64,000 nt of DNA from an uncultured Verrucomicrobiae bacterium (GTDB lineage: Bacteria > Verrucomicrobiota > Verrucomicrobiia > Limisphaerales > JAFGQR01). Positions 1 through 64,000 of the stretch are shown here, piece after piece. The notes below the pieces were generated by a model. The model made no database searches. It worked only from the letters and a program-made list of their open reading frames with translations, and was not told the origin of the DNA. The translations under genes and the position numbers were made by a program. The stretch covers positions 1 to 64,000 of the forward strand of contig CAWBHS010000114.1 of assembly GCA_963788655.1 (NCBI GenBank), in the 5' to 3' direction. How positions within the stretch are numbered: the stretch's first letter is position 1; the number at the start of each line of letters is the position of its first letter.

Positions 1-1
1 C

Positions 2-325
2 GCAAAGACAGAAGCGCGCTTCATAGTATCAGAAGGGGGCACGGTCGTTCACGCCAGTCAGGCGGAAATGACAGCTTCTCTTGAAGGGGCAGGCTTCACA
101 GGAGTGCCTACACGAAGCCCGGGTATGGCGTATGACCTGCCGAATGGTGTTTCGGCGCGAGCGATGCAGCCATCAGGCCCGAACACATGGCGAACTTCCT
201 TTAACAATGCCTCTGGAACTCGCGTGACTCCAGAAGGTGTCGTTCCTCAGCCGCCACGCGGACTTACGCCTGCCGAACGAACTGAATGGCTGAACCAAAG
301 AACCCACATCACACAACGTCCATGA
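2..325 (+). CDS. Polymorphic toxin tip, cassette 1 (5'-partial; frame open from window edge: AKTEARFIVSEGG...RTHITQRP)
   Basis: Window begins with CGCAAAGACA (AKT), the junction seen in the other cassettes; stop overlaps next ATG (ATGA at 322-325). Confidence 0.7.
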   Translation, partial: AKTEARFIVSEGGTVVHASQAEMTASLEGAGFTGVPTRSPGMAYDLPNGVSARAMQPSGPNTWRTSFNNASGTRVTPEGVVPQPPRGLTPAERTEWLNQRTHITQRP

Positions 326-702
326 ACCCATTTTGGCTTAATCACATTGTATCCGCTTGTCCTCTCAAGATAGAACTCGTGGAGTGGCACGATCCGCAAC
401 TGACAATCGGCGGGGACGGTTGGGGCTTCAATGCCATCGTTCCGTGTTGTCTGTATGATTCGGAGAAAATGCTCACTGGCTCTGGAGATGAAAGCTTTGA
501 GAGATTCATCAAGGCCATAGCGGGAACTCAAATCGTTGGATGCTCCACGCGTGAAGGGTTCAAGGGCGATCCTTGCTTTTCCCTCTCGAACGGGCTGCGG
601 TTAGAGTTTTTCTCTACCTGCACACTTGAACCGTGGACAATGAAATTGCCCAAACCTCCAATTCTTGCTGCATCGCCGGGTGATCCAAAATGGATGACGT
701 GA
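322..702 (+). CDS. Putative immunity protein, cassette 1
   Basis: Small ORF translationally coupled (ATGA) to upstream toxin; MNPFWLNH...PKWMT. Confidence 0.65.
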   Translation: MNPFWLNHIVSACPLKIELVEWHDPQLTIGGDGWGFNAIVPCCLYDSEKMLTGSGDESFERFIKAIAGTQIVGCSTREGFKGDPCFSLSNGLRLEFFSTCTLEPWTMKLPKPPILAASPGDPKWMT

Positions 703-703
703 A

Positions 704-1123
704 ATGATTCAAATAATTTCCAGCCTGCTGGCGCTGCTCTTTTTTCTGAGCGGCCCGGCGATGAAGGGAAGTGACGAAATTTGGCATTCCCCTCTTGCCG
801 CAAAGACGACACCCAGCCTTGATGCGCTGTCCCAAGCTGCGGCTGCCGCTGACCGAGGAGGTTTTACGGCTGCCGGAAGGTCACTGACGAAACATGGTGC
901 TGGCGCAAGACCGGGAAACACATTATTCCCCGCAGCACAGGGCAATCCAGCCACAATCAATCAGGCAGCCCAAAATGTCGTAGATGACATTCTTACAACA
1001 CCCGGAAGCACACTTCAGAACAGCACTCGCGGACGATTTGGGCCTACGATTGAAATTACAGCCCCCGACGGACGCGGAATGGTTTACGACGCCAACGGGA
1101 AATTCCTCTTTTTCAAGGAGTGA
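704..1123 (+). CDS. Leader + polymorphic toxin tip, cassette 2 (probable nuclease/RNase)
   Basis: 35-codon hydrophobic leader ending LAAKT, then AGRSLTKHG...RFGPTIEITAPDGRG...F, resembling C-terminal tips of Rhs/CdiA-type toxins. Confidence 0.7.
   Translation: MIQIISSLLALLFFLSGPAMKGSDEIWHSPLAAKTTPSLDALSQAAAAADRGGFTAAGRSLTKHGAGARPGNTLFPAAQGNPATINQAAQNVVDDILTTPGSTLQNSTRGRFGPTIEITAPDGRGMVYDANGKFLFFKE
795..807 (+). repeat. Cassette junction motif TTGCCGCAAAGAC (copy B)
   Basis: Identical 13-mer at 795, 1444 and 7383; partial copy at 1-9. Confidence 0.9.
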
Positions 1124-1124
1124 C

Positions 1125-1346
1125 ATGAAAGACACACACCGAATCTGCATATCCAGTCCGCCCGACCGGGAAAAGCTCGTTGCCGAGATTTTTTTCGGCG
1201 ACACGCAATGGGCCGAGATCAATCAAGAGCGCGAGTCTTTGGAGGTGGAGTTTTATCCTCGTCCCGACGGCGAGCCGTGGCGAATTGATTATCAAGATGC
1301 ATTGAGCGCGTTGGACGAAGCGAAACGGAGGCTGATTGGAGAATGA
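1125..1346 (+). CDS. Putative immunity protein, cassette 2
   Basis: ATG 1 nt after toxin stop with AAGGAG upstream; small acidic protein (SPPDREKLVAEI...). Confidence 0.7.
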   Translation: MKDTHRICISSPPDREKLVAEIFFGDTQWAEINQERESLEVEFYPRPDGEPWRIDYQDALSALDEAKRRLIGE

Positions 1347-1352
1347 AATAGA

Positions 1353-1781
1353 ATGGCACACATTTTAGCATGTTTGCTGGTGCTGTTCTTTTCGTTGAGC
1401 AGCCCGGCAATGGGGAGGAACGCCGGTTTTTTGCACTCCTCTCTTGCCGCAAAGACAGCACCGACCATCGCAGGCGACGTAGCGGCTGCTGGAAGTAGAG
1501 GGCCAAACTTCATCGCGGCTGCGGATGGAAGCGTCTTTCCTGTTCCGAGAGGAGCAACAGGCCCGCTCCCGACCCGAGCTCCCGGAATGCAATTTACGGG
1601 CGGTTCTGGCGGATACGGACTTGACCCACGAGTGACGGGCGTCCGCTTCATGGATGCGAATGCGAATCAAGGAGCGCGGGCGGTTTACAACAACGGTTAT
1701 CAAACCGTGAATCCGTGGACAGGGCGCACAGTGCCGCCAAGTGACCCAGCAGCACATTTTTACTTCAATCCCAATCCGTGA
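1353..1781 (+). CDS. Leader + polymorphic toxin tip, cassette 3
   Basis: 35-codon leader aligning ungapped with the 704 leader, LAAKT junction, then variable domain ending VNPWTGRT...AHF. Confidence 0.7.
   Translation: MAHILACLLVLFFSLSSPAMGRNAGFLHSSLAAKTAPTIAGDVAAAGSRGPNFIAAADGSVFPVPRGATGPLPTRAPGMQFTGGSGGYGLDPRVTGVRFMDANANQGARAVYNNGYQTVNPWTGRTVPPSDPAAHFYFNPNP
1444..1456 (+). repeat. Cassette junction motif TTGCCGCAAAGAC (copy C)
   Basis: Exact repeat of 795-807. Confidence 0.9.
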
Positions 1782-1782
1782 T

Positions 1783-2145
1783 ATGAGAAAGCCTGTCACC
1801 GAAATTGATGAATTGATTGGAGAGGAAATTTCCACTGTCGCCTTTGTCTGCGATTATGTGGAATTCCATTTTTCTGGACCGATCCTTGCGGCCTTTACCA
1901 ATCCGCGCGTAGTTGTTGAGGGAATCGAGTATCGCTTTCCTGAACCGGGTTCGCGTGATGCGTTGTGCCGCGTCATCGGTTCGACAGTTCGCAGCGTAAA
2001 GTTAGAGGAGCACCGCGCGTTGGAGTTAATGACCAGCAACGACTGTCGTCTCATAATCCCACTCGACGCCGGAAATCTTCGGAGAGGGGAATCGGAAGCA
2101 ATGCACTTCGTCCCTGAAAAAAACGGGCCAATCCAAGTTTGGTAG
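1783..2145 (+). CDS. Putative immunity protein, cassette 3
   Basis: ATG 1 nt after toxin stop; MRKPVTEIDELIGEEISTVAFVCDYVEFHF... Confidence 0.7.
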   Translation: MRKPVTEIDELIGEEISTVAFVCDYVEFHFSGPILAAFTNPRVVVEGIEYRFPEPGSRDALCRVIGSTVRSVKLEEHRALELMTSNDCRLIIPLDAGNLRRGESEAMHFVPEKNGPIQVW

Positions 2146-2432
2146 CTCACCGAACGCTCGCAGCCCCGCGCTGTCAGGCCGGCTGCGAAAGCAAAGGCCA
2201 GCCGTCCTGCCGTCGCGGGCCTACTCGCAAAGACAACATCAGTCTGCCCGTGGCGTCGTCCGTCCCGGCACGCGGGCGGGACGAATTGCTTGATAATTGG
2301 AGTGTCCCGCCCGCGCGCCGTGCCGGCCGTCGTCACCGGCAGAACAATGACGACCGCTGACGCTGCCCGGAAATATCAGTTCGCTCCCGCTCAAAACTTC
2401 GGAACGAATGCGCGCAAGTGACGATGTGCTCC

Positions 2433-2768
2433 GTGGGGAAGCCAGGGGCGCGCCGGTCACTCGGCCTGCTTACGCGGAGTATATGCCGCACAATATCGTG
2501 ATAGCTTGAGTTGCCGCTCCCCTGCCGCAGGCGCAACCCAGGGGAGCGTCACCGTTGCGCGCGGCTCCGCAGAGCGTGTGGCCAAGCGTTCCGGCTACGG
2601 TGCTCAGGAGCGATTGAACTTTTAGATGGGTGCTCCTTGCGCGCCTGTGCCTTCACGCATGGCCACACCCTCTGCGCCGCCGTGCTCACTACTCAGAGCC
2701 ATCAGATATTGTGCGGCATATATCCGCTCCGCACGCCTCGCGCCCGTCACGCCCCCGGCTTTCCCCAC
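2433..2768. repeat. Nested imperfect inverted repeats (long rod-like fold-back), non-coding
   Basis: 2433-2450/2750-2768, 2474-2511/2691-2727 and 2569-2589/2655-2675 pair; perfect 10-bp side stem 2515-2524/2539-2548. Confidence 0.85.
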
Positions 2769-3245
2769 TTCGCAGTTTGAAAAGTCAGGCGCGGGAAAGG
2801 CGCGGCGCACGTCGCGGATTTTTCGCGCGTTACTTTCCGCGTGCAACGGCGCGGGTGGTTCGGGGCGAAGACGGCTTTTAGAGTGGCGAGTTTGAAACGT
2901 TCACGCTCGCAGTGAACTTGAACGCGCTCATTGCAATCGCGCGTCCTGGTCTTGCTTTGTAGGCGCTCTGGCTGCCGCGCCGGGCAGCGTGAAAATGCTG
3001 GGCGCATTTTCTTTCTTAGCTGCTGGTCCGGGAGCGATGGAACGTCGCGGGTAATCGGGCGTCGCACCCTGGCGGCAGTGCGAGTGGGCCTTGTGCGTTA
3101 CGCGCGCGCGTCGGAAACGCGCGTGTCGCTTCGCTCCACGGCGCGCCGCCACGCGCGCGCGAGGTTTGGGTGGGCGAAAGTTTTTGGAGCGCGCGTGGCG
3201 GAAGAAAAGCGGAAGCCGCTGGCGCGGCTAAAAGAAAAGCGGCCG

Positions 3246-3449
3246 TCAGGTGTTGCCGTTGGCCTGCTGCTTCACGAACGCTTCGACGAACTCGGCGACC
3301 TTCTCTTGCTGGCGACGCGGCAGTTTCGACGCGGACTCAAACACCAACTGCAAGCGGCCTTTGGCCGCCTGCTTCTTGGGCTTGGGTGGCGTGACACCCA
3401 GGAGCGCGTCCACGCTCACGCCGAGGACTGCGGCCATTTTCGGCAGCAC
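3246..3449 (-). pseudogene. C-terminal remnant of XRE-family HTH regulator
   Basis: LPKMAAVLGVSVDALLG is the last XRE helix motif; N-terminal HTH helices absent, frame runs into primase. Confidence 0.7.
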
Positions 3450-3457
3450 TTCGCCGC

Positions 3458-6013
3458 GTGGCGGCGGGCCGCGAGTTGAAGGCGCGGCTGCAAAAGCTCG
3501 GCGTGTTGCGCAAGGAAACCGGACACGAGCACTTGAACGGCTCGGTCGTGTTCCCGATCTGCGACCGCAACGGTTCGGTGGTTCAGCTTTACGGCCGCAA
3601 AATCACCGACGGCTTGCGCAAGGGCACGCCGCTGCACCTTTACCTGGAAGCGCCCAAGCGCGGCGTGTGGAACGCCGAAGCGGTGATGGCGGGCGGCGAA
3701 GTCATCCTGTGCGAAGCCATCCTCGATGCGTTGACGTTCTGGTGCGCGGGCTTTCGCAACGTGACGTGCAGCTTCGGCGCGGGCAGCGTGAACGAAGACC
3801 TGTGGGCGCTGCTGCACGACGCGCGTCCGCGCTGGCTCATCCTCGCCCAGGACAACGACCCGGCGGGCAACGACGCGGTGGCGAAGCTCGCGCCGCGACT
3901 TGCCGAACTCGGCATCGGCGTCAAGCGCGTGCAACTGCCCGCCGACGTGGACGTGAACGCTTACGCCTGCCAGAGCGCCGACGTCGCGAAGGCGCTGGCC
4001 GCGCTGCTGGAGCAGGCGCACGTCCTCGTTGCTCACGCAGTTGAGCCAGCGGCTAAAGAAAAAACTTCTGTCTCCGACGTGACGCCGGCGTTGCCACCGG
4101 AAACGGCCGTCGCGCCGCAGGCCCAGCCGCTTTCTCTTTTAGCTGCTTCGGTTCAGCCGCCGCCTGTGCCGGCGACGCCGGCCACGTCGCCAGGCAACGG
4201 CGCGCTGCATCCCGAACACAAAGGCGAGGACATCTTCTTTCACGTCGGCGACCGCGAGTATCGCGTGCGCGGGCTGGCCAAGAACACCAGCTTCGAGGCG
4301 TTGAAGGTCAATCTGCGCGTGAAGCTCGACGAGGAACGCCATCACCAGGACAACGTGGATTTGAACTCCGCCAAGAACCGCGAGGCGTTCCTCCGCGCCG
4401 CCGCGGCGGAGACGCACTTGAGCGAGGACATTTTGAAACGCGACCTCGCGCGGCTCTTGCTCAAGCTCGAAGAACTGCAGGAGGAAATCATCCGCCGCGC
4501 TCTCGAACCCAAAGGCCCGGTCGTGCCCGGCCTGACCGAGGAGGAACGCCGCGAAGCGCTGGCCTTTTTGCAAGCGCCCAACTTGCGCGCCTTGATCGTC
4601 GAGCACTTCCGCGCCTGCGGCGTGGTGGGCGAGGCGGACAAGATCGAAACCGGTTACTACGCCGCGCTCTCGCGCAAGTTCGACAAGCCGCTCGGGGTCA
4701 TCATCCAGAGCACCAGCGCGGCGGGCAAGACCACGCTCATGGAAGCGATCCTGGCCATGATGCCGCCGGAGGAAGTCGTCCAATACTCCGCCATGACCGG
4801 GCAGGCGCTCTTCTACCTGGGCGAAGCGGACATCCAGCACAAAATCCTCGCCATCGCCGAGGAGGAAGGCGCGGAGCGCGCCACCTATGCGCTGAAACTC
4901 TTGCAGAGCGAAGGCCGCCTGACCATCGCCAGCACCGGCAAGGACGCGACCACGGGCCGCTTGATTACCGAAACCTACCGCGTCGAAGGCCCGGCCATGA
5001 TCTTCTTCACGACCACGAGCATCGAGCTTGATGAAGAACTGGCCAACCGCTGCCTGACACTCACGGTGGACGAGTCGCGCGAGCAGACGCGCCGCATTCA
5101 CGAGCTCCAGCGCGAGGAGGAAACCATCGAAGGCCACCTGCGCAAAGCGCGCGCGGCGCAGTTGCGCAAACTCCACCAGAACGCGCAGCGCCTCTTGCAG
5201 ACGATCCCGGTGCATAATCCCTTTGCCCGCCAACTCACCTTCCCGGACGAGAGCACGCGCCTGCGGCGCGACCAGAAAAAATATCTCACCCTCATCCGCG
5301 CCATCGCGCTGCTGCACCAGCACCAGCGCCCGCGCCGGAAAGTGTGCGAGCCGCACGGGCAGGCAGGCGTGGAGCACGTCGAAGTCACGCTCGAGGACAT
5401 CGCCACGGCCAACCGGCTCGCGGGCGAAGTGCTCGGACGCAGCCTGGACGAAATGCCGCCGCAGACGCGGCGCTTCCTCGATCTGCTGCACGACCTGGTG
5501 ACGAAGCAGTGCCAGGCGCAGGAAATCCAGCCGCGCCATTACCGCTTCACGCAACGCCAGGCCCGCGCCTTCACCGGCTGGACGGCCTTCCAGGTCAAGA
5601 AGCACCTGGCCAAGCTGGTGGACCTCGAATACGTCCTGATCCATCGCGGCAGTCGCGGCCAGCAGTTCGTTTACGAACTGGTTTACAACGGGGAAGGCCG
5701 CGACGGCGCGAGCTTCCTGCCGGGATTGATCGACGTGGCGAAGTTGAAGGAGAACGCGGGCGACCCGCCCGCCGCTTCCAACTCGAAACTCGAAACTCAC
5801 AACTCGGAACTGCCTTACGATGGCAACCGGGAGCACCCAAACGGCGACCGGGAGCACCGTGGCAGCCCCGAGGGAGCACCCAGGTTGCAGGGTGGGAGCA
5901 CTGGAGAAAACGCGCCTTCGCCCAATGCGGACGCGGCTCAAACGCCTGTCGCGAAAAAGCAGCCCCGAAAATCGCGCCCCGGGAGCGATGACGCGGCCAA
6001 TCGTAAATCGTAA
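3458..6013 (+). CDS. Toprim-domain primase fused to P-loop NTPase, mobile-element type; lacks N-terminal zinc finger
   Basis: Toprim motifs CEAILDALTF and AQDNDPAG, Walker A STSAAGKTT; no CHC2 Cys/His cluster at N-terminus. Confidence 0.8.
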   Translation: MAAGRELKARLQKLGVLRKETGHEHLNGSVVFPICDRNGSVVQLYGRKITDGLRKGTPLHLYLEAPKRGVWNAEAVMAGGEVILCEAILDALTFWCAGFRNVTCSFGAGSVNEDLWALLHDARPRWLILAQDNDPAGNDAVAKLAPRLAELGIGVKRVQLPADVDVNAYACQSADVAKALAALLEQAHVLVAHAVEPAAKEKTSVSDVTPALPPETAVAPQAQPLSLLAASVQPPPVPATPATSPGNGALHPEHKGEDIFFHVGDREYRVRGLAKNTSFEALKVNLRVKLDEERHHQDNVDLNSAKNREAFLRAAAAETHLSEDILKRDLARLLLKLEELQEEIIRRALEPKGPVVPGLTEEERREALAFLQAPNLRALIVEHFRACGVVGEADKIETGYYAALSRKFDKPLGVIIQSTSAAGKTTLMEAILAMMPPEEVVQYSAMTGQALFYLGEADIQHKILAIAEEEGAERATYALKLLQSEGRLTIASTGKDATTGRLITETYRVEGPAMIFFTTTSIELDEELANRCLTLTVDESREQTRRIHELQREEETIEGHLRKARAAQLRKLHQNAQRLLQTIPVHNPFARQLTFPDESTRLRRDQKKYLTLIRAIALLHQHQRPRRKVCEPHGQAGVEHVEVTLEDIATANRLAGEVLGRSLDEMPPQTRRFLDLLHDLVTKQCQAQEIQPRHYRFTQRQARAFTGWTAFQVKKHLAKLVDLEYVLIHRGSRGQQFVYELVYNGEGRDGASFLPGLIDVAKLKENAGDPPAASNSKLETHNSELPYDGNREHPNGDREHRGSPEGAPRLQGGSTGENAPSPNADAAQTPVAKKQPRKSRPGSDDAANRKS

Positions 6014-6030
6014 ATCGTAAATCATAAATC
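5999..6030 (+). repeat. Heptamer tandem repeat (AATCGTA)x4.5
   Basis: AATCGTA AATCGTA AATCGTA AATCATA AATC between primase and recombinase. Confidence 0.9.
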
Positions 6031-6035
6031 GCGTC

Positions 6036-7073
6036 ATGCCGAAGAAAGGAACTCACTCGCCGCGCGCGCCCATCAGCGACCCGCGCGACCCGCATGGCTG
6101 GCACGCGCTCACCGAATCGTTCTGCGAATGGATGGCCGTGCGGAACTACTCGCCCAAGACCGTGGACAACCGCCGCACTTACTTGCGCTACTTCGTCCAG
6201 TGGGCGCTGGAGCGCGGACTGCATCAGCCGATGGAAATCACCAAGGCCATCCTGGAGCGTTACCAGCGCCATCTCTTTCACTACCGCAAGCGCGACGGCC
6301 TGCCGAGGTCGGCGCGCTCGATGCACGCGCGCCTCATCCCCGTGCGCGCCTTCTTCAAATGGGCCGCGCGCCAGAACCGCATCCTCTACAATCCGGCCAG
6401 CGAGATTGATCTGCCGCGCTCCGAGAAGCGGTTGCCCAAGCACGTCCTCAACGTCTCCGAAGTCGAAACCATTTTAGCCAGGTGCAACCTCGCCGACCCA
6501 CTCGGCATCCGCGACCGCGCCATGATTGAAACCTTTTACTCGACCGGCATGAGGCGCAGCGAACTGGCGAACCTGAAGGTGATGGACCTCGATTACGAAC
6601 GCGGCACAGTGATCGTCCGCCAGGGCAAAGGCCGCAAGGATCGGATGATCCCGATCGGCGAACGCGCGCTGGCCTGGATCAAGCGTTACCTCGATGAAGT
6701 CCGGCCCAGCCTGGTGCGCGAACCCGACGACGGCGTGTTGTTCCTCACCAATCTATTCGAGCCGTTCACGCCCAACCGCCTGACGCAGCTCGTGCGCGAC
6801 TACATTGACGCCGCCGAACTCGGCAAACGCGGCAGTTGCCACTTGCTGCGCCACACCTGCGCCACGCTGATGCTGGAGAACGGGGCGGACATCCGCTTCA
6901 TCCAGCAGTTGCTCGGACACGCCGAGTTGAGCACCACGCAGATTTACACCCAGGTCAGCATCCAGAAGTTGAAACAGGTTCACGCCGCCACCCATCCGGC
7001 TCGCCTTGAGCGCAACGGTGAAGCTGCTTCCCCGAAGTCAAAGCCGCCGGGCCAGGCTTCGCCCGCCCCGTAA
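6036..7073 (+). CDS. Site-specific tyrosine recombinase (XerC/XerD-like), intact
   Basis: Catalytic R (TGMRRSE), K (GKGRKDR), HxxR (HLLRH), H (LLGH), Y (TQIY); N-terminal SAM-like domain. Confidence 0.93.
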   Translation: MPKKGTHSPRAPISDPRDPHGWHALTESFCEWMAVRNYSPKTVDNRRTYLRYFVQWALERGLHQPMEITKAILERYQRHLFHYRKRDGLPRSARSMHARLIPVRAFFKWAARQNRILYNPASEIDLPRSEKRLPKHVLNVSEVETILARCNLADPLGIRDRAMIETFYSTGMRRSELANLKVMDLDYERGTVIVRQGKGRKDRMIPIGERALAWIKRYLDEVRPSLVREPDDGVLFLTNLFEPFTPNRLTQLVRDYIDAAELGKRGSCHLLRHTCATLMLENGADIRFIQQLLGHAELSTTQIYTQVSIQKLKQVHAATHPARLERNGEAASPKSKPPGQASPAP

Positions 7074-7168
7074 TCCGCGCTCGCGCCCTTCTTCTTTAGC
7101 TGCTTAACTTCAGCCGCTGACCAGGCGCGGCCTGGACGCAATGCGGCTTCGCCGCGTAGCTGCTGAAG

Positions 7169-7708
7169 ATGAACGCGACTAAAAGAAAAACGCTGCTCCC
7201 TGCCAGCCTTTCGGCTGCGTGGGGTTTGCTGCTTCTGGTCGTAGCGTGTGGCGGGCTGGAAACTCGCGTCTGGAGTTTTGCCGCCACGCCCCCAACTGCG
7301 TCGGATGAAATCACTTTCGCAACCCCTTCATTCATCGGGGAAATTTACGACGCGGTTGCCTATGATGCGTCCGACTCCCTTGTTGCCGCAAAGACAGCAG
7401 CGACCGAAGCTCGGGGTGGAACATACCTTTTGCGTGACCCGGTGAACGGTCAAGTCATGCGAACCGGACGTAGCAATGACCTGCTACGACGGGCAGGAGA
7501 ACACGGTCGTGATCCGGCTTTCCGTGACTTTCAGTTCGAGCCAGTTCATCGCACCGATGTTTATTCGCAACAGCGCGGGCTTGAGCAGTTGCTACACGAC
7601 ACACACAACCCGCCGCTGAACTTTCAACGGCCAATCAATCCGGCCAATCCGAACCGGCAAACGTATCTGGACGCGGCACAGCAGTTCTTGCAGGGAGGCA
7701 ACCCATGA
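7169..7708 (+). CDS. Leader + GIY-YIG/URI-like nuclease toxin tip, cassette 4
   Basis: Hydrophobic N-terminus, VAAKT junction, then GGTYLL...RTGRSNDLLRR.GEH...RGLEQ...LN (URI-fold pattern). Confidence 0.7.
   Translation: MNATKRKTLLPASLSAAWGLLLLVVACGGLETRVWSFAATPPTASDEITFATPSFIGEIYDAVAYDASDSLVAAKTAATEARGGTYLLRDPVNGQVMRTGRSNDLLRRAGEHGRDPAFRDFQFEPVHRTDVYSQQRGLEQLLHDTHNPPLNFQRPINPANPNRQTYLDAAQQFLQGGNP
7383..7395 (+). repeat. Cassette junction motif TTGCCGCAAAGAC (copy D)
   Basis: Exact repeat; similarity to copy C extends on both sides (ACTCC..T.TTGCCGCAAAGACAGCA.CGACC). Confidence 0.9.
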
Positions 7709-8187
7709 AGCTTCCCTATCGTGAAGGAACGTGGTTTGGAGTCCCGCTGCGACAAGGCGGTTTCGCGGTGGGCCTAGTCGCCAGAGCGACCACCGAAGGC
7801 AAGGTCATCCTCTGCTACTTCTTCGGCCCGCGCCGAACCGCAGTTCCGCCACTTGCCGAAGTGGAACGGCTCAAACCAAGCGGCACAATCCGGGTTGTTC
7901 GAGTGGGCGACCTGTCGCTCATTCGCGACGAGTGGCCAATCATCGGCCAAGCCGCATCGTGGAAACGGTCGGATTGGCCGATGCCGCCGTTCGTTCGGCG
8001 CGACGACCTCTCCCTCAAAGCGTGGCGAGTGCAATACTCAGACGCCGATCCAAACACGATAGACCACGAAGAGCCGGAACAATACGAGAGCACGTTAGAG
8101 CGCGACGCCGTGCTTGGCTCAGGTGCTGCCGAGTTGGTGCTGACGAAGTTGTTGAGTGAACCGCCGGTGTCCCGCCAAAAGGTGTAA
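7705..8187 (+). CDS. Immunity protein, Imm26-like
   Basis: ATGA overlap with toxin; EGTWFGVPLRQGGFAVGLV...YFF pattern typical of Imm26, which accompanies URI-fold toxins. Confidence 0.7.
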   Translation: MKLPYREGTWFGVPLRQGGFAVGLVARATTEGKVILCYFFGPRRTAVPPLAEVERLKPSGTIRVVRVGDLSLIRDEWPIIGQAASWKRSDWPMPPFVRRDDLSLKAWRVQYSDADPNTIDHEEPEQYESTLERDAVLGSGAAELVLTKLLSEPPVSRQKV

Positions 8188-8415
8188 GGAATCTAGCTCG
8201 CCTCAGGCCGGCTCGATAGAAGGTCGGCCACCCGCGCCTGCCGCACAGCCCTCGCGCTGCCTTCGCTGCGGAGTGCGGCACAGCCAGAGCCAGAACGTGC
8301 TAGCAGATGATCGCGCAAACTGCGGACAGCGGTCGCTTCTTAACATTCACAAGCCACGAGTGGAATTGAGTTGGCAGGACGAAGCAGTGCCTGAACACTG
8401 ACCTGAATTGGCTGC

Positions 8416-9198
8416 ATGAGACGTTTGGTTCAATTCGTCATGCTGGTGTTAGCGGCGTTGGCCCTTGGCCACACGTCTGCCGCCGTCGGGTATCCTTGCG
8501 ACGCGGTTCCGCCCCTCCAAGCTCTCACCCTGCCGAATGGCAGCGGGATCACCAATTCCTTCGATTCATTGGCCCGCCTGACCGCCACGGCGCTCACCAA
8601 CAGCGGCCAGGCCCTGCTGAATTTGCACGGTTACGATTACGACCTGCTGGACCGACGCACCAACCAGGTCTTTCTGGCGGGCAACGCCCTGGCCTACGGT
8701 TATGACGCCATCAGCCAATTGGAGACGGCTGTCGGCTTTGAGGCGGACGCCTCGCCGCGTTTCCACGAGCAATTCACCTATTACTACGACGCTGCCAACA
8801 ACCTGCAAACCCGGATCAAGAACCAACTGGTTCAGACCTTTTACCCCGATGACCGCAACCAACTGAGCAGCGTGGTGCGCTCGGGCACCTACACGTTGAG
8901 TGGCTGGACCGAGTCGTTACCGAGTTGGCGCGTGCAAACCGTCCAGCTTAACGACGCCTCGGCGGGCTTCCGGTCCTACGCGGACAAGACCTACGCCGTC
9001 ACGAACGTTACCCTGGCCAACGGCTGGAACCATTTCACCAACGTGGTGCATTGGAAAGAAGGCAGCCTCGGCGCCACCAACACCGTCAACGCCTACCTGC
9101 CGGCAGCGGTCAGCTTCCAATACGACGCCAACGGCAACCTGACCAACGACGGCCTTGATATTGACCACTCCGCTGTAGGCAGGATTTGCTGGGAGTGA
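8416..9198 (+). pseudogene. Leader fused to internal Rhs/YD-repeat fragment
   Basis: MRRLVQFVMLVLAALALGHT leader; YD repeats (YDYDLLDRR, YGYDAISQL, YYYDAANNL, FQYDANGNL); no Rhs core end or toxin. Confidence 0.75.
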
Positions 9199-9230
9199 GG
9201 GTTGCCGAGATACTGGCCCCCACGTTTTGG

Positions 9231-9329
9231 ATGAGACGGCTGATTTAATTCATTTTGTCCTTGCTGGCGCTGTCGGCTTCGGCCTTTGCCCACACCCCGT
9301 CCCGAATCCCATGCAACAAATCGAATTAA
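9231..9329 (+). pseudogene. Degenerate empty leader copy
   Basis: MRRLI*FILSLLALSASAFAHTP..IPCN; homologous to 8416 leader with TAA at 9246 in place of CAA. Confidence 0.65.
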
Positions 9330-9404
9330 GGAACGTGCAGGGACTCAACTCAACGATGAACTTTAGCCTTTTCCATTTCCGGCAATGACCTACCTTCCCT
9401 GGCC

Positions 9405-10475
9405 ATGCGTGAAGCGTCTTTGGATTTTTTGCGGAACTTGATCAATACCCCCAGCCCCTCGGGGCACGAAACGCGAGGCCAACGGGTCTGGCTGGATTAC
9501 GTGCAACCGTATGCGGAGGAAACGTTTTCGGATGCGTACGGCAATTGCGTCGCCGTCTTGAACAAGGGGGGATCACCACGGTTGATGCTGGCCGCGCACG
9601 CGGACGAAATCGCCATGACCGTAAATTACATCGACGATCACGGCTTTATTTATGTCCGCAAACTCGGGGGCATCGATGCCGCGATCACCAAGGCCCAACG
9701 GATCGTCATTCACAGCCGCCAGGGCCCGGTGAACGGTGTCGTGGGCAATGTGGCGCCGCACTTGATGCGCGACAAAGGCGATCGCAAGGTGCCCAAGCTC
9801 CACGAATTGTTCATCGACATCGGGGCCTCCTCCCGGAAGGAAGCCGCCAAACTTGTCGCCATCGGTGATCCCATCACATTGGCGGACCAGTTTGAATTGT
9901 TGCGGAATGACCTGGCGGTGGCGCGCGCGTTTGACAACCGGATCGGCACCTTTGCCGTGGCCGAAGCCCTGCGGCTGTTGTCCAAATCCGCCACCAAACT
10001 CAAAGCGGAAGTGTGCGCCGTGTCGAACATCATGGAGGAAGTGGGCCTGTTTGGAGCGCGCCAGATTGCCTACAGTCTCAAGCCCGACGTGGCCCTGGTG
10101 GTCGATGTAACCCACGCAACCGATTATCCCACCGTGAGCAAGGAAGAGCACGGCGACGTCAAGATCGGCAGCGGCCCGGCCATCACCCACGGCGGTTGCA
10201 ACCATCGGGAAGTCGTGGCCCGCCTCGAACAGGTGGCGCACGAAGAAAAGATCGCGTTGCAACATGAAGCCACTTCCTCAACCAGCGGGACGGACACGGA
10301 CGCGATTTTCTGGACCCGGGGAGGAATTCCCAGCGCGTTAGTCAGCCTGCCCAATCGCTACATGCACTCGCCGGTGGAAGTGGTCAGCTTGAAAGACCTC
10401 CAACAAATTCCCGAACTGTTCGCCGGCTTCGCCCAATCGCTCAAGAAGGGTGAGCAGTTCAAGGTGAGGATTTAA
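9405..10475 (+). CDS. M42 family metallo-aminopeptidase
   Basis: AHADEI, AFDNRIG, EEVG, VDVTH, RYMHSP motifs. Confidence 0.92.
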   Translation: MREASLDFLRNLINTPSPSGHETRGQRVWLDYVQPYAEETFSDAYGNCVAVLNKGGSPRLMLAAHADEIAMTVNYIDDHGFIYVRKLGGIDAAITKAQRIVIHSRQGPVNGVVGNVAPHLMRDKGDRKVPKLHELFIDIGASSRKEAAKLVAIGDPITLADQFELLRNDLAVARAFDNRIGTFAVAEALRLLSKSATKLKAEVCAVSNIMEEVGLFGARQIAYSLKPDVALVVDVTHATDYPTVSKEEHGDVKIGSGPAITHGGCNHREVVARLEQVAHEEKIALQHEATSSTSGTDTDAIFWTRGGIPSALVSLPNRYMHSPVEVVSLKDLQQIPELFAGFAQSLKKGEQFKVRI

Positions 10476-10479
10476 CTGC

Positions 10480-12420
10480 TCAAGGCACTTTGAGCACTCG
10501 GAGGAATTGCCCGCCCACCGATCCATCCGTCAATCCGGTGGCCATCCCGGGTGTGGTCAGGGGCAGCCATGGATTGCCGGCGCGGGTCCAGGTTTGGAAA
10601 TCCGTTGAGCGATAGATTTCGTAAAGTTCGTAGGGCCGGGCAATCCATTCCAGCGTCTGGCCGTTAAAGGCCGTGATCCGCAGCGCGGAAGCTGCCTGAG
10701 TTGGATCCGTGCCCAACCGAAATTCTTCGAGGTTCGTCAGCCCATCGCCGTCGTAATCATCGTTGGGTCCGCGGTTGGAACCAGCCGCAGGATTCGCGTT
10801 ACCCCAATATTGCTCCATCCAAATATCCGGGAGGCCGTCCCCGGAATTGTAAGGATAGGCATCGGCGTTCAACGAGATAACCCGCGCATAAACAAAGGGG
10901 GAAGCGTTGGTGCCGTCCGAAAAGCGAAAGGCCACTTCGTCGTAAAAACTGCCGTCCGCCGGGTCCACTCGATCCGCCTGATAGTAGCCCTTGGGCGTGA
11001 ACTTGAGCCGGTCACCGGTCAAGGTAAACGTCCCAGCACCGTCAGTGGCGTCCGTCGTGGCGATTGTCAACGGAGACGACTGGAGGTCATACCCGCGCAA
11101 CCGAATTTCATTGATGCCCGAAATACTTGGCGCACCCGAAGGGATTGTTACGATGTCCATCACCCGCCCATACGTGTAAGGTGGCGTGTTGACCGCCGGA
11201 TAAGCCTGTTGAATCACCGGTGGGTCATAGCTGCCCAAGCTCGCACCACGACCGCCCTGATGAACGAAATAATACATGATCGAATCGCGCAAGGTCGCAT
11301 CAAGTTCATTCGGGTCCACGCTGGAGTGGGCCAGACTCAACACGTGACCCAACTCATGGCAGAGCACTTCCGTCAATGTTACGGGATCCTGCACATCCGG
11401 TTCGGTGTGCTTGACCACCACATATCCGGAGACCGTCGCATAAAAGTCGTTGCCCGCCACGTTGCCGCCATTGAACCAATCAGCGCCAGGAAGCACGTCC
11501 GAGGTGAAAGCTATTCCCCCGATGGCCAACGCGTCGGAGCCCGACACGAAGCCATACGTGTTGTGCAGTTGGATGCGAATGTAACCGTCGTCGGCATCCA
11601 CGTCGCCAGCGGCCTGTCCAAAACTCTGAAGCCCGGCGTACTTGAACTTGAGGCTGGTCACGGCGGTCCAAGCGTCCATGGCGGTTTGGATCGCATCCAA
11701 ACCCTGTTGCAGCGTAATCCCCGCCGGCAAGACATCCGCGTCCACCAAATACGGAATCGGTTCGCCGCGGTCGGGAGCAGCGAAACGCGCCGAAAAGCCA
11801 TTGCTGTCCACCAGGAGACCCGTAGCATTGTTGTGGCCGGTCAGGACTGCAGGAAGCAATGCTGATTGCGCGGGCGCGGCCGCCAGACCGGCTTGGTCCG
11901 TGACGTCAGCGCCCAACGTATCATCCGCAGCGGCCTGGCGAACGGCCGCCAGCAACGAAACATCCGTCGCAACAAAATTCGCCGCGCCCCCTCCGGATCG
12001 CTCCTTCGAGCTTTCCCCGCGCCGCAACCAGATCGCGCTGGCGGCGCCGTTCAGCGCCTGCAACGTGCCGTCCCCGCGCCGGCGGAGGAACAACAATCGT
12101 TCTTCCCCCATTTTGAACTGCGGGGCAAAACCATTGAGTTCACCGCGGCCTCCCCACGTGCCGCCCCGGTGAACCACCGCCACCACGGACGGGAATTTGC
12201 CCTTGAACACTTCGTCCACGCGAATGTGCGTGCGCGTGCAAATATGCCCGTCCGTCGTACGCTTGAAACATTCGATACGGACAACCTCGCCTCGGCAGAC
12301 AGCGTCCGCCAGACGCACTTGTTGTGTGCTTGAGAGGGGACGAACCATCGAAGCCTCGGTGACTGAACCGGTAACCAAGCAGCCGGCCGTCAATGCCGCG
12401 AAGATCAGCGGGTTCTTCAT
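10480..12420 (-). CDS. Secreted metzincin (M10/matrixin-like) metalloprotease
   Basis: Signal peptide; HELGHVLSLAH zinc motif, SIMY Met-turn; C-terminal DGDG...EFRLGTDP segment. Confidence 0.8.
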   Translation of the reverse strand: MKNPLIFAALTAGCLVTGSVTEASMVRPLSSTQQVRLADAVCRGEVVRIECFKRTTDGHICTRTHIRVDEVFKGKFPSVVAVVHRGGTWGGRGELNGFAPQFKMGEERLLFLRRRGDGTLQALNGAASAIWLRRGESSKERSGGGAANFVATDVSLLAAVRQAAADDTLGADVTDQAGLAAAPAQSALLPAVLTGHNNATGLLVDSNGFSARFAAPDRGEPIPYLVDADVLPAGITLQQGLDAIQTAMDAWTAVTSLKFKYAGLQSFGQAAGDVDADDGYIRIQLHNTYGFVSGSDALAIGGIAFTSDVLPGADWFNGGNVAGNDFYATVSGYVVVKHTEPDVQDPVTLTEVLCHELGHVLSLAHSSVDPNELDATLRDSIMYYFVHQGGRGASLGSYDPPVIQQAYPAVNTPPYTYGRVMDIVTIPSGAPSISGINEIRLRGYDLQSSPLTIATTDATDGAGTFTLTGDRLKFTPKGYYQADRVDPADGSFYDEVAFRFSDGTNASPFVYARVISLNADAYPYNSGDGLPDIWMEQYWGNANPAAGSNRGPNDDYDGDGLTNLEEFRLGTDPTQAASALRITAFNGQTLEWIARPYELYEIYRSTDFQTWTRAGNPWLPLTTPGMATGLTDGSVGGQFLRVLKVP

Positions 12421-12427
12421 AACATGG

Positions 12428-15019
12428 TCAAGGTATCATGAGTCGATAGAAACGTGCCTGGCCCGTCAGATTGTTGGTCACCGTATTGCGACCACCGACA
12501 AGCGTGGGCACATTGGTCACGCTCACCCAGGAGTTCGTGGCCAACGGATTGGACGTTGCCTGGAGTTGAAACGGATTGCCCGTCTGGGCCCAGGAAATGA
12601 CCACCGCCGGGTTGTCGGGCGATTGGACAATCTGCAGCGCGCGCGACTCATCTCTGGTCACGACAATGGCGGCCGTGGCGGTATTGTTGGCGAGGGTTTC
12701 GTCGGTTTGCTGCGCATTCACTGTGGCAGCGAACGCTGCGTATCCTTCGGCCAGCATCGGCCCGCTGAATTGAATGTTGGCGTGCGCGCGATTGGTCAGG
12801 TAACCCAAATCACAAATCAGCCAGCCGTTGGATTCCACACAGCTTCCCTGGTCGGTTTGCAGTGAGAGCACGGTCATGCCGGTCGGCAGTTGGCCGGTCA
12901 CAACGACGCTACTGACCGTCCAGGGGCCGCGATTGCTGACGGATAGCGTGTACGTGCCGGATTTCCCTGGGCTCGTCAAGGCGGGCGCCGCCGTGTTGCT
13001 CAGGACCACGTCACTCGAACCGACCACCAAAAATAAATTGGTGGTGACCGCGGTGCCGCTCGGCGTGTCCACCCGAATCGGGCCGGTGGACGCCGTTCCG
13101 GGCACCACAGCGGTGACTTCAGTGGAGGAAACTTTGGTGAACGAGGCACCGACGCCGTTGAAGTACACCGCCGAAGCCTCGCTCAACGAAGTGCCCAACA
13201 CGGTTATGACCGCGCCCGTGGCGCCCAGTTCCGGCGTGAAATTCGTGATTCGCGGTAACACCTGGTAGGCATTGGTGCTGGTGATCAAACCTCCCGGCGT
13301 GACCACCGTGAGCGCACTGCTCCTGGCTTCGACCGGCACGGTTGCGTCAAGTTGCCCGGGAGCCACGGCAAACGGTGCGCTGGTTTCGCCGAAATAGACT
13401 TCGGTCGCGCCGTTAAAATTGGTGCCAGTCAACGTCACGTGGTCTCCCACAAAACCTTGCTCGGGGGTGAAGCTGTTCAGCCACGGCGGCACGTAAAACG
13501 TCAACGTGTTGGTGCTGGTCCCGCTCGCGCTGGATACAGTAATGCGACCGGTCGAGGCTCCGGCGGGCACATGCGCGGTGATCTTTTCACCGATGGGTTG
13601 AGTCACGACCATCGCCGTCGGATCAATGACTCCATTGAACCGCACTGTGGGCGTCGGGCCAAAATTCAGTCCGTAAATCTCGACCTGCGTCCCGCGCGGT
13701 CCCCCGTCGGGCTCGAAGCGAGTGATGTAGGGGAAATAGGGAGTTACTACGAAGTTGCTGACCGTTAAGAAGCTGCCGCCGGAGTTATAGACCCTCAGCG
13801 GCCCGGTTGAGGCTCCCTGGGGGACGTAGGCCGTTGCCTGATTTTGCGCCGTTGCAGAAACATCGGTGCCTGCCATCCCGTTAAACGTCACGGCGCCTAC
13901 GGTATTTAGATTCTGCCCGTAAATGCGCACTTGGGTTCCGGGAGGCCCCAGCCAAGGTTCGAAGCGCTCAACAATCGGCGCCGTCGTTACCACGAAATTG
14001 CTGTAACTGGCGCCATAACCGCATGCGTTATAGACCCAGATCGGGCCGGTGGAGGCGCCGTAGGGAACTGAGACAATAATTTGGTCGGGAGTCGGCGTAC
14101 CGGGGGACGAGGTCACCTGTTGGGTGTTGAACCAGACGCCGGGCGAGATGAAGGTGTCGAAATTAATGCCGTAAATCGTGATGGTATGGACCGTATCCCC
14201 AGCGACGCCAAACGTCGGAGCAAACCCGGTAATCACCGGGGCACAGGTCACCGTGAAATCGTTCGTACTGGTGCCGGAGCCGGCTGCGGTGGTGACCTTC
14301 ACCCGGCCGGTCGAAGCGTTCCCAGGCACCTCAACGATGATTTGAGTTTCGGCCGGAACCGAGCCATTAGTCACCGGAGCACCGTTGAACTCAACCTTGG
14401 TGACATCCACAAAGTTCACCCCATAAATCCGGATTTCCGCCCCGGGCGCGCCGAACGCTACGGAGAAACTGTCGATGATCGGCCCCGGCCCGGTCACCAC
14501 AAAGTCTGACGTGGAGAGCACCGTGCCGGCATCCGTGGTGACGCGGATCGGACCGTCGGCACCTCCGGCCGGCACAACGGCGCGAATCTGGGTTTCGCCA
14601 ATAACCGAGAAAGCCGCGTTGGAGCCGTTGAACTGCACATGCGTGACGCCATTAAAGTTGAAGCCGTTAATCGACACCTCCATGTTCGGGGCGCTACGTG
14701 TGGGCATGAAGTCGGAGATTCGCGGCGCCGCCCTAAAAATGCCGCTGCTCGTGGCCGCTCCCGCCGGCGTGGTGACCCGCAACTGACCACTCGTAGCGGT
14801 GGACGGCACAACCGCCAGGATTTGAGCGTCGTTGACCACCTTGAAATCCGCCAGCACATCGTCGAATTCGACCTTGGTGGCCGTTAGCAAGCCCGCGCCA
14901 GTCAGCGTCACCTGCGTGCCCGGCGCCCCGTGGTTGGGAGAAAAACTGCTGATTACCGGAGCCGCGGTTAGGACGAGGCCCGTCTGCAAGAATAGCCCGA
15001 TGCTGGTCAAGGAATTCAT
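12428..15019 (-). CDS. Secreted IPT/TIG-repeat surface protein with DUF11-like domain
   Basis: About eight repeats of P.I..F.P..G..G..V.I.G.NF...V.FNG; TYTLSVSNRGP...DETLANN DUF11 pattern; start uncertain (15019 or 15031). Confidence 0.85.
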   Translation of the reverse strand: MNSLTSIGLFLQTGLVLTAAPVISSFSPNHGAPGTQVTLTGAGLLTATKVEFDDVLADFKVVNDAQILAVVPSTATSGQLRVTTPAGAATSSGIFRAAPRISDFMPTRSAPNMEVSINGFNFNGVTHVQFNGSNAAFSVIGETQIRAVVPAGGADGPIRVTTDAGTVLSTSDFVVTGPGPIIDSFSVAFGAPGAEIRIYGVNFVDVTKVEFNGAPVTNGSVPAETQIIVEVPGNASTGRVKVTTAAGSGTSTNDFTVTCAPVITGFAPTFGVAGDTVHTITIYGINFDTFISPGVWFNTQQVTSSPGTPTPDQIIVSVPYGASTGPIWVYNACGYGASYSNFVVTTAPIVERFEPWLGPPGTQVRIYGQNLNTVGAVTFNGMAGTDVSATAQNQATAYVPQGASTGPLRVYNSGGSFLTVSNFVVTPYFPYITRFEPDGGPRGTQVEIYGLNFGPTPTVRFNGVIDPTAMVVTQPIGEKITAHVPAGASTGRITVSSASGTSTNTLTFYVPPWLNSFTPEQGFVGDHVTLTGTNFNGATEVYFGETSAPFAVAPGQLDATVPVEARSSALTVVTPGGLITSTNAYQVLPRITNFTPELGATGAVITVLGTSLSEASAVYFNGVGASFTKVSSTEVTAVVPGTASTGPIRVDTPSGTAVTTNLFLVVGSSDVVLSNTAAPALTSPGKSGTYTLSVSNRGPWTVSSVVVTGQLPTGMTVLSLQTDQGSCVESNGWLICDLGYLTNRAHANIQFSGPMLAEGYAAFAATVNAQQTDETLANNTATAAIVVTRDESRALQIVQSPDNPAVVISWAQTGNPFQLQATSNPLATNSWVSVTNVPTLVGGRNTVTNNLTGQARFYRLMIP

Positions 15020-15179
15020 CTTTTGGATCACGAATAATCACCCAACACTTCTTATTGGGCAATACATTATTTGTGCTCGGATTTCATTGATCCGCCCAAG
15101 CCGGTTTGGAAGTTCTCCGATCAAACAAACCTTAGCTGTATCCATTCAGTAGCTGGAGCAGCAAGGACGCGATTCGGCG

Positions 15180-15316
15180 CGGTAGGACAGGCGTCTCGCC
15201 TGTCTCGAATTGCCAAGCACATCCTCCCCTGTTGGTGACCTGGAGAGACTTCCTACGCCGCGGAGCAAATCGATGGTTGGCAGTCGTTCGAGACAGGCGG
15301 GACGCCTGTCCTACCG
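15180..15316. repeat. GTAG-type REP inverted pair (REPIN-like)
   Basis: CGGTAGGACAGGCGTCTCGCCTGTCTCGAA (15180-15209) and near-perfect reverse complement at 15287-15316. Confidence 0.85.
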
Positions 15317-15447
15317 AATAGTCATGGCTTAGGCGCGAAGTTCCGGCACCAACCGGTTGGAACGTCGTGCCACCAACAGGTGGATCTCCAAGCCCAATCC
15401 GTAAATCCCGGTCTTGCGTAACCAGCCCAGTTCAGGAAAATACCACC

Positions 15448-17415
15448 ATGAAATCACTTGTCCTGGTGTGGGCTTTGTTGGCGGCAGTTGTCCCGGCTAT
15501 GATTGCCGGGGACACCAACGCGTTCTACCATACAAACCTGCCCCCGTTGCGCCCGGCGCAGTTTGCCGAACTGCCGCTTGGTGGCGTCAAACCCACCGGC
15601 TGGCTCAAGGACCAGTTGACCGTTCAGGCCAAAGGGCTCACCGGCCACCTGGACGAGTTCTGGCCGTCAGTGCGCGACTCGGCCTGGAAAGGCAAGAACG
15701 GCGACGCCTGGGAACGCGGTCCCTATTACCTCGACGGGCTCGTGCCGCTGGCCTACCTACTGGACGACGCCCGCCTGAAGAAGATCGTCAAGCCCTATCT
15801 CGAATGGATGCTCGCCAGCCAACAGCCTGACGGCTGGTTCGGGCCGGCCAAAAACAAAGACCGTTGGCCGCTGGCCGTGGCGCTAAAGGTCCTGATCCAA
15901 TATCAGGAAGCCACCGGCGACGCGCGCGTGATTCCGCTGCTCAAGAATTATTTCGCTTACCTGAAAAAGGCGCCGCCGGATTGGCCGGACAAGGATTGGC
16001 GCGGCGTGCGCGCGATGGAAAACGTGATCACTGCGTACTGGCTCTACAACCGCACTGGCGACCCGGACATTCTGGCGGTGGCCGAATCCATTTTTAAAAA
16101 CAGCTTTGACTGGACCGGCTATTTTCTCAACTTTCCCTACACCACCGAACGCATGGCACAGGGCGTGAAATACGGTCATCCCACGCACGTGGTCAACATT
16201 GCGATGGCGATCAAGCATCCCGGTGTCTGGTGGCAACAATCCGGCGAGGACCGTTTCCGCGACGCGGTGTACCAAGGCATCGCCAGCTTGGACCGATACC
16301 ACGGCCAAGTGGGCGGGCGCTTTGCCGGCGACGAACACTTGAGTGGCTGCCGGCCCACCCAGGGCTCCGAATTGTGCAGCGTGGTGGAGTACATGTTTTC
16401 GCTGGAAAACCTCGTGCGAATTTTCGGCGATACAGCCTTCGCCGACCGTTTGGAAATGCTGGCTTACAATGCTAATCCCGGCACCTGTTTGCCGGACTAT
16501 TGGGCGCATCAATACGATCAACAGGCCAACCAGGTGCTCGTTTCCCATGCCAAACGGAAATGGAGCACCAATGGTGATGACGCAAATGTCTATGGGCTCG
16601 AGCCCAACTTCGGTTGTTGCACCGCCAACCTGCACCAGGGCTGGCCGAAATTTGTGTCCCACCTCTGGATGGCCACACCGGACAACGGACTGGCGGCGGT
16701 GGCTTACGGTCCATGTCGCGTCCAAGCCAAAGTGGCGGACGGCGTCGAAGCCACGATCAGCGAACAAACGGATTATCCATTCGACGGGCGCATCAAATTC
16801 ACCGTGCAATTGCCGCACCCGGCCGAATTTCCGCTCCAGTTCCGCATTCCCGGTTGGGCGAAGGGGGCGATCCTGCGCGTGAACGGAAAGAAGGCGCCGG
16901 CCGCGCAAGCAGGCACCTTCACCACGGTGAAAGCCATCTGGAAAGCCGGCGACATCGTCGAATTGGAACTGCCGATGCACTTGCGCACCGAAGCGCGCTA
17001 TCACAATGCCGTCGCCATTTATCGCGGGCCGCTCGTGTTCTCGCTGCGGATTGGTGAAAGCTATCGCAAACTCAAAACACATCACACGACGCTGCCGGTG
17101 GTGGATTGGGAGATCACCCCGACCACCCCATGGAATTATGGATTGATCCTCGACCGTGAACGCCCGGAAAAATCCATTTCAGTCACCACCAGCAAGCTGG
17201 GCCGCAAACCGTTCGCAAACGAAACCGCACCGGTGGTGTTGCACGTCAAAGGCCGCGAGCTCGCCACCTGGAAATTGGAGAACAATTCAGCCGGAGAAAC
17301 GCCGGTGAGTCCGGTGCAAACCGACCAACCGGTTGCCAGCTTGGAACTGGTTCCCTACGGCTGCACCCGTTTGCGGATCACTGAATTCCCGGTGATTGGC
17401 CCGCCGGACAAGTAG
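15448..17415 (+). CDS. GH127-like glycoside hydrolase (beta-L-arabinofuranosidase family)
   Basis: Signal peptide; SELCSVVE and GCCTAN motifs, YPFDG, RIPGW, RGPLVF. Confidence 0.85.
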   Translation: MKSLVLVWALLAAVVPAMIAGDTNAFYHTNLPPLRPAQFAELPLGGVKPTGWLKDQLTVQAKGLTGHLDEFWPSVRDSAWKGKNGDAWERGPYYLDGLVPLAYLLDDARLKKIVKPYLEWMLASQQPDGWFGPAKNKDRWPLAVALKVLIQYQEATGDARVIPLLKNYFAYLKKAPPDWPDKDWRGVRAMENVITAYWLYNRTGDPDILAVAESIFKNSFDWTGYFLNFPYTTERMAQGVKYGHPTHVVNIAMAIKHPGVWWQQSGEDRFRDAVYQGIASLDRYHGQVGGRFAGDEHLSGCRPTQGSELCSVVEYMFSLENLVRIFGDTAFADRLEMLAYNANPGTCLPDYWAHQYDQQANQVLVSHAKRKWSTNGDDANVYGLEPNFGCCTANLHQGWPKFVSHLWMATPDNGLAAVAYGPCRVQAKVADGVEATISEQTDYPFDGRIKFTVQLPHPAEFPLQFRIPGWAKGAILRVNGKKAPAAQAGTFTTVKAIWKAGDIVELELPMHLRTEARYHNAVAIYRGPLVFSLRIGESYRKLKTHHTTLPVVDWEITPTTPWNYGLILDRERPEKSISVTTSKLGRKPFANETAPVVLHVKGRELATWKLENNSAGETPVSPVQTDQPVASLELVPYGCTRLRITEFPVIGPPDK

Positions 17416-17428
17416 CCGTAGCGTCCGC

Positions 17429-18664
17429 ATGCAAACTGGTCCGAATGCGCTCGTCCGCCAACCGCTCACCCCGGCGCCGCCGGCACAACGGCAAACCACC
17501 CAACGTTCGGACCCGGCCGCCGCGGAAGAGTTCCACCGGAAATACAACGTCGGGCATCTGGATCCGCAACTGAAAGCCGCTACGTTCGCCCAGGCCCTGC
17601 GGCATTATGTGGCTTCCGCGTGCTTGTATGGCGCGACCCTGCTGTTTCTGACCGTCAATCCGTGGTTCCGCGATTTGCTGAGCATCGGGGTTAAAGACTA
17701 CACCGCCTTGCGGCTCTATTATTACGGGTATGCCGCTTATTTGCTCATCGCGCCGTTGGTCTTTTTTATTGGCCGACCACGCTCGTTGTGGGGGTCCAAG
17801 AATCTGCTGATCACCGGGTATCTGGGGCGCTTTATCCGGTCGGTGTTGCATCCAGCCACGGCCAGCAAAGCCGCAGCCTGGAAACCAACTTACGCGGAAA
17901 AGCACGCCCTGATGTTTTTTCTGATCAAAGTCTTTTACGGACCGCTGATGATCAATTCGGCGTTGATCGAGTACCACGCGTTCCCGCAATTACTGCGGAA
18001 CTTCCAAGCCGTTCCGACCTGGTTCAATCATTTTGACAAAGGCTATCTGCTCCTGGTGTCCGGGGTGTTCTTTGTGGACTCGATCTTGTTTGCCTTCGGA
18101 TATCACACCGAATCCGGGCTATTGAAAAACAAGCTGCGCTATGCAGAGACCAATTTCTGGCACATCCTGGTGTGCGTCGCCTGTTACGCGCCGTTCAACT
18201 TGGCCACCGCCGCCTTGCTGGGACCGTCGTATCAGAATCCTTACATCATGTTTCGGGGTGACGTTACCCATCCGGCTACCTGGATTCTGCGCGGTCTCGC
18301 GGCATTTTTCCTGTTGCTGCTCATCGCCTCATCACTGAGCCTGTTCACCAAAGCCAGCAACCTGACCAACCGCGGCATTGTTCATTGGGGACCCTACCGG
18401 TTCATTCGGCACCCGGGGTATTTGGCGAAGAATCTGTTCTGGTTGATGACACTGCTGCCGGTATTCTTCCCCAACACCGCCGCTCCGCACTTTTCCTGGC
18501 CGGATTACCTGGCGTTCTGTGCTGCCACGATTGCGGGCTTCTTCGCCTGGGGCACACTCTACTTTCTGCGCGCGATCACCGAAGAACGTTTCCTCAGCCG
18601 CGATCCGGATTACGTGGCGTATTGTCAGCGCGTGAAATACCGTTTTATCCCCGGCGTGTATTAG
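17429..18664 (+). CDS. Integral membrane ICMT/PEMT-family methyltransferase-like protein
   Basis: Multiple TM segments; GPYRFIRHPGY and EERFL...Y..Y...V.YRFIP motifs. Confidence 0.75.
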   Translation: MQTGPNALVRQPLTPAPPAQRQTTQRSDPAAAEEFHRKYNVGHLDPQLKAATFAQALRHYVASACLYGATLLFLTVNPWFRDLLSIGVKDYTALRLYYYGYAAYLLIAPLVFFIGRPRSLWGSKNLLITGYLGRFIRSVLHPATASKAAAWKPTYAEKHALMFFLIKVFYGPLMINSALIEYHAFPQLLRNFQAVPTWFNHFDKGYLLLVSGVFFVDSILFAFGYHTESGLLKNKLRYAETNFWHILVCVACYAPFNLATAALLGPSYQNPYIMFRGDVTHPATWILRGLAAFFLLLLIASSLSLFTKASNLTNRGIVHWGPYRFIRHPGYLAKNLFWLMTLLPVFFPNTAAPHFSWPDYLAFCAATIAGFFAWGTLYFLRAITEERFLSRDPDYVAYCQRVKYRFIPGVY

Positions 18665-18857
18665 CGTCTGCAACGTGTTGCCGACATCCTGCCGGCAGTT
18701 TGCAACGGGACGCCTGGAAAATGACCAATAACCAACGTCCAAGGTCCAGTGAATGACCAAGGTCCAATGGCCGTGACCAAGTGCATGTCGGCTAAGAATA
18801 CGTCGAAGTAACCCACGAGCGGCCAGTGTGCGATGGTTTCATTGGCCGGTCGATTCA

Positions 18858-20294
18858 TCAGGTTTCCGGTGCCTTGCCCCATTGGGTGTGGAACACGCCT
18901 TTCTCATCCACTCGTTCGTAGGTGTGCGCGCCAAAATAATCGCGTTGGGCCTGGATCAGGTTCGCCGGCAACCACTCGCTGCGGTAAGCGTCGAAATAGG
19001 CCAACGAAGCCATCAGGCCCGGCACCGGCACCGCGGCCTGTGTCGCCCGACAGATCACCGACCGCAACTTCTCGGTCCCGGCCACGAGTTCTTTGGCCAA
19101 GGCCGGATCGACCATGAGATTGCCAAGCTCCGGATGATGGCGATACGCCGCGGCAATTTGCTCGAGCAACGCCGCGTGGATGATGCAGCCTCCGCGCCAA
19201 ATACAAGCCACCTTTGCCAGGTTCAATCCATATTTGTATTCCTCCGAGGCGGCTCGAAGAACGGACATCCCCTGGGCATAGGTAATGATCATCGCCGCGT
19301 AAAAGCCGGCTTTGAGGTCCGCCAAAGCTTCCGCACGATCGGGCTTTGCGGTCGTGGTTTGGTCGGGAGCTTTCAGCCGTTTGGCAGCGGCATGCCGATC
19401 CGCTTCCAAGGCGGACAAGTTGCGCATGGTCACCGCCGCGTCGATCGACGGCACCGGGATGCCCAGGTCCATGGCGCTTTGGGACGTCCAGCGGCCGGTG
19501 CCTTTTTGACGGGCCACGTCGAGAATGACATCAATCAACCGTTTGCCCGTCTCGGGATCGGTTTGCTTGAAAATACTCGCCGTAATTTCCACCAGGAAAC
19601 CACCCATCGGACCCTGGTTCCAATCCGCGAACACCCCGTGCAATTCGTCATCATTCAACCCGTAGGCCTGTTTCATCAGGTGGTAACTCTCGGCGATCAA
19701 TTGCATCAGTCCGTACTCGATGCCGTTATGAACCATCTTGACGAAGTGGCCCGCCGAACCAGGTCCCAGGTAGGTGACACATGGCTCGCCATGCACGCGC
19801 GCGGCGATAGCTTCCAGCACCGGTCGCACGCGCTCGTATGCTTCGCGCGCCCCACCCGGCATGATGCTGGGACCGTGGCGGGCGCCTTCTTCCCCGCCCG
19901 AAATTCCCATGCCGAGGAATTGAATTCCTTTTTCCGCCATCGCCTTCTGGCGGACATTGGTGTCGTGGAAATTCGAATTGCCCCCATCGATGATGATGTC
20001 GCCTTCGGTCAAATGCGGTAAGAGGTCGTGAATCACATTGTCCACTACCGGCCCGGCCGGAACCAGCATCATGACCGCCCGCGGCGGCCGCAGCAGTTTG
20101 ATGAATTCCTCCATACTTTCGGCACCGCGCACTTTGTCGGTCTTCGCTTCCTGGCGCAACGCGTTTACCTGGTTGAGGTCCTTATCGTAACCCGCGACCG
20201 TCAAACCATGATCAGCCATGTTGAGCAGGAGGTTGCGCCCCATGACTCCGAGGCCGATCATCCCAATTTCGTGTTGTGGCTCGTTGGTTGCCAT
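18858..20294 (-). CDS. gnd: 6-phosphogluconate dehydrogenase, NADP-dependent decarboxylating
   Basis: GLGVMG, ISGGEEGARHGPSIMPGG, VHNGIEY, AQRDYFGAHTY. Confidence 0.97.
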   Translation of the reverse strand: MATNEPQHEIGMIGLGVMGRNLLLNMADHGLTVAGYDKDLNQVNALRQEAKTDKVRGAESMEEFIKLLRPPRAVMMLVPAGPVVDNVIHDLLPHLTEGDIIIDGGNSNFHDTNVRQKAMAEKGIQFLGMGISGGEEGARHGPSIMPGGAREAYERVRPVLEAIAARVHGEPCVTYLGPGSAGHFVKMVHNGIEYGLMQLIAESYHLMKQAYGLNDDELHGVFADWNQGPMGGFLVEITASIFKQTDPETGKRLIDVILDVARQKGTGRWTSQSAMDLGIPVPSIDAAVTMRNLSALEADRHAAAKRLKAPDQTTTAKPDRAEALADLKAGFYAAMIITYAQGMSVLRAASEEYKYGLNLAKVACIWRGGCIIHAALLEQIAAAYRHHPELGNLMVDPALAKELVAGTEKLRSVICRATQAAVPVPGLMASLAYFDAYRSEWLPANLIQAQRDYFGAHTYERVDEKGVFHTQWGKAPET

Positions 20295-20320
20295 CTTTTC
20301 AAATTCCTTTCGATGGTTCG

Positions 20321-20521
20321 CTAGCTGATATGCTTTAACGTGCAAAATGAAGAGGGTTGATCTGGCACCGGCAGGTCGTGGGTTTCATCAACGGTCAATT
20401 GCATGAACAGGTCAACGTTCGTGCCACCTTTGTGGATCTGCCCCAGGGAATGCAAATACCGGCAGGTGCAATCTGACCACACGGATTGGCCTGGCCATTC
20501 CAGCTCCTTCAATCGATTCAT
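20321..20521 (-). pseudogene. Internally deleted transaldolase/phosphoglucose isomerase fusion remnant
   Basis: MNRLKELE..GQSVWSD (transaldolase N-terminus) joined to RYLHSLGQIHKGG...DLPVP (PGI C-terminal motif). Confidence 0.7.
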
Positions 20522-20553
20522 CGTTCGTCCATTTCTTTAATTGGTCCCTTCGT

Positions 20554-21336
20554 TCAACCGCCATGCGCAAAGCTGGGATAATCGGTCATCCCGCCATCAA
20601 CAAAAATGGTTCGTCCCGTCACGTAGGAGCCTACGTCCGACGCCAACGCCACCACGACGCGGGCGATTTCGTCGGGCTCACCCATGCGTTGGAGCGGAAT
20701 TTTCTCCAGCAGATCTTTCATTCCTTCCGGATCGCTCCACACGGATTTGTTGATGGGCGTCTTGATCGCGCCCGGCGCCACGGCGAACACGCGCACGCCG
20801 TGGGGCGCCGCCTCCTGCGCGAGGGTTTTCATCATCATGCCCGTGCCCGCCTTGCTGGCGGTGTAGGCGCTGTAACCGGACCAGGCAACGATTTCGTGAA
20901 CCGAACTGATGCCGACCACGACGCCGCTCTTTTGGGCGATCATGCGCTTGAGAGCCTGCTGGGCACAGAAGAACGCGCCCAGCAGGTTAACCTCGATCAC
21001 TTTACGCCAATTCTCGATTTCGATTTCCCAGCCCATCCCCCGCTCGCCGTCAATGCCGGCGTTGTTGACCAAAATGTCCAGGCCGCCCCAGGCGTCGTCC
21101 ACTTGGGTGAACATGCCGGCGACCGACTGGGGATCGGAGACATCAGCCTCAATCGCCAGCGCCTCACCTTGAGCGGCCTTGAGTTCGTTCACAATCTTCT
21201 GCGCGGCTTCGGGGTGCGTCACGTAATTGACGGCCACCCGGGCGCCCGCTTCGGCCAACGCCCGGACGATAGCTTCTCCGATGCCGGAATTACCACCCGT
21301 GACCAGGGCGCGTTTATCTTCCAATGATATGTTCAT
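20554..21336 (-). CDS. SDR oxidoreductase, glucose 1-dehydrogenase-like
   Basis: TGGNSGIG, NNAG, SSVHE, YTASK, TPIN. Confidence 0.88.
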   Translation of the reverse strand: MNISLEDKRALVTGGNSGIGEAIVRALAEAGARVAVNYVTHPEAAQKIVNELKAAQGEALAIEADVSDPQSVAGMFTQVDDAWGGLDILVNNAGIDGERGMGWEIEIENWRKVIEVNLLGAFFCAQQALKRMIAQKSGVVVGISSVHEIVAWSGYSAYTASKAGTGMMMKTLAQEAAPHGVRVFAVAPGAIKTPINKSVWSDPEGMKDLLEKIPLQRMGEPDEIARVVVALASDVGSYVTGRTIFVDGGMTDYPSFAHGG

Positions 21337-21605
21337 GATGTCGCTTGCATCGGCCAATCCGATGGTCATGTCACCGCAAGGGAACCCAACTCCCCCACAC
21401 ATTTTCGGACCGGGTCCGACTACTTCATCGGAACTATAGGCTGGGCAGGCTCGGTTCTCAAGAGGGTGCGCCTTGGTTTACGATTAGGTAAAATTTGCAG
21501 GCCGAATAACCCAATTCCTGAGGGCCAGAGCGGCCAAGCCCATGGCAACTGGTGAGAGGGGCTGAGAAGCAAGGCCCGGACAACTCTAGGGAAGCCAACC
21601 AGCCC

Positions 21606-21635
21606 AACAAAAAAGCCCGTTCGTAGAACGGGCTT
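21606..21635 (-). terminator. Rho-independent terminator of the ribosomal/alpha operon
   Basis: AAGCCCGTTC-TAC-GAACGGGCTT stem followed by TTTTTT on minus strand, just after rplQ. Confidence 0.85.
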
Positions 21636-21667
21636 GGATAGAATTGGTGTGCCGCAGTTCCAGCGGC

Positions 21668-22195
21668 TCAAGACGAAGGCGGCTTTTCTTCGGACTTGGC
21701 GTCGGCCTCCGGCTTGGCTTCGGTTGGTTCTTCAGTCTTGTCTTCGGTTTCGGCCATGGGGGCTGCTTCAGCGGGGGCCGGTTCCGCTGGTTCGGATTCC
21801 GCAGCCTCGGGCTTGACCGGTTGGCTGGATTCCGGAGCCGGCATATCGATCCATTCAAGGATGGCCAACTGGGCAGCATCCCCGATCCGCTGATGCAAGC
21901 GAATGATGCGGGTGTAGCCGCCGCGCCGGTCCTTAAAAAACGGCGCGATCTCTTTGAACAGCACGCGACAGGCGTCTTCTTGATGAAGACGGGCGGACGC
22001 CAAGCGCCGGTCGTGCAGCGAGCCACGTTTGCCCAGGGTGACCATTTTTTCGGCTACGGAGCGAGCGGCTTTGGCCTTGGCCACCGTGGTGGTGACGCGT
22101 CGTTCGGTAATCAAACTGCAAACCAAGTTAGCCAGCATCGCCGTGCGATGCTCCGAAGTCCGCCCCAACTTGGCGGTGCGTTTACGGTGTCGCAT
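21668..22195 (-). CDS. rplQ: 50S ribosomal protein L17 (acidic C-terminal extension)
   Basis: MRHRK..KLGRTSEHR, RGGYTRI. Confidence 0.97.
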   Translation of the reverse strand: MRHRKRTAKLGRTSEHRTAMLANLVCSLITERRVTTTVAKAKAARSVAEKMVTLGKRGSLHDRRLASARLHQEDACRVLFKEIAPFFKDRRGGYTRIIRLHQRIGDAAQLAILEWIDMPAPESSQPVKPEAAESEPAEPAPAEAAPMAETEDKTEEPTEAKPEADAKSEEKPPSS

Positions 22196-22201
22196 AAAAT
22201 C

Positions 22202-23221
22202 TTACAGGGTCAGTTTGTTTGGCTCTTCCTTGGCGGATTCGAGCAGGCCGGGATCGATATTCATCCCCAGCGAGAGCCCAAGGGTGGTCAGTTTGTCTTT
22301 GATTTCGTTGAGGGACTTCTTGCCGAAGTTCCGGTACTTGAGCATTTCCTGCTCGGTCTTCATGGCCAACTGCCCGACGGTGGTAATGTTGGCATTGTTC
22401 AAACAATTGGCGGCGCGAACGCTCAACTCGATTTCGTTGACGCTCATGTTGAGCACCTTCTTGAGTTGCGACTTCTCGTCGTCTTCCTTGGTGACGACTT
22501 CCTCGAACTCGACGGCGTCCTTGTCGTAGCCGACAAAAACGTCGAGATGATGCTGCAGGATGGCCGACGCCTGCGTCAGCGCATCATCGGGCGTGATCCG
22601 GCCATCGGTCCAGACTTCCAGGATCATCCGATCATAGTCGGTCCGCTGGCCGACGCGCGCATCTTCCACGGTGTAACGAACCCGCGACACCGGGGAGAAC
22701 AGGGAATCGATGGCGATCACCCCAATGGGCTGATCCGGCTTCTTGTTGTCGTCGCCGGGACAAAAGCCACGGCCGACTTTGATTTCCAGTTCCATCTCGA
22801 ACTTTCTCTTTTTGTCGAGCGTGCAGATGAGCTGGCCGGGGTTGACCAAATCCACGTTATGGTTCAACTGGATGTCGCTGGCGTAAATCGCGCCTTCCTT
22901 GTTCACGGAAAGCAACAGGGCCTGGGGATCGCGCGAATGGGCTTTGAACTTGACTTGTTTCAAGTTAAGCACGACATCCGTCACGTCTTCCACCACGCCT
23001 TCAATGGTGGTGAACTCGTGCATCGCGCCGTCAATTTTGACAGAGGTGATGGCGGCGCCTTCCAGCGACGACAGCAGCACGCGGCGCAACGAATTGCCGA
23101 TGGTGTAGCCGTAACCGGTTTCAAAGGGTTCGGCAATGAACTTGGCGTAAGTGTCCGTCGCGGTTGATTCCTCTTTGGTCAACCGCTTGGGCATTTCAAA
23201 ACGACCTAAACGTATGGGCAT
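22202..23221 (-). CDS. rpoA: RNA polymerase alpha subunit
   Basis: EPFETGYGYTIGNSLRRVLLSS, ELSVRAANCL, NFGKKSL. Confidence 0.98.
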   Translation of the reverse strand: MPIRLGRFEMPKRLTKEESTATDTYAKFIAEPFETGYGYTIGNSLRRVLLSSLEGAAITSVKIDGAMHEFTTIEGVVEDVTDVVLNLKQVKFKAHSRDPQALLLSVNKEGAIYASDIQLNHNVDLVNPGQLICTLDKKRKFEMELEIKVGRGFCPGDDNKKPDQPIGVIAIDSLFSPVSRVRYTVEDARVGQRTDYDRMILEVWTDGRITPDDALTQASAILQHHLDVFVGYDKDAVEFEEVVTKEDDEKSQLKKVLNMSVNEIELSVRAANCLNNANITTVGQLAMKTEQEMLKYRNFGKKSLNEIKDKLTTLGLSLGMNIDPGLLESAKEEPNKLTL

Positions 23222-23329
23222 ATAACTAATTCCTGCAATTTTAATCTGACCCGCCCGGAAATTATTCCCGCCGCCGGGGGGCCCGTGTAATTGCGCGGCG
23301 GGGTCCACTCGGAACCCGCCTTGTTTGGG

Positions 23330-23938
23330 TTAGCGGGAATAAAATTCGACAACGGCCTGCTCGTTGGCAATGGGCTGGATTTCGTCGCGCGTCGGAACGC
23401 GCAGCACCACCCCTTTGAGTTCTTCTTTGTTGACCGTCACCCAATCCGGTACCAGGCGGTTGGTGGACATCTCGAGGTTCTTGCTCACCAGTTGCCGGGT
23501 CACATTCGAATCGCGGATTTCAATGACATCGTTGACGCGCAACGCGTAGGAGGGGATATCCACCTTGCGACCGTTGACCTTGATATGGCCGTGGGCCACC
23601 ACCTGGCGGGCCGAAGCGCGCGTGGCACCGAAGCCCAACTGGTAAACCACGTTGTCCAAGCGGGTCTCCAGAATTTGCAACATCTGTTCGCCGGTGACGC
23701 CGCGGCGTTGGGCGGCCTGTTGGTACACCCGGCGGAACTGACGTTCCATCAAGCCGTAGTAGTACCGCAACTTTTGCTTTTCGCCCAAGCCCAGGCCGTA
23801 CTCGGTCACCTTGCGGCGCGATTTGGGGCCATGAACTCCGGGACCATAATTGCGGCGCTCCAAGTATTTCGAGGGGCCAAAGATCGGCACCCCGAAGCGC
23901 CGGCTGATGCGAACACGTGGACCAGTATAACGAGCCAT
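23330..23938 (-). CDS. rpsD: 30S ribosomal protein S4
   Basis: MARYTGP, EKQKLR, LETRLDNVV, VEFYSR. Confidence 0.98.
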   Translation of the reverse strand: MARYTGPRVRISRRFGVPIFGPSKYLERRNYGPGVHGPKSRRKVTEYGLGLGEKQKLRYYYGLMERQFRRVYQQAAQRRGVTGEQMLQILETRLDNVVYQLGFGATRASARQVVAHGHIKVNGRKVDIPSYALRVNDVIEIRDSNVTRQLVSKNLEMSTNRLVPDWVTVNKEELKGVVLRVPTRDEIQPIANEQAVVEFYSR

Positions 23939-23974
23939 GTCTAGTGGATAATTGGTGGTTGAAAGTTGCTAAAC

Positions 23975-24691
23975 TTAAACGCGGCGTTTCTTGCGGGGAC
24001 GGCAGCCATTGTGCGGCACCGGCGTAACGTCCTTGATGACGCTGATATCCAGGCCAATCGCCTGTAATGCCCGAATCGCCGATTCCCGGCCGGACCCAGG
24101 CCCTTTGACGCGGATTTCCACTTCCCGCATGCCGTGGGACATCGCCTGACGCGCGGCATCCTGCGCCACTTGCTGGGCGGCAAAGGCCGTGCTCTTGCGT
24201 GAGCCCTTAAATCCCACTTTGCCCGCAGTGGACCACCCGATCACATTGCCCTGGGCATCCGTGATGGTCACCAGGGTATTGTTGAAAGTCGCCAGAATAT
24301 TGGCCACGCCCGAGGTGACGTTCTTGGCGTGCTTGGCCTTGATGATCTTCTTGCCCGCCAGTTCATCCGCCAGCAAGTCAGCCGCCGTCGGTGCCGTGCC
24401 GGCCACCGGGCCGGTCGGGGCCGCTTCCGACTTGGCTTCTTCAGCCTTGCCTTTGTCAGACTTCGCCTTGTCGGACTTGGCCGCGCCTTTCTTGGCCGGA
24501 GCCGCTTTGGCTTCGGGCTTGGCGCCTTCTTTAGCCGGAACCTCTTTGGCTTCGGGTTTGACGCCTTCTTTAGCCGGAGCTTCTTTCGCGGGTGCCCCAG
24601 TGGCTTCCGGTTTCGCCGCTTCCGGCGCAGCGGGCGCCGGGGCTGCCGGTTCCTGGGCGTCGGGCTTCTTGGGTTGGGATTCGTCTGCCAT
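23975..24691 (-). CDS. rpsK: 30S ribosomal protein S11 with long A/K/E/P-rich N-terminal extension
   Basis: [27 protein letters not shown]. Confidence 0.96.
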
Positions 24692-24700
24692 ACTTAAAAA

Positions 24701-25096
24701 TTAATGGATGCCCGTCTTGGCATTCGGTTTGCGCTGCACGCCGACGGTCTTGCGAGGACCTTTGCGCGTGCGGGCATTGGTCGAAGTTCGCTGCCCATGC
24801 ACTGGCAAGCCACGTAGGTGCCGGATGCCACGGTAGCATTTGATGGCCTGCAAGCGTTTCAGGTTCAGGCCAATCTCGCGGCGCAGGTCGCCTTCGATGA
24901 CGTATTTGCCATCCTGGATGGCGTGCGTAATCTGGGATAATTGCTGTTCCGTCAAATCCTTGGCCCGAACGGCAGGATCGACGGCGGCCTTTTCCAGGAT
25001 CTCCCGGGCGTTAACCGGTCCAATGCCGTACACATAGCGAAGCGCAATATCGATGCGCTTGTTGCTGGGTATTTCGATGCCAATGATACGTGCCAT
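24701..25096 (-). CDS. rpsM: 30S ribosomal protein S13
   Basis: [29 protein letters not shown]. Confidence 0.98.
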
Positions 25097-25101
25097 ACGC
25101 T

Positions 25102-25215
25102 CTAGCCTTGACGTTGTTTGTGCCGGGGGTTGGTACAAATCACCCGGACGACGCCTTTGCGCCGGATCACTTTGCAGTTTTCGCAAAGTTTCTTCACTGA
25201 GGTTCGAACTTTCAT
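25102..25215 (-). CDS. rpmJ: 50S ribosomal protein L36
   Basis: Read from sequence: [37 protein letters not shown] (below ORF-track cutoff). Confidence 0.95.
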
Positions 25216-25227
25216 AACCAATTCAAT

Positions 25228-25446
25228 TCAATTTTCCGCTTTACCGATGATCCGTCCTTTGGACATATCAAACGGTGACATTTCCAGGATCACTTTTTCA
25301 CCCAACATCAAGCTGACTCCATCCCGTCGCAGCCGGGCTGACAAAAAGGCCAACAGCCGATGCCCGTTGGACAACTCCACCCCCCAAGTCCCGTTGGGAG
25401 AAGCGCCGATCACGATACCTTCAATTTGGAAAGCATCGAGGTGCAA
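25228..25446 (-). CDS. infA: Translation initiation factor IF-1-like (divergent)
   Basis: EG.V....PN....VELSNGH, EMSPFDMSKGRI; canonical position between map and rpmJ; TTG start overlapping map. Confidence 0.75.
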   Translation of the reverse strand: MHLDAFQIEGIVIGASPNGTWGVELSNGHRLLAFLSARLRRDGVSLMLGEKVILEMSPFDMSKGRIIGKAEN

Positions 25447-26183
25447 GTCAGGATTTCCGGCTCGGATTCGGTGATCAGAATCGTGTGCTCAAAATGAGCG
25501 GACAATTGACCATCTTTCGTGATCACTGTCCAGCCGTCTTTCAAAATTTTTACTTCGGGCGCTCCGCCCACGACCATGGGTTCGATGGCCAGGGTCATCC
25601 CTGGACGCAACTTCGGGCTCGATTTGCCGTCCACGAAATTGGGTATCTGCGGTTCTTCGTGCATGGAACGTCCAACGCCATGGCCGACAAATTCCCGAAC
25701 CACGTTGTAGCCGTTCGCTTCCACGAATTGCTGGATGTGCCGGGATATATCCACCACCCGATTACCCGGAACCGCTTGGGCAATGCCTTCGTACAAGGAT
25801 TGTTCCGTCACGTCCATCAACTGCTGCGCTTCCACGCTACAGCCGCCCACCGCCACGGTGCGGGCATTGTCACCGATGAAGCCGTTGTAAATGACGCCGA
25901 CATCGAGGCTCACGATATCGCCAAACTCGAGCCTTCGCTCGGACGCGATCCCATGCACCACCTGCTCATTGACCGAAATACACAGGTGGCAAGGGAATTT
26001 GCGGTAGCCGTAAAAAGCACTGCGGGCGCCGTAATGTTTGATCCGGGCCGCCGCGTGGTCCTCAACTTCGCGCGTGGTGCGCCCCGGTTGAATGAACTCG
26101 CAGACTTCGTCCAGGACCGCGCGCGCGACGCCACAAGCAGGCCGCATGGCCTCTAAATCCCGTTCGTTCTTAAGAATGATCAT
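25410..26183 (-). CDS. map: Methionine aminopeptidase type I
   Basis: SVNEQVVHG, GHGVG..MHEEP, AIEPM, SAHFEHT. Confidence 0.97.
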   Translation of the reverse strand: MIILKNERDLEAMRPACGVARAVLDEVCEFIQPGRTTREVEDHAAARIKHYGARSAFYGYRKFPCHLCISVNEQVVHGIASERRLEFGDIVSLDVGVIYNGFIGDNARTVAVGGCSVEAQQLMDVTEQSLYEGIAQAVPGNRVVDISRHIQQFVEANGYNVVREFVGHGVGRSMHEEPQIPNFVDGKSSPKLRPGMTLAIEPMVVGGAPEVKILKDGWTVITKDGQLSAHFEHTILITESEPEILTCTSMLSKLKVS

Positions 26184-26207
26184 GCTTCGACTGGTCGCAG
26201 GTCCGGC

Positions 26208-27602
26208 TCAGAACCGTCCTTTAATGCGTCCTTTCTTCAAAAAGCCGTCATAATGCCGCATCAACAGATGCGACTCCATTTGCCGCATGGTATCCAATAC
26301 GACGCCCACGGTAATCAGCAAGCTGGTGCCGCCAAAGAAGGTGCCCAACTGAAGGGGCACTTCCATCGCGCGGTAAAGCAAAATGGGGATCACGGCCAGG
26401 ATGGTCAGGAAAATGGCGCCCGCCAAAGTAATCCGGCTCATGGCGTTGTGAAGGAAATTGCTGGTGGCCACACCCGGACGCACCCCCGGAATGTACCCGC
26501 CGTATTTCTTCAAATCGTCGGCAATCTGAATCTCATTGAATTGCGTGGCCACCCAGAAGTACGAGAAAAACAGAATCATCGCCCCATAGACCAGCAGGTA
26601 CAAAACTGACCCATAATTCAGTGCCGTCGCAATATTGCGGAGAAAAGCAATGTCGTAGGTGTTCCCCAAAAACAACAGGATCTTCTGGGGGAACATCAGA
26701 ATGGCCTGGGCAAAAATGATCGGCATCACGCCCGCGTAATTGACCCGTAACGGCATAAACGAGGTCCCGCCGGAAATCACTTTCCGACCCACCGCCCGCT
26801 GCGCGTACTGGACCGGCACCTTACGTTGGGCCTGGGTCACCGCAATCACACCTGCCACCACCGCACACAACAGCAGCACCATGGCGATCGCGTGAAACAG
26901 ATTAGGGTGGTTCTCACCGGGGCCGCCCGTACGGAACATGTCCATCAACGCCTGCCCGGCTCGCGGCAAGCGCGCCAGAATGCCGATGGTGATGACCAAG
27001 GACACTCCGTTGCCAATGCCACGCTCGGAAATCTGCTCGCCAAACCACATCAGCAGCAACGTGCCGGTGGTCAAAATGATCATGGTCTGAAAGCGATACC
27101 ACCAAATCCAGGAGTCACTATAAAGGATCAGGCTGGTATCCGCGGGAAATCCCGTGAACAGCCGCGACGGATTCTCCCAGCCAACGGCCATCACCAGCCC
27201 CTGGCCAATGCAAAGCACCACGGTAAGATACCGGCCGTATTGGATGATCTTGGCCCGGCCGCCTTCTTCGCGCGCCAGTTTGCTCAATTGCGGCACCACG
27301 GCGGTCAGCAATTGCAGGATGATCGTGGCACTGATGTACGGCATGATCCCCAACGAACCCACCGCACAATGCTCCAACGCGCCCCCGGTGAACATGCTGT
27401 ACATGCCCAGCAAGCCGCCGCCGCCCGATTGGCTGGCCAGGTGATTGAAGTAGTCGGTGAGCGCGGCGCCATTCAGCCCGGGGACGGGAATCATGGCCAC
27501 CAGTCGGCACATCCCCAGCATGACCAGGGTAAAGATAATGCGCGATTTCAGCTCGGGGATTTTGAAGCAGTTGGCGAAGGTGTTGAAGACGTTGGCAAAC
27601 AT
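26208..27602 (-). CDS. secY: Preprotein translocase SecY
   Basis: LGIMPYISATII, GIGNGVS, IPGVRPG, GGTSLLI. Confidence 0.98.
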   Translation of the reverse strand: MFANVFNTFANCFKIPELKSRIIFTLVMLGMCRLVAMIPVPGLNGAALTDYFNHLASQSGGGGLLGMYSMFTGGALEHCAVGSLGIMPYISATIILQLLTAVVPQLSKLAREEGGRAKIIQYGRYLTVVLCIGQGLVMAVGWENPSRLFTGFPADTSLILYSDSWIWWYRFQTMIILTTGTLLLMWFGEQISERGIGNGVSLVITIGILARLPRAGQALMDMFRTGGPGENHPNLFHAIAMVLLLCAVVAGVIAVTQAQRKVPVQYAQRAVGRKVISGGTSFMPLRVNYAGVMPIIFAQAILMFPQKILLFLGNTYDIAFLRNIATALNYGSVLYLLVYGAMILFFSYFWVATQFNEIQIADDLKKYGGYIPGVRPGVATSNFLHNAMSRITLAGAIFLTILAVIPILLYRAMEVPLQLGTFFGGTSLLITVGVVLDTMRQMESHLLMRHYDGFLKKGRIKGRF

Positions 27603-27623
27603 GAGGGTAGCGGTAAACGCCGG

Positions 27624-28097
27624 TCAGGACTTCTTTGGCTCGGCCTTTTTGACAGGGATAACTTCGCAGATACCGCCTTTGCTTTCGATTTTGCTTCGGG
27701 CAGCCGCGCTGAAGGCATGGGCGTTGACCGTCAACTTCCGGGTCAACTCTCCATGGCCGAGAATTTTAACTCCATCTCCGGGCCCATTCACCAAGCCGGT
27801 TTGGCGCAACATATCCACAGTGACTTGGGCGCCATCGTCGAAGCGGTTGAGCGATTCAAGGTTGACGGGAATGTAGCGCGTGGTGTGCCGGACATTGTTG
27901 AAGCCGCGTTTGGGAATGCGGCGGATCAACGGCATTTGACCGCCTTCGAATCCGATCCGGATCGAGCTTCCCGAGCGGGCCGTCTGGCCCTTGCCACCGC
28001 GCCCGCTGGTCTTGCCGTGGCCGCTGGATTCGCCCTGCCCTAGCCGTTTCCGGCGATGCTTGGCGCCGGGCCGAGGTTTCAAATCGTGCAATCGCAT
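27624..28097 (-). CDS. rplO: 50S ribosomal protein L15
   Basis: GHGKTSGRG.KGQ.AR, FEGGQMP. Confidence 0.98.
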   Translation of the reverse strand: MRLHDLKPRPGAKHRRKRLGQGESSGHGKTSGRGGKGQTARSGSSIRIGFEGGQMPLIRRIPKRGFNNVRHTTRYIPVNLESLNRFDDGAQVTVDMLRQTGLVNGPGDGVKILGHGELTRKLTVNAHAFSAAARSKIESKGGICEVIPVKKAEPKKS

Positions 28098-28109
28098 ATA
28101 GTAAATTCC

Positions 28110-28883
28110 TTACGGGTTGGTCTGCGGCGCGTCACCGGCTTCGGACGCGGGCGCCGCGGGGCTGGCTTCCGGAGCTTCCGCCGGGGCCGTTGCTTCCGTC
28201 GGCGCGGGTTCAGGCGTGGGCTCGACCGCAGGAGTGGCGGGAGCCACTACCGCCTCTTCCGTGGAGGCCGCTGGTTTTTCCGGAACCTTGATGGCAATGC
28301 CCCGGCTGCGATAAATATCTTCCCGCAACCGCAAGTGTTGCAGGGCCGAGATGGTCGCCTTAACTACATTGGCCGCGTTCTTGGAGCCCAGGGATTTGCT
28401 CAACACATTGCGCACGCCCGCGGATTCGAGCACCGCTCGCACGGTTTTGCCCGCGATGACTCCGGTTCCGGTGGAGGCCGGGCGGAGCAGCACGTGCGCG
28501 CCACAATAATGGGTTTCGACTTCATGGGGAATGGTGTCTTCCTTGAGGGACACACGGACCATGTGGTTCCGGGCAATCTCGCCGCCTTTGCGAATGGCTT
28601 CAGCGACTTCGTTGGCTTTACCCAAGCCCACGCCCACCCGGCCCTGCTTGTCACCCACCACCATCAGGGCGCTGAAACTGAAGCGCCGGCCACCCTTGAC
28701 CACCTTGGCCGAGCGATTGATGAACACCACTTTCTCAACCAGTTCCGGCCCCGGCAAGCCATCGGCACCCAACATTTCCGTGTTGGATTCGCCTGGCCTC
28801 CGGCCCCGGCGCGGTTGCATCCGTGAGCGCTGGGGACGATCCCTTGAACCCGGACCTTTGCTCTGAGTATTGAATTCAGCCAC
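28110..28883 (-). CDS. rpsE: 30S ribosomal protein S5 with terminal extensions
   Basis: [24 protein letters not shown]. Confidence 0.97.
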
Positions 28884-28903
28884 AGTTATTTCTCCTGGTT
28901 AAA

Positions 28904-29269
28904 TTAAAATTGCAGTCCTGCTTCGCGGGCGGCTTCGGCCAACGCTTTGACTTTGCCGTGGAATTTGGCGCCGCCGCGGTCAAACACCACCCGGGTGATG
29001 CCTTTGGTTTTGGCGGCTTCGGCGGCCAAGGTGCCCAGCCGTTTGGCGGTGGCCACATTGGCAGCCAACTGCCCGCGGTCCGGCACGTCCTTGGCGCGCG
29101 TCGAGGTGGCCACCAACGTTCGACCCACGGAATCGTCGATGAACTGGATGTAAATATGTTGGTTGGTGAAACAGACGCTCATGCGCGGGCGCTCTGCGGT
29201 ACCGATGACTTTTTTGCGAATCCGCCAATGGCGTAATTCTGCGAGACGATGCTTTCTTTGTGTCAACAT
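28904..29269 (-). CDS. rplR: 50S ribosomal protein L18
   Basis: GTAERPR, VFDRGG..FHGKV, AREAGL.F. Confidence 0.97.
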   Translation of the reverse strand: MLTQRKHRLAELRHWRIRKKVIGTAERPRMSVCFTNQHIYIQFIDDSVGRTLVATSTRAKDVPDRGQLAANVATAKRLGTLAAEAAKTKGITRVVFDRGGAKFHGKVKALAEAAREAGLQF

Positions 29270-29311
29270 GGTTAGCGGGCCACGGATTTTGCCGTAGCCA
29301 ATTCATGATTG

Positions 29312-29848
29312 TTACTGGACGGTCTTGCCTTCCTTACGGACGACATGCTCGCCGGCATAGCGCACGCCTTTGCCCTTATAGGGTTCAGGCGGGTAGTAGC
29401 TGCGCAACTCGGAGGCCACTTTGCCGACCACCTGCTTGTCGATGCCTTCCACGGTGATCTTGGTGTTGTCTTCGACCGTCACTTTGATGTTTTCGGGAAT
29501 GGGGTAATTAATGGGGTGCGAGTACCCCAGATTCATGGTGATGGTTTTGCCCTGGACGGCCGCTTTGAAGCCCACGCCCTGGATTTCCAGTTTGCGCACA
29601 TAGCCTTCACTAACGCCCTTGACCATGTTGAACACCAGCGCCCGGCTCAAGCCGTGCAGCGCCCGGTGTTTGCTCTCGTCGCTGGCGCGGGTAACCACCA
29701 CGTTGCCCGCATCCACCGAGGCGGCCGTGCCGCGCGGCAGCTCGAAGTCCAGCTTGCCCTTCGGGCCTTCGACGGCCACCAATTGCCCTTTGATCTCCAC
29801 CTTCACCTTGGCGGGGATGGGCACCGGCATTTTTCCTATTCTTGACAT
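29312..29848 (-). CDS. rplF: 50S ribosomal protein L6
   Basis: MSRIGK, PEPYKGKG. Confidence 0.98.
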   Translation of the reverse strand: MSRIGKMPVPIPAKVKVEIKGQLVAVEGPKGKLDFELPRGTAASVDAGNVVVTRASDESKHRALHGLSRALVFNMVKGVSEGYVRKLEIQGVGFKAAVQGKTITMNLGYSHPINYPIPENIKVTVEDNTKITVEGIDKQVVGKVASELRSYYPPEPYKGKGVRYAGEHVVRKEGKTVQ

Positions 29849-29873
29849 AAATCCAATAATTAGGTTCCAACGA

Positions 29874-30260
29874 TTACCAGACGTAGCAAAGCACTTCGCC
29901 GCCCACGTTCTGTTTGCGCGCCGAGGTGGCGGTCATGACCCCCTGCGAGGTGGACAAGATGGCCACTCCCAAACCGCCCCGCACCCGGGGAACCTCGGTT
30001 GCCCCCACGTAGTGGCGCAGACCCGGGCGGCTGATCCGGCGGAGCCCTTCAATGACGCCCCGGCGGCCATCGTACTTTAATTTCACCTTGAGGGTTTTGT
30101 GGCGTTTCGCTTCGACCTCGTAATCCTGGATATACCCTTCGTGCTTGAGGACGGCCGCAATGTGTTCTTTGATGCGGGAATGCGGCAGCGAGATAACCGG
30201 CAATCGGGCGCTAAGGCCATTGCGAATGCGGGTCAACAAATCGGAGATCGGGTCAGTCAT
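29874..30260 (-). CDS. rpsH: 30S ribosomal protein S8
   Basis: DPISDLLTRIRN, SRPGLR, GGEVLCYVW. Confidence 0.98.
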   Translation of the reverse strand: MTDPISDLLTRIRNGLSARLPVISLPHSRIKEHIAAVLKHEGYIQDYEVEAKRHKTLKVKLKYDGRRGVIEGLRRISRPGLRHYVGATEVPRVRGGLGVAILSTSQGVMTATSARKQNVGGEVLCYVW

Positions 30261-30264
30261 ACGT

Positions 30265-30534
30265 TTACCAACTGGCTTTGGTTACGCCGGGAATCAAGCC
30301 GGCCAGGGCGTCCTCGCGGAAGGTCAAACGCGACGAGCCGAACTTCCGGAAATACGAGTGCCGCCGTCCGGTTTTGTTGCAGCGGTTCACCACCCGCACC
30401 GGGCTGGCATCCCGCGGCAGTTGGGACAAACCGGCGTAGTCTTTTTTGCGTTTCAATTCAGCGCGGATGGCCGCGTACTTTTTCACGGTGGCCAACTTTC
30501 GCTTGTTGCGCTCGATCCAGGACTTCTTTGCCAT
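30265..30534 (-). CDS. rpsN: 30S ribosomal protein S14 (89-aa form lacking the full Zn Cys set)
   Basis: MAKKS, LPRDASP, IPGVTKASW. Confidence 0.96.
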   Translation of the reverse strand: MAKKSWIERNKRKLATVKKYAAIRAELKRKKDYAGLSQLPRDASPVRVVNRCNKTGRRHSYFRKFGSSRLTFREDALAGLIPGVTKASW

Positions 30535-30548
30535 ATTCTTTTGCTTAA

Positions 30549-31094
30549 CTATTTACCTTCGGCGAAGGGGAATCCCATCATTTTCAGCAGTTCCAGGGCC
30601 TCATCATCGGTGGGGGCCGAGGTGACGATGGTAACGTCCATGCCTTGTTGCCGTTTGATCTTGTCCAAATCCACTTCCGGAAACACAGTTTGTTCGGCGA
30701 TGCCCAGCGAATAGTTCCCACGCCCATCAAAGGATCGGGGGGACATCCCGCGAAAATCCCGAATCCGCGGCAGGGCGGTGGCCACCAGCCGATCGAAAAA
30801 CTCATACATGGTGTCCCGGCGCAACGTCACGCGGCAGCCAATGGGCTGATTTTCGCGCAACTTGAAATTGGCCACACTTTTACGGGACAAGTTAATGACC
30901 GGTTTGCGTCCGGTGATCAACGCCAAATCCTTGGCCGCATCGTCCACGGCGCTTTTTTCCAGCGAGGCGCTCACGCCCATGTTGACCACGATCTTCAACA
31001 ACCGGGGTACTTGATGCGGATTCTTGTAGCCGCGTTTTTCAACCAACGCTGGCTGCACTTCTTTGAGGTATTTCTGGTAAAGTCGGGATTTCAT
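30549..31094 (-). CDS. rplE: 50S ribosomal protein L5
   Basis: KIVVNMG, LPRIRDFRG, FDGRGNY. Confidence 0.98.
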   Translation of the reverse strand: MKSRLYQKYLKEVQPALVEKRGYKNPHQVPRLLKIVVNMGVSASLEKSAVDDAAKDLALITGRKPVINLSRKSVANFKLRENQPIGCRVTLRRDTMYEFFDRLVATALPRIRDFRGMSPRSFDGRGNYSLGIAEQTVFPEVDLDKIKRQQGMDVTIVTSAPTDDEALELLKMMGFPFAEGK

Positions 31095-31107
31095 TTCGCT
31101 CGGTCCT

Positions 31108-31404
31108 TTATGCCTCCGGTGCGGGGGTGGCCGCCGTCCCGCGCTGGGCGGCGCGCTCGTCGAATTTCGTGGCCAGCATCACGTTGGAGATGTGGATGGT
31201 GCCTTCGCGCTCAATGATGGCCCCCTGCTGCTGCGTCTCCGCTGAGCGGCCTTTTTTCATGTGGCGCTTGATCATCTTGGCGCCTTCGACAATAACGCGC
31301 TGTTTGCCGGGTTGCACCTGCAGGATCTTGCCACGCTTGCCGCGCTCGGTGCCGGCAATCACCACCACTTCGTCGCCCTTTTTCACGTGAAATCGTTGTC
31401 GCAT
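31108..31404 (-). CDS. rplX: 50S ribosomal protein L24
   Basis: KKGDEVVVIAG...GKRG, IHISNV. Confidence 0.95.
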   Translation of the reverse strand: MRQRFHVKKGDEVVVIAGTERGKRGKILQVQPGKQRVIVEGAKMIKRHMKKGRSAETQQQGAIIEREGTIHISNVMLATKFDERAAQRGTAATPAPEA

Positions 31405-31409
31405 AACTT

Positions 31410-31775
31410 TCAAATAACTTCCGGGGCCAGGGAAATGATCTTCATGAATTTCTTCTCGCGCAATTCGCGCGCCACCGGGCCAAAAATGCGGGTGCCCTTG
31501 GGGTTGTTGTCGGCATCGATGATGACGATCGCGTTCGAGTCGAATCGCAACGTGGAACCGTCCTTGCGGTGAATGGTCTTGCGGGTGCGCACCACCACGG
31601 CATTGACCACGTCGCCTTTCTTGACGGAGCCGTCCGGCGTGGCTTCCTTGATGTGCGCCTTGATAATGTCCCCGATGCGGGCGTAACGCTGGTTGCGGCC
31701 GAGCACCCCGATGGTGGCGGCCCGCTTGGCCCCAGTGTTGTCGGCCACGTCGAGAATGGATCGAATTTGTAACAT
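31410..31775 (-). CDS. rplN: 50S ribosomal protein L14
   Basis: [26 protein letters not shown]. Confidence 0.98.
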
Positions 31776-31787
31776 AATCGTGCCTCG

Positions 31788-32090
31788 TTATTTGGCGGCT
31801 GCCTGCGCCTCGCGATTGCGCTCGATCACTTCGACCAAACGCCACCGTTTGAGCTTGGACATGGGCCGGATTTCGGCAATCCGCACCCGGTCGCCCGGCT
31901 GGGCTTCGCCCTTCGCATCGTCCACATAAAACCGTTTGTAGGCGGTGACGACTTTTTTGAAGCGCGGATGGGCAAACCGGCGCTGCACCTGCACCACGAT
32001 GGTCTTCGCCATTTTACTGGGAACGACCTCGCCAATGCGTTCTTTGCGATGACCGCGGGCTGGGATGGTTGGAGTTTCAGACATAGGCAT
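31788..32090 (-). CDS. rpsQ: 30S ribosomal protein S17
   Basis: KMAKTIVV, RPMSKLKRWRL. Confidence 0.96.
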   Translation of the reverse strand: MPMSETPTIPARGHRKERIGEVVPSKMAKTIVVQVQRRFAHPRFKKVVTAYKRFYVDDAKGEAQPGDRVRIAEIRPMSKLKRWRLVEVIERNREAQAAAK

Positions 32091-32094
32091 TCAA

Positions 32095-32301
32095 TCAAGC
32101 GGCGGTTTGGCGCAGTTGGGTCATCCGGGTTTCCACGCGGGCGATGTCCCGGCGCAGGGTGCGCAGACGCGCCGGCTGTTCGAGTTGGCTGCTGGCCTGC
32201 TGCAACCGCAGGTTGAACACTTCCTGACGCAGGTCGCGGCTCTTGGCCTGCAGTTCGACCAACGTCATATCTAACATTGCTTTACGCTCTTCTTTTTTCA
32301 T
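32095..32301 (-). CDS. rpmC: 50S ribosomal protein L29
   Basis: FNLRLQ...QL, RRDIARVET; operon position. Confidence 0.93.
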   Translation of the reverse strand: MKKEERKAMLDMTLVELQAKSRDLRQEVFNLRLQQASSQLEQPARLRTLRRDIARVETRMTQLRQTAA

Positions 32302-32316
32302 AGACGCGGTCCAGTC

Positions 32317-32736
32317 CTAAACGTGGATGTGTCGGGAAACAAAACGGGTGCGGAACGGCAGCTTGGTGGCCGCCAGGCGCAAGCATTGGCGGGCGCTGGC
32401 TTCAGTTACGCCGTCCACTTCGAACAACACGGTTGCTGGCTTGATGACGGCCACCCAGGATTCCAGGGGACCTTTGCCCTTGCCCATGCGAGTTTCCAGC
32501 GGCTTCTTGGTAAAGGATTTCTGAGGGAAGACCCGAATCCACATTTTGCCGTGCCGTTTCATGGCGCGGGAAATGGCCACGCGGGCGGCTTCAATCTGTT
32601 TGGTGTCCAGCCAGCCACGGTCCATGGACTGCAACCCGTATTCGCCAAAGGCCACCGTGTTGCACCGGGTCGCGAACCCGGCCCGGCTGCCCCGTTGCAT
32701 TTTGCGATACTTAACTCTCTCTGGTATTAACGGCAT
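32317..32736 (-). CDS. rplP: 50S ribosomal protein L16
   Basis: QIEAAR, KKPLETRMGKGKG. Confidence 0.98.
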   Translation of the reverse strand: MPLIPERVKYRKMQRGSRAGFATRCNTVAFGEYGLQSMDRGWLDTKQIEAARVAISRAMKRHGKMWIRVFPQKSFTKKPLETRMGKGKGPLESWVAVIKPATVLFEVDGVTEASARQCLRLAATKLPFRTRFVSRHIHV

Positions 32737-32754
32737 AAGACAGATTCCTCCCGC

Positions 32755-33432
32755 TTAGCTGGGAATAGCGCCCAGGATCATGGTTTCCGGGGGTTTGGCT
32801 TTTTCAGGTTTATTTTCGCCACTGCAAACCCAGCACTTGATGCCCAGTTTGCCGTACAGCGTACGGGCTTCGGCAAAGCCATAATCAATGTTGGCCCGCA
32901 AGGTGTGCAGCGGCACCCGGCCTTGGTGATACATTTCCACCCGCGACAGTTCCGCGCCACCCAGGCGGCCACCGCAGCGGATTTTGATCCCTTCGGCGCC
33001 AAAATCCCGGGCCGTTTGTACGGCCTTCTTCATGGCACGGCGGAAGGAGACGCGCCGTTCAAGCTGCAAGGCCACGTTTTCCGCAATCAATTGGGCGTCA
33101 ATTTCCGGGTGCTTGATCTCCAGGATATCCACGTAGATCTCCTTGCCGGTCATCACGCTCAATTCTTCCTTGAGGCGATCGATTTCCGCCCCCTTGCGCC
33201 CGATCACAACCCCCGGACGAGCGGTCAGGATGGTAATGCGGCAGCGCGTGGCCGCGCGCTCAATCAAGATGCGCGGCACCGAGGCCGACTCGAGTTTCTT
33301 TTTCAATAGCTCCCGGATTTTACGATCTTCAGCCAGTAACCGGCTAAAGTCTTTCTTCTCGGAATACCACTTGGAGCGCCAGTCCTTATTGACCGCCACT
33401 CGCAAACCGATTGGATTGGTTTTTTGTCCCAT
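32755..33432 (-). CDS. rpsC: 30S ribosomal protein S3
   Basis: [32 protein letters not shown]. Confidence 0.98.
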
Positions 33433-33437
33433 AACGG

Positions 33438-33770
33438 TTATTCGTCCGACAAAACTATTTTCACATGACAATGGCGCTTCAACACCGGCCCCGCTGAACC
33501 GCGGGCCTTGGGCGTGAAACGTTTGTTGGTCGTTCCGGTTTGCGCCACCGCTTCCCGAACGACCAGGTTCTGCGCCTTGGCGGACTTGTTGTTCTCCGCA
33601 TTGGCAATGGCCGACTTCAAGGTCTTCGCCACCCACCGCGCCGATTTCCGCGGTACCACTTCGAGGGTCGCCTGCGCCTTCAACGCCGGCAGACCCTGAA
33701 TCTGCCGCGTGACCTCGTGCATCTTCTGGCGCGACATCGGGATGTTCTTGGTAATTGCGTGGACTTGCAT
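33438..33770 (-). CDS. rplV: 50S ribosomal protein L22
   Basis: [17 protein letters not shown]. Confidence 0.96.
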
Positions 33771-33776
33771 AGTCGT

Positions 33777-34058
33777 CTATTTAGCTTCGGCCTTGGCCGT
33801 GTGCGCGCCGTGTTTGCGGAAGGTCCGGGTGAGGGAAAATTCGCCCAACCGGTGGCCCACCATGTTTTCCGTCACAAACACCGGGTTGAACACTTTGCCA
33901 TTGTGTACGTTGAAGGTCAGCCCGACAAAATCCGGTGTGATCACCGACCGGCGCGACCAAGTCTTGATCGGCACCTTGGACTTCGTTTCTTTGGCCTTGG
34001 TGATCTTGTCCAGCAAATGCTGGTCGATGAACGGACCTTTTTTAATTGAACGTCCCAT
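33777..34058 (-). CDS. rpsS: 30S ribosomal protein S19
   Basis: [24 protein letters not shown]. Confidence 0.98.
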
Positions 34059-34064
34059 AAGCGT

Positions 34065-34919
34065 TTACTTGAGTTTCATGGGGCGGCCGTCCCGGCGCAC
34101 CACGATGAATCGATTGGATTGTTTCTTCCGGTCCCGGGTTCGGTAGCCTTTGGCCAACAATCCCCACGGGGAGGTCAAGTGCTGCCGGCCGCCACCGCTC
34201 TTGGATTTGCCGGCGCCGCCGCCATTGGGATGGTCCACCGGGTTGCGGGCCACGCCGCGGCTGATCATGCGAATGCCGCGATGCCGGGAACGGCCGGCCT
34301 TGCCCAAAACGACATTCTCATGTTCCAAGTTGCCAACCTGCCCGATCGTCGCGTAGCAGTTTTCATTGATCTTGCGGATTTCCCCCGAGGGCAGGCGAAT
34401 CTGGGCATACCCTTCATCACGCGACATCAAAGCGGCTTCGCTGCCGGCGCTGCGCACAATCTGGCCGCCGCGCCCCGGGGTCAACTCAATGTTGTGAATC
34501 GGTAATCCGACGGGAACCGTTCGCAGCGGAAGGCAGTTGCCCAATTCGGCCGGCGCCGTGGGGCCGCTGACGATTTTCGTGCCCACTTTGAGGCCATGGG
34601 GCGCAATAATGTAGCGTTTTTCGCCGTCGGCATACGTCAACAACGCCAATCGGGCCGAGCGAATGGGATCGTATTCGATGGCGGTGACGGTGGCTTCAAT
34701 ACCGTGTTTCTTCCGCCGGAAATCGACTTGCCGAATTTTCTGTTTGTGGCCGCCGCCGATACCGCGGGCGGTGATGCGGCCATAGCAGTTGCGGCCACCC
34801 GTTTTCTTGCGGGTCTTGACCAGCTTCTTTTCGGGCTTGGTCTTGGTGATCTCCGCGAACGACGCGATAGTCATATATCGCGTGGAGGGCGTGAGCGGTC
34901 TGAAAGTCTTTACTGGCAT
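34065..34919 (-). CDS. rplB: 50S ribosomal protein L2
   Basis: EYDP.RSA, NIEL.PG.GGQ, NPVDHP.GGG. Confidence 0.98.
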   Translation of the reverse strand: MPVKTFRPLTPSTRYMTIASFAEITKTKPEKKLVKTRKKTGGRNCYGRITARGIGGGHKQKIRQVDFRRKKHGIEATVTAIEYDPIRSARLALLTYADGEKRYIIAPHGLKVGTKIVSGPTAPAELGNCLPLRTVPVGLPIHNIELTPGRGGQIVRSAGSEAALMSRDEGYAQIRLPSGEIRKINENCYATIGQVGNLEHENVVLGKAGRSRHRGIRMISRGVARNPVDHPNGGGAGKSKSGGGRQHLTSPWGLLAKGYRTRDRKKQSNRFIVVRRDGRPMKLK

Positions 34920-34932
34920 AACAAAGGGGGCG

Positions 34933-35214
34933 TTAAGTGAGCACAATCTTGTCACCCTCCTTCAGGGTGACCACCGCTTTTTTCCAATCCGCCGATTTGC
35001 CCTGATCGGGACGGCGTTGCCGGCGGGCTTTGCCATGCACCGTCATGGTGTTGACACGGACCACTTTGACCTTGAACAACTCTTCCACCGCCCGCTTGAT
35101 CTGGATCTTGTTGGCCCGGCGGTCGGCAACCACGGTGTACTGGTTGAATTTTTCGCCCTGGCGGGTGCCCTTTTCCGTCAGGCGGGCGGTCTTGATGATT
35201 TCAAAAGCGTTCAT
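34933..35214 (-). CDS. rplW: 50S ribosomal protein L23
   Basis: TEK, ANKIQIK.AVE.LF, WKKAVVTL. Confidence 0.97.
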   Translation of the reverse strand: MNAFEIIKTARLTEKGTRQGEKFNQYTVVADRRANKIQIKRAVEELFKVKVVRVNTMTVHGKARRQRRPDQGKSADWKKAVVTLKEGDKIVLT

Positions 35215-35218
35215 GCAA

Positions 35219-35841
35219 TCAGTTCTTCAAACGGGCTTCGAGTTTTTCAAAGGCACTGCGGGTGAACAGGAGTTTGTCGGGATGCAGCACTTGGTAGGTG
35301 TGGACCATGTCGCTGGTGGTGACAAGCACCTTGGGCACATTGCGGGCCGCCAAGTTCAAGTTCTGTTCCTGGGCGGCCGTCACGACCAGCGCCGAACCTT
35401 CCAGTCCCAAAGTCTTGAGGAGGGCGACAAATTCGCTGGTCTTCGGGGCATCCAGTTTCAGATCGTCCACCACCATCACATCGCCGGCGTTCAACCGCTC
35501 GCTCATCGCCTTGCGCAACGCCAGTTGCTTGGTCTTCTTGGTGACCTTCTTGCCGAAATCGCGCGGTTTGGGGCCGAACACCACACCGCCGCCCGGCCAA
35601 GTGGCGAGGCGAAGGAACCGGCTCGCGCCCGGCCTGTGCCTTTCTGCCGCCAGGGTTTTTTGCCGGTGCCAGCGACTTCGCCCATCGTTTTGGTGCAGGC
35701 GGTGCCCATCCGTTGGTTGGCCTGATACGCCACCACGGTGTCATGCACTGCCTGGGTGCCTTTGCCGCCTTCGACCAGCGGGAACTGCACCTTCAGCTCC
35801 CCCTGGTCCTGGCCCTTGATATCTTTAACCGCAAGCTTCAT
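35219..35841 (-). CDS. rplD: 50S ribosomal protein L4 (one frameshift near 35599, probably sequence error)
   Basis: [15 protein letters not shown] in one frame, [10 protein letters not shown] in another; one missing T restores SPLWPGGG. Confidence 0.93.
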
Positions 35842-35850
35842 GGTCATTCC

Positions 35851-36551
35851 TTACTTGGCCGCTTTCTTGCCGCCTTTGCCCTTGGCTTCTTCGGCAGCCG
35901 CTTTCTTGACAGTGCCCTGAGGCATTTTCTTGGCTTCCCGAATAACCACATAATCCCCGTTCGCGCCGGGAATCGCACCACGGATCAACAGGACATTGTC
36001 CGCCTCGCGCACTTGGATGATCTCCAAGATTCTGCACCGTGCGCCGCACCTGGCCCATGTGACCGGGCATTTTCATGCCGCGCATGACTGTGCCGGGGAA
36101 ACAGACGGCTGCCGATGGCGCCGGTCCGCCGATGCCACCCTTGGCGCCGTGGGTCAGATCGCCGCCCGGAAATTGTATCGCTTGACGACGCCTTCAAATC
36201 CCCGTCCTTTGGTCACGCCAATGGCATCCACAAAATCGCCGACCGCAAAAAGGTCGGTCCGACAAGATCGCCGGGTTTCACTTCCTTCGAGAAATCGCGG
36301 AACTCCTTGATGCGTTTCACAGGCTGGGCGCCATGTCTTCTTGAAATGACCCAGCATGCGCTTGGTGACGCGGTGTTCTTTCTGGTCGTCGAAGCCAAGT
36401 TGGACGGCCTTGTAACCGTCCGATTTCCGAGGTCTTGCACTGCAGGACACGGTTGGGTCCCGCCAGCACGACCGTGACCGGACACGCAATTGCCTTCGGC
36501 GTCATACACACGCGTCTGGCCCAGTTTCTTTCCTAACAGTCCGAGAGGCAT
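35851..36551 (-). CDS. rplC: 50S ribosomal protein L3 (several frameshifts)
   Basis: GLLGKKLGQT, GYKAVQLGF, KGRGFEGVVKR and KMPGHMG lie in different frames. Confidence 0.92.
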
Positions 36552-36556
36552 AGCGT

Positions 36557-36864
36557 TTAAATTTTGATCGTGATGTCCACCCCGGCGGGCAGGTTGAGCT
36601 TCTTCAGTTCATCCACCGTCTTGGCGGTCGGCTCGATAATGTCGAGCAGCCGCTTGTGCGTGCGTTGCTCGAAAGTCTCCTGCGACTTCTTGTCCGCGTG
36701 CGGGGAACGCTGCATGGTGAACCGTTCGATGCGGGTCGGCAGCGGGATTGGACCCGCTACCCGCGCGCCGGTGCGTTTGACGGTTTCCGCGATGTCCGGG
36801 CCGAATGGTCGATGACCCGATGGTCAAAGGCCTTCAGTCGGATGCGAATCCGTTGTCCAGCCAT
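36557..36864 (-). CDS. rpsJ: 30S ribosomal protein S10 (frameshifted)
   Basis: [12 protein letters not shown] start; [30 protein letters not shown] readable downstream. Confidence 0.92.
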
Positions 36865-36891
36865 AAAAGAACAATTGTTTCAAATCCAAGT

Positions 36892-39073
36892 TTAACTGCG
36901 CGCCGGCTTCTTGTCGGCCGAATCAATGATGGTCGCGGCAATGCTGCTCGGTACCGGCTCAAAACAGAGCGGTTCCATGGAATAGGCCGCCCGTCCTTTC
37001 GAAAGGAACGGATGGCCGTGGCGTAGCCGAACATTTCCGACAGCGGCACCTCGGCGTTGAGACTGGTGCCGCCACTCTTGATCTCAATCCCGGTGATCTT
37101 GCCGCGACGCCGGTTGAGGTCGCCAAGCAGGTCGCCCTGATATTCGTCCGGGGTGGTGACTTCCACCTTCATGACCGGCTCCAGCAGAATCGGCGCGGCC
37201 TTCTTGCAGGCGTCCTTGAAGGCAAAGATGCCGGCCATTTTGAAGGCCAGTTCACTGGAGTCAACCTCATGGAAGGTGCCATCGACAATGGCAATCTTGA
37301 GGTCCACCATCTGATAGTTGGCCACGTAACCACCGGCCACTCGCTTCCTTGAGCCCATTGATGACCGCGGGAATGTATTCTTTGGGAATCGCCCCGCCGA
37401 CGATCTTATTTTCGATCTCAATGCCCTTGCCGCGTTCGTTGGGAGCCACTTTGATGCACGCGTGCCCGTATTGGCCGCGGCCACCGGACTGGCGGATGAA
37501 TTTGCCCTCACCTTCGGCCGGTTTGGTAATGGTTTCGCGATAGGCGATTTGCGGCACGCCGGCATTGGCCTGGACTTTGAACTCCCGGAACAGGCGGTCC
37601 CGAATGATGTCCAGGTGCAACTCACCCATGCCCGCGATGATGAGTTGGCCGGTTTCCTCGTTGGTGAAACAGCGGAACGTGGGATCTTCTTCCGCCAAGC
37701 GCTGCAAGCCCTCACTGACATTTCTCGCGGTCGGCTTTGGTCTTCGGCTCGACCGCCATGCGAGATCACCGGTTCGGGGAACGTCGGCGGTTCGAGCACT
37801 AGTTCCAGGATCTTCGTCGCAAAGGGTGTCGCCGGTGGTGATGTTCCTCAAGCCGACCAGCGCGGCAATGTCGCCGGCATACACGCGGTCCAGTTCAATG
37901 CGCTTATCCGCCTGCAATCATCATGACCCGGTTTACGCGTTCGCGGCTGCGGGTGCGCGGATTATAAATCATGTCGCCCTTCTTGAACTGGCCACTATAG
38001 ACGCGGAAAAAGACCAGCTTGCCCACATAGGGATCGCTCCACAGTTTGAACGCCAGGGAACAGAATTTGGCGTTGTCGTCGGTGGGCACCGGGACGCGTT
38101 CCTCCTCGGAACCCAGCGCAAAACCAAAAGCGGGCGGCACGTCCAGCGGGGAGGGCAGGTAATCCAGGATGGAGTCAATCAGCGACTGCACGGCGCTTTT
38201 CTTAAACGCCGAACCGCACAAGACGGGTACCAGTTCGAGCTTGCAGGTCAGCCGCCGGATGGCCGCCTTCAACACCAGCGGGGGAATCGGTTGATCATGG
38301 ATGATCAATTCGGCCACCGTGTCGTCCTTGTTGGAAACCGCGTCCATCAACTCCGCCAGCGCCGTCTGGGCGGCATCCTGCAATTCAGCGGGAATTTCCG
38401 TAATCTGGTAGTTCAATCCGTCCGGATCGGCTGGATCGTAGCGAATCGCCTTCTGATTAACCACATCCACAACCCCGTGAAAATTGTCTTCCTTACCAAT
38501 GGGAATAAAAATCGGATACGCGTAGGCACCCAGCTTCTTGCGCATTTCGCTGACGGCGTTTTCGAAATTGGCGCCGGTGCGGTCCATCTTGTTGACGAAG
38601 GCAATGCGCGGCACTTTGTATTTTGTGGCCTGCCGCCAGACCGTTTCCGATTGCGGCTGCACGCCGGCCACACCGCAAAACACCGCCACGGCGCCGTCGA
38701 GCACCCGCATGGAACGTTCGACTTCCGCCGTGAAATCCACGTGTCCCGGAGTGTCGATGATGTTGATCCGATGCTCGATCCCCGGAAACAGTTTCTCGCA
38801 CTCCTCCGGTTTCTGCGTCCAGTAACAGGTCGTCGCGGCCGAGGTGATGGTGATGCCGCGTTCCCGCTCCTGCTCCATCCAATCGGTCACCGTGTTGCCG
38901 TCATCCACGTTGCCCATCCGGTGGATCAGGCCCGCGTAGAAGAGAATCCGCTCGGTCGTCGTCGTCTTCCCCGCGTCAATGTGCGCCGCAATCCCGATGT
39001 TGCGCGTCTGTTCCAGCGCATAGAGCCGATCCGGCGAATTGACTGATCTCTTCTCTTCCATTACTGCTTGCAT
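36892..39073 (-). CDS. fusA: Elongation factor G (several frameshifts in 3' half)
   Basis: AHIDAGKTT, DTPGH, NKMD, GMGELHL, QSGGRGQYG, LLEPVM. Confidence 0.95.
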
Positions 39074-39144
39074 CGAAATATCCAGTGATAAGAAAACGCC
39101 CCGATAAGTATCGTCCACCACCGGGGCGTTGAAATAGTTCGTAA

Positions 39145-39620
39145 TTACCAGCGGAAATGGGCAAAGGCCTTGTTGGCCTGCGCCATGCTTGTGTACTTCG
39201 TCCCGCTTACGAATGGCGTTGCCCTGCCCTTGATAGGCCTCCAGGATTTCCGCGGCCAGGGCTTGTTTCATCGGGATGCCTTTGCGGGCGTCGGCAAATG
39301 CCGACCAGCCAGCGAACCGCCAGGGAAGCCTGCCGCTCCGGGGTCACTTCCAGTGGCACCTGATAGGTGGCGCCCCCCACTCGCCGCGCCTTGGTTTCAA
39401 TGCGCGGCTTGGCGTTATCCACGGCCCGCTGCAGAATCTCCAACGGGTTGGACTGGGGATTCTTCTCCACGATGGCGTCAAAGGCGCCATACACAATACG
39501 CTGCGCGGTGCTTTTCTTGCCTCCCTGCATCACGGTGTTGACCAACCGCGTGACCAGCGGACTGTGATACTTCGGGTCGTCCGGTAACGGTCGTTTAACA
39601 GATTGTCGTCGTCGAGCCAT
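39145..39620 (-). CDS. rpsG: 30S ribosomal protein S7 (frameshifted)
   Basis: GKKS.AQRIVY, RRVGGATYQVP, ends AHFRW. Confidence 0.94.
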
Positions 39621-39638
39621 AGTGCTACCTCAAATACC

Positions 39639-40037
39639 TTAAGCAGCCCCGGCTGCCGGTTTGGCGGCCTTGGGGCGTTTGACGCCGTATTTCGAACGGC
39701 TGACCCGCCGTTTCTCCACGCCCGCCGCGTCCAGCGTTCCGCGCACAATATGGTACCGCACGCCCGGCAGATCCTTCACCCGTCCCCCACGGATCAACAC
39801 GATCGAGTGTTCCTGCAAGTTGTGACCTTCGTCCGGAATGTAAGCGATCACTTCCTGGCCGTTGGTCAGGCGCACTTTGGCCACCTTGCGCATCGCCGAA
39901 TTCGGCTTCTTCGGGGTGCGGGTCATGACCTGCAAACACACCCCACGACGGAACGGCGACCCGCTCAAGGCCGGCGCCTTGGACTTGATCTTCAACCGCT
40001 GCCGTCCTTTCCGGACGAGTTGGTTAATAGTCGGCAT
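39639..40037 (-). CDS. rpsL: 30S ribosomal protein S12
   Basis: [26 protein letters not shown]. Confidence 0.98.
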
Positions 40038-40096
40038 TGCTGCTTTGTTAATTGATTGAACCCACTTCCCTCGGTATCTGGGGAAACGGAGCGCGA

Positions 40097-40124
40097 ATAA
40101 TAGCCAACGCGTTTCGCGTTGCAA
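40097..40124 (-). promoter_or_regulatory. Putative sigma70 promoter of the str/S10 supercluster
   Basis: TTGCAA-N16-TATTAT on minus strand with AT-rich tract upstream, ~60 nt before rpsL. Confidence 0.5.
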
Positions 40125-40269
40125 CTAGTATTTAAAAAAAAGTTGCGGTCGGGCAACGCCTTGCTGTCCCGACCACTGACTACTGCTAAATCCGCAACAA
40201 AGGGCGACAATCTAACGGCTTCGTTTCCATTTGCAATAGGGAATTTAGATGATTTTTTCCGTCCTCGTT

Positions 40270-41420
40270 AGCTCTGATGAACTTCCGCCGGCTTGTGGCA
40301 GCGGACGTAAGGCGGCTCATTCTTCTCAGAAGCAGTTCGGCCTTCCGAGGAATAATGAGCCTCCAAACGCTACGCGGGTTTGGTCGGGGCAGTCTGCAAT
40401 GGTGCGCCAGCGTTTGGAGTGCGTTCGGCTTGCCGGCGCTTTCGCGCGTCGGGCGCCGTGGCAAAGCAGGCGGACGCGGATTTGGGCTCGGGGCGCATGG
40501 GTTGATCGAAAGCGGCGGAGGACCGCACGCACTCCATGACCCCGCCGAACTTCGAAGACGCCAGGGAGGCATGTCCGGTAGTAGAATTAACCCCGGATTT
40601 CGAGGATTTCACGGATACAAAGCCTTGGCCGCCCGTAGCGCCGCCAAGCCGGCTCACCATTCGGATGACCGCTTGGTTTCAGCCAAGTTCGTCTCCATCT
40701 GTGTATCCGTGTTCATCGGTTGATCCGTGGTTGAATCTTTGGTTGCGGTGACAGCCGCGCTGGGCAATCCGTGATTCCAAATACCCTTTTTGATCGAACG
40801 ATTCTCCGGACGGCACGCACTTTAGCAGCTTGCGTAAGTTCGCAAATACCGGGGAGTCGTGCTCAATGCAGCGCAGCTTTCCAATCTGCTGGGCGCTGGC
40901 AGCACGCGGCGTTGCCGAGGCTGCGCACATCCCGCCTCGAATGAAAGCGGGAGCAAGCTCCGCGCACTCCAAACGCTGCGCGTGGTTTGGTTGGGCCAGT
41001 TCGCAATGTCGCGCCAGCGTTTGGAGTGCGCCCGGCTTGCCGGCGCTTTCGCAGGCAGAGCGCCGTGGCCAGGCAGGCAGACGCGGTCTCGGCTTCGCGA
41101 CAGTCGGGCTGTTCGAAAACGGTAGAGGACCGCGCGCACTCCAAGACCTGACGGAAGTTCGACTACACGACCGCAACGAGCACAACGCAGGAAAGCCGCA
41201 TCGCCGGAATTCGGAAAATGTTTCGAATACCATGTCCGCGAGGGGAGGGCCTGCTTCACCGCAAAGACACGAAGAGGCGGAAAGAGGTTTCGTTGGAATC
41301 CTTTGCGCCTCTTCGTGCCTTTGCGGTAACTCGATCATCGGATTTCCGTCCTTCGCCCGTCGGACTTCTTTCGGGTGTCGGCCTTCGGGTTTCAGACTTT
41401 GCCGCCGCCTGGCCACCGTT
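40270..41420. repeat. Mosaic of palindromic REP/MITE-like repeats including a ~200-bp imperfect direct repeat
   Basis: 40361-40556 resembles 40967-41163 (GCGCCAGCGTTTGGAGTGCG...GCTTGCCGGCGCTTT); no credible ORF. Confidence 0.8.
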
Positions 41421-41524
41421 GTGCTCGGATTTTCCGCTTGGCTTACCGGGCGGGCAGGGATACCCTACTCATCGCCCCAAGCAACATCGACAAACGAATT
41501 GAATGTCCGCAACTTGAGTCGCTT

Positions 41525-42490
41525 ATGAAAGACACACGCATGAACCGGCGGGATTTTGTGAAGAACTCCACCCTGGCATCCGCCGCCACCGCCTTGGCCG
41601 TCACCGGCGCTGCCGCCACCGCCAGCGGCCATGAGGTCATTCCCTCGGGGCCGTTGTCGGCACCCAGGAACACGGTGCCGATGGGCAAGCTGGCCAACCA
41701 GGAGTTCAGCCGGTTGATGCTGGGCGGCAACCTGATTTCCGGCTACGCCCATTCGCGCGACCTCTCCTACGTGGCGCAACTCTCGCGGCGCTACAATACC
41801 GAGGCCAAAATCCTCGAGACGCTCGAACTGGCCGAAACGCACGGCATCAACGCCATGAACAGTTACGTGATGGACGGCAATGACGCCCTGCAAAAGCATT
41901 GGAAGCGCGGCGGCAAGATGAAATGGTTCGTGCAGGTGCGCGTCGATCCCCAGGGCGGTTTCTCGCAGATCAAGAAAGCCGTCGATCTCGGGGCCACGGC
42001 CATCCACGTCAATGGCGACGCCGCCGAAGCCCTGTTGCGCGAACGCGATTTGGAAAAGCTGCACAAGATGGTGCAAGCGATCCGGGCGGAGAAAGTCATC
42101 TGCGGCGTGGCGGCGCACGCGTTGAGCGTCATTGTCCAATGCGAGCAGGCCGGGTTCGACGTGGACTTCTACCAGAAGACCCTGCACACCCACGATTATT
42201 TCACGGCACCCCGCCCGGGCGAAACCGACGACCTCGGCCGCTATGACAATTCCTGGTGCAAGGATCCGGAGGAAGCGGTGGAGTACATGTTCGACGTGAA
42301 GAAGCCCTGGATTGCCTTCAAGGTCATGGCCGCCGGCGCCATTCCGCCGCGCCGCGCCTTCGAGCATGCCTTCAACAGCGGCGCGGATTTTGTCCTGGCC
42401 GGCATGTTCGACTGGCAGGTGGCCGAGGACGTGCAAATCGCCAAGGAATCGATGGCGGGCGCCAAACGCATCCGGCCGTGGTACGCGTAA
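41525..42490 (+). CDS. Tat-exported hypothetical protein (aldo/keto-reductase-like TIM barrel)
   Basis: MNRRDFVK twin-arginine signal; SRLMLGGN, KPWIAFKVMAAG. Confidence 0.6.
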   Translation: MKDTRMNRRDFVKNSTLASAATALAVTGAAATASGHEVIPSGPLSAPRNTVPMGKLANQEFSRLMLGGNLISGYAHSRDLSYVAQLSRRYNTEAKILETLELAETHGINAMNSYVMDGNDALQKHWKRGGKMKWFVQVRVDPQGGFSQIKKAVDLGATAIHVNGDAAEALLRERDLEKLHKMVQAIRAEKVICGVAAHALSVIVQCEQAGFDVDFYQKTLHTHDYFTAPRPGETDDLGRYDNSWCKDPEEAVEYMFDVKKPWIAFKVMAAGAIPPRRAFEHAFNSGADFVLAGMFDWQVAEDVQIAKESMAGAKRIRPWYA

Positions 42491-42510
42491 AAGCCCTTTT
42501 GAATAATGAT

Positions 42511-42594
42511 GGCAACCGACGTAAGGAGGCTCATTCTTGTCGGACGCAACACGGTTTTCTGAGGAAAAATGAGCCTCCTCACGTCGGCTGCAAC
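42511..42594. repeat. Palindromic repeat (GCCGACGTAAGGAGGC family)
   Basis: GCAACCGACGTAAGGAGGCTCAT ... ATGAGCCTCCTCACGTCGGCTGC; relatives at ~40298 and 62426-62501. Confidence 0.8.
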
Positions 42595-42732
42595 GGACCA
42601 GTAGGAGTGTTTTTACAGCCACTGAACCGTGAACCACTTGGCATGCTCGAAAGTGGTTGGCGAGGCGCCAACCACGACGCCCGAGGCGGGCGTGCTCCCC
42701 TGTCCAATTGAATCGTTGCGGTTAGATCAATC

Positions 42733-44703
42733 ATGGCCTTAAAGCAGCTTTCCGACGAACAAGTCCGCACTTGGACGCTCGAACAAAAAGACCGGTGGTG
42801 GTACGCGAATGTGTGGAAGGGCGACATGCCCCAACTCACGCTCCGCTCGGCCATCACCGGCATGATGCTGGGTGGCATCCTCTCGCTGACCAATCTGTAC
42901 GTCGGCGCCAAGACGGGTTGGACGCTGGGCGTGGGCATCACGTCGGTCATCCTGGCGTTCGCGCTGTTCAAAGTGCTCACGCGGATTGGCCTCGGCCACG
43001 AGTTCACCTTCCTCGAAAACAACTGCATGCAGTCCATCGCCACCGCCGCGGGTTACATGACGGCGCCGATGATTTCCTCGCTGGCCGCGTACATGATGGT
43101 CACCGACACCGTCATTCCCATGCCGATGACCATGGCCTGGATCGCCGCGATTGCGCTGCTGGGCGTGCTGTTTGCCTTCCCGCTCAAGCGGCGGTTCATC
43201 AACGACGAGCAACATCCCTTTCCCGAAGGACGCGCCGCCGGCGTGGTGATGGACGCCTTGCACACCGGCGATGCCGCGGAGGGAATGCTCAAGGCAAAGA
43301 TTTTGACCGTGACCGGCGTGGGCGCGGCCTTTTTGAAAGTCTGGAGCAGCACGGCCATCCTGGAAAGTTCCTGGCGCGGATTGGTCGGCCTGACGACGAA
43401 AGTCTGGAGCGGCTTTGCGGCGCTCGGCAAGTTCAACCTCGGCGGATTGGCCTTTCCCGAATATCTCGATGGCTGGCTCTACAAGATCTTTACCCCGGCG
43501 CTGTGGGGCATTGATCTGCGGCAGTTGACGGTGCGGCCGGACACGGACTTCGTGATGATGGCCGCCGGCGGGCTGATGGGCATCCGCACCGGGGTCTCGC
43601 TGCTGATTGGGGCGATCATCAATTATTGCATTCTCGCGCCAATCATGATCCACGCCGAGGCCATTCATCCCGTCATCAAGGACGGTGTCGCCCAGTATGG
43701 CTTCAAGCAGATCACGATGTGGTCGTTGTGGGGCGGCGTGGCGTTGATGACCACGGCGTCCTTGTTCGCCTTTTTCTCAAAGCCGCAAATCCTGGTGAGC
43801 GCGTTTACAGGGCTGTTCCGCCGCACCAAGCCCGGCGAGTCGTCGGACGTGCTGCGGGACATCGAACTGCCCATGCGCGTGTTTGTGATCGGCATTCCGG
43901 TGGTGGGCGGCGTGGTGGTGATGTTGGCCCATTGGTTCTTTGGCGTGAAAATCTGGGAAGGCGCCATCGCGGTGCCGCTCATTTTTATCTTCACGTTGAT
44001 CGCGGTGAACTCAACCGCGTTGACCTCGATCACGCCCACCGGCGCGCTGGGCAAGCTCACGCAGTTGACCTTCGGGGTGGTGTCACCGGGCAACATCACC
44101 ACGAACCTCGCCACGGCCGGTATTACCGCAGAAGTGGCGAGCAACGCGTCGAACCTGCTGATGGACATCAAGCCCGGCTACATGCTCGGCGCCAAGCCAC
44201 GGCAGCAGGCCATGGGGCACGTGCTGGGCATCATCGCCGGCGCCCTGGCGTCGGTGCCGATCTTCTATGCCGTCTTCCTGCCCCACGGCCAACCGCAGCA
44301 AATGATCACCGCGGATTACCCGATGCCCGCGGCCACGATCTGGCGCGCCGTGGCCGAAGTGTTGACCGAAGGCATCAGCAACCTTGAAATCACCGCGCAA
44401 TGGGCGGCGCTGATCGGCGCCCTGCTGGGCATCGCGCTCGAAGCCACCCGCGTGGCCACGCGTGGACGGTTCTGGCTGTCCGGCGTGGGCTTGGGATTGG
44501 CGACGGTGATTCCGTTCAATACCTGCCTGGCGATGTTCCTGGGTTCCTTCTTCTTTTGGGTGGCGGCGCGTAAATGGCACGATCCCCGGACTACCGCCAA
44601 CAAAATCCTTGTGCAAAACCTCGAACCGATTTGCGCGGGCGTGATCGCGGGCGGTGCCCTCATGGGCATTGCGGTAATCCTGATCGAGAATTTTGTGCTT
44701 TGA
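42733..44703 (+). CDS. OPT/YSL family oligopeptide transporter
   Basis: QLTLRS, NLYVGAKTG, ENNCMQS, FPEG.A, DIKPGYMLGA.PRQQ. Confidence 0.9.
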   Translation: MALKQLSDEQVRTWTLEQKDRWWYANVWKGDMPQLTLRSAITGMMLGGILSLTNLYVGAKTGWTLGVGITSVILAFALFKVLTRIGLGHEFTFLENNCMQSIATAAGYMTAPMISSLAAYMMVTDTVIPMPMTMAWIAAIALLGVLFAFPLKRRFINDEQHPFPEGRAAGVVMDALHTGDAAEGMLKAKILTVTGVGAAFLKVWSSTAILESSWRGLVGLTTKVWSGFAALGKFNLGGLAFPEYLDGWLYKIFTPALWGIDLRQLTVRPDTDFVMMAAGGLMGIRTGVSLLIGAIINYCILAPIMIHAEAIHPVIKDGVAQYGFKQITMWSLWGGVALMTTASLFAFFSKPQILVSAFTGLFRRTKPGESSDVLRDIELPMRVFVIGIPVVGGVVVMLAHWFFGVKIWEGAIAVPLIFIFTLIAVNSTALTSITPTGALGKLTQLTFGVVSPGNITTNLATAGITAEVASNASNLLMDIKPGYMLGAKPRQQAMGHVLGIIAGALASVPIFYAVFLPHGQPQQMITADYPMPAATIWRAVAEVLTEGISNLEITAQWAALIGALLGIALEATRVATRGRFWLSGVGLGLATVIPFNTCLAMFLGSFFFWVAARKWHDPRTTANKILVQNLEPICAGVIAGGALMGIAVILIENFVL

Positions 44704-44714
44704 GAAAGGCGGAA

Positions 44715-45920
44715 TTACTGTTTCGCCGGCGGTGGCAAACCCAATTGCCGGGCCAGCGACTTGGCGCGATCAATGATCCGATGGCGGAGATAATTGGCCG
44801 CGTCAGCTTGATTCCGGGCCGCCCCCGGACTCATCGCCTCCAGGGCCGGTTGGATTTGCGCCTCCAATTCATTGATCCGATTGGTCAGCGTTTCTACCCG
44901 GAACACTTCGGCATAGAGCTTGGCGACCCGTTCGAGATAGCGTTTTCGGCCGTCCGGCGTGGTGACGATGGCGCGCGCCACCAAGCCGTCCATGTTAGGG
45001 AGGATCGGGAAATCGGCATTTTGAAACATCTGATCCATCCCGTGCGGGATGAAGACAATTTTGTCCGAGTCGGGATCGTGGTAAATCCGGTAATTGTTCC
45101 GTTTCAGCGCGTAGCCGTCCCAATGATGCGTCATGATTTCCAGCGCAATGAACGAGAGAAACCGGTCCACGTCCAACCGTTGCTCCATTTGCGCCAACCG
45201 CTGAGTGGGATCGCTCACTTCGGCAGCGCGCGCGAGCGCTTTCAGATCGGCATGATCGTCGGGACCATCGCCCGAATTGCGTTCGAGCGGATCAGTGACC
45301 TCGCGTAGAAATCCGCCGTCGTACAGGTTGCCTTTGACGTTGGCGAAATGGCGTTTCAAAAACGTTTTGTCGAAACCCTCTTTGAGCACGTAAAAACCGC
45401 GGTCACGACCATTCAAAGTCACCCGGGCATGCGCGGCCCGCGCGGCCGGCACGCCGGCGGTCAGGAACATCTCGCCGCACAGGATTTCCGTCAGATAACT
45501 CGAGTCTTGCACGGAATTGTTGAGGTGGAGTTTGTCCATGCCATGAAACCGCTGACCATTGTGAAACTTGTCGAAGTTCAGGGTTAATGCCGGTTTGTCG
45601 TCCAAGCCTCGGAAACTGCCGGCGGCACCTTTGAGATGGATGCCGACGTCCGAATAAACGTTCGTGCCCACCTTCACCGTGGCGCGCACATATTTTCGGT
45701 TGTCCTGGCGCAAGTTCGTCAGATTGGTGCCCGTAACCTCGATAAGAAAATGCGGTACCGGGTTCTGTCGGAAAAACAATTCGCTGGGATCGTTGTTGGC
45801 TGCCGCGGCCGGCGGGTTCGCAGCCCCTGGAGTTGCGCACGTGGCAACCAGCAGCAAGAGACTGATGCTGCCGGTCAACGCCCAACCGGGACACTGAGCA
45901 GAGTGGAGCAATCGTTTCAT
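44715..45920 (-). CDS. CotH kinase family protein
   Basis: VGIHLKG, LHLNN..QDSSYL, HWDGY...NNY, IPHGMD. Confidence 0.85.
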   Translation of the reverse strand: MKRLLHSAQCPGWALTGSISLLLLVATCATPGAANPPAAAANNDPSELFFRQNPVPHFLIEVTGTNLTNLRQDNRKYVRATVKVGTNVYSDVGIHLKGAAGSFRGLDDKPALTLNFDKFHNGQRFHGMDKLHLNNSVQDSSYLTEILCGEMFLTAGVPAARAAHARVTLNGRDRGFYVLKEGFDKTFLKRHFANVKGNLYDGGFLREVTDPLERNSGDGPDDHADLKALARAAEVSDPTQRLAQMEQRLDVDRFLSFIALEIMTHHWDGYALKRNNYRIYHDPDSDKIVFIPHGMDQMFQNADFPILPNMDGLVARAIVTTPDGRKRYLERVAKLYAEVFRVETLTNRINELEAQIQPALEAMSPGAARNQADAANYLRHRIIDRAKSLARQLGLPPPAKQ

Positions 45921-46256
45921 GGTCGGATACAAGTCATTCAAGCTTGTCTGACTCCGAGCACAGCAAATCTGTTCAACGGATACCGCCAATTATCCAATGC
46001 TTGCGGCCACCACCTCGGGAGTACTGACCGGCTGCGGTGGCAAACTTGAAGTGAACGCGCCATGGACGGCGGTCTGACCTGTCAACTTCACTGCGCCTCG
46101 CAGCGAGCCTTTCAAGGTTACCATTTTCAAAACACTAACGGTGATTATCAGCAGACAACTGCACCATTCCAGTTCCAGAACACGACATTGCCCCGTTGCT
46201 GCCGCGGAAGAACCTCTTGGCTTGAATGTCCCAAAGGTAACGGTAAGCTGCTGGTG

Positions 46257-46481
46257 ATGAAATACTCGAATCGTATCACCTTTGATCCGGAACAGTGCGG
46301 TGGCCGGCCCTGCATTCGCCACTACCGCATCCGGGTGAAGGATGTGTTGGATATGCTCGCCGGCGCCGCGACCCAAGAGGAGGTTCTTGCGGACTACCCT
46401 TTCTTGGAACCTGAGGACATTCTAGCCTGCCTTGAATACGCGGCAGAGCAGGTCAACCATCCGGTGCTGGTAGGCACCTGA
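46257..46481 (+). CDS. DUF433 antitoxin
   Basis: RITFDP..CGGRPCIR..RIRV..V, YPFL..EDI.ACL.YA. Confidence 0.9.
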   Translation: MKYSNRITFDPEQCGGRPCIRHYRIRVKDVLDMLAGAATQEEVLADYPFLEPEDILACLEYAAEQVNHPVLVGT

Positions 46482-46485
46482 AGGT

Positions 46486-46815
46486 GTGCGGTTCCTAATC
46501 GACAATCAGTTGCCGTCCGCACTGGCCGCTTGGTTGCGCGATAAGGGTCAACAGGCGGAACATGTGCTGGAGGTAGGATTGGCTCAAGGAAAGGATACTC
46601 CCATCTGGCATTACGCTCAGACACAAGGCGCAGTCATCATCACCAAGGATGAGGATTTCGCCGAATGGATCAGACGAGGCCGGTCGGGACCGCAAGTGGT
46701 TTGGCTCCGTATTGGAAACACCACGAAACGAAGCCTGTTCGCTTGGCTGGAGCCCCTGTTGCCCAGCATCCTTCGCCAACTCGAGCAAGGGGATCGCCTG
46801 GTCGAAGTGCGGTGA
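46486..46815 (+). CDS. DUF5615 PIN-like toxin
   Basis: MRFLIDNQLP, D..IW, IITKDEDF, VVWLRIGN; follows DUF433. Confidence 0.88.
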   Translation: MRFLIDNQLPSALAAWLRDKGQQAEHVLEVGLAQGKDTPIWHYAQTQGAVIITKDEDFAEWIRRGRSGPQVVWLRIGNTTKRSLFAWLEPLLPSILRQLEQGDRLVEVR

Positions 46816-46999
46816 ACGCGCGTGGCGCGGCAGACAGCAGGAAGGGTGAAACTCGTTGGCTCCCGAACCTCCACGCTCGACACGCGTTCAGTTTGGCTCG
46901 TTTCGTTGCGGGAGATCCCACGGCATGAGTGTTCGGACTCTGGTCACTCGATAGACAATTTCCCGCCCAAGTCATAGCGAGCGCGAGTCAGCTCTTCGC

Positions 47000-48613
47000 T
47001 CACTCGGAAATAAGCCCTCGCTTGCGCAGGAGGAAATAAACGACTGCCAGGCCAATGGTTAAAATCAGGCTCAGGAAGAGAATGAAATCCGTGGAACTGC
47101 CGGACAGGTGTTCCAGAAATCCAAACGTGGTAACATCATCGCCACCGAGCGCCGCGTCCGAAGCGAGTTCCCTTCCGTATTTGGAAAACTCCAAGAGGAG
47201 GCTGGTAACCGACGTAATGCCGATGCCTAACAGAATGAGATCCGTGTACAACGCGTTGCGATCGACCGAGCGTTGGTGCAGTGATTCCAGGCGGTCGGCA
47301 CACAACGTGATCTTTTGTTCCACGCGCTCCAGGATCGGCTGAAATTCCCAGTAATCCAAAATGGCTTGCATCCGGACCAGTTTCGGGCGCTTCAAAAATT
47401 TCCGGTTGCGCTGATAGTCGAAGATCAATTGGTGGGTATCGGTGACGAGCATTTCCAGCCGCTGGTGCAGCAACGGCAGTTGACGCTTGGCCTGCCTCGT
47501 ATAGGAGATGCCCAACACCCGATCGATTTGCACATCCAGGCATTCCATGGCCGCATAGTAATACTGCGCGTAAATCATCGCTTCCCAGTCTTCGGCAAAC
47601 GCCCGCCGCGGTAGATCCCGGCCAGCTTTGCGAATCATGCTGGTGTTGGACGCGACCCCCGGGTCCCAGGAGTTTTCGCGGAACAAATAATTACCCCAGA
47701 ACAAAGCATTGGCGTCGTCGTGTTCCAGCACGCGTTTGAGTTCCTTCTCCGGACACGTTGGGCCCACCCAATAGCGAATGATGGGCTCGCGGTGCGGTCC
47801 CGTGCTGGTTTCGAAAATCAATGCTCGCGAAACCCAAAGCAAATTGGTCTTTTCGGCGACTGGCTGATTAAGGCTCAGCGAGGCGATGGCGGACGCGGAT
47901 TCCGTCCGGCTTGGCGGCGGCATATTCCAGTGATCGGCGATTTCCGAAGCGGGCCGGAAGAACGCCACCGGGCTCACTTCACGCCGGATGGGGCGGGATT
48001 GCTGGAACAAGTCCACCAGCATCGGCAGGAGGCCCTCGGCATAATAATAATGCATCAACCGATTCATGAAATCGTTACCCAGCGTCAGGAGCGAACCAAG
48101 CAGATGCTCCAGAATTTCGCCGGACAAGTCGGAAGGCAGTTCGGGCAGGTGCAGATCCAATTCAGCAATGGCAATCGTGTTGTCGAAAATGCGGAAGAAG
48201 AACGAGTTTTCCATGGCACCCCAAGTATCCGGAGCACCAGGGTCCTCCTTGAGCTTGAGCCATTGGTGCAAGCCGACCGCTTTACCCGTCTCCCGCTGCT
48301 GGCGTTCTTGAATGAGGAGGCCCAGCAAGTGATTCGCCGGTTGCACCGACGCGACGGGAACTTCCAGCACGGGAATCGGGCGTTTCAAATTGTCGATGTC
48401 GGCGGCCACATATTGGAGATTGTCACTGCGGGTAAAGCGCCGGCCGTGCAAGCACACCGGTTTGCCGACCAGCGAACTGTAAGGCTTGCCAGTGGTTTGG
48501 AAGGTTTCCTCGATCCGCGACCAGAACTGCTCGTAAGCCGCTTCGGACAGATAAATGTTTTCCGAAACCACCACGAAGTGGCAGCGCAATACGGCCATCA
48601 ATTTGAGGATCAT
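47000..48613 (-). CDS. Hypothetical membrane protein (helical region + two C-terminal TM segments)
   Basis: 537-aa ORF 3 nt downstream of SBP gene; hydrophobic C-terminus. Confidence 0.6.
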   Translation of the reverse strand: MILKLMAVLRCHFVVVSENIYLSEAAYEQFWSRIEETFQTTGKPYSSLVGKPVCLHGRRFTRSDNLQYVAADIDNLKRPIPVLEVPVASVQPANHLLGLLIQERQQRETGKAVGLHQWLKLKEDPGAPDTWGAMENSFFFRIFDNTIAIAELDLHLPELPSDLSGEILEHLLGSLLTLGNDFMNRLMHYYYAEGLLPMLVDLFQQSRPIRREVSPVAFFRPASEIADHWNMPPPSRTESASAIASLSLNQPVAEKTNLLWVSRALIFETSTGPHREPIIRYWVGPTCPEKELKRVLEHDDANALFWGNYLFRENSWDPGVASNTSMIRKAGRDLPRRAFAEDWEAMIYAQYYYAAMECLDVQIDRVLGISYTRQAKRQLPLLHQRLEMLVTDTHQLIFDYQRNRKFLKRPKLVRMQAILDYWEFQPILERVEQKITLCADRLESLHQRSVDRNALYTDLILLGIGITSVTSLLLEFSKYGRELASDAALGGDDVTTFGFLEHLSGSSTDFILFLSLILTIGLAVVYFLLRKRGLISE

Positions 48614-48616
48614 AAG

Positions 48617-49669
48617 CTATGGCGACGCGGCGGCGGCCGGTATTTGCAGAAACCGGTTCGGGACATAGAGGAGTTTTCCTTTCAAAGGTCCATCGAGCAG
48701 TTTGACCCGGCTGAACGCTTCGGCTTCGCGGTCCAGGTCCAACGAGCCTTTGGCCTGGAAATGGGGGCTCCATTGGAGGACCACGGCCCGGCTGCCGGCG
48801 GGAATCAAAAAGGACTCGGAATCGGTGTGTTGCTCGCGGCCAAACACCATGGCGTACGACCCGGCCTGTTTCAGGACCACGGTCAGTGGGACGGGATTCC
48901 CCTCGCGAAATTTGCTTTTGAGCGTTTTGTAGAATGAACTCTGTTTGACCTTCCGCAACGCCTCGTTGAACCGTCGGAGGAAGTCGCGATTGGCCGAGCT
49001 GGGGGCCATGATCAGATGCAACCCTTCACGACTTGACAATCCGGCGCCATGGCCGATGGGAATGTAGGCAAAGCGATTGGGATCCAACAGCACGTGCGGG
49101 CTGTTCAACAAAAGCTCACCCGCCGCCCGGCCTTCGGGAACGAAATCGATCTCGCCCTTATCGAGCGCTTTGAACGCATCCTGAATGGATGGCAGCGGCA
49201 CAAAACGGTCGCGCACTTTGGAGAGTTCGTCCCAGACATCATAGCCAGCGGCCAAACCAATGCGGTATGGACGCAGGTCAGCAACCGATTGGATCGCGAC
49301 CAGGTTGGTCAGACGCGTGCGATTGTAAAACAGCACCGTGTAGAATTCGAACAAGGAGTCGCTGAATAGAAAGCGCTTTTCCCGTTGAGCCGTTTTGACA
49401 AAAGGATAGGCCACCAGAAAATTGCCCTCGGCGGTGCGGTTCTCGACCACGTCCCAATGGTAAAACGAAATCTCGGGCTCAAGCCCCATTTCATTGAACG
49501 TGGCTTTGACGATCTCGGAAATGACGCCGTGGTTCTTTTCGTCCGAACCGGTGAACGGTTCCCACTCGCCGGTGGCCACGGAAATGGGCCGCGGTGGACG
49601 GGCGGGCGACGTAACAACCAATAAACTTAACCAAGCCACCAGCAAGACCCAGCGTATCGTCGGATCCAT
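48617..49669 (-). CDS. Substrate-binding protein (family 3-like)
   Basis: Signal peptide; VATGEWEPF, G...EIV...F, REKRFLFSDSL, DLRPYRIG...GY; start uncertain. Confidence 0.8.
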   Translation of the reverse strand: MDPTIRWVLLVAWLSLLVVTSPARPPRPISVATGEWEPFTGSDEKNHGVISEIVKATFNEMGLEPEISFYHWDVVENRTAEGNFLVAYPFVKTAQREKRFLFSDSLFEFYTVLFYNRTRLTNLVAIQSVADLRPYRIGLAAGYDVWDELSKVRDRFVPLPSIQDAFKALDKGEIDFVPEGRAAGELLLNSPHVLLDPNRFAYIPIGHGAGLSSREGLHLIMAPSSANRDFLRRFNEALRKVKQSSFYKTLKSKFREGNPVPLTVVLKQAGSYAMVFGREQHTDSESFLIPAGSRAVVLQWSPHFQAKGSLDLDREAEAFSRVKLLDGPLKGKLLYVPNRFLQIPAAAASP

Positions 49670-49834
49670 CCGGGGCATCTGGGTGGCTGACCGGCCGCCA
49701 AGGCGTCCGGAACAACCGGCACTGGATGCGCGCTTCATGCAGTGCCGAAGTTAGAACGCTAATGTGAAACATCAAGAGCGTTTTTAGAGCCGGCCATCAA
49801 TGTTGTCGGTTCGGGTTCAAAACGGCGGTCGCAT

Positions 49835-52800
49835 TTACTGCGCCGCCCGGAAGAACTCTGCCTCGGGGGTTATAGTCATCGTGTCGCCATTACCGAAACC
49901 AACAACACTCGTCCATGGCCCCGTAACGGTCGGAGCAGATTGCAACTGTCGGCAGGGGCCATCGTCGGTCCAGGATATTTGGACTTCCGTCGGCGTCGCT
50001 TGCACGATGCTGAGCGTCGCCGGTTCGAGGAACATGCCGGAAGTCAGCAGCCCGAAATCCGAATCGAAGGCGGTCTTGGCCCCGCGGGCTGCGAACACCT
50101 CGCAATGGGCACCGCCGGCCCGCTCCCACCAGACCAGTTGCACCTCGTGACGAGCCGGGCTCCAAATGGAGCACTCCCAGTGTTTGGGAGTTGGCAGTAT
50201 TACCCGGGTAGCGCAGGGTATCGCCGCGATGGGCCGGATTGGCTGGGTTGTTCGCGCTCAAGCGGGTGGAGCTGGTAAACACCGCGCCCTTGACCCGCAG
50301 ACTGGAGCCGTCGTCTCCGCTGAATCCCAGCGTGTAATCGTCTTCCTCCGGGATCTGCCACCTCAGGCGGCCGATTAGAACGAAATCATTGTCGTCCCCA
50401 TCGATCATTCCATCCGGCGTCAGATTATCGACCGCGAAGGGCGTCTCCCCGCCGAAGAATCCCCAGCCTCCGGCGCCATCTTCGGGATCGGTGAAGTTGA
50501 CGAGCAACGCCGGGTAAGCGATCGACGTTCCGAGTTCCGGAGAATTAGCAATGGACTCGGCGGCGACCAGGCTGTCAGGCATGGTGGGGTGCGCGTAGAT
50601 TTCGCGAACGCTCCAGCCGCACTCGGACAATGCCGGACCGGGCAAGGCAGGTTCCGGGAGAATTTCGGTGGGCAGGAGGCCTTCGGTGCTCTGCGCCAAA
50701 GCCGCGATCTGGTTCGGAGAAAGGGCCGCGCAGAAGACGGCGAACTCGTCAATGAACCCCCGGAAATTGGAATCCGTCAGGCCTTCTGAGAAGCCAATGA
50801 GCAGGTCAGCGTCCTTGGTGCTGTTCACCTGGCCGAAGGAAGAGGCGACAACGACGCCATCGACGTAGAGGGCCATCTGTCCGCCAAAGGAATCGTAGGT
50901 GCAGGCCAAGTGCGTCCACCGGTTGAGGCGAAGTTCGTTCGTTCCCTGGATGATTTCCCCCGCGAGGTTGTAGTAAGGCGTCATATTGTTCAGACCGAGC
51001 ACAAGCGAGCCGGGAAGAGGGCCGGTATTGCCCAGGACGATGTTCCATTCGTTGGATTCCTTGACCAAAACCCAGGCGCTGACCGTGAAGTCACCCTGGA
51101 GCCCTAATCCGCGGTTGGAATTGGTCGGATCGTGGGGGGTGGTCATCTGGTAGTAATTGTCGGTTCCGAAACCGGGATCGTTCAGTGCGATGGCTGAATC
51201 GTCCACTCCACGATGATCCCGGTTGTACCACGGTCCACTGGCGCCGCCCTGATAGGCGGCGGTGCTGGCGCCGGTTTCATCCCGGTGGGTGAAGGAGTCA
51301 AAGGTGTAGAATGCCATCAAGCAACTCTCGACCGCGCCGATGTCAACCCGGCCATTAACCACACGCGGGTATCCGCGTTGGTCCGTCAAACCGTAGCCGT
51401 TGAAGAGCGGATCGCCGGCGTCACGCGCTGGACTGCCGCCCAGCAGCGCGAGGGTCGGCGTCGATCCGCCGTTAAGGCGCAGCGTGCCAAGGAGCGGATC
51501 GATAGGTGCGGTGGCAACGCCAACCAGGTTGCCATCTACACCATCGGTCAAACCGCTGTCGGTGCCATCACCGATAAGATTATGCCCTTGGGCAGCGTAC
51601 GAGGAAGAAGTCTCCAGGATATCAGGGCCCGAGCTTCCCGTGTTGCCAGCGACAATGGTGTGTTCCAAAACAACTTGCCCAGCAAAGTAAATGTCACAGC
51701 CGCCGCCGCCGGTCGCCGTATTGGAAACGACCGTGCAGTGACGCACAATGAAGCTCTGGCTGCCATCGCTCTCCATCGCGCCGCCATATCCGGCGCTTTC
51801 GTTCTGAGTCAGGGTGCAATGCTCCAGGGTCAACCGAGCCTGCACATCCAGATTTCGAATCGCCCCGCCATGCTGGGTGGTCGAGTTGCCCGCGAAGGTT
51901 GAGTTGCGCACGGTAGTTTCGCCTTTGTTCAAGATCGCAGCCCCGCCAGATTCAGTCGTGTTCCCGTTGGTGAAAACCAATGAATCGAACGTTACACTGG
52001 CGCTCTCACCAACGTAAGCAATCCGGAACGCTCCCTCGCCGCTGACAGTTATGCCTTCGGGAAGCGATGAGGCGTCAACGACGACGCTGCCCACAGAGTT
52101 GCTGATATCGATCTGGCCGCTGGTCAGCCGGACAATTCCGCCGCTCAATTCCGGAGCGAACGTAACTGTTTGCTCGTCCGGCAGCGCGACCGCATTGCCG
52201 ATGGCCTGGCGCAAGGAACCGTATCCGCTGTCGGCCAAAGTAGTGACCAGAGTAAGCATGCTCAGGTCATCATCCGCTGTCGAGGCGATGTTATTGGTGA
52301 ACGTGGCGTTTTGCAGGATAACCTTGGCTTCCAGATTGAAGATGGCTCCACCGACACCTTGTCCATCTTCGCCGTTCCCGTTGCCCATGGCGCCGAAGCC
52401 GCCCACGCCGTTGGTGGCCAGGTTGTTTTCGAAGGCACAGTTGATGACCGTTAATTGGCCACTGCGGGCAAAGATGGCACCGCCCATTCCGGCGCCGCCG
52501 CCGCCGCCGCCCGCTTGCGCGGAAGAGGAACTTCCCCCGGCTCCCGCGAAGGTTCCGCCGGAGCCGCCCATGCCACCGTTGCCCCCCGTGCGCGCCGCGC
52601 CCGCACCACCGCCGCCGCCACCAAAACCACCCATGCCACCATGCACCGTCATGGCGTCCATCACGTCGGTGCCGCCGCCGCCGCCACCGCCACCACCAAA
52701 GTCACCGTCTCCGCCCACACTATCCTGCGCACCTCCGTTGCCACGGTTGGGGCGACCACCATTTCCGCCCGCATAGCTGTCGCTGCCGTCTTCGCCACCG

Positions 52801-55800
52801 TCACCGCCGTTGCCGCCAAAGGCATTGTTGTCGCGGAACAGGCAGCCGTCGAAAACAGCAATTCCTTCGTCCAGGAAAAGTGCGCCGCCCATGCCGCCAC
52901 CGCCGCCGCCACCACCGCCGCTGTCCGTGGACGTGAGACTGACTCCGTCCTCGCCTTGGACCTGCAACCGCGAGAGCTCACAGTTGGTGACGAACAGGCT
53001 GCCAGTATTATAAAGTCCGCCGCCCAATGCGTAGCGGCCCGTGACCCCGTCGTACCAGACGTCTTCCATGACGAGGATGCCGCGGTTGCGCATGATCGCA
53101 TTGGCCAGGGCCGCCACACTGCCCAAGCGGACACCCGTGATGTAGTTGGACGTACCGGGCTGGAACTGGGGAATCCAGCCCCGAATCCAAAGTGAATCCC
53201 GCCCGGGCCCAAGAATCGTAGTGCTGGTTGTCACGGTGTAGAACGCATTAAACGAGATCGTGCCGGTGACATCGAAAGTGATGACACTGGGACTATCGGA
53301 GGCCTTGCCCAGATCCAGCGCCTCGCGAAAGCTTCCCGGCCCGCTCCCATCCAGCGCAGTCACCACATTGGTGATCGCATCGAACACCGGCGCGGTGGAG
53401 GCGACCCAATTGGGTTCGTTGTTCAAGTTGCCATCCACACCGTGGCCGGTGAAGTCGGCCGCCGTGGTCCCCTCCCCGTCATCAAAATGCCAGCCGGCCA
53501 CCAAGTTGCCGGATTGCGGCGTGCGACTCCGGCTGGCGGCGGCAATTTGAGTAGCGCTGCGGACCGAGTTCCAGATGCGGACCTCGTCCAGCCAGCCTTC
53601 AAAAAAATTGTTGCCAATTTGCAGGCTGCCGATGCGCAACTGAGCCGGACTGTTCAGCGTAGTCGTGGCTCCCGTGCCTGAGGCAACTTCAACGCCATCC
53701 ACATAGAGTTTCATTTCACCACTGGATTTTTCCCGTGTGGCGGCGAGGTGATGCCAGAAACCATCGGCAACAAACCCGCTCCGAATGGAATAGTCCGTCC
53801 CGCCAGTTCCGTTACCGAAGATGATCAGGCCTTGGCCCAACGAAACTCCAAAATCCTCCTGCACTCCCACCACTTCTCCATCGACCAGACCCATGCCCTG
53901 CCACCAAAAGTTGGTGTCGCCCGCGACTTGCGTCGTACGCATCCAAAACTCGATGGTAAAGTTGTTCTCCACAGGCCGGTCAACCACCACGTAATCGTCG
54001 GAGCCATCGAAGTTCAACGCGTAATGACCGTCCGTCTCCACGCCAGCAAAGAGGAAGCGGTTGCGGTAATTATCCGAGCCTTGCTCACGCTGGATCCGCA
54101 CCCGGTAGTCACCCGGAGGTATTGGATCGGAAAAGACCGCATAGCGAACATCGCCGGCTTCGCCCCAATTGGCAGCGGTGTATTCGGGGGAGGCTGTGTC
54201 AAAGGAGCCATTGCCATCCAGGTCAATCCAGAATCGCGCGCCGTCTGCCCCGGACGTGATGAACCGGGTCTGCTTGTAAATGCGTATCCACCCATCGTAT
54301 TGCGCGGAGAACTCTTGCCATTTGCCGTCGGTACCTCCGGTCAAGCCCACGTCCGCGCGCGTGCCCATGCCGCTGTCCCAATAGAGCGGCAACAGTTCAA
54401 GGCGGCTGCCGGAGATGGTTTGACTCGATCGCCAGTCGTCCTGGGTAGTGTCGGTGCGCAGGCTTTGATTCACATAGCTGGCGATGAGACCGTTGGTCGC
54501 GAAAGCAGCGTCAGTAAAGAACTCAAAGTTGGCGCCCACTGCCTCGGCGGAAACGGCATCAATCAAACGGAAGCTATTACCGCCGCCGCCTTCTTCGTAC
54601 TGGATGCGAATCGAATAGGTATCGGGCGCGAGTTGGACACTGAACGGACCGGTGGTAGCCCCTTGGCCATTGCCCCAGTTGTTGTCGATCAGTTCGGACG
54701 GCTCAAAGCTGCCGCTTTTGTCGAGGTCAATCCACATTCGGCTGCTATCGTCGCTGCGGGTTGCCAACCGCATTGGACCGTTCACTTCAATCACCCCGTC
54801 CCACTGAACCGAGTAGTTGTCCCAGTCTGCATCCGAGCCGCCGGTGATGCCGACCTCAGCACGCGAACCCCAGTCGTTTCCGGAGAAGTCCACCGGATCA
54901 TCCATGCGCGTGCCGGAAATAGTTACGTCAGCAGCCGTCCGCCAGTCGTCCGGTGCCGCCCGACTGCGAAGATTGGAGTCCACGTAGCTGCCGGTCAGAC
55001 CGGCAATGGTCTTGTCCGGAGTCGTGAACAACCTCCACACCGGTGGAACGCCGGCAAACTCAACCTCAAGATCCAAGTACTCGTGAGGCGCGGCCCCCCC
55101 GAAGCCACGGTTCGTAAGCCGCACCGAACCATCCGGGGCGGTCCACGTCTCGCCCGGAGCCAGCGCCGCGTCATCGCGATCGAGGTCCGGCACGTCGTAG
55201 TCGGGATTGGGATTCACTTCCGTGCGCGAAAGCGGGGTGGTGTCGAGTTGCCGATGGCCGGCCCCGGTGTCCCAGACGATATACGCGCCGTGACTGAGGT
55301 TGCCGTTTTGGGGGAAATTACGGCGCAAGCCGGCCCAGATCGTTTGACCGGAGGCCAGTTGAAACTTCAACGCCAGATGGTTTCCCGATACGTCACGGCC
55401 CGTGATGTCGTCGAACCGATACACGCGATAAACACCGTTGCTTTGCGCATCCCACACTTCCTCCGGTTCGATCCAATTCATGTCCGATTTGCTGCTCATG
55501 GCGAAGTGCCCGTTCTGGAACACTGGATCGTTTCCGGGCACGTCACGGAAATCCACCGCCATAATGTCAAACAGGTCGCCGTACTCATCGTTCGCCGCCG
55601 GTCCCCAAGTGGTCAGCGGCCCGTTGCGTTCGATGAAATCGCCGCCACTCAATGTGCCGACCCAAAAGTTGGCGTGGGCGATGCCGTAGTTGTGGCCCGT
55701 TTCGTGGACAATCACACTCTGTCCGGTGGAGGAATAAAGATACTGGTCGTCGCCGCCCAGTTCGGCATTGGCGCCGCGGCCAGGCACTGATGGCGTGGAA

Positions 55801-57053
55801 TAAATGAAGATGTCGTAATCGGCGATCACGTAGCCCGCGTTGGCGAGGGCGGTCCGTGCATCCGATCGCAGGGTGCCCTGCCCATTGGTCTGGTAATACG
55901 CCGTATCGTTCGGCAGGTTCAACACGGATGTCACCGTCGGAATCTGCCCGGTTTTTCGAAACGACATTTCATAGAACAGATTCGAGGAAACACCCAGATT
56001 GGTCAGAAAAGCAGCTTCCGTGTAAGGCGTGTTCGGCTTATCGGTGAACGTCAGGCGAACTCCCAGCACCCGCTTGGACGTATCGGTCCAAGTCGAGGCC
56101 GACGCCAACGCCGTCGCTACGAACGTCTGCGGAACGAACACCGTCTGGTCTTCCGCGTAGGCACCGGCCAAGGCGACGCTCAACGCATTTGGTCCCGGCA
56201 TTTTCTCCGCCGTCGCGATTGCTTCGGTGACCTGCTGCAATTCCTCGTCGGTGGCGAAGTAGTGAATGCGGCCGCCGACCAACGCCGCAACCGATGCACC
56301 ATCAATCTCTTTACCGGTCAACCACGAACGGCCCGGATTATTACCATCGGCAAACCGGCCACGCACCGCTGGAAGTTCCTCGGCCGACAACCGATACGCC
56401 GGGCTTTCCCAAAGAGCCAACTTTCCGTTCAACGCAATCCCCTGCACCGGAATCGCGTTCTTGCTTAGCAAATCGGTGCGTCGTCCAAACACAGACGCTT
56501 CACGATCCTGCCCGCGCCAATCGAGATAGTAGGCATGCCAGGGTGTGCCCGAGCCGTCCCGTCCACGGCAGTCCGGATAGACCGACCAATCCGCCCGCGC
56601 GCTGAACGGTTCTTCAACCTGTTCCTTGACCGCTTCCGGCAAGGCTGCCCATTCATGCCACTTCAAAGAACTTGCCAGCGCTGGTCGGGGATTCTGCTGG
56701 ATCAACTCGACCATCACAGGCCGTCGCACCTTGGCCAAACGAATGCCTTCATCAATCACCTCCGGGCTTGGTGCCCGCGGGGAGGGGTTGCCGAGGGCCA
56801 CGCGGTAATCGTTCAGCCAGTCCGCGAATGCCTCCAGGTATACTGCATGCTTCGCAGAACTGGAGCGGGAAATGGCCGCACTCTGGGTGCCAGTGCTCTC
56901 GGCCTCATTTGTGTCGGCGGCAAGGTTTCGGTGCGGTTCGTCCGCGGATTCATTCGATTTGAAGGACGTGCCGGTATTGCGGAAAACCATGACGGTGACC
57001 AGACTGAAGCCGACGCCTAAACAAATGGTGGCAAGAAGTATTTTTGCTTTCAT
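49835..57053 (-). CDS. Very large secreted multidomain protein (zinc metallopeptidase, 2x PA14-like, 2x LamG, Gly-rich, beta-helix); 1-nt frameshift near 50150
   Basis: HETGHNYGIAH; SDDSSRMWID/YEEGGG; WHHLAAT..LYVDG..F.G.LDEVRIW; DQRGYPR..DIGAVE; C-terminus continues in ORF 49835-50143. Confidence 0.8.
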
Positions 57054-57315
57054 CAATAGGTTCACCTTATGAGATTTGCCAGACCCTTGCACGACAGCTT
57101 GGTGATTTCAAGGGATTTTCGTCGTGGGGGAGTGTATTTCTAAAGTGGTACCATTCCGCGCCGATTTGGATCAGCAGTGATGTTGTTTCGCACTGCGAAA
57201 CGGGCTCAAGTCTATCACGTTTGGTTGTCCAATCCGTTATTGCCAAACGTGGTTTGCGAGGTCCAACTCCCAGCAAAGGCGGTGGGAGCAGAACTTCTCC
57301 TGGCTGGACACTTAG

Positions 57316-57584
57316 TGCCCCCATTCATAAATACGCACACGTTCGCGGCCAGGGATTTTTGTGCCAGACGAGGCGCGAGCGACGAGCCTACCCGACCGCG
57401 GTCGGTAAGGAGCGAGCAACGAAGTCTGGCGCAAAAAGCCCAGCCGCCCGGAGGGTTGCGTCGCCTTTGGCTTGGGGCTAGGCGCGACGAGGGAGCATAC
57501 TCGCAGCGGTCTGTGACCGAGGAGCAACAACGCCCCAAGCCAAAGGCGACGCAACGAACGTGTGCGTATTTATGAATGGGGGCA
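57316..57584. mobile_element. MITE-like non-autonomous element
   Basis: Perfect ~30-bp terminal inverted repeats TGCCCCCATTCATAAATACGCACACGTTCG, flanked by direct CTTAG; no transposase. Confidence 0.85.
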
Positions 57585-57663
57585 CTTAGCCAATCCTGAA
57601 GCGAATTCCTCAGGACAAACAGGCGAAAGACCAAGCCATCGTTGCGGACGTATTCGACGCAGC

Positions 57664-58672
57664 CTAATTTGGCTTACCTCTGTTTCCAGGCTCGAGCTGA
57701 ATCAACCGCACATCGTCCACCAACAGGTTGTTCTCCTTGAGCATCCACCATTGATAAAGCTGGAAACTACTTGACCTGCGCTTGCGGGGTGAACCGCAAC
57801 CGGTAGCGGCGCCATTGTCCACTCGTGGTGTACCATTGGGTCACATATCGCGGATCCACCGTCGCCGGTTGAGACAAATTCTCCTTTCCCGTCGGATCCA
57901 CGCAGAGTCGAACCCGATCGTTGCGATTCCAGCCGCCATCCAGTTCCGCGCACAGAATCCAGGCGGAGAGAATGCACTCCCTGCCTGGTTGCACCTGAAC
58001 CGTCTGCCATACCGTTTGGACGAGAGCGGGCTCCAGCTTCCGCACGACCTAATGCCGCCCGCCACAGGCGAACTTGCCCGCGTGTGGCTGGAAATGATGC
58101 AGGTCGGAATACGCCTTCGCTTGCCCAAGTCCCATCGGCAAGTCATTCGGGTATTGGTGGCGTGGCGGTGGGCTAAGGGACCAACCTTGGAGCTGCGTTT
58201 CAAATCCGGAATTCAATAGTGCAATCTCAACCGCTGCCGGTGGCAGCGGTTCCTTGACAGTTGCCTCGGATACGCGTGTGGGATCATCCAAGATGGCGAA
58301 CTGAAGCGTCCGCGACCGCATCGAAGTTGCCCCCGTGCGATTGGCCCGACCCCGCACCGCATAGCGATACAGCGTGCTAGGCTGGAGCCCGTTCAGGGCA
58401 ATGGCATGGTCCGTCAAGAAACCAAGCTCACCCTTCAGCGTCTTCCACGCTTCATCTGCACGGAGGCAACCAACGACCGTTTCCGTCGGGATCGCGTTCT
58501 CCCACAATATGACGGCATTCGTTTGGCCCAATTGCGTGAGCATCACGTTGAATGGATAAACCATGGTGCCTGCGACTCGTTCCCCGCGGATCTCACACGT
58601 CAAATCCAGGTCGGGAGTCTCCAATCCTTCGCGGGCGGCATTGCCCTGGAGATAAGCGGTTTGATAAACCAC
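57664..58672 (-). pseudogene. Decayed FN3/carbohydrate-binding-module-like protein
   Basis: LNGLQPSTLYRYAV (FN3), NSGFE...GW; in-frame TAG at 58049-58051 and frameshift before terminal LLVDDVRL. Confidence 0.55.
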
Positions 58673-58922
58673 GGAAATGTCGTGTGAGTCGTGCCCGATT
58701 GGTGAGGGGAAGCAGGCATCCCAAACTGATCTTGAGCCATACGGGCTTTCATGACGATTTGGGTTATCCTAACGGTCCAGGCCAAGACAAGATCCCAAAT
58801 GCAAAATCCCAATTCTTGACGTTTTCTGCTCCGCATTCGCCGTGATATTGGCGTTCAATCAATAAAGTTGACCAAGCAAGAATCCCGTGCGTTCCGAGCG
58901 ACCATCGGATAGAATAGAAGCC

Positions 58923-59975
58923 ATGAACAAGCTTACCTGCTATCCGCCTTTCCAACTAACGCGACTCAGAAAGTCAATCCTGCTTGGGATGCTCCTCCTT
59001 GCGGTCGCAATCTGCGGCGACCAGACACGTGCCGCGTGGTTCAATGTTACCGGACAGGTCGGCGGCGACCATTGGGGGTACGCGGGGGTCTGTCTCCTGG
59101 TCGCGGCCCCCGACAGTTCCACGATGATTGCGGGCGTCAGCGAGGCCGGCCTCTGGCGCACCGATGACCAGGGCAAATCCTGGCGCAAGCTCGCGCTGAA
59201 CGACGCGGAGCCAATTCGCAATCGGCCCCACCAAATCGTCTTTGACCCGCAAGACTCTCGTCGCGTCTGGATCAGTGGCTGTTACGGCGCCAGCCCATTC
59301 ACCACCACTGATGGCGGCCAGACGTTTCAGCGCCTGGGCAATCTCAACCATACGGATGGCATTGGCATTGACTTCACCGATCCTCAACGCCAAACGCTTG
59401 TGGTTGGCCTCCACGAACAGGCCCGCAGCGTCCACAAGTCCACCGACGCCGGTAAAACGTGGCAGAAGATCGGCAATGGCCTTCCCGCAGACAGCAATCA
59501 TTCCACCGATCCCATTGTCATTGACGCCAAGACGTTCATCATCAACACCGCCGGGTGGGCGCAGAAAAAATCATGGGGAATCTATCGCACCGAAGACGGC
59601 GGCGTCACTTGGACAAAGGTCTCGGATCTGGGCCCTTCCGGCCGTGCCCTAACAACCTCCGATGGGGCCATCTATTGGGGCCTTTGCTGGGGGAGCGGCA
59701 TTGTGAAGAGCACCGACCAGGGCCAGACGTGGCAAAAACTTTCCGGCCCTGCGCGGTTCAGTCCCATCCAAATGGAGACGGGCAAGATCGCGGCGCTCGG
59801 CGGTCAGCAGATTTATGTATCTGCCGATGCCGGCCAAACCTGGGAGAAGCTGGCCGATCCGCTGCCGTTCAAACCCAACGGCATCACGTTCAACGCCAAG
59901 AGCAAATCCCTTTACGCCTGGCGCTCCACCGAAAAGAAAGTGTCGGAGGCCATTTGGCGGTGGGAACAGCCTTAA
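58923..59975 (+). CDS. Secreted BNR/Asp-box beta-propeller protein
   Basis: Repeated (S/T)xDxGx(T/S)W boxes; signal peptide. Confidence 0.85.
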   Translation: MNKLTCYPPFQLTRLRKSILLGMLLLAVAICGDQTRAAWFNVTGQVGGDHWGYAGVCLLVAAPDSSTMIAGVSEAGLWRTDDQGKSWRKLALNDAEPIRNRPHQIVFDPQDSRRVWISGCYGASPFTTTDGGQTFQRLGNLNHTDGIGIDFTDPQRQTLVVGLHEQARSVHKSTDAGKTWQKIGNGLPADSNHSTDPIVIDAKTFIINTAGWAQKKSWGIYRTEDGGVTWTKVSDLGPSGRALTTSDGAIYWGLCWGSGIVKSTDQGQTWQKLSGPARFSPIQMETGKIAALGGQQIYVSADAGQTWEKLADPLPFKPNGITFNAKSKSLYAWRSTEKKVSEAIWRWEQP

Positions 59976-60206
59976 CTTTGCGACGGATATGATGATGAAA
60001 GTTAAGAAAAATGTGTCGAGATTCGGTCAACCGTTACAGAATTCCGGTTCAAAGCCGGAAGGCAAATGGTGAAATGTCACTCAGTCCATCAATTCTCAAC
60101 CATGAACCATCAACTCGTGCAGCGACAACGCCCCGACAACGAAGCGACAAACCACCTATTCATCAAGATGCAGCGGGAAATGGTCACCTCGTGGGAAAGG
60201 TGAATC

Positions 60207-60713
60207 ATGGGTGCCACCCGCGATGACTTCGTCAAATACCCGCGCACGCCACATCTCTTCGGCTCCAAGGGAACGGACGATGACAAGCACCTTGGCCGAA
60301 AGGAATCCGAGGCGTTCATCGCCGACCCGTCGCTCATCGTAGAGGAGAAGATTGACGGCACGAACGTGGGCATCCACTTCACCTCGCGCGGACGGATGGT
60401 GTTGCAATGCCGAGGCCACGAAATCACCGAGGGCATGCACCCACAGTATGACCTCTTCAAGCAGTGGACCTCCGTGAAGCATCCCGCGCTGGAGGCGATG
60501 CTCGACAGCCGCGCGTTCGACAATCCCGTCACCGGCAGGACGGATCACCTGATGGAAGGACTCTACGTGCGCACCGAAGCCGGTGGCCACGTCACGGGAC
60601 GCGCAAAAATGGTTCGGCCCGAATTCGTAGAGAAGGTGAAACAAAGCGAGCACTGGCAGCATCAGGCGATGGTGCCGAATGAACTCGCGGTAGGGGCGGA
60701 GATTTGGGCGTGA
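60207..60713 (+). pseudogene. ATP-dependent RNA ligase family protein, apparently internally deleted
   Basis: [16 protein letters not shown] (motif I), MEGLYVR, RAKMVR; central GEW/FDI motifs not seen. Confidence 0.6.
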
Positions 60714-60759
60714 AACAACAACTGCGCGCAACAGCCGACGTGAACCGGCTCAAACTGAA

Positions 60760-60823
60760 AGGGCTGAAAGCCCGAAAGACAATAGCCCAGGGCAAGCGAA
60801 GCAACGCGAGCGCCGCCCTGGGT
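60760..60823. repeat. Short palindromic REP-like unit
   Basis: GGGCTGAAAGCCC and CCCAGGGC...GCCCTGGG hairpins. Confidence 0.6.
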
Positions 60824-60872
60824 AATCTTCAGCGTTGCTGCTGGAAAACAGTTCAGTAAAATACGAACTCAG

Positions 60873-61115
60873 ATGACTCTCGTGGACAATGCCGTAACGT
60901 CGATCCATCTGGCGCTTGAGGATTTCACCTCAACCCAGAATGGCCGAATGATTTCGGCGATCCGCAATCTGCACGCCGGCATACTCCTGCTCTACAAAGA
61001 AAAACTTCGCCGCCTCTCAGGATCTAGATTTCTCAGACATTCGCACTTACGCGCCCGGAACGCACCATGGGCTGATGTTAGTTCGCCGGCGCGCGCTAAC
61101 TCGACGCATTGCTGA
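60873..61115 (+). pseudogene. N-terminal fragment of a conserved hypothetical protein
   Basis: Protein-like first ~50 aa (DNAV.SI.LALEDF...SAIRNLHAGILLL.KE) then non-protein-like tail. Confidence 0.4.
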
Positions 61116-61373
61116 CGTTTTCACCAGCGAGCCGGTGACGTCTTGGATCGGCTGCTTCGTTTTGCTTACTGATTTGAAGGTGCGCGTCCATCGCCCCCCT
61201 CATGGTTGAAACGTTAGCCGTGGTCGAAGGTCAGTTGCTGAATATCGAGAAAGGAGAGTGCCTCCCTGATTTTCTTCGGCTCGCCCGAGCGTGAGGAGCC
61301 AACCGCCATTGTTGCGCTCGTCCGAGCACCAAACCAAGTGAAGACTCTCCAAACTTGCCATGAGAAATCCGGA

Positions 61374-62555
61374 TTAGTGGGATCCGGCTTCGTGGACCTG
61401 AGGTCGCGATTTGATTTTGTTCAGTCGAGTTTCCCGGGAGCGATGGAAATAATCATCCAGCAGTTCAATCTGGAATTCCTTGACCATATCGTCGGTCGTG
61501 ACCGATCCATGTTCGCTCGTAATTAAAACGGCACCCAGTTGACCGGGGTCCCTGATGGTGACCTTGCTCCCGTACTTCGCCTTGAGCTCCTTCAATTTTC
61601 CCCAGTTGTAATCCAGGTGAACCACACGATTGTCGAGGTTGATCCGGGCCACGGTGAAATCAAAGTAATTGCTGGTCGAGGCCACCACTTCCCCCAGCGG
61701 GTTGCGAATTTCCGAAGGTGTCTCCCTGCCTCCGATCGCCCCCACAAAGAAGGCTCGGCACCGGTAGGCCCAATAGCGTTGCATCAGCCCGCCATGATAC
61801 ATGGATGAAAACAGAATGATGTCGGGTTTGGCCTGAACGTGCTTTTGGAGAACTTCATCAAAGTTCAAATCAAAACAGATCGCACACGCTACTTTGCCGA
61901 AATCGCAGTCAATGACGGGCACTTCGTTGCCAGGGACCATGCCGTTTTCGATTTCCCCAATGGTCGGGAAGTTCTTGTTATAAATCCCGGCCACCTTTCC
62001 CTCCCGGTCCAACACTACGCTTGAGTTTCGCCACCCTCCGTCAGCCTGTTCACGTTTGGTCCCAAACGCGACGTAACAATGATTCGCCTTGGCCACCGAA
62101 GCGAAGAAATCGAGAACCTGGTTCTTGCGCGCGCGGTAGTAAGCAAACTGCTCTTCGACACTCAAGCCACCGGGGCGGTCACACGCCTCCGGCAAAACGA
62201 TCAAGTCGGGTTTGTCCGGCAGAACCTGCTGCAATTCTCGGCGCCAGAAGTTTTTCACCTGGTCCACGATCTTCTCCATGCCCTGGGCCTTGTCGTACGC
62301 CGGCGGGTGGTTGCCGATGGTGGCCACGGTAACGTAGTCGGAGGCGTGCAGTGGCGCAGTGATCAATAGCAGAAACAAGCATGGAGAAATCGCGGTCAGG
62401 GCTTGTGTTGGAATTCGGCGGACCTGTAGCCGCCGACGTAAGGAAGCGGACCTTTTGAATACTTGGCGATGCCAAATCCGCCTCCTCACGTCAGCGGCTA
62501 CTCTTTTCAAACACGCTCTTGGTACGAGACTTTTTGAATTCAGATGTGCGTTCAT
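61374..62555 (-). CDS. Secreted carbon-nitrogen hydrolase (nitrilase superfamily)
   Basis: E-K-C triad: LIVLPE, YNK, AICFD; start uncertain because of a repeat insertion. Confidence 0.85.
   Translation of the reverse strand: MNAHLNSKSLVPRACLKRVAADVRRRIWHRQVFKRSASLRRRLQVRRIPTQALTAISPCLFLLLITAPLHASDYVTVATIGNHPPAYDKAQGMEKIVDQVKNFWRRELQQVLPDKPDLIVLPEACDRPGGLSVEEQFAYYRARKNQVLDFFASVAKANHCYVAFGTKREQADGGWRNSSVVLDREGKVAGIYNKNFPTIGEIENGMVPGNEVPVIDCDFGKVACAICFDLNFDEVLQKHVQAKPDIILFSSMYHGGLMQRYWAYRCRAFFVGAIGGRETPSEIRNPLGEVVASTSNYFDFTVARINLDNRVVHLDYNWGKLKELKAKYGSKVTIRDPGQLGAVLITSEHGSVTTDDMVKEFQIELLDDYFHRSRETRLNKIKSRPQVHEAGSH
62398..62519. mobile_element. Small palindromic MITE-like insertion
   Basis: Ends AGGGCTTGTGTTGGAA / TTCAAACACGCTCT; internal GTAGCCGCCGACGTAAGG...CCTCACGTCAGCGGCTAC inverted pair. 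Confidence 0.7.
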
Positions 62556-62692
62556 TTCAGATTTATCCTCATCCTCGTGGGGGAGTGCAAGTGCATCCGG
62601 GGCGCCAGAGTTACAGGCCGAGGCCTTCATTCCTGATGCGATGGCAAAAGGGCGATAGCAAAGTAACGAAAGATGCCCCAGGCGACCGCAGC

Positions 62693-63026
62693 TCAACGCG
62701 GCAAGTCAAGAACACGACTAATCGCATCCTCCAGTGCCTCCAAGTCGTCAGCACTCAGGAAACCTTTGGCGCTAACGAAGCGGCGTTTGTCCACGGCGCG
62801 GATTTGATCTACCACGGCTACGGCATCCGGCCCAGCGCTCGGCATGGCCACCACAACAGGAGGAAAGGCTTTTGGCGAGTTGCTCAAGGGCACGACCACC
62901 GGCGTGCGTCGTAGTTTGTTGACCGTGGCATGCGACACGACCACACAAGGCCGCTGTTTACTGATTTCGCTGCCAACGGTCGGGTCGAGGTTGATCCACC
63001 AGAATCTGGCCTCGCTTGGGCGTCAT
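62693..63026 (-). pseudogene. MazF/PemK toxin with +1 frameshift near 63003
   Basis: Removing one T gives MTPKRGQIWWINLDPTVGSEISKQRPCVVVS...VVPLS...DQIRAVDKRR (334 nt = 333+1). Confidence 0.85.
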
Positions 63027-63238
63027 TGGTCGTGAAGGTTGAGTTTCTCCCAGTCTTCCATGTCCAACTCAACCTCTTTCAAACTGTTCGCTCCCTGACA
63101 TGCTTCCGCCAACTGGTTATCGGTGGCGCGAAGCTTCTTCGCCAGCAAGCTAGCCACAATTTGCGACTGCCTCTCCTGCGGGTAGGAGGATTGAAACTGC
63201 CGCGCGAGAGCGTCGGGTAATGTGAACGTCATTTTCAT
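63023..63238 (-). CDS. Putative RHH-type antitoxin
   Basis: MKMTFTLPDAL...; ATGA overlap with MazF-like gene. Confidence 0.7.
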   Translation of the reverse strand: MKMTFTLPDALARQFQSSYPQERQSQIVASLLAKKLRATDNQLAEACQGANSLKEVELDMEDWEKLNLHDQ

Positions 63239-63585
63239 GGCAGTAGAATCCAATTGTGGCTCTGGGTTGTCAACCAACCGTCGGGATGCGCTGTTGTTTG
63301 CCGATGCAGCAACGAAGTCGTCTTGGTCGCGGCCAGCGTCTGGCCAGCCCCGTGCGAGCAAATTCAAACGCCAGAGGACGTCCGGATGGAATTCGTTTAC
63401 CAGGTGGCTCCCAGCGCGCGTAACTACAGGAGGATGGACTTCTGGCCCGAGATCAGCCATGATCAAATCACGTGTGTGACGCAGAACCTGAACAACAAAG
63501 AAGATTAGACCATGCCGGACGGAACGAGGCTGCGGCCGTTTGCTTTCCCCGGTACCCGCAGTAAACGATGCCAGCAACTGAAACC

Positions 63586-64000
63586 ATGACGATTTTGGTC
63601 CTTCATGGACCCAATTTGAATCTCCTGGGCAAACGTGACTCGGCCCGATACGGGACAATCACCTTGGCGGAAATCAACGCCGCGCTCGATACGTTGGCGC
63701 GGGAACTTGGCGTTCGGGTGGAGTTCTTCCAGTCGAATCACGAGGGCGCCATCATTGACTTCCTGCAACAGGATTCCTCCCGCGCCGCTCATGGTGTGCT
63801 GGTCAATCCGGGCGCGCTGATCCGTTACGCTTACTGTTTTCGACAGGCGCTGGTGGATTTGGGCAAACCCGTCATGGAAGTCCACATGTCGGACATCAAA
63901 CGGACGGGCGTCAACCAGGCGGTCAACGTCCTGGACGATGTCCGGATCGGTCAGGTCACCGGACTCAAAGAGGAGAGTTATTATGAGGGGCTGAAACAGC
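63586..64000 (+). CDS. aroQ: Type II 3-dehydroquinate dehydratase (3'-partial)
   Basis: ILVLHGPNLNLLGKR, FQSNHEG, NPGA, EVHMSD; in-frame ATG also at 63568. Confidence 0.92.
   Translation, partial: MTILVLHGPNLNLLGKRDSARYGTITLAEINAALDTLARELGVRVEFFQSNHEGAIIDFLQQDSSRAAHGVLVNPGALIRYAYCFRQALVDLGKPVMEVHMSDIKRTGVNQAVNVLDDVRIGQVTGLKEESYYEGLKQ

Follow-up and report, generated by a model that had tools for sequence, protein, structure and literature searches.

A Candidate In-Frame DNA Crossover Site at the Leader/Tip Junction of Small Polymorphic Toxins in an Uncultured Verrucomicrobiae Bacterium

Introduction

In shufflons (Rci, with sfx repeats in pilV) and in the vsa/vpma systems of Mycoplasma (HvsR/Xer1), site-specific crossover at a short repeat in or just ahead of a coding sequence links a constant N-terminal or expression part to one of several C-terminal bodies, and the recombinase is encoded alongside. 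In both, rearrangement occurs by inversion between inverted repeats and the payload consists of pilus tips or lipoproteins. The diversification of polymorphic toxins is usually credited to homologous recombination with orphan cassettes, and for Rhs/CDI loci the recombination of orphan tips by homology is presented as the accepted model (PMC3482391). Polyimmunity loci are described as adjoining XerC/D genes (PMC3482391), and in the Bacteroidales the rAID-1 loci have a XerD-like recombinase 5' of co-oriented arrays with repeats described as integron-like (10.1101/471110). As defined in that work, rAID-1 comprises at least two co-oriented genes in an orphan immunity array, a recombinase at least 44% identical to BF9343_RS08045 and low GC (10.1101/471110). 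The link between XerC/D genes and toxin or immunity arrays is noted in both sources and left unexplained where they describe these loci (PMC3482391; 10.1101/471110). In open-access papers and bioRxiv we found no description of an in-frame core or of a primase-XerC element at toxin tips.

Here we analyze a window of 64,000 nt from an uncultured Verrucomicrobiae bacterium, the start of which is the start of contig C114 (CAWBHS010000114.1), together with a comparison set of 86 related loci, mostly metagenome contigs and Verrucomicrobiota MAGs. A first-pass annotation had proposed that a short repeat in this window is a DNA crossover site at which the adjacent tyrosine recombinase swaps toxin tips by integron/shufflon-like logic.

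Comparison With Described Systems

As in an integron, a tyrosine recombinase adjoins a co-oriented array of short cassettes, a very short core is the sole sequence common to all of them, and platforms that are otherwise identical carry different cassettes next to the recombinase. Unlike an integron integrase, the recombinase here belongs to the XerC family and fails the IntI-type models (TIGR02249, 118.8 bits against a cut-off of 265; NF011946, 89.1 against 435). Nor is there an attC-type element at the 3' ends of the cassettes; the common element is instead a 5' core with a weak dyad of about 10 bp, lying inside the coding sequence and fusing two protein parts in frame. Each cassette consists of a toxin tip and an immunity gene, and the platform adds a primase and a repressor-like gene.

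The locus is like a shufflon in having its crossover in coding sequence, between a constant N-terminal and a variable C-terminal part: the same tip occurs on different leaders, and the frame xTT GCC GCA AAG is kept in all leader classes. Inverted repeats, however, are not what we find, as 3/3 window copies are direct and 166 of 182 related cores lie on the cassette strand, and the payload differs from that of shufflons and vsa/vpma in being toxin plus immunity. With all window cores direct repeats, the logic is closer to that of an integron or att site than to that of a shufflon; since the related cores are mostly on the cassette strand, the expected outcomes are insertion, excision and replacement. 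Several of the 16 reverse-strand core matches fall within the 5' part of long leaders (SLAA).

With rAID-1 the locus has in common a Xer-type tyrosine recombinase 5' of at least two co-oriented polymorphic-toxin-related genes. The array content sets it apart, because rAID-1 arrays are orphan immunity genes without working toxins whereas here full leader-tip toxin ORFs are present with immunity genes; moreover, rAID-1 repeats are intergenic, whereas here the repeat is an in-frame coding junction and a primase is also present. Rhs/CdiA orphan cassettes are comparable in their tandem tip and immunity pairs, conserved tip-boundary motif and silent leaderless orphans (PMC3482391). Those orphans keep an RHS PxxxxDPxGL or CdiA VENN stretch as homology, but no RHS or VENN region is found in the window leaders, and exchange partners match over 9-13 nt only. 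Most cassettes here also bring a start codon and a leader of their own, and they are linked to a dedicated recombinase.

Organization of the Island

Four toxin-immunity pairs lie in tandem in 1-8187 (Table 1), the tip plus immunity arrangement of Rhs/CDI loci, and from each immunity stop codon to the next leader start there are 1-7 nt. The stretch from leader B through the first 17 nt beyond junction C (717-1473) is 80% identical to L042:998-1751. On the left, the sequence is conserved in contigs of relatives from ~2150 onward (L028, L040, L100), and metagenome contigs give depth from about the same position, with loose ends before it; on the right, homology to relatives ends at 8262, with loose ends behind it. 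The N-terminus of toxin D is signal or lipoprotein-like and its tip resembles a GIY-YIG/T5orf172-like nuclease (T5orf172 0.0021, below cut-off); Imm26, the family of the gene that follows, is described as partnered with Tox-URI1 (PMC3482391). The 49-nt element ahead of long leaders also occurs inside arrays without a recombinase. No contig overlapping the start of C114 was found in a search for the main toxin gene upstream of tip A.

Table 1. Features of the island at window positions 1-8262.
Feature	Position	Strand	Remarks
Right two thirds of junction core (CGCAAAGAC)	1..9	+	Contig start, its leader off contig; 15/16 identical to copy at 7387 (family D6)
Toxin tip A, 5'-open, begins AKTEARF	2..325	+	No Pfam or NCBIfam match
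Putative immunity gene A	322..702	+	ATG overlaps tip A stop (ATGA); no family match
Small toxin B: short hydrophobic leader 704-793, CTT GCC GCA AAG ACG 794-808, tip	704..1123	+	
Putative immunity gene B	1125..1346	+	Place after tip B; no family match
Small toxin C: short leader 1353-1442, CTT GCC GCA AAG ACA 1443-1457, tip	1353..1781	+	
Putative immunity gene C	1783..2145	+	
Non-coding left part of mobile backbone	2150..3245	.	Nested inverted repeats 2243-2343, 2480-2722, 2556-2688
Small HTH repressor-like gene, backbone	3246..3449	-	RstR family 1.5e-05, below cut-off; kept in L040, L100, L107, L044
Toprim primase with P-loop domain, 851 aa	3458..6013	+	Toprim_2 1.1e-12, Toprim_3 9.5e-08, DnaG domain 1.5e-12
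XerC-family tyrosine recombinase, 345 aa, candidate enzyme	6036..7073	+	Phage_integrase 5.1e-44; best model NF002331 XerC, 437 bits (curated cut-off 371)
Conserved 49-nt element ahead of long leaders, holds motif TTTAGCTGC	7059..7107	+	~45 matches at 82-94%; families D5, D10
Small toxin D: long leader 7169-7381, GTT GCC GCA AAG ACA 7382-7396, tip	7169..7708	+	
Imm26 immunity gene	7705..8187	+	Imm26 1.4e-13, 51.5 bits (cut-off 23.3); ATG overlaps toxin D stop
Conserved end sequence after last cassette before a backbone	8159..8262	+	94% to L027, L101; 92% to L109; 85% to L040, L100

The Core in the Window and Genome

An exact search of the whole window located TTGCCGCAAAGAC at 795-807, 1444-1456 and 7383-7395, all on the + strand, and the assembly of 8,956,290 bases (8.96 Mb) holds these same three copies only. 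The three identical copies reported in the first-pass annotation were therefore confirmed, as was the partial copy said to open the window. Matches with one mismatch are scattered through the assembly (n = 23); in total, 11 matches were forward and 15 reverse, where the reversed control gave 7 and 5. When up to two mismatches were allowed, the window held 7 matches against a mean of 3.18, a number reached by 1/100 shuffles; the four additional matches (41256, 41317, 47847, 59521) are at chance level. In every window copy the reading frame is xTT GCC GCA AAG ACx, which gives (L/V)AAKT where the leader of a small polymorphic toxin meets its tip, with an immunity gene next, and no other (L/V)xAAKT toxin junction was found in the genome.

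Over 88 nt, leaders B and C match at 75%, whereas the junction is identical at 16/16 positions, so the junction codons are indeed kept while neighboring leader codons diverge. Cassette D, the fourth, has a different leader, as had been claimed: it is long and unrelated to those of B and C, although a 32-nt patch with 81-88% identity is nonetheless common to them (repeat families D1, D2). A further CGCAAAGAC partial core at 2226-2234, just past the last cassette (C), is not at the same place in L040, L100, L109, L027 or L101 and is thus taken as chance or a local remnant.

Conservation Across Leader Classes

Across the 325,335 nt of related loci there are 182 occurrences of GCCGCAARG and 17 of the reversed control, and the core closes at least four unrelated leader classes: long, short, YD-rich and a fourth. 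GCC GCA is present at 85/86 junctions of the long class, where junctions were located by protein motif, and at 24/24 AAK junctions of the short class, located by hydrophobic motif. At 107 of 114 junctions position +14, which falls on a wobble base in unrelated tips, is an A. Tandem cores with 12-nt inserts (L100:145/166, L034:983/1004) look like footprints of secondary sites.

These patterns bear on whether the protein or the DNA is constrained. If LAAK were a processing or linker motif, and the identical codons a legacy of recent common descent of the leaders, one would expect LAAK(T/G/A) to be conserved as protein across all classes, as it is; recent spread would also fit the long-leader class, in which almost all codons are invariant and not the junction alone (33 representatives below 97% identity). 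Wobble conservation inside one leader class is for the same reason non-discriminating, and the proposed check of synonymous conservation at the junction was informative only across leader classes, where the same nucleotides are kept; cross-class comparisons and breakpoints are what discriminate. The classes are unrelated outside the core. Five different residues occur at -1 (L, F, V, I, N), yet their codons all close with T, and 4/5 of these codons have TT. The K of AAK is replaceable by R, N, E or G. The core also persists where protein cannot be made, in leaderless cassettes that carry it 0-12 nt past an in-frame stop (L064:1104, L067:1029, L093:834, L073:1644, L074:1478, L088:3551). Codon bias is no explanation for the junction codons, since GCA (7.7% of Ala), CTT (8.7% of Leu) and ACA (5.9% of Thr) are rare in the long ORFs of the genome itself, and tip homology ends at the core with nucleotide resolution. 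The protein-only reading is thus largely refuted by these comparisons and seems to us very improbable, and the suggestion that the constraint acts on DNA is upheld by the cross-class identity, the varying -1 residue with its fixed T, the cores behind stops and the A at +14.

The imperfect palindrome noted at first is real but short. The dyad is centered on the middle C of TTGC-C-GCAA and has a mean of 6.3/10 complementary pairs, against ~2.5 at other centers (114 unique junctions). An RNA signal, for instance one for cleavage, recoding or regulation where leader and tip meet in the mRNA, could just as well account for the conserved wobble bases and the small dyad, but a dyad with a one-base center would give a weak 4-bp hairpin at most, and an RNA function leaves the DNA breakpoints at the core unexplained. 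Scans for Rfam families and tRNAs over 1-9600 and 1-12000 gave no match, which speaks against an RNA element and also means that no tRNA-type att site is present there. We consider an RNA-level constraint extremely unlikely. Two features weigh against a recombinase target: tyrosine-recombinase sites are usually longer than this invariant core, and its arms are only weakly symmetric.

The long leader is found in 136 proteins (E<=1e-5), with tips carrying RNase, HNH, LHH, AHH, SHH, WHH and NucA/B domains and further Pfam toxin domains (REase-9, EndoU, colicin D and others). A constant N-terminal module, many unrelated toxin tips and an immunity gene after each are the hallmarks of polymorphic toxins, and by its predicted domains this family belongs among them.

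Breakpoints of Exchange

Seventeen pairs of loci from different metagenome records have a tip in common and unrelated upstream DNA, and in these homology stops 0-4 nt before the core. Conversely, 30 pairs have upstream DNA that is 97.7-100% identical over 469-2877 nt; 19 of them carry unrelated downstream DNA, and divergence there begins +6 to +13 from the first base of the core. For example, L049 and L050 are 100% identical upstream over 2877 nt and have unrelated tips, and in some pairs the identical upstream DNA includes the primase and integrase. Between L057:197 and L092:118 the identical block spans exactly from one core to the next. Exchange partners have 9-13 identical nt in common, with unrelated flanks at 20-33% identity. 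As breakpoints flank the core on both sides, the crossover is confined to ~9-13 nt, which reveals a DNA-level site, and the claim that tips are swapped at this position is well supported by the 17 tip-sharing and 19 upstream-sharing pairs. It should be noted that assembly across repeated leaders could explain part of the pairs that share upstream DNA but differ in tip. The tip-sharing pairs are not an assembly artefact, since all assemblers use words longer than 13 nt. Overall, we consider the core very probably a DNA crossover site.

Of the words sampled from window 1-9500, at most 0.12 occurred in any one public run, and none of these runs was RNA. Metagenome contigs of X1, X2, X4 and X5, aligned at 88%, cover mainly the backbone (~2150-7390) and 7926-8560, and the single joint at the core, from 1456 to 2194 in one X2 contig (side 29), is too weak to rely on.

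The Recombinase and Its Mobile Backbone

The recombinase gene or a 3' fragment of it lies directly upstream of a long leader, on the same strand, in 30/86 loci. It is full-length in nine, most of which have the primase just upstream, and the Toprim primase is syntenic in 10 loci; scanning viral contigs with the primase found no relative. Interior 3' fragments of the recombinase begin at residues 238, 243, 263 and 270, which fits the decay of tandem backbones.

The same trio of HTH, Toprim and XerC genes follows a large toxin gene and an immunity gene in 3/3 annotated proteobacterial plasmid matches examined (L113, L114, L115), the flanked toxin gene ends being CdiA/RHS-type. The plasmid recombinases, annotated as XerC, are 57-62% identical to that of the window, and the HTH gene is at the same place as in the window backbone. 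In L114 an 8.2-kb unit repeats, starting exactly at a similar in-frame core (GGTGCAAAAGGGG) within a TpsA2 gene, and a stop codon precedes the orphan repeat copy. No AAK-type core was found after XerC in L113 or L115, and the orphan tip after XerC in L115 keeps ~170 aa of ordinary pre-toxin homology.

Conserved synteny thus ties the adjacent tyrosine recombinase to the core by circumstantial but strong evidence, and we lean toward the view that the XerC-family enzyme at 6036-7073 acts on it. The core could also be the crossover point while its neighbor is not the enzyme, with exchange owed to the host's own Xer-type recombinases or to recombination over short homology, be it RecA-dependent or by independent template switching, and with toxin arrays as mere cargo beside the integrase of an element with a different attachment site. 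Cargo between integrase and att site is common in islands. Arrays are found without the recombinase within 6-8 kb (L109, L085, L065, L083), and in 4/5 array-bearing MAGs, which are incomplete, the recombinase query finds only 34-40% identical Xer-like proteins. The right edge at 8262 lies in backbone-type sequence away from any core, so first entry into the chromosome may use another site. Homology-driven exchange of orphan tips is, in addition, already accepted for Rhs/CDI loci (PMC3482391). Against these points stand the 9-13 nt shared by exchange partners of otherwise dissimilar sequence, too little for efficient RecA recombination, the recombinase-leader-core order in 30 loci and its recurrence beside toxin gene ends in another phylum, and the L114 unit that begins exactly at an in-frame core; we judge exchange by other means, with the arrays as cargo, to be rather unlikely.

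Proposed Mechanism and Significance

The best explanation overall, and in our view a moderately probable one, is that a site-specific in-frame core and the recombinase of the element exchange toxin-immunity modules. This core, invariant over T GCCGCA..G and extending to ~12 nt (YTT GCC GCA AAG) with a conserved A at +14 and a weak 10-bp dyad, links the putative export leader of each small polymorphic toxin to its tip in frame. The DNA between any two cores, made up of a tip, its immunity gene and the next leader, could be excised, or be inserted at any other core, and one step would fuse a new toxin-immunity module in frame to the resident leader. The likeliest enzyme would be the XerC-family recombinase, moving with the HTH gene and the Toprim primase. 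Since the right end of this mobile backbone is a leader and core, the core may serve as the attachment site of the element: when the element enters the core of a resident toxin gene, the incoming tip would gain the resident leader and the displaced tip the element's own. Tandem tip/immunity arrays would then build up as integration recurs and backbone DNA is later lost. The DNA-level conservation, the exchange breakpoints within the core and the synteny come directly from the comparisons, and the recombinase as catalyst, the circular intermediates and export by the leaders are what we infer.

Whether this amounts to an undescribed class of mobile elements (repressor, Toprim primase and XerC-like integrase) that attaches in frame at the toxin leader/tip junction, a "protein-fusing integron", we regard as evenly balanced. 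Such elements would replace the resident toxin-immunity module, re-arm the displaced tip and build Verrucomicrobiota arsenals, and with other cores they would target CdiA/RHS ends in Proteobacteria. If true, a recombinase-linked in-frame crossover would be a second, far more modular mechanism of toxin diversification, accounting for the re-assortment of leaders and tips across strains with single-codon precision and for the recurrence of XerC/D-like genes beside toxin and immunity arrays. The question would then be reduced to a site of ~30 bp and one enzyme, a natural system for in-frame domain swapping.

Occurrence in Other Genomes

The 13-mer TTGCCGCAAAGAC is absent from the family's one other genome. 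Across 401 genomes of the class, counts of the 12-mer YTTGCCGCAAAG are about those of the reversed control in nearly all, the pattern being too short and arrays rarely assembled in MAGs. G348 alone stood out, with 10+2 matches against 0+1 for the control. RHS-linked AAK junctions occur elsewhere, at L109:10858 and L113:1146.

Toxin and Immunity Cassettes

Positions 1-8187 contain four toxin-immunity pairs, A to D (see table), with short leaders on toxins B and C and a long leader on toxin D. Toxin D is paired with an Imm26 immunity protein (1.4e-13), and the tip of D, the toxic C-terminal part, has a weak likeness to T5orf172/GIY-YIG that falls below the cut-off (0.0021); Tox-URI1 nucleases are listed together with Imm26 (PMC3482391). 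The D tip is also found on RHS and PT-HINT proteins elsewhere, and the 76-residue leader of D recurs elsewhere on many different tips. The leader profile matched 136 proteins at E<=1e-5 (139-338 aa in length among the 120 matches listed), with tips comprising RNase, HNH, LHH, AHH, SHH, WHH, NucA/B, REase-9, EndoU, colicin D, and other toxin domains. Considering that the same leader is carried on many toxin tips and the same tip on other proteins, the cassette genes are small polymorphic toxins with an N-terminal leader. Judged by its basic N-terminus, hydrophobic stretch, and Cys, this leader looks like a Sec or lipoprotein signal and may function in export.

Features of the toxin-immunity island and of the related plasmid units
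Feature	Position	Remarks
Pair A	2-325; 322-702	tip A (5' open); immunity
Pair B	704-1123; 1125-1346	toxin; immunity
Pair C	1353-1781; 1783-2145	toxin; immunity
Pair D	7169-7708; 7705-8187	toxin; immunity
Non-coding DNA		~1.1 kb, nested inverted repeats; precedes primase and HTH genes
Small HTH gene	3246-3449	strand opposite to recombinase
Toprim primase	3458-6013	with P-loop; precedes recombinase
Recombinase ORF	6036-7073	tyrosine recombinase
AGCTAAAGAAA / TTTCTTTAGCT copies	3008-3024, 3224-3247, 4049-4072, 4131-4147, 7088-7104, 7175-7198	
Conserved end sequence	8159-8262	after last cassette ahead of a backbone
Janthinobacterium unit		FG-GAP/RHS-type toxin; Imm26 gene downstream
Pseudomonas aeruginosa pPA1609-475 unit		TpsA2; unit in tandem
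Paraburkholderia unit		filamentous-haemagglutinin-type toxin; unit in tandem

Directly downstream of the island, 8416-9198 encodes an N-terminal RHS-repeat protein fragment with a signal-like start, ending after 260 aa. RHS proteins with the same AAK core occur in related loci (L109:9136-11199), and in locus L111 a 2195-aa RHS protein adjoins a long-leader cassette. Further on, two adjacent large secreted-looking proteins are encoded on the minus strand (12428-15031 and 10480-12420), the first of 867 aa with many repeated beta-rich units and the second of 646 aa with an HExxH motif; these appear unrelated to the core described below.

A Junction Conserved as DNA

Leader and tip are joined by a short core, of which TTGCCGCAAAGAC has exact plus-strand copies at 795, 1444, and 7383, while CGCAAAGAC forms bases 1-9 of the window, itself the start of the contig. 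These copies had been noticed in the first-pass annotation and the exact search bears them out; no further exact TTGCCGCAAAGAC exists in the whole 8.96-Mb assembly, where 23 one-mismatch matches are scattered and not clearly more numerous than in the reversed control. Every copy is read in a single frame, xTT GCC GCA AAG ACx, giving (L/V)AAKT. Over 88 nt, leaders B and C agree at 75% of positions, yet all 16 junction nucleotides are the same, so that the junction is indeed fixed while its neighboring leaders diverge. Leader D is unrelated to these two but has a common 32-nt patch (81-88% identity). Codon bias cannot account for this identity because the junction codons are rare in the genome (GCA 7.7% of Ala, CTT 8.7% of Leu, ACA 5.9% of Thr). 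A partial core, CGCAAAGAC at 2226-2234, lies 80 nt past the last cassette beside an inverted repeat (2243-2343, 40-nt arms), and is not kept at the corresponding position in five related backbones.

The related DNA collected comes from 86 loci, 74 in metagenomes and 12 in MAGs, the latter titled Verrucomicrobiota, Chthoniobacterales, or Terrimicrobiaceae with two exceptions whose titles are probably mis-binned. Across this DNA (325,335 nt of related loci plus positions 1-10000 of the window) GCCGCAARG has 182 occurrences (166 on the cassette strand) against 17 of its reversed control. When junctions were located without the DNA core, long leaders found by protein motif had GCC GCA in 85/86 cases and GCG GCA in 1/86, and short leaders found by hydrophobic motif had AAK in 24/25, all 24 written GCC GCA AAG. 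The codon before the core in short leaders is CTT, TTT, GTT, ATT, or AAT, thus the residue varies and the last T is constant. With the DNA core as query, two more types of leader ending in it came to light, a YD-rich class (loci L027 and L101 with five copies each, L063, L066, L083, L088, and L110) and a fourth, signal-type class (L034 and L043). At six places the core stands 0-12 nt behind in-frame stop codons, and therefore nothing upstream can be translated into it. The junction is conserved at the DNA level across unrelated leaders, and the earlier suspicion that the constraint acts on DNA is upheld by the recurrence of the same core nucleotides in unrelated leader classes and behind stop codons.

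Positions -1 to +5 and +8 (counted around GCCGCA) do not vary among 114 unique junctions, and A at +14, a wobble base within otherwise unrelated tips, is present in 107/114. The imperfect palindrome that had been proposed is also recovered, with its dyad centered on the middle C (6.3/10 pairs vs. ~2.5 at other centers) and its arms weakly symmetric. The suggested comparison of synonymous sites is informative across leader classes, where GCC GCA is kept; within the long-leader class alone it says nothing, since nearly every codon there is invariant (33 representatives <97% identity, median pairwise identity 84%), and the class looks recently spread. Many long leaders also carry an inverted core copy, CCTTGCGGC (coding SLAA), near their 5' end ~200 nt before the junction, seen as minus-strand core matches in L062, L063, L069, L071, L072, L083, and L096; such copies could permit inversions.

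Exchange Breakpoints

Exchange breakpoints fall in the core. The same tip (>=90% identity over the first 60 nt) stands behind unrelated upstream DNA in 17 junction pairs from different metagenome records, with homology ending 0-4 nt ahead of GCCGCA; a related count gave 16 pairs. Conversely, 30 junction pairs have upstream DNA 97.7-100% identical over 469-2877 nt, in some including primase and recombinase, and 19 of these continue into unrelated downstream DNA with first differences at +6 to +13, the remaining 11 being duplicate records of one sequence. L049 and L050, for example, share 2877 nt at 100% identity and have unrelated DNA beyond. The pairs with the same upstream DNA and different tips could partly be assembly paths through repeated leaders, an explanation that cannot hold for the tip-sharing pairs because their left-side shared sequence is only 9-13 nt. 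A whole core-to-core block is seen in L057:197 and L092:118, which match without a difference from 2 nt ahead of one core through the final base of the next core, 1791 nt on, and are unrelated outside this block. The first-pass idea of a crossover point is thus matched by breakpoints in both the 17 tip-sharing and the 19 same-upstream pairs. Tandem cores 12 nt apart, with a spacer from another tip (L100:145/166 and L034:983/1004), look like secondary-site use.

Recombinase and Backbone

The recombinase ORF matches Phage_integrase (5.1e-44) and the XerC model NF002331 (437 bits, cut-off 371). It is no integron integrase, reaching 118.8 on that model against a cut-off of 265. The recombinase or its 3' fragment lies directly upstream of the long leader on the same strand in 30/86 loci, nine of which have it at full length (six distinct sequences after merging duplicate records), and the primase is present too in ten loci. 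Interior cassettes are often preceded by recombinase 3' fragments starting at residue 238, 243, 263, or 270, and others only by the 49-nt element 7059-7107, remnants to be expected if tandem copies of the entire element decayed. The synteny of recombinase, leader, and core is clear, however, several observations count against the link to the recombinase. Arrays occur in chromosomal settings without a recombinase within 6-8 kb (L109, L085, L065, and L083), four of five incomplete array-bearing MAGs yielded only Xer-like genes of 34-40% identity, the right edge of the island in the window (8262) is not at a core, and the invariant core is short with weakly symmetric arms.

The backbone has other repeats. 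Six copies of the AGCTAAAGAAA / TTTCTTTAGCT motif form three inverted pairs, one flanking the start of the toxin D leader, and could be candidate operator, iteron, or arm-type sites. Four tandem TAAATCG-like heptamers (5998-6035) run across the stop codon of the primase gene to a point just short of where the recombinase gene starts. Contigs of relatives have joints that lead from 6029-6031 to 5999 again, with inserted letters that vary, which suggests a varying heptamer copy number; depth there is far above that of neighboring bins. Additionally, immunity gene C (1879-1899) and the recombinase gene (6624-6644) share a 21-nt inverted match (20/21 complementary), the recombinase copy including a core-like GCCGCAAGG that codes for a conserved GKGRKDR stretch.

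Proposed Mechanism and Comparison With Known Systems

The core is very probably a site-specific crossover site. Whatever lies between two cores, be it tip, immunity gene, and next leader or a whole backbone, could leave by excision or enter at any other core, and the reading frame would always be kept. Most likely the core is the attachment site of a primase-recombinase element, in whose circular form leader, core, and tip would make up a single gene. On integrating into a resident toxin gene, the element would exchange leader and tip partners, and arrays may arise by repeated integration and backbone loss. We infer that the recombinase is the enzyme at the core, as we do the circular forms of the element and the direction of the exchange events.

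The system resembles integrons in its adjacent tyrosine recombinase, co-oriented cassettes, very short common core, and variable first cassette, but its recombinase does not score as IntI and its cassettes have no attC-type element. Shufflons and the Mycoplasma vsa/vpma systems likewise combine an in-frame or leader-proximal crossover with an adjacent recombinase, whereas the repeats in the window are direct. Of the integron/shufflon-like logic first suggested, the direct repeats make an integron or att site the closer fit. The closest published observations are polyimmunity loci, which adjoin XerC/D genes (PMC3482391), and the rAID-1 clusters of Bacteroidales, where an XerD-like recombinase goes with arrays of orphan immunity genes and with integron-like repeats between genes (10.1101/471110). 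Neither account mentions toxins in complete form, a core within the reading frame, or a backbone that bears a primase. Full-text searches of open-access papers and bioRxiv yielded no description of an in-frame core or primase-XerC element at toxin tips.

Related Modules on Proteobacterial Plasmids

Homologues of the recombinase, annotated XerC, are found on proteobacterial plasmids at 57-62% identity. The three annotated examples that were examined agree in layout: first a toxin gene of very large size with its immunity gene, then the HTH, Toprim, and XerC genes as a trio, and after these, small orphan ORFs for toxins or immunity proteins. No AAK-type core follows XerC in the Janthinobacterium and Paraburkholderia records, and in the latter, ordinary pre-toxin homology extends over ~170 aa of the orphan. 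The Pseudomonas record has two copies of one stretch (1676-5456 and 9855-13593, 95.5% identity), and the repeat starts exactly at GGTGCAAAAGGGG, in frame within TpsA2 (…ILG|GAKGAG…). The DNA upstream of the two copies is unrelated, an in-frame stop lies ahead of the second, and a third GGTGCAAAAGGGG copy stands before a C39-type cassette. Overall, the strategy looks general and the core sequence lineage-specific.

Follow-up and report, generated by a model that had tools for sequence, protein, structure and literature searches.

A probable integrative element with its attachment site inside toxin genes, found as a decayed copy within a toxin array

The question of how orphan toxin–immunity modules arise and are reloaded has stood since at least 2009–2011. 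In the model of rhs C-terminal displacement given in the available text of PMC2935791 (Jackson et al., 2009), a circle loads a new tip and the old tip is shunted downstream, so that orphan arrays arise; episomal circles were foreseen there without a known integrase, and recombination at VENN-encoding DNA has been proposed (PMC3150448, available text). The window analysed in this study, a stretch of 64,000 nucleotides, carries a primase gene and a tyrosine recombinase gene among toxin cassettes, and the question it raises is whether such a module loads tips into toxin genes. The preliminary description had placed an XRE remnant, a Toprim/P-loop gene and a recombinase between the cassettes, and all three were found where it had put them. 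The fourth cassette does begin within 100 nt of the recombinase on the same strand (ORF start at 7169, 95 nt past the stop codon), and no capsid, conjugation or transposase families were detected in the 62 ORFs scanned (13 in 1–10.5 kb and 49 beyond), which are part of the window's ORFs. The features are as follows.

1..10, + strand: incomplete cassette site where the contig begins, the 3' part of the TTGCCGCAAAGAC motif (family D6)
2..702, + strand: tip 1 (2–325, open at its 5' end) and putative immunity gene 1 (ATG at 322, to 702)
704..1346, + strand: hydrophobic short leader (704–796), GCCGCA site (797–802), tip 2 (to 1123) and putative immunity gene 2 (1125–1346)
1353..2145, + strand: hydrophobic short leader (1353–1445), GCCGCA site (1446–1451), tip 3 (to 1781) and putative immunity gene 3 (1783–2145)
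2146..3245, no strand: left part of the element, non-coding, containing a long, imperfect hairpin
3246..3472 (ORF 3246–3449), − strand: XRE repressor remnant, C-terminal half only, from an RstR-type profile
3458..6013, + strand: one ORF fusing a DnaG-type Toprim primase to an MCM-clade AAA+ domain, with a probable winged helix
3460..3472, no strand: 13-bp overlap at the fusion of XRE remnant and primase, the apparent deletion junction (roughly 0.65–1.4 kb lost)
6036..7073, + strand: intact tyrosine recombinase, NF002331 (PRK01287), from profile and catalytic residues
7074..7384, + strand: right arm of the element, including a conserved signal-peptide-like leader ORF (7169–7384) in frame up to the site
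7383..7393, + strand: post-recombinase site TT-GCCGCA-AAG, putative right junction
7385..8187, + strand: tip 4 and Imm26 (7705–8187), putatively a displaced earlier tip
8157..8280, no strand: palindromic repeat, seen behind other toxin loci too and left out of the element
8416..9198, + strand: Rhs/YD-repeat fragment with its own hydrophobic N-terminus

The recombinase scored 437 bits against NF002331 (cut-off 371) and is thus a member of that family; it retains R173, K198, H269, R272, H295 and Y304. Its scores lie below the cut-offs for chromosomal XerC and XerD (247 of 335 bits for TIGR02224 and 250 of 330 bits for TIGR02225) and for the IntI-type integrase model TIGR02249 (118.8 bits, cut-off 265), and in a quick tree it forms, with its relatives, a clade apart from housekeeping Xer. 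In the primase ORF, the Toprim families PF13155 and PF13362 were both above cut-off, a Walker A-like motif (STSAAGKT, residues 418–425) is followed by a Walker B-like motif (466–471) and an arginine-finger-like motif (529–532), and the best Foldseek matches of the protein were MCM subunits and DnaG domains. In a search at an E-value of 1e-20, the primase had at least 8000 relatives. The window primase is without the CHC2 zinc finger and some 178 further N-terminal codons that are present in relatives of 1000–1050 amino acids, and the RstR-type profile aligned to the XRE remnant through the C-half of the profile only; two related loci (L034 and L042) have intact XRE genes. Alignments to relatives' contigs on the XRE side extend as far as 3472 and those on the primase side start at 3460, and across this junction 463 nt in the window correspond to 1118 nt in one relative. 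Judged from these alignments, an internal deletion appears to have taken out the N-half of the repressor, the divergent promoter and the zinc finger of the primase. The window copy would then be a deletion derivative for which autonomous replication is unlikely, apparently decayed in its repressor and replicase with an intact recombinase.

The surroundings of the module are organized around a short repeated site. All cassette sites in the window lie on the + strand, the tips are co-directional and the contig start, which is also the window start, falls inside one copy of the site. Tip 1 and immunity gene 1 gave no match in Pfam, NCBIfam or PHROG, and their presumed roles are taken from the layout. 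Tip 4 is probably a URI/GIY-YIG-type nuclease, as weakly suggested by T5orf172 under its cut-off and by further faint Tox-URI2/GIY-YIG leads; its partner gene has Imm26 above cut-off, and Imm26 is listed alongside Tox-URI1 in the available text of PMC3482391. In the non-coding left part, which is 81% identical to L034 over 2622–3243, the hairpin lies at about 2470–2730 with perfect 18-bp arms (2480–2497 and 2705–2722) and a fold z of −8.7; Rfam gave nothing at gathering level, and this part is a candidate origin or regulatory region. The long hairpin was rejected as a general origin, no comparable one having been found in 13 stretches from more distant relatives. The right arm is conserved in relatives until about 7390–7406 and is thereafter joined to other tips. 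The pN/pS of its leader frame is about 0.5–0.75 compared with 0.09 for the recombinase, which indicates weak selection on the leader, and no sigma-70-like sites occur near 7074–7169 (two in 9.4 kb, equal to chance expectation).

A neighbourhood survey confirmed that the association with toxins extends beyond this locus. In several phyla, relatives of the module have a full-length toxin (Rhs or CdiA) on one side and spare tips on the other, as the preliminary description had suggested for Rhs loci of other phyla. Among 16 plasmid records examined from 37 matches, toxin linkage was clear in 13, likely in two and negative in one, compared with an Rhs core at one of 19 housekeeping Xer loci, the control flanks being about 6 kb per side and the test loci extending up to 9 kb upstream. 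The controls had numbered 20 before L146, 49% identical to the window recombinase, was taken out. In L146, an Rhs core lies immediately behind the recombinase. Loci chosen later on recombinase similarity alone were toxin-linked in five of five cases, one of them weakly. In a 46-row recombinase clade (SH-aLRT 98, quick tree), 41 rows were hand-labelled as toxin-linked, about four such labels (L034, L059, L141 and L145) being weak. Toxin was absent from the available flanking DNA of four recombinase rows (L069, L071, L094 and L103), and seven distant primase matches (36–39%) had neither an Rhs core nor the recombinase. Leader-tip ORFs from relatives' cassettes carried HNH, EndoU, TNT, Ntox43, GH-E or PT-HINT domains in seven of the 20 scanned, and Hint_2 was additionally found in one. 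The preliminary description had held that a lack of enrichment for toxin–immunity neighbours would speak against it; enrichment was strong and spanned several phyla, and the module is thus firmly tied to toxin–immunity arrays. Two module loci occur in viral contigs.

The tips begin at a fixed DNA site. In the window lineage this site is T-GCCGCA-[AG]A, and the T-GCC-GCA codons were identical in 29 of 29 junctions located via the protein pattern, the junctions being non-independent in so far as arm types may share ancestry. The codon GCA is otherwise rare (in four genes of the host or the module it makes up 10 of 236 Ala codons), and the high-GC loci L047–L049 use the same site codons. Between L084 and L067, synteny changes exactly at the site: the same tip and immunity gene follow different leaders, and the cassettes, bounded by one repeated site, occupy different slots. 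Three full-length Rhs genes contain GCCGCA[AG]AGAC in frame where their tips start, and a fourth that was examined (L070) is without it. In genome G000 (86% complete), a downstream site array occurs only behind the Rhs gene carrying GCCGCA[AG]AGAC, and neither a second module copy nor the toxin gene expected upstream of the window was found there; that toxin gene is absent from the assembly. A search for a fixed boundary in L032 and L141 found none. Furthermore, in E. coli, Lonsdalea, Paraburkholderia, Aureispira and Pseudomonas, the start of the post-recombinase orphans is fixed to a single nucleotide of the toxin gene, and a spacer of 6–7 bp separates inverted repeats in E. coli, Lonsdalea and Aureispira. 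The inverted flanks at the site in the window lineage are just 3–4 bp, a count partly dictated by the search motif; that alignment is circular for the hexamer and was excluded as evidence of invariance. The site encodes an in-frame peptide, with GCCGCA in 'AA[KE]T' in the window lineage and GACCCG in 'DPIG' in E. coli and Lonsdalea. Ralstonia orphans carry long and variable Rhs-core stretches, consistent with homologous recombination.

An empty and an occupied allele were available from E. coli. Strains ES7 (empty) and SCU-113 (occupied) share an identical stretch of 280 nt that runs up to the site, and their sequences begin to differ 15 nt into it. The tip of ES7 is located about 19 kb downstream in SCU-113, where an IS cuts its 5' end, so that the right junction is not directly visible. 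The module was found in 56 of 5426 E. coli genomes with a median of four copies, and neither sequence nor tips are uniform across the tandem units. In addition, a circular record of 8.8 kb corresponds to exactly one repeat unit of the chromosome, and two units are contained in a small circular record of 11.3 kb; such small circles could be collapsed tandem repeats. The preliminary description had proposed an element that excises and replicates. The circular records, tandem copies and primase–MCM fold make this plausible for the family, whereas the window copy itself is damaged.

From these sequence comparisons, we consider it likely that the module is an integrative, probably replicating element with its attachment site inside toxin genes, and the best reading places that site within the toxin reading frame rather than at the edge of the M42 gene. 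The tips start at a fixed short DNA site, in frame within a conserved toxin-gene peptide; the right arm, 3' of the recombinase, terminates at the same site; and the occupied and empty alleles differ by an insertion beginning there. The NF002331 recombinase would exchange strands across the 6–7-bp spacer, and the integrating circle would comprise tip, immunity gene, XRE, primase–helicase, recombinase and arm. Its integration into a toxin gene would load a new tip and push the old tip and its immunity gene behind the arm. With the attachment site inside toxin genes, the post-recombinase slot would therefore hold a displaced old tip behind a signal-peptide-like leader. The slot had earlier been regarded as a possible insertion or expression position; it is better read as the right junction with a displaced tip, although cassettes may also enter there. 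The DnaG–MCM protein would replicate the circle and so give rise to tandem copies, and small tip–immunity–arm cassettes without a module would use the site in trans. Since the arms of the window lineage encode signal-peptide-like leaders, displaced tips may remain expressed and exported. The broader proposal, which could equally prove right or wrong, is that these are self-replicating integrative elements of an undescribed class, present in at least five phyla and acting as dedicated loaders of Rhs/CdiA C-terminal tips, with recombinase lineages retargeted to toxin motifs and some arms adding a signal peptide by which orphans are secreted. The motifs concerned are DPIG, VENN, AAKT and YE.SNHLG, each a conserved peptide of its host toxin.

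Integrons combine a tyrosine recombinase with cassettes arranged site to site, and an expression signal marks their first slot. The module resembles them in its recombinase and cassettes and may do so in its first slot, and it might be a sedentary, integron-like platform in which cassettes enter at the post-recombinase site and the leader marks the expression position, a view close to that of the preliminary description. The cassettes do extend from site to site, six of them lie behind the recombinase in L077 and the near-identical L198, and arrays outlast loss of the replicase in the window and in L198. However, a full-length toxin lies upstream of the module and has its tip start at this same site, the whole module is missing from the empty allele, and tandem copies and circles of the module itself exist. 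Unlike an integron, it would be a mobile platform with a replicase and with its site in a coding frame; its arms lack an attC-like hairpin (z from −1.7 to +1.4 for five arms on both strands, ten folds), and its recombinase does not pass IntI models. A sedentary platform is thus considered improbable, and an integron-like state is partly compatible, as a later and domesticated stage, with an integrative element that targets toxin genes.

It is also unlikely that host homologous recombination exchanges the tips, as in the 2009 displacement model, with the module being a selfish passenger kept by toxin–antitoxin and immunity genes. Rhs core is present in some orphans (484 bp in E. coli and more than 1 kb in Ralstonia), toxin–antitoxin pairs are frequently found behind the recombinase, and 205 E. 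coli genomes have this Rhs type, compared with the 56 carrying the module. However, the overlap between post-recombinase orphan and toxin consists of about 14 identical bases followed by 74–82% identity over about 80 bp, with a constant start nucleotide, and only about 11 bp are shared in the window lineage. The synonymous positions of the site are invariant, and orphans start at a fixed nucleotide in five genera, although variable long core fragments occur at other orphans. The integrative element favoured here shares with the model in the available text of PMC2935791 an incoming circle and an old tip moved downstream, and differs in adding a dedicated recombinase and a replicase, and in its fixed short site.

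That the pattern is largely an artefact or a protein-level effect, with the motif a protease-cleavage peptide, the circles and tandem units assembly errors and the window deletion a misassembly, is very improbable: frameshifts in rpsG, fusA and rpsJ of the window assembly, a circle (L030) about 68 bp short near its record start relative to the chromosomal unit and the peptide 'AA[KE]T' preceding the tips would suit it, but a protein motif cannot fix synonymous codons, the tandem units are unlike in sequence and tips, an independent deletion derivative exists within the same order, and the layout was found again in dozens of separate assemblies.

Several known systems share parts of this arrangement. 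In the R64-type shufflon, the Rci recombinase swaps the C-terminal end of pilV at in-gene sites by inverting segments. The likeness lies in recombination sites within coding sequence at a junction of constant and variable parts; in contrast, the module has a replicase, and its sites are direct repeats, with none inverted in the window, which implies excision and integration rather than inversion. P4 and PICI elements are satellites of the integrase plus primase–helicase type, and the Ccr recombinases of SCC belong to the serine class. The core features of a phage satellite, an integrase and a primase–helicase with capsid genes absent, were found here (62 ORFs), and no helper-packaging redirection genes were recognised in the window. 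In the available description, SCCmec (PMC7581432) likewise has no capsid genes and pairs its site-specific recombinase with a primase and with an initiator helicase that is MCM-like or related. SaPI/P4-type elements are built in the same way, whereas the module has a single DnaG–MCM fusion, a tyrosine recombinase where SCC has a serine one, and as its target a toxin gene whose function is altered by insertion. As far as the available texts describe them, the rAID-1 loci of Bacteroidales (Ross et al., bioRxiv 10.1101/471110), for which the recombinase is to be more than 44% identical to BF9343_RS08045, and the XerC/D-adjacent polyimmunity loci (Zhang et al., 2012; PMC3482391) share an XerD-like recombinase, an array of conflict genes and repeated intergenic motifs. 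These arrays consist of orphan immunity genes, whereas each window cassette pairs a tip with an immunity gene and has its site inside the toxin frame; the word 'primase' is absent from the available main text of both papers.

The module was undescribed in the literature searched, which lay mostly outside subscription journals; the supplements of PMC3482391 and PMC2935791 may list such neighbourhoods. A primase–recombinase module at Rhs/CDI loci was likewise absent from the available text of PMC10539506, PMC7764402, PMC6287321, PMC7043789, PMC13183296, PMC11278526, PMC5131962, PMC3942780 and PMC3032704, the last of which names the R64-type shufflon. The analysis puts forward a candidate enzyme, a candidate site at base-pair level, candidate circles and the occupied and empty allele pair of E. 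coli. A large family annotated just as 'XerC' and 'DNA primase' is thereby flagged as a probable class of mobile elements with a bacterial DnaG–MCM replicase, and element insertion, if true, would explain the origin of arrays of spare toxin tips.

Other candidate targets and origins were considered and rejected. A tRNA as integration target was discarded, tRNA being absent from the window, and a phage origin was set aside, the primase having no match in 50,697 phage records at an E-value of 1e-20. The preliminary description had suggested looking for an empty site upstream of the M42 gene, but the M42 loci of nine relatives (1.5-kb flanks) were without a cassette site, and their comparison does not define the ends of the element. 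In five of these nine relatives, the position upstream of M42 is taken by a divergent gene that we regard as glutamate-kinase-like.

The preliminary description placed an XRE remnant, a Toprim/P-loop gene and a recombinase here, on the opening stretch of contig C114 from an 8.96 Mb genome (G000), and these positions agree with the ORFs found, as does its gap of less than 100 nt between the recombinase and cassette 4, which was measured as 95 nt; the feature is real. In profile searches, the recombinase (6036-7073) passed the NF002331 model and none of the XerC, XerD and IntI models, and six of its six catalytic residues are kept; Toprim was matched in the large ORF (3458-6013), and the partner gene of cassette 4 was identified as Imm26. 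With an AlphaFold model of the large ORF (mean pLDDT 77), a structure search gave MCM subunits as the best predicted matches, followed by DnaG polymerase domains. Its C-terminal part belongs to PF27228 (MTBMA_p00010_2nd), a name that presumably originates in an archaeal plasmid gene. The intergenic stretch that separates primase from recombinase includes a short tandem repeat of TAAATCG type (5996-6031), which is matched by many unrelated contigs.

The neighbourhoods of primase and recombinase homologues were surveyed, as the preliminary description had suggested, and they bear out a linkage to toxin loci. The primase search matched 37 plasmid records and, among phage records, none. In 13 of the 16 plasmid records examined the neighbours are clearly Rhs, CdiA, HINT or CDI-immunity genes, two (L141 and L145) are likely to be toxin-linked and one (L103) has no toxin neighbours, whereas an Rhs core lies near one of 19 housekeeping Xer loci, a twentieth having been left out of the controls as a member of the recombinase family. 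Typically a full-length toxin and an immunity gene come first, followed by XRE on the minus strand, primase, recombinase and spare tips (orphans), often as tandem units. The module occurs in 56 of 5426 E. coli genomes with a median of four copies, and both regions that were read lie at the vgrG-rhs locus beside pptA. In the phylum sample, the primase is present in 19 of 401 genomes and NF002331 passed in seven, all among the 19. Five further loci chosen by recombinase similarity alone were all toxin-linked, one of them weakly. A quick tree of 71 rows places the window recombinase within a 46-row clade (SH-aLRT 98) apart from the housekeeping clade, with 41 rows labelled by hand as toxin-linked and four without a toxin; these four and seven distant primase-only matches are the counter-examples.

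Several related loci depart from this arrangement. L089-L093, L096 and L098 resemble only the MCM-like domain, and distantly so (36-39% identity); neither a recombinase nor an Rhs core was found with them, and they are probably another kind of element. On Leptospira plasmids (L103, L145 and L031) the module forms part of larger units that include ParAB-like genes and, at L145, very large M23-annotated proteins as well; here the same replicase may serve in a plasmid-type role. At L142, L143 and L088 two tandem recombinase-sized genes, just 26-34% identical to the window's recombinase, take the place of the single gene, with Rhs on one side and orphans on the other. The recombinase was matched in 134 Salmonella plasmid records, among the matches listed mostly by a truncated copy about 50% identical on 280-340-kb plasmids. 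The gap between recombinase and element arm holds differing type II toxin-antitoxin-like pairs at L039, L041, L063, L064, L070, L079, L029, L033 and L140, which, partly from annotation, we take to be HicAB-, RelBE- and PemK-like.

Beyond the recombinase, the sequence is kept among relatives to about 7390-7406, after which unrelated tips are joined, several of those in relatives being HNH, EndoU, TNT, Ntox43, GH-E or HINT domains (Pfam); the motif of this junction also opens cassettes 1-3. A protein-level pattern gave 31 matches, two of which were discarded as off target, the first lying within a primase and the second on the other strand, and T-GCC-GCA is present in 29 of 29 true junctions, which share ancestry, are not independent events and comprise about five non-alignable arm types. 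Among Ala codons, GCA makes up 10 of 236 in a set of four genes from host or module and 27 of 108 in the cassette genes, and the site codons are the same in the high-GC loci L047-L049. One relative (L084) follows the post-recombinase arm of another (L067) as far as base 580, and from base 569 onward it matches a different cassette of L067; the breakpoint is therefore the site itself. Of the four full-length Rhs genes checked, three have in-frame GCCGCA[AG]AGAC, without the leading TT, at the tip start, and among the Rhs-core matches of G000 a downstream site array follows only the one carrying it. At C48 36382-44389 (L085) in this genome, three cassettes stand behind a full-length Rhs that has the site in frame; they carry TTGCCGCA[AG]A sites and the same leader types. 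No recombinase was found nearby, and the window's recombinase is a candidate to act on this locus in trans.

Sequence comparison extends this fixed-site logic to further phyla, where the motifs differ. At five loci read in E. coli and Lonsdalea, in every post-recombinase orphan a single element arm meets the DPIG codons of Rhs, always at the same base, and an inverted repeat flanks a 6-bp spacer; in Aureispira, one of two junctions has a 7-bp spacer flanked by a perfect inverted repeat of 7 bp. CdiA orphans of Paraburkholderia and Pseudomonas start at fixed bases, and those of Enterobacter, the first preceded by a lipoprotein-like leader, have 13-14 bp in common with CdiA where VENN is encoded. 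No fixed boundary was found in L032, L070 and L141, and in Ralstonia the orphans include long stretches of core.

The Rhs type of the E. coli module locus is present in 205 E. coli genomes. In strain ES7 the module is absent and the order is Rhs, tip, immunity gene, SymE and pptA. ES7 and SCU-113 are identical over 280 nt up to the site and diverge 15 nt into it, and SCU-113 carries the ES7 tip and immunity gene, 99.8% identical, about 19 kb further downstream, the 5' end of the displaced tip being cut by an IS. A circular record of 8758 bp is equivalent to one repeat unit of a chromosomal module locus, and a record of 11,289 bp contains two diverged units, neither of which has an Rhs core to the left of its site; both records may be excised forms or collapsed repeats.

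The best explanation, which we consider fairly probable, is an integrative element. Comparison shows its fixed sites, arm-site-tip fusions, slot changes and occupied/empty pair. Given established tyrosine-recombinase chemistry, strands would be exchanged across the invariant 6-7-bp spacer, and a circle integrating into the toxin gene at the site would load a new tip and shunt the old one behind the arm. The DnaG-MCM fusion, judged by its predicted fold, may replicate the circle, for which SCCmec and SaPI offer a precedent (PMC7581432). For the window, this mechanism predicts a full-length toxin ahead of base 1, tips 1-3 that came with or after the element, and an earlier tip in tip 4 with Imm26. 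The preliminary reading is partly right: the linkage to toxin arrays stands, being clear in the 13 plasmid records, but the slot after the recombinase, suggested as an insertion or expression position, is better read as holding a displaced earlier tip. The leaders are hydrophobic, open and in frame, and by inspection they resemble Sec signal peptides, but export of displaced tips is the least certain step because selection on the leader frame is weak and stops occur in the arms of E. coli.

The element seems to combine the workings of an integrative element with those of a shufflon or integron, yet defining tests separate it from integrons (IntI model; arm folding), from shufflons (window-lineage sites are direct), from rAID-1 (window-lineage cassettes carry toxin tips) and from chromosomal Xer (models; separate clade in the quick tree). 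Jackson et al. (PMC2935791) predicted circles and knew of no integrase at Rhs loci, Poole et al. (PMC3150448) proposed exchange at VENN DNA and Zhang et al. (PMC3482391) noted XerC/D beside polyimmunity loci. A literature search, with subscription journals mostly outside its scope, found no description of the module, and an earlier one is possible; the chances that the element has a categorically new role are evenly balanced.

The window's copy of the module appears to be damaged and decayed. Primase relatives have 1000-1050 aa and a CHC2 finger, and in L034, whose recombinase is 96% identical to that of the window, the intact order is XRE on the minus strand, two small ORFs, full primase, recombinase and leader. 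Primase similarity to relatives begins at 3460 and XRE similarity of related contigs stops at 3472, which points to a deletion at the 13-bp overlap that would have taken the N-terminal half of the repressor, the divergent promoter region and about 178 primase codons, in an indel-prone assembly. This property of the assembly follows from the frameshifts in rpsG, fusA and rpsJ (36700-39700, minus strand). L198 is a second deletion derivative in the same order.

Palindromic repeats at 8157-8280 and 2152-2264 recur directly behind further toxin-immunity pairs on contigs C60, C109 and C93 of G000 and in relatives; the gene after one C60 copy resembles a REP-associated tyrosine transposase. L053 and L198 have a truncated recombinase fused with the repeat of 8157-8227. 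Short Rhs-repeat ORFs, each with its own hydrophobic, signal-peptide-like N-terminus, were found at the following positions.
Window, 8416-9198: short Rhs-repeat ORF
G000 contig C93, 11139-13214: short Rhs-repeat ORF
G000 contig C48, 35426-36106: short Rhs-repeat ORF
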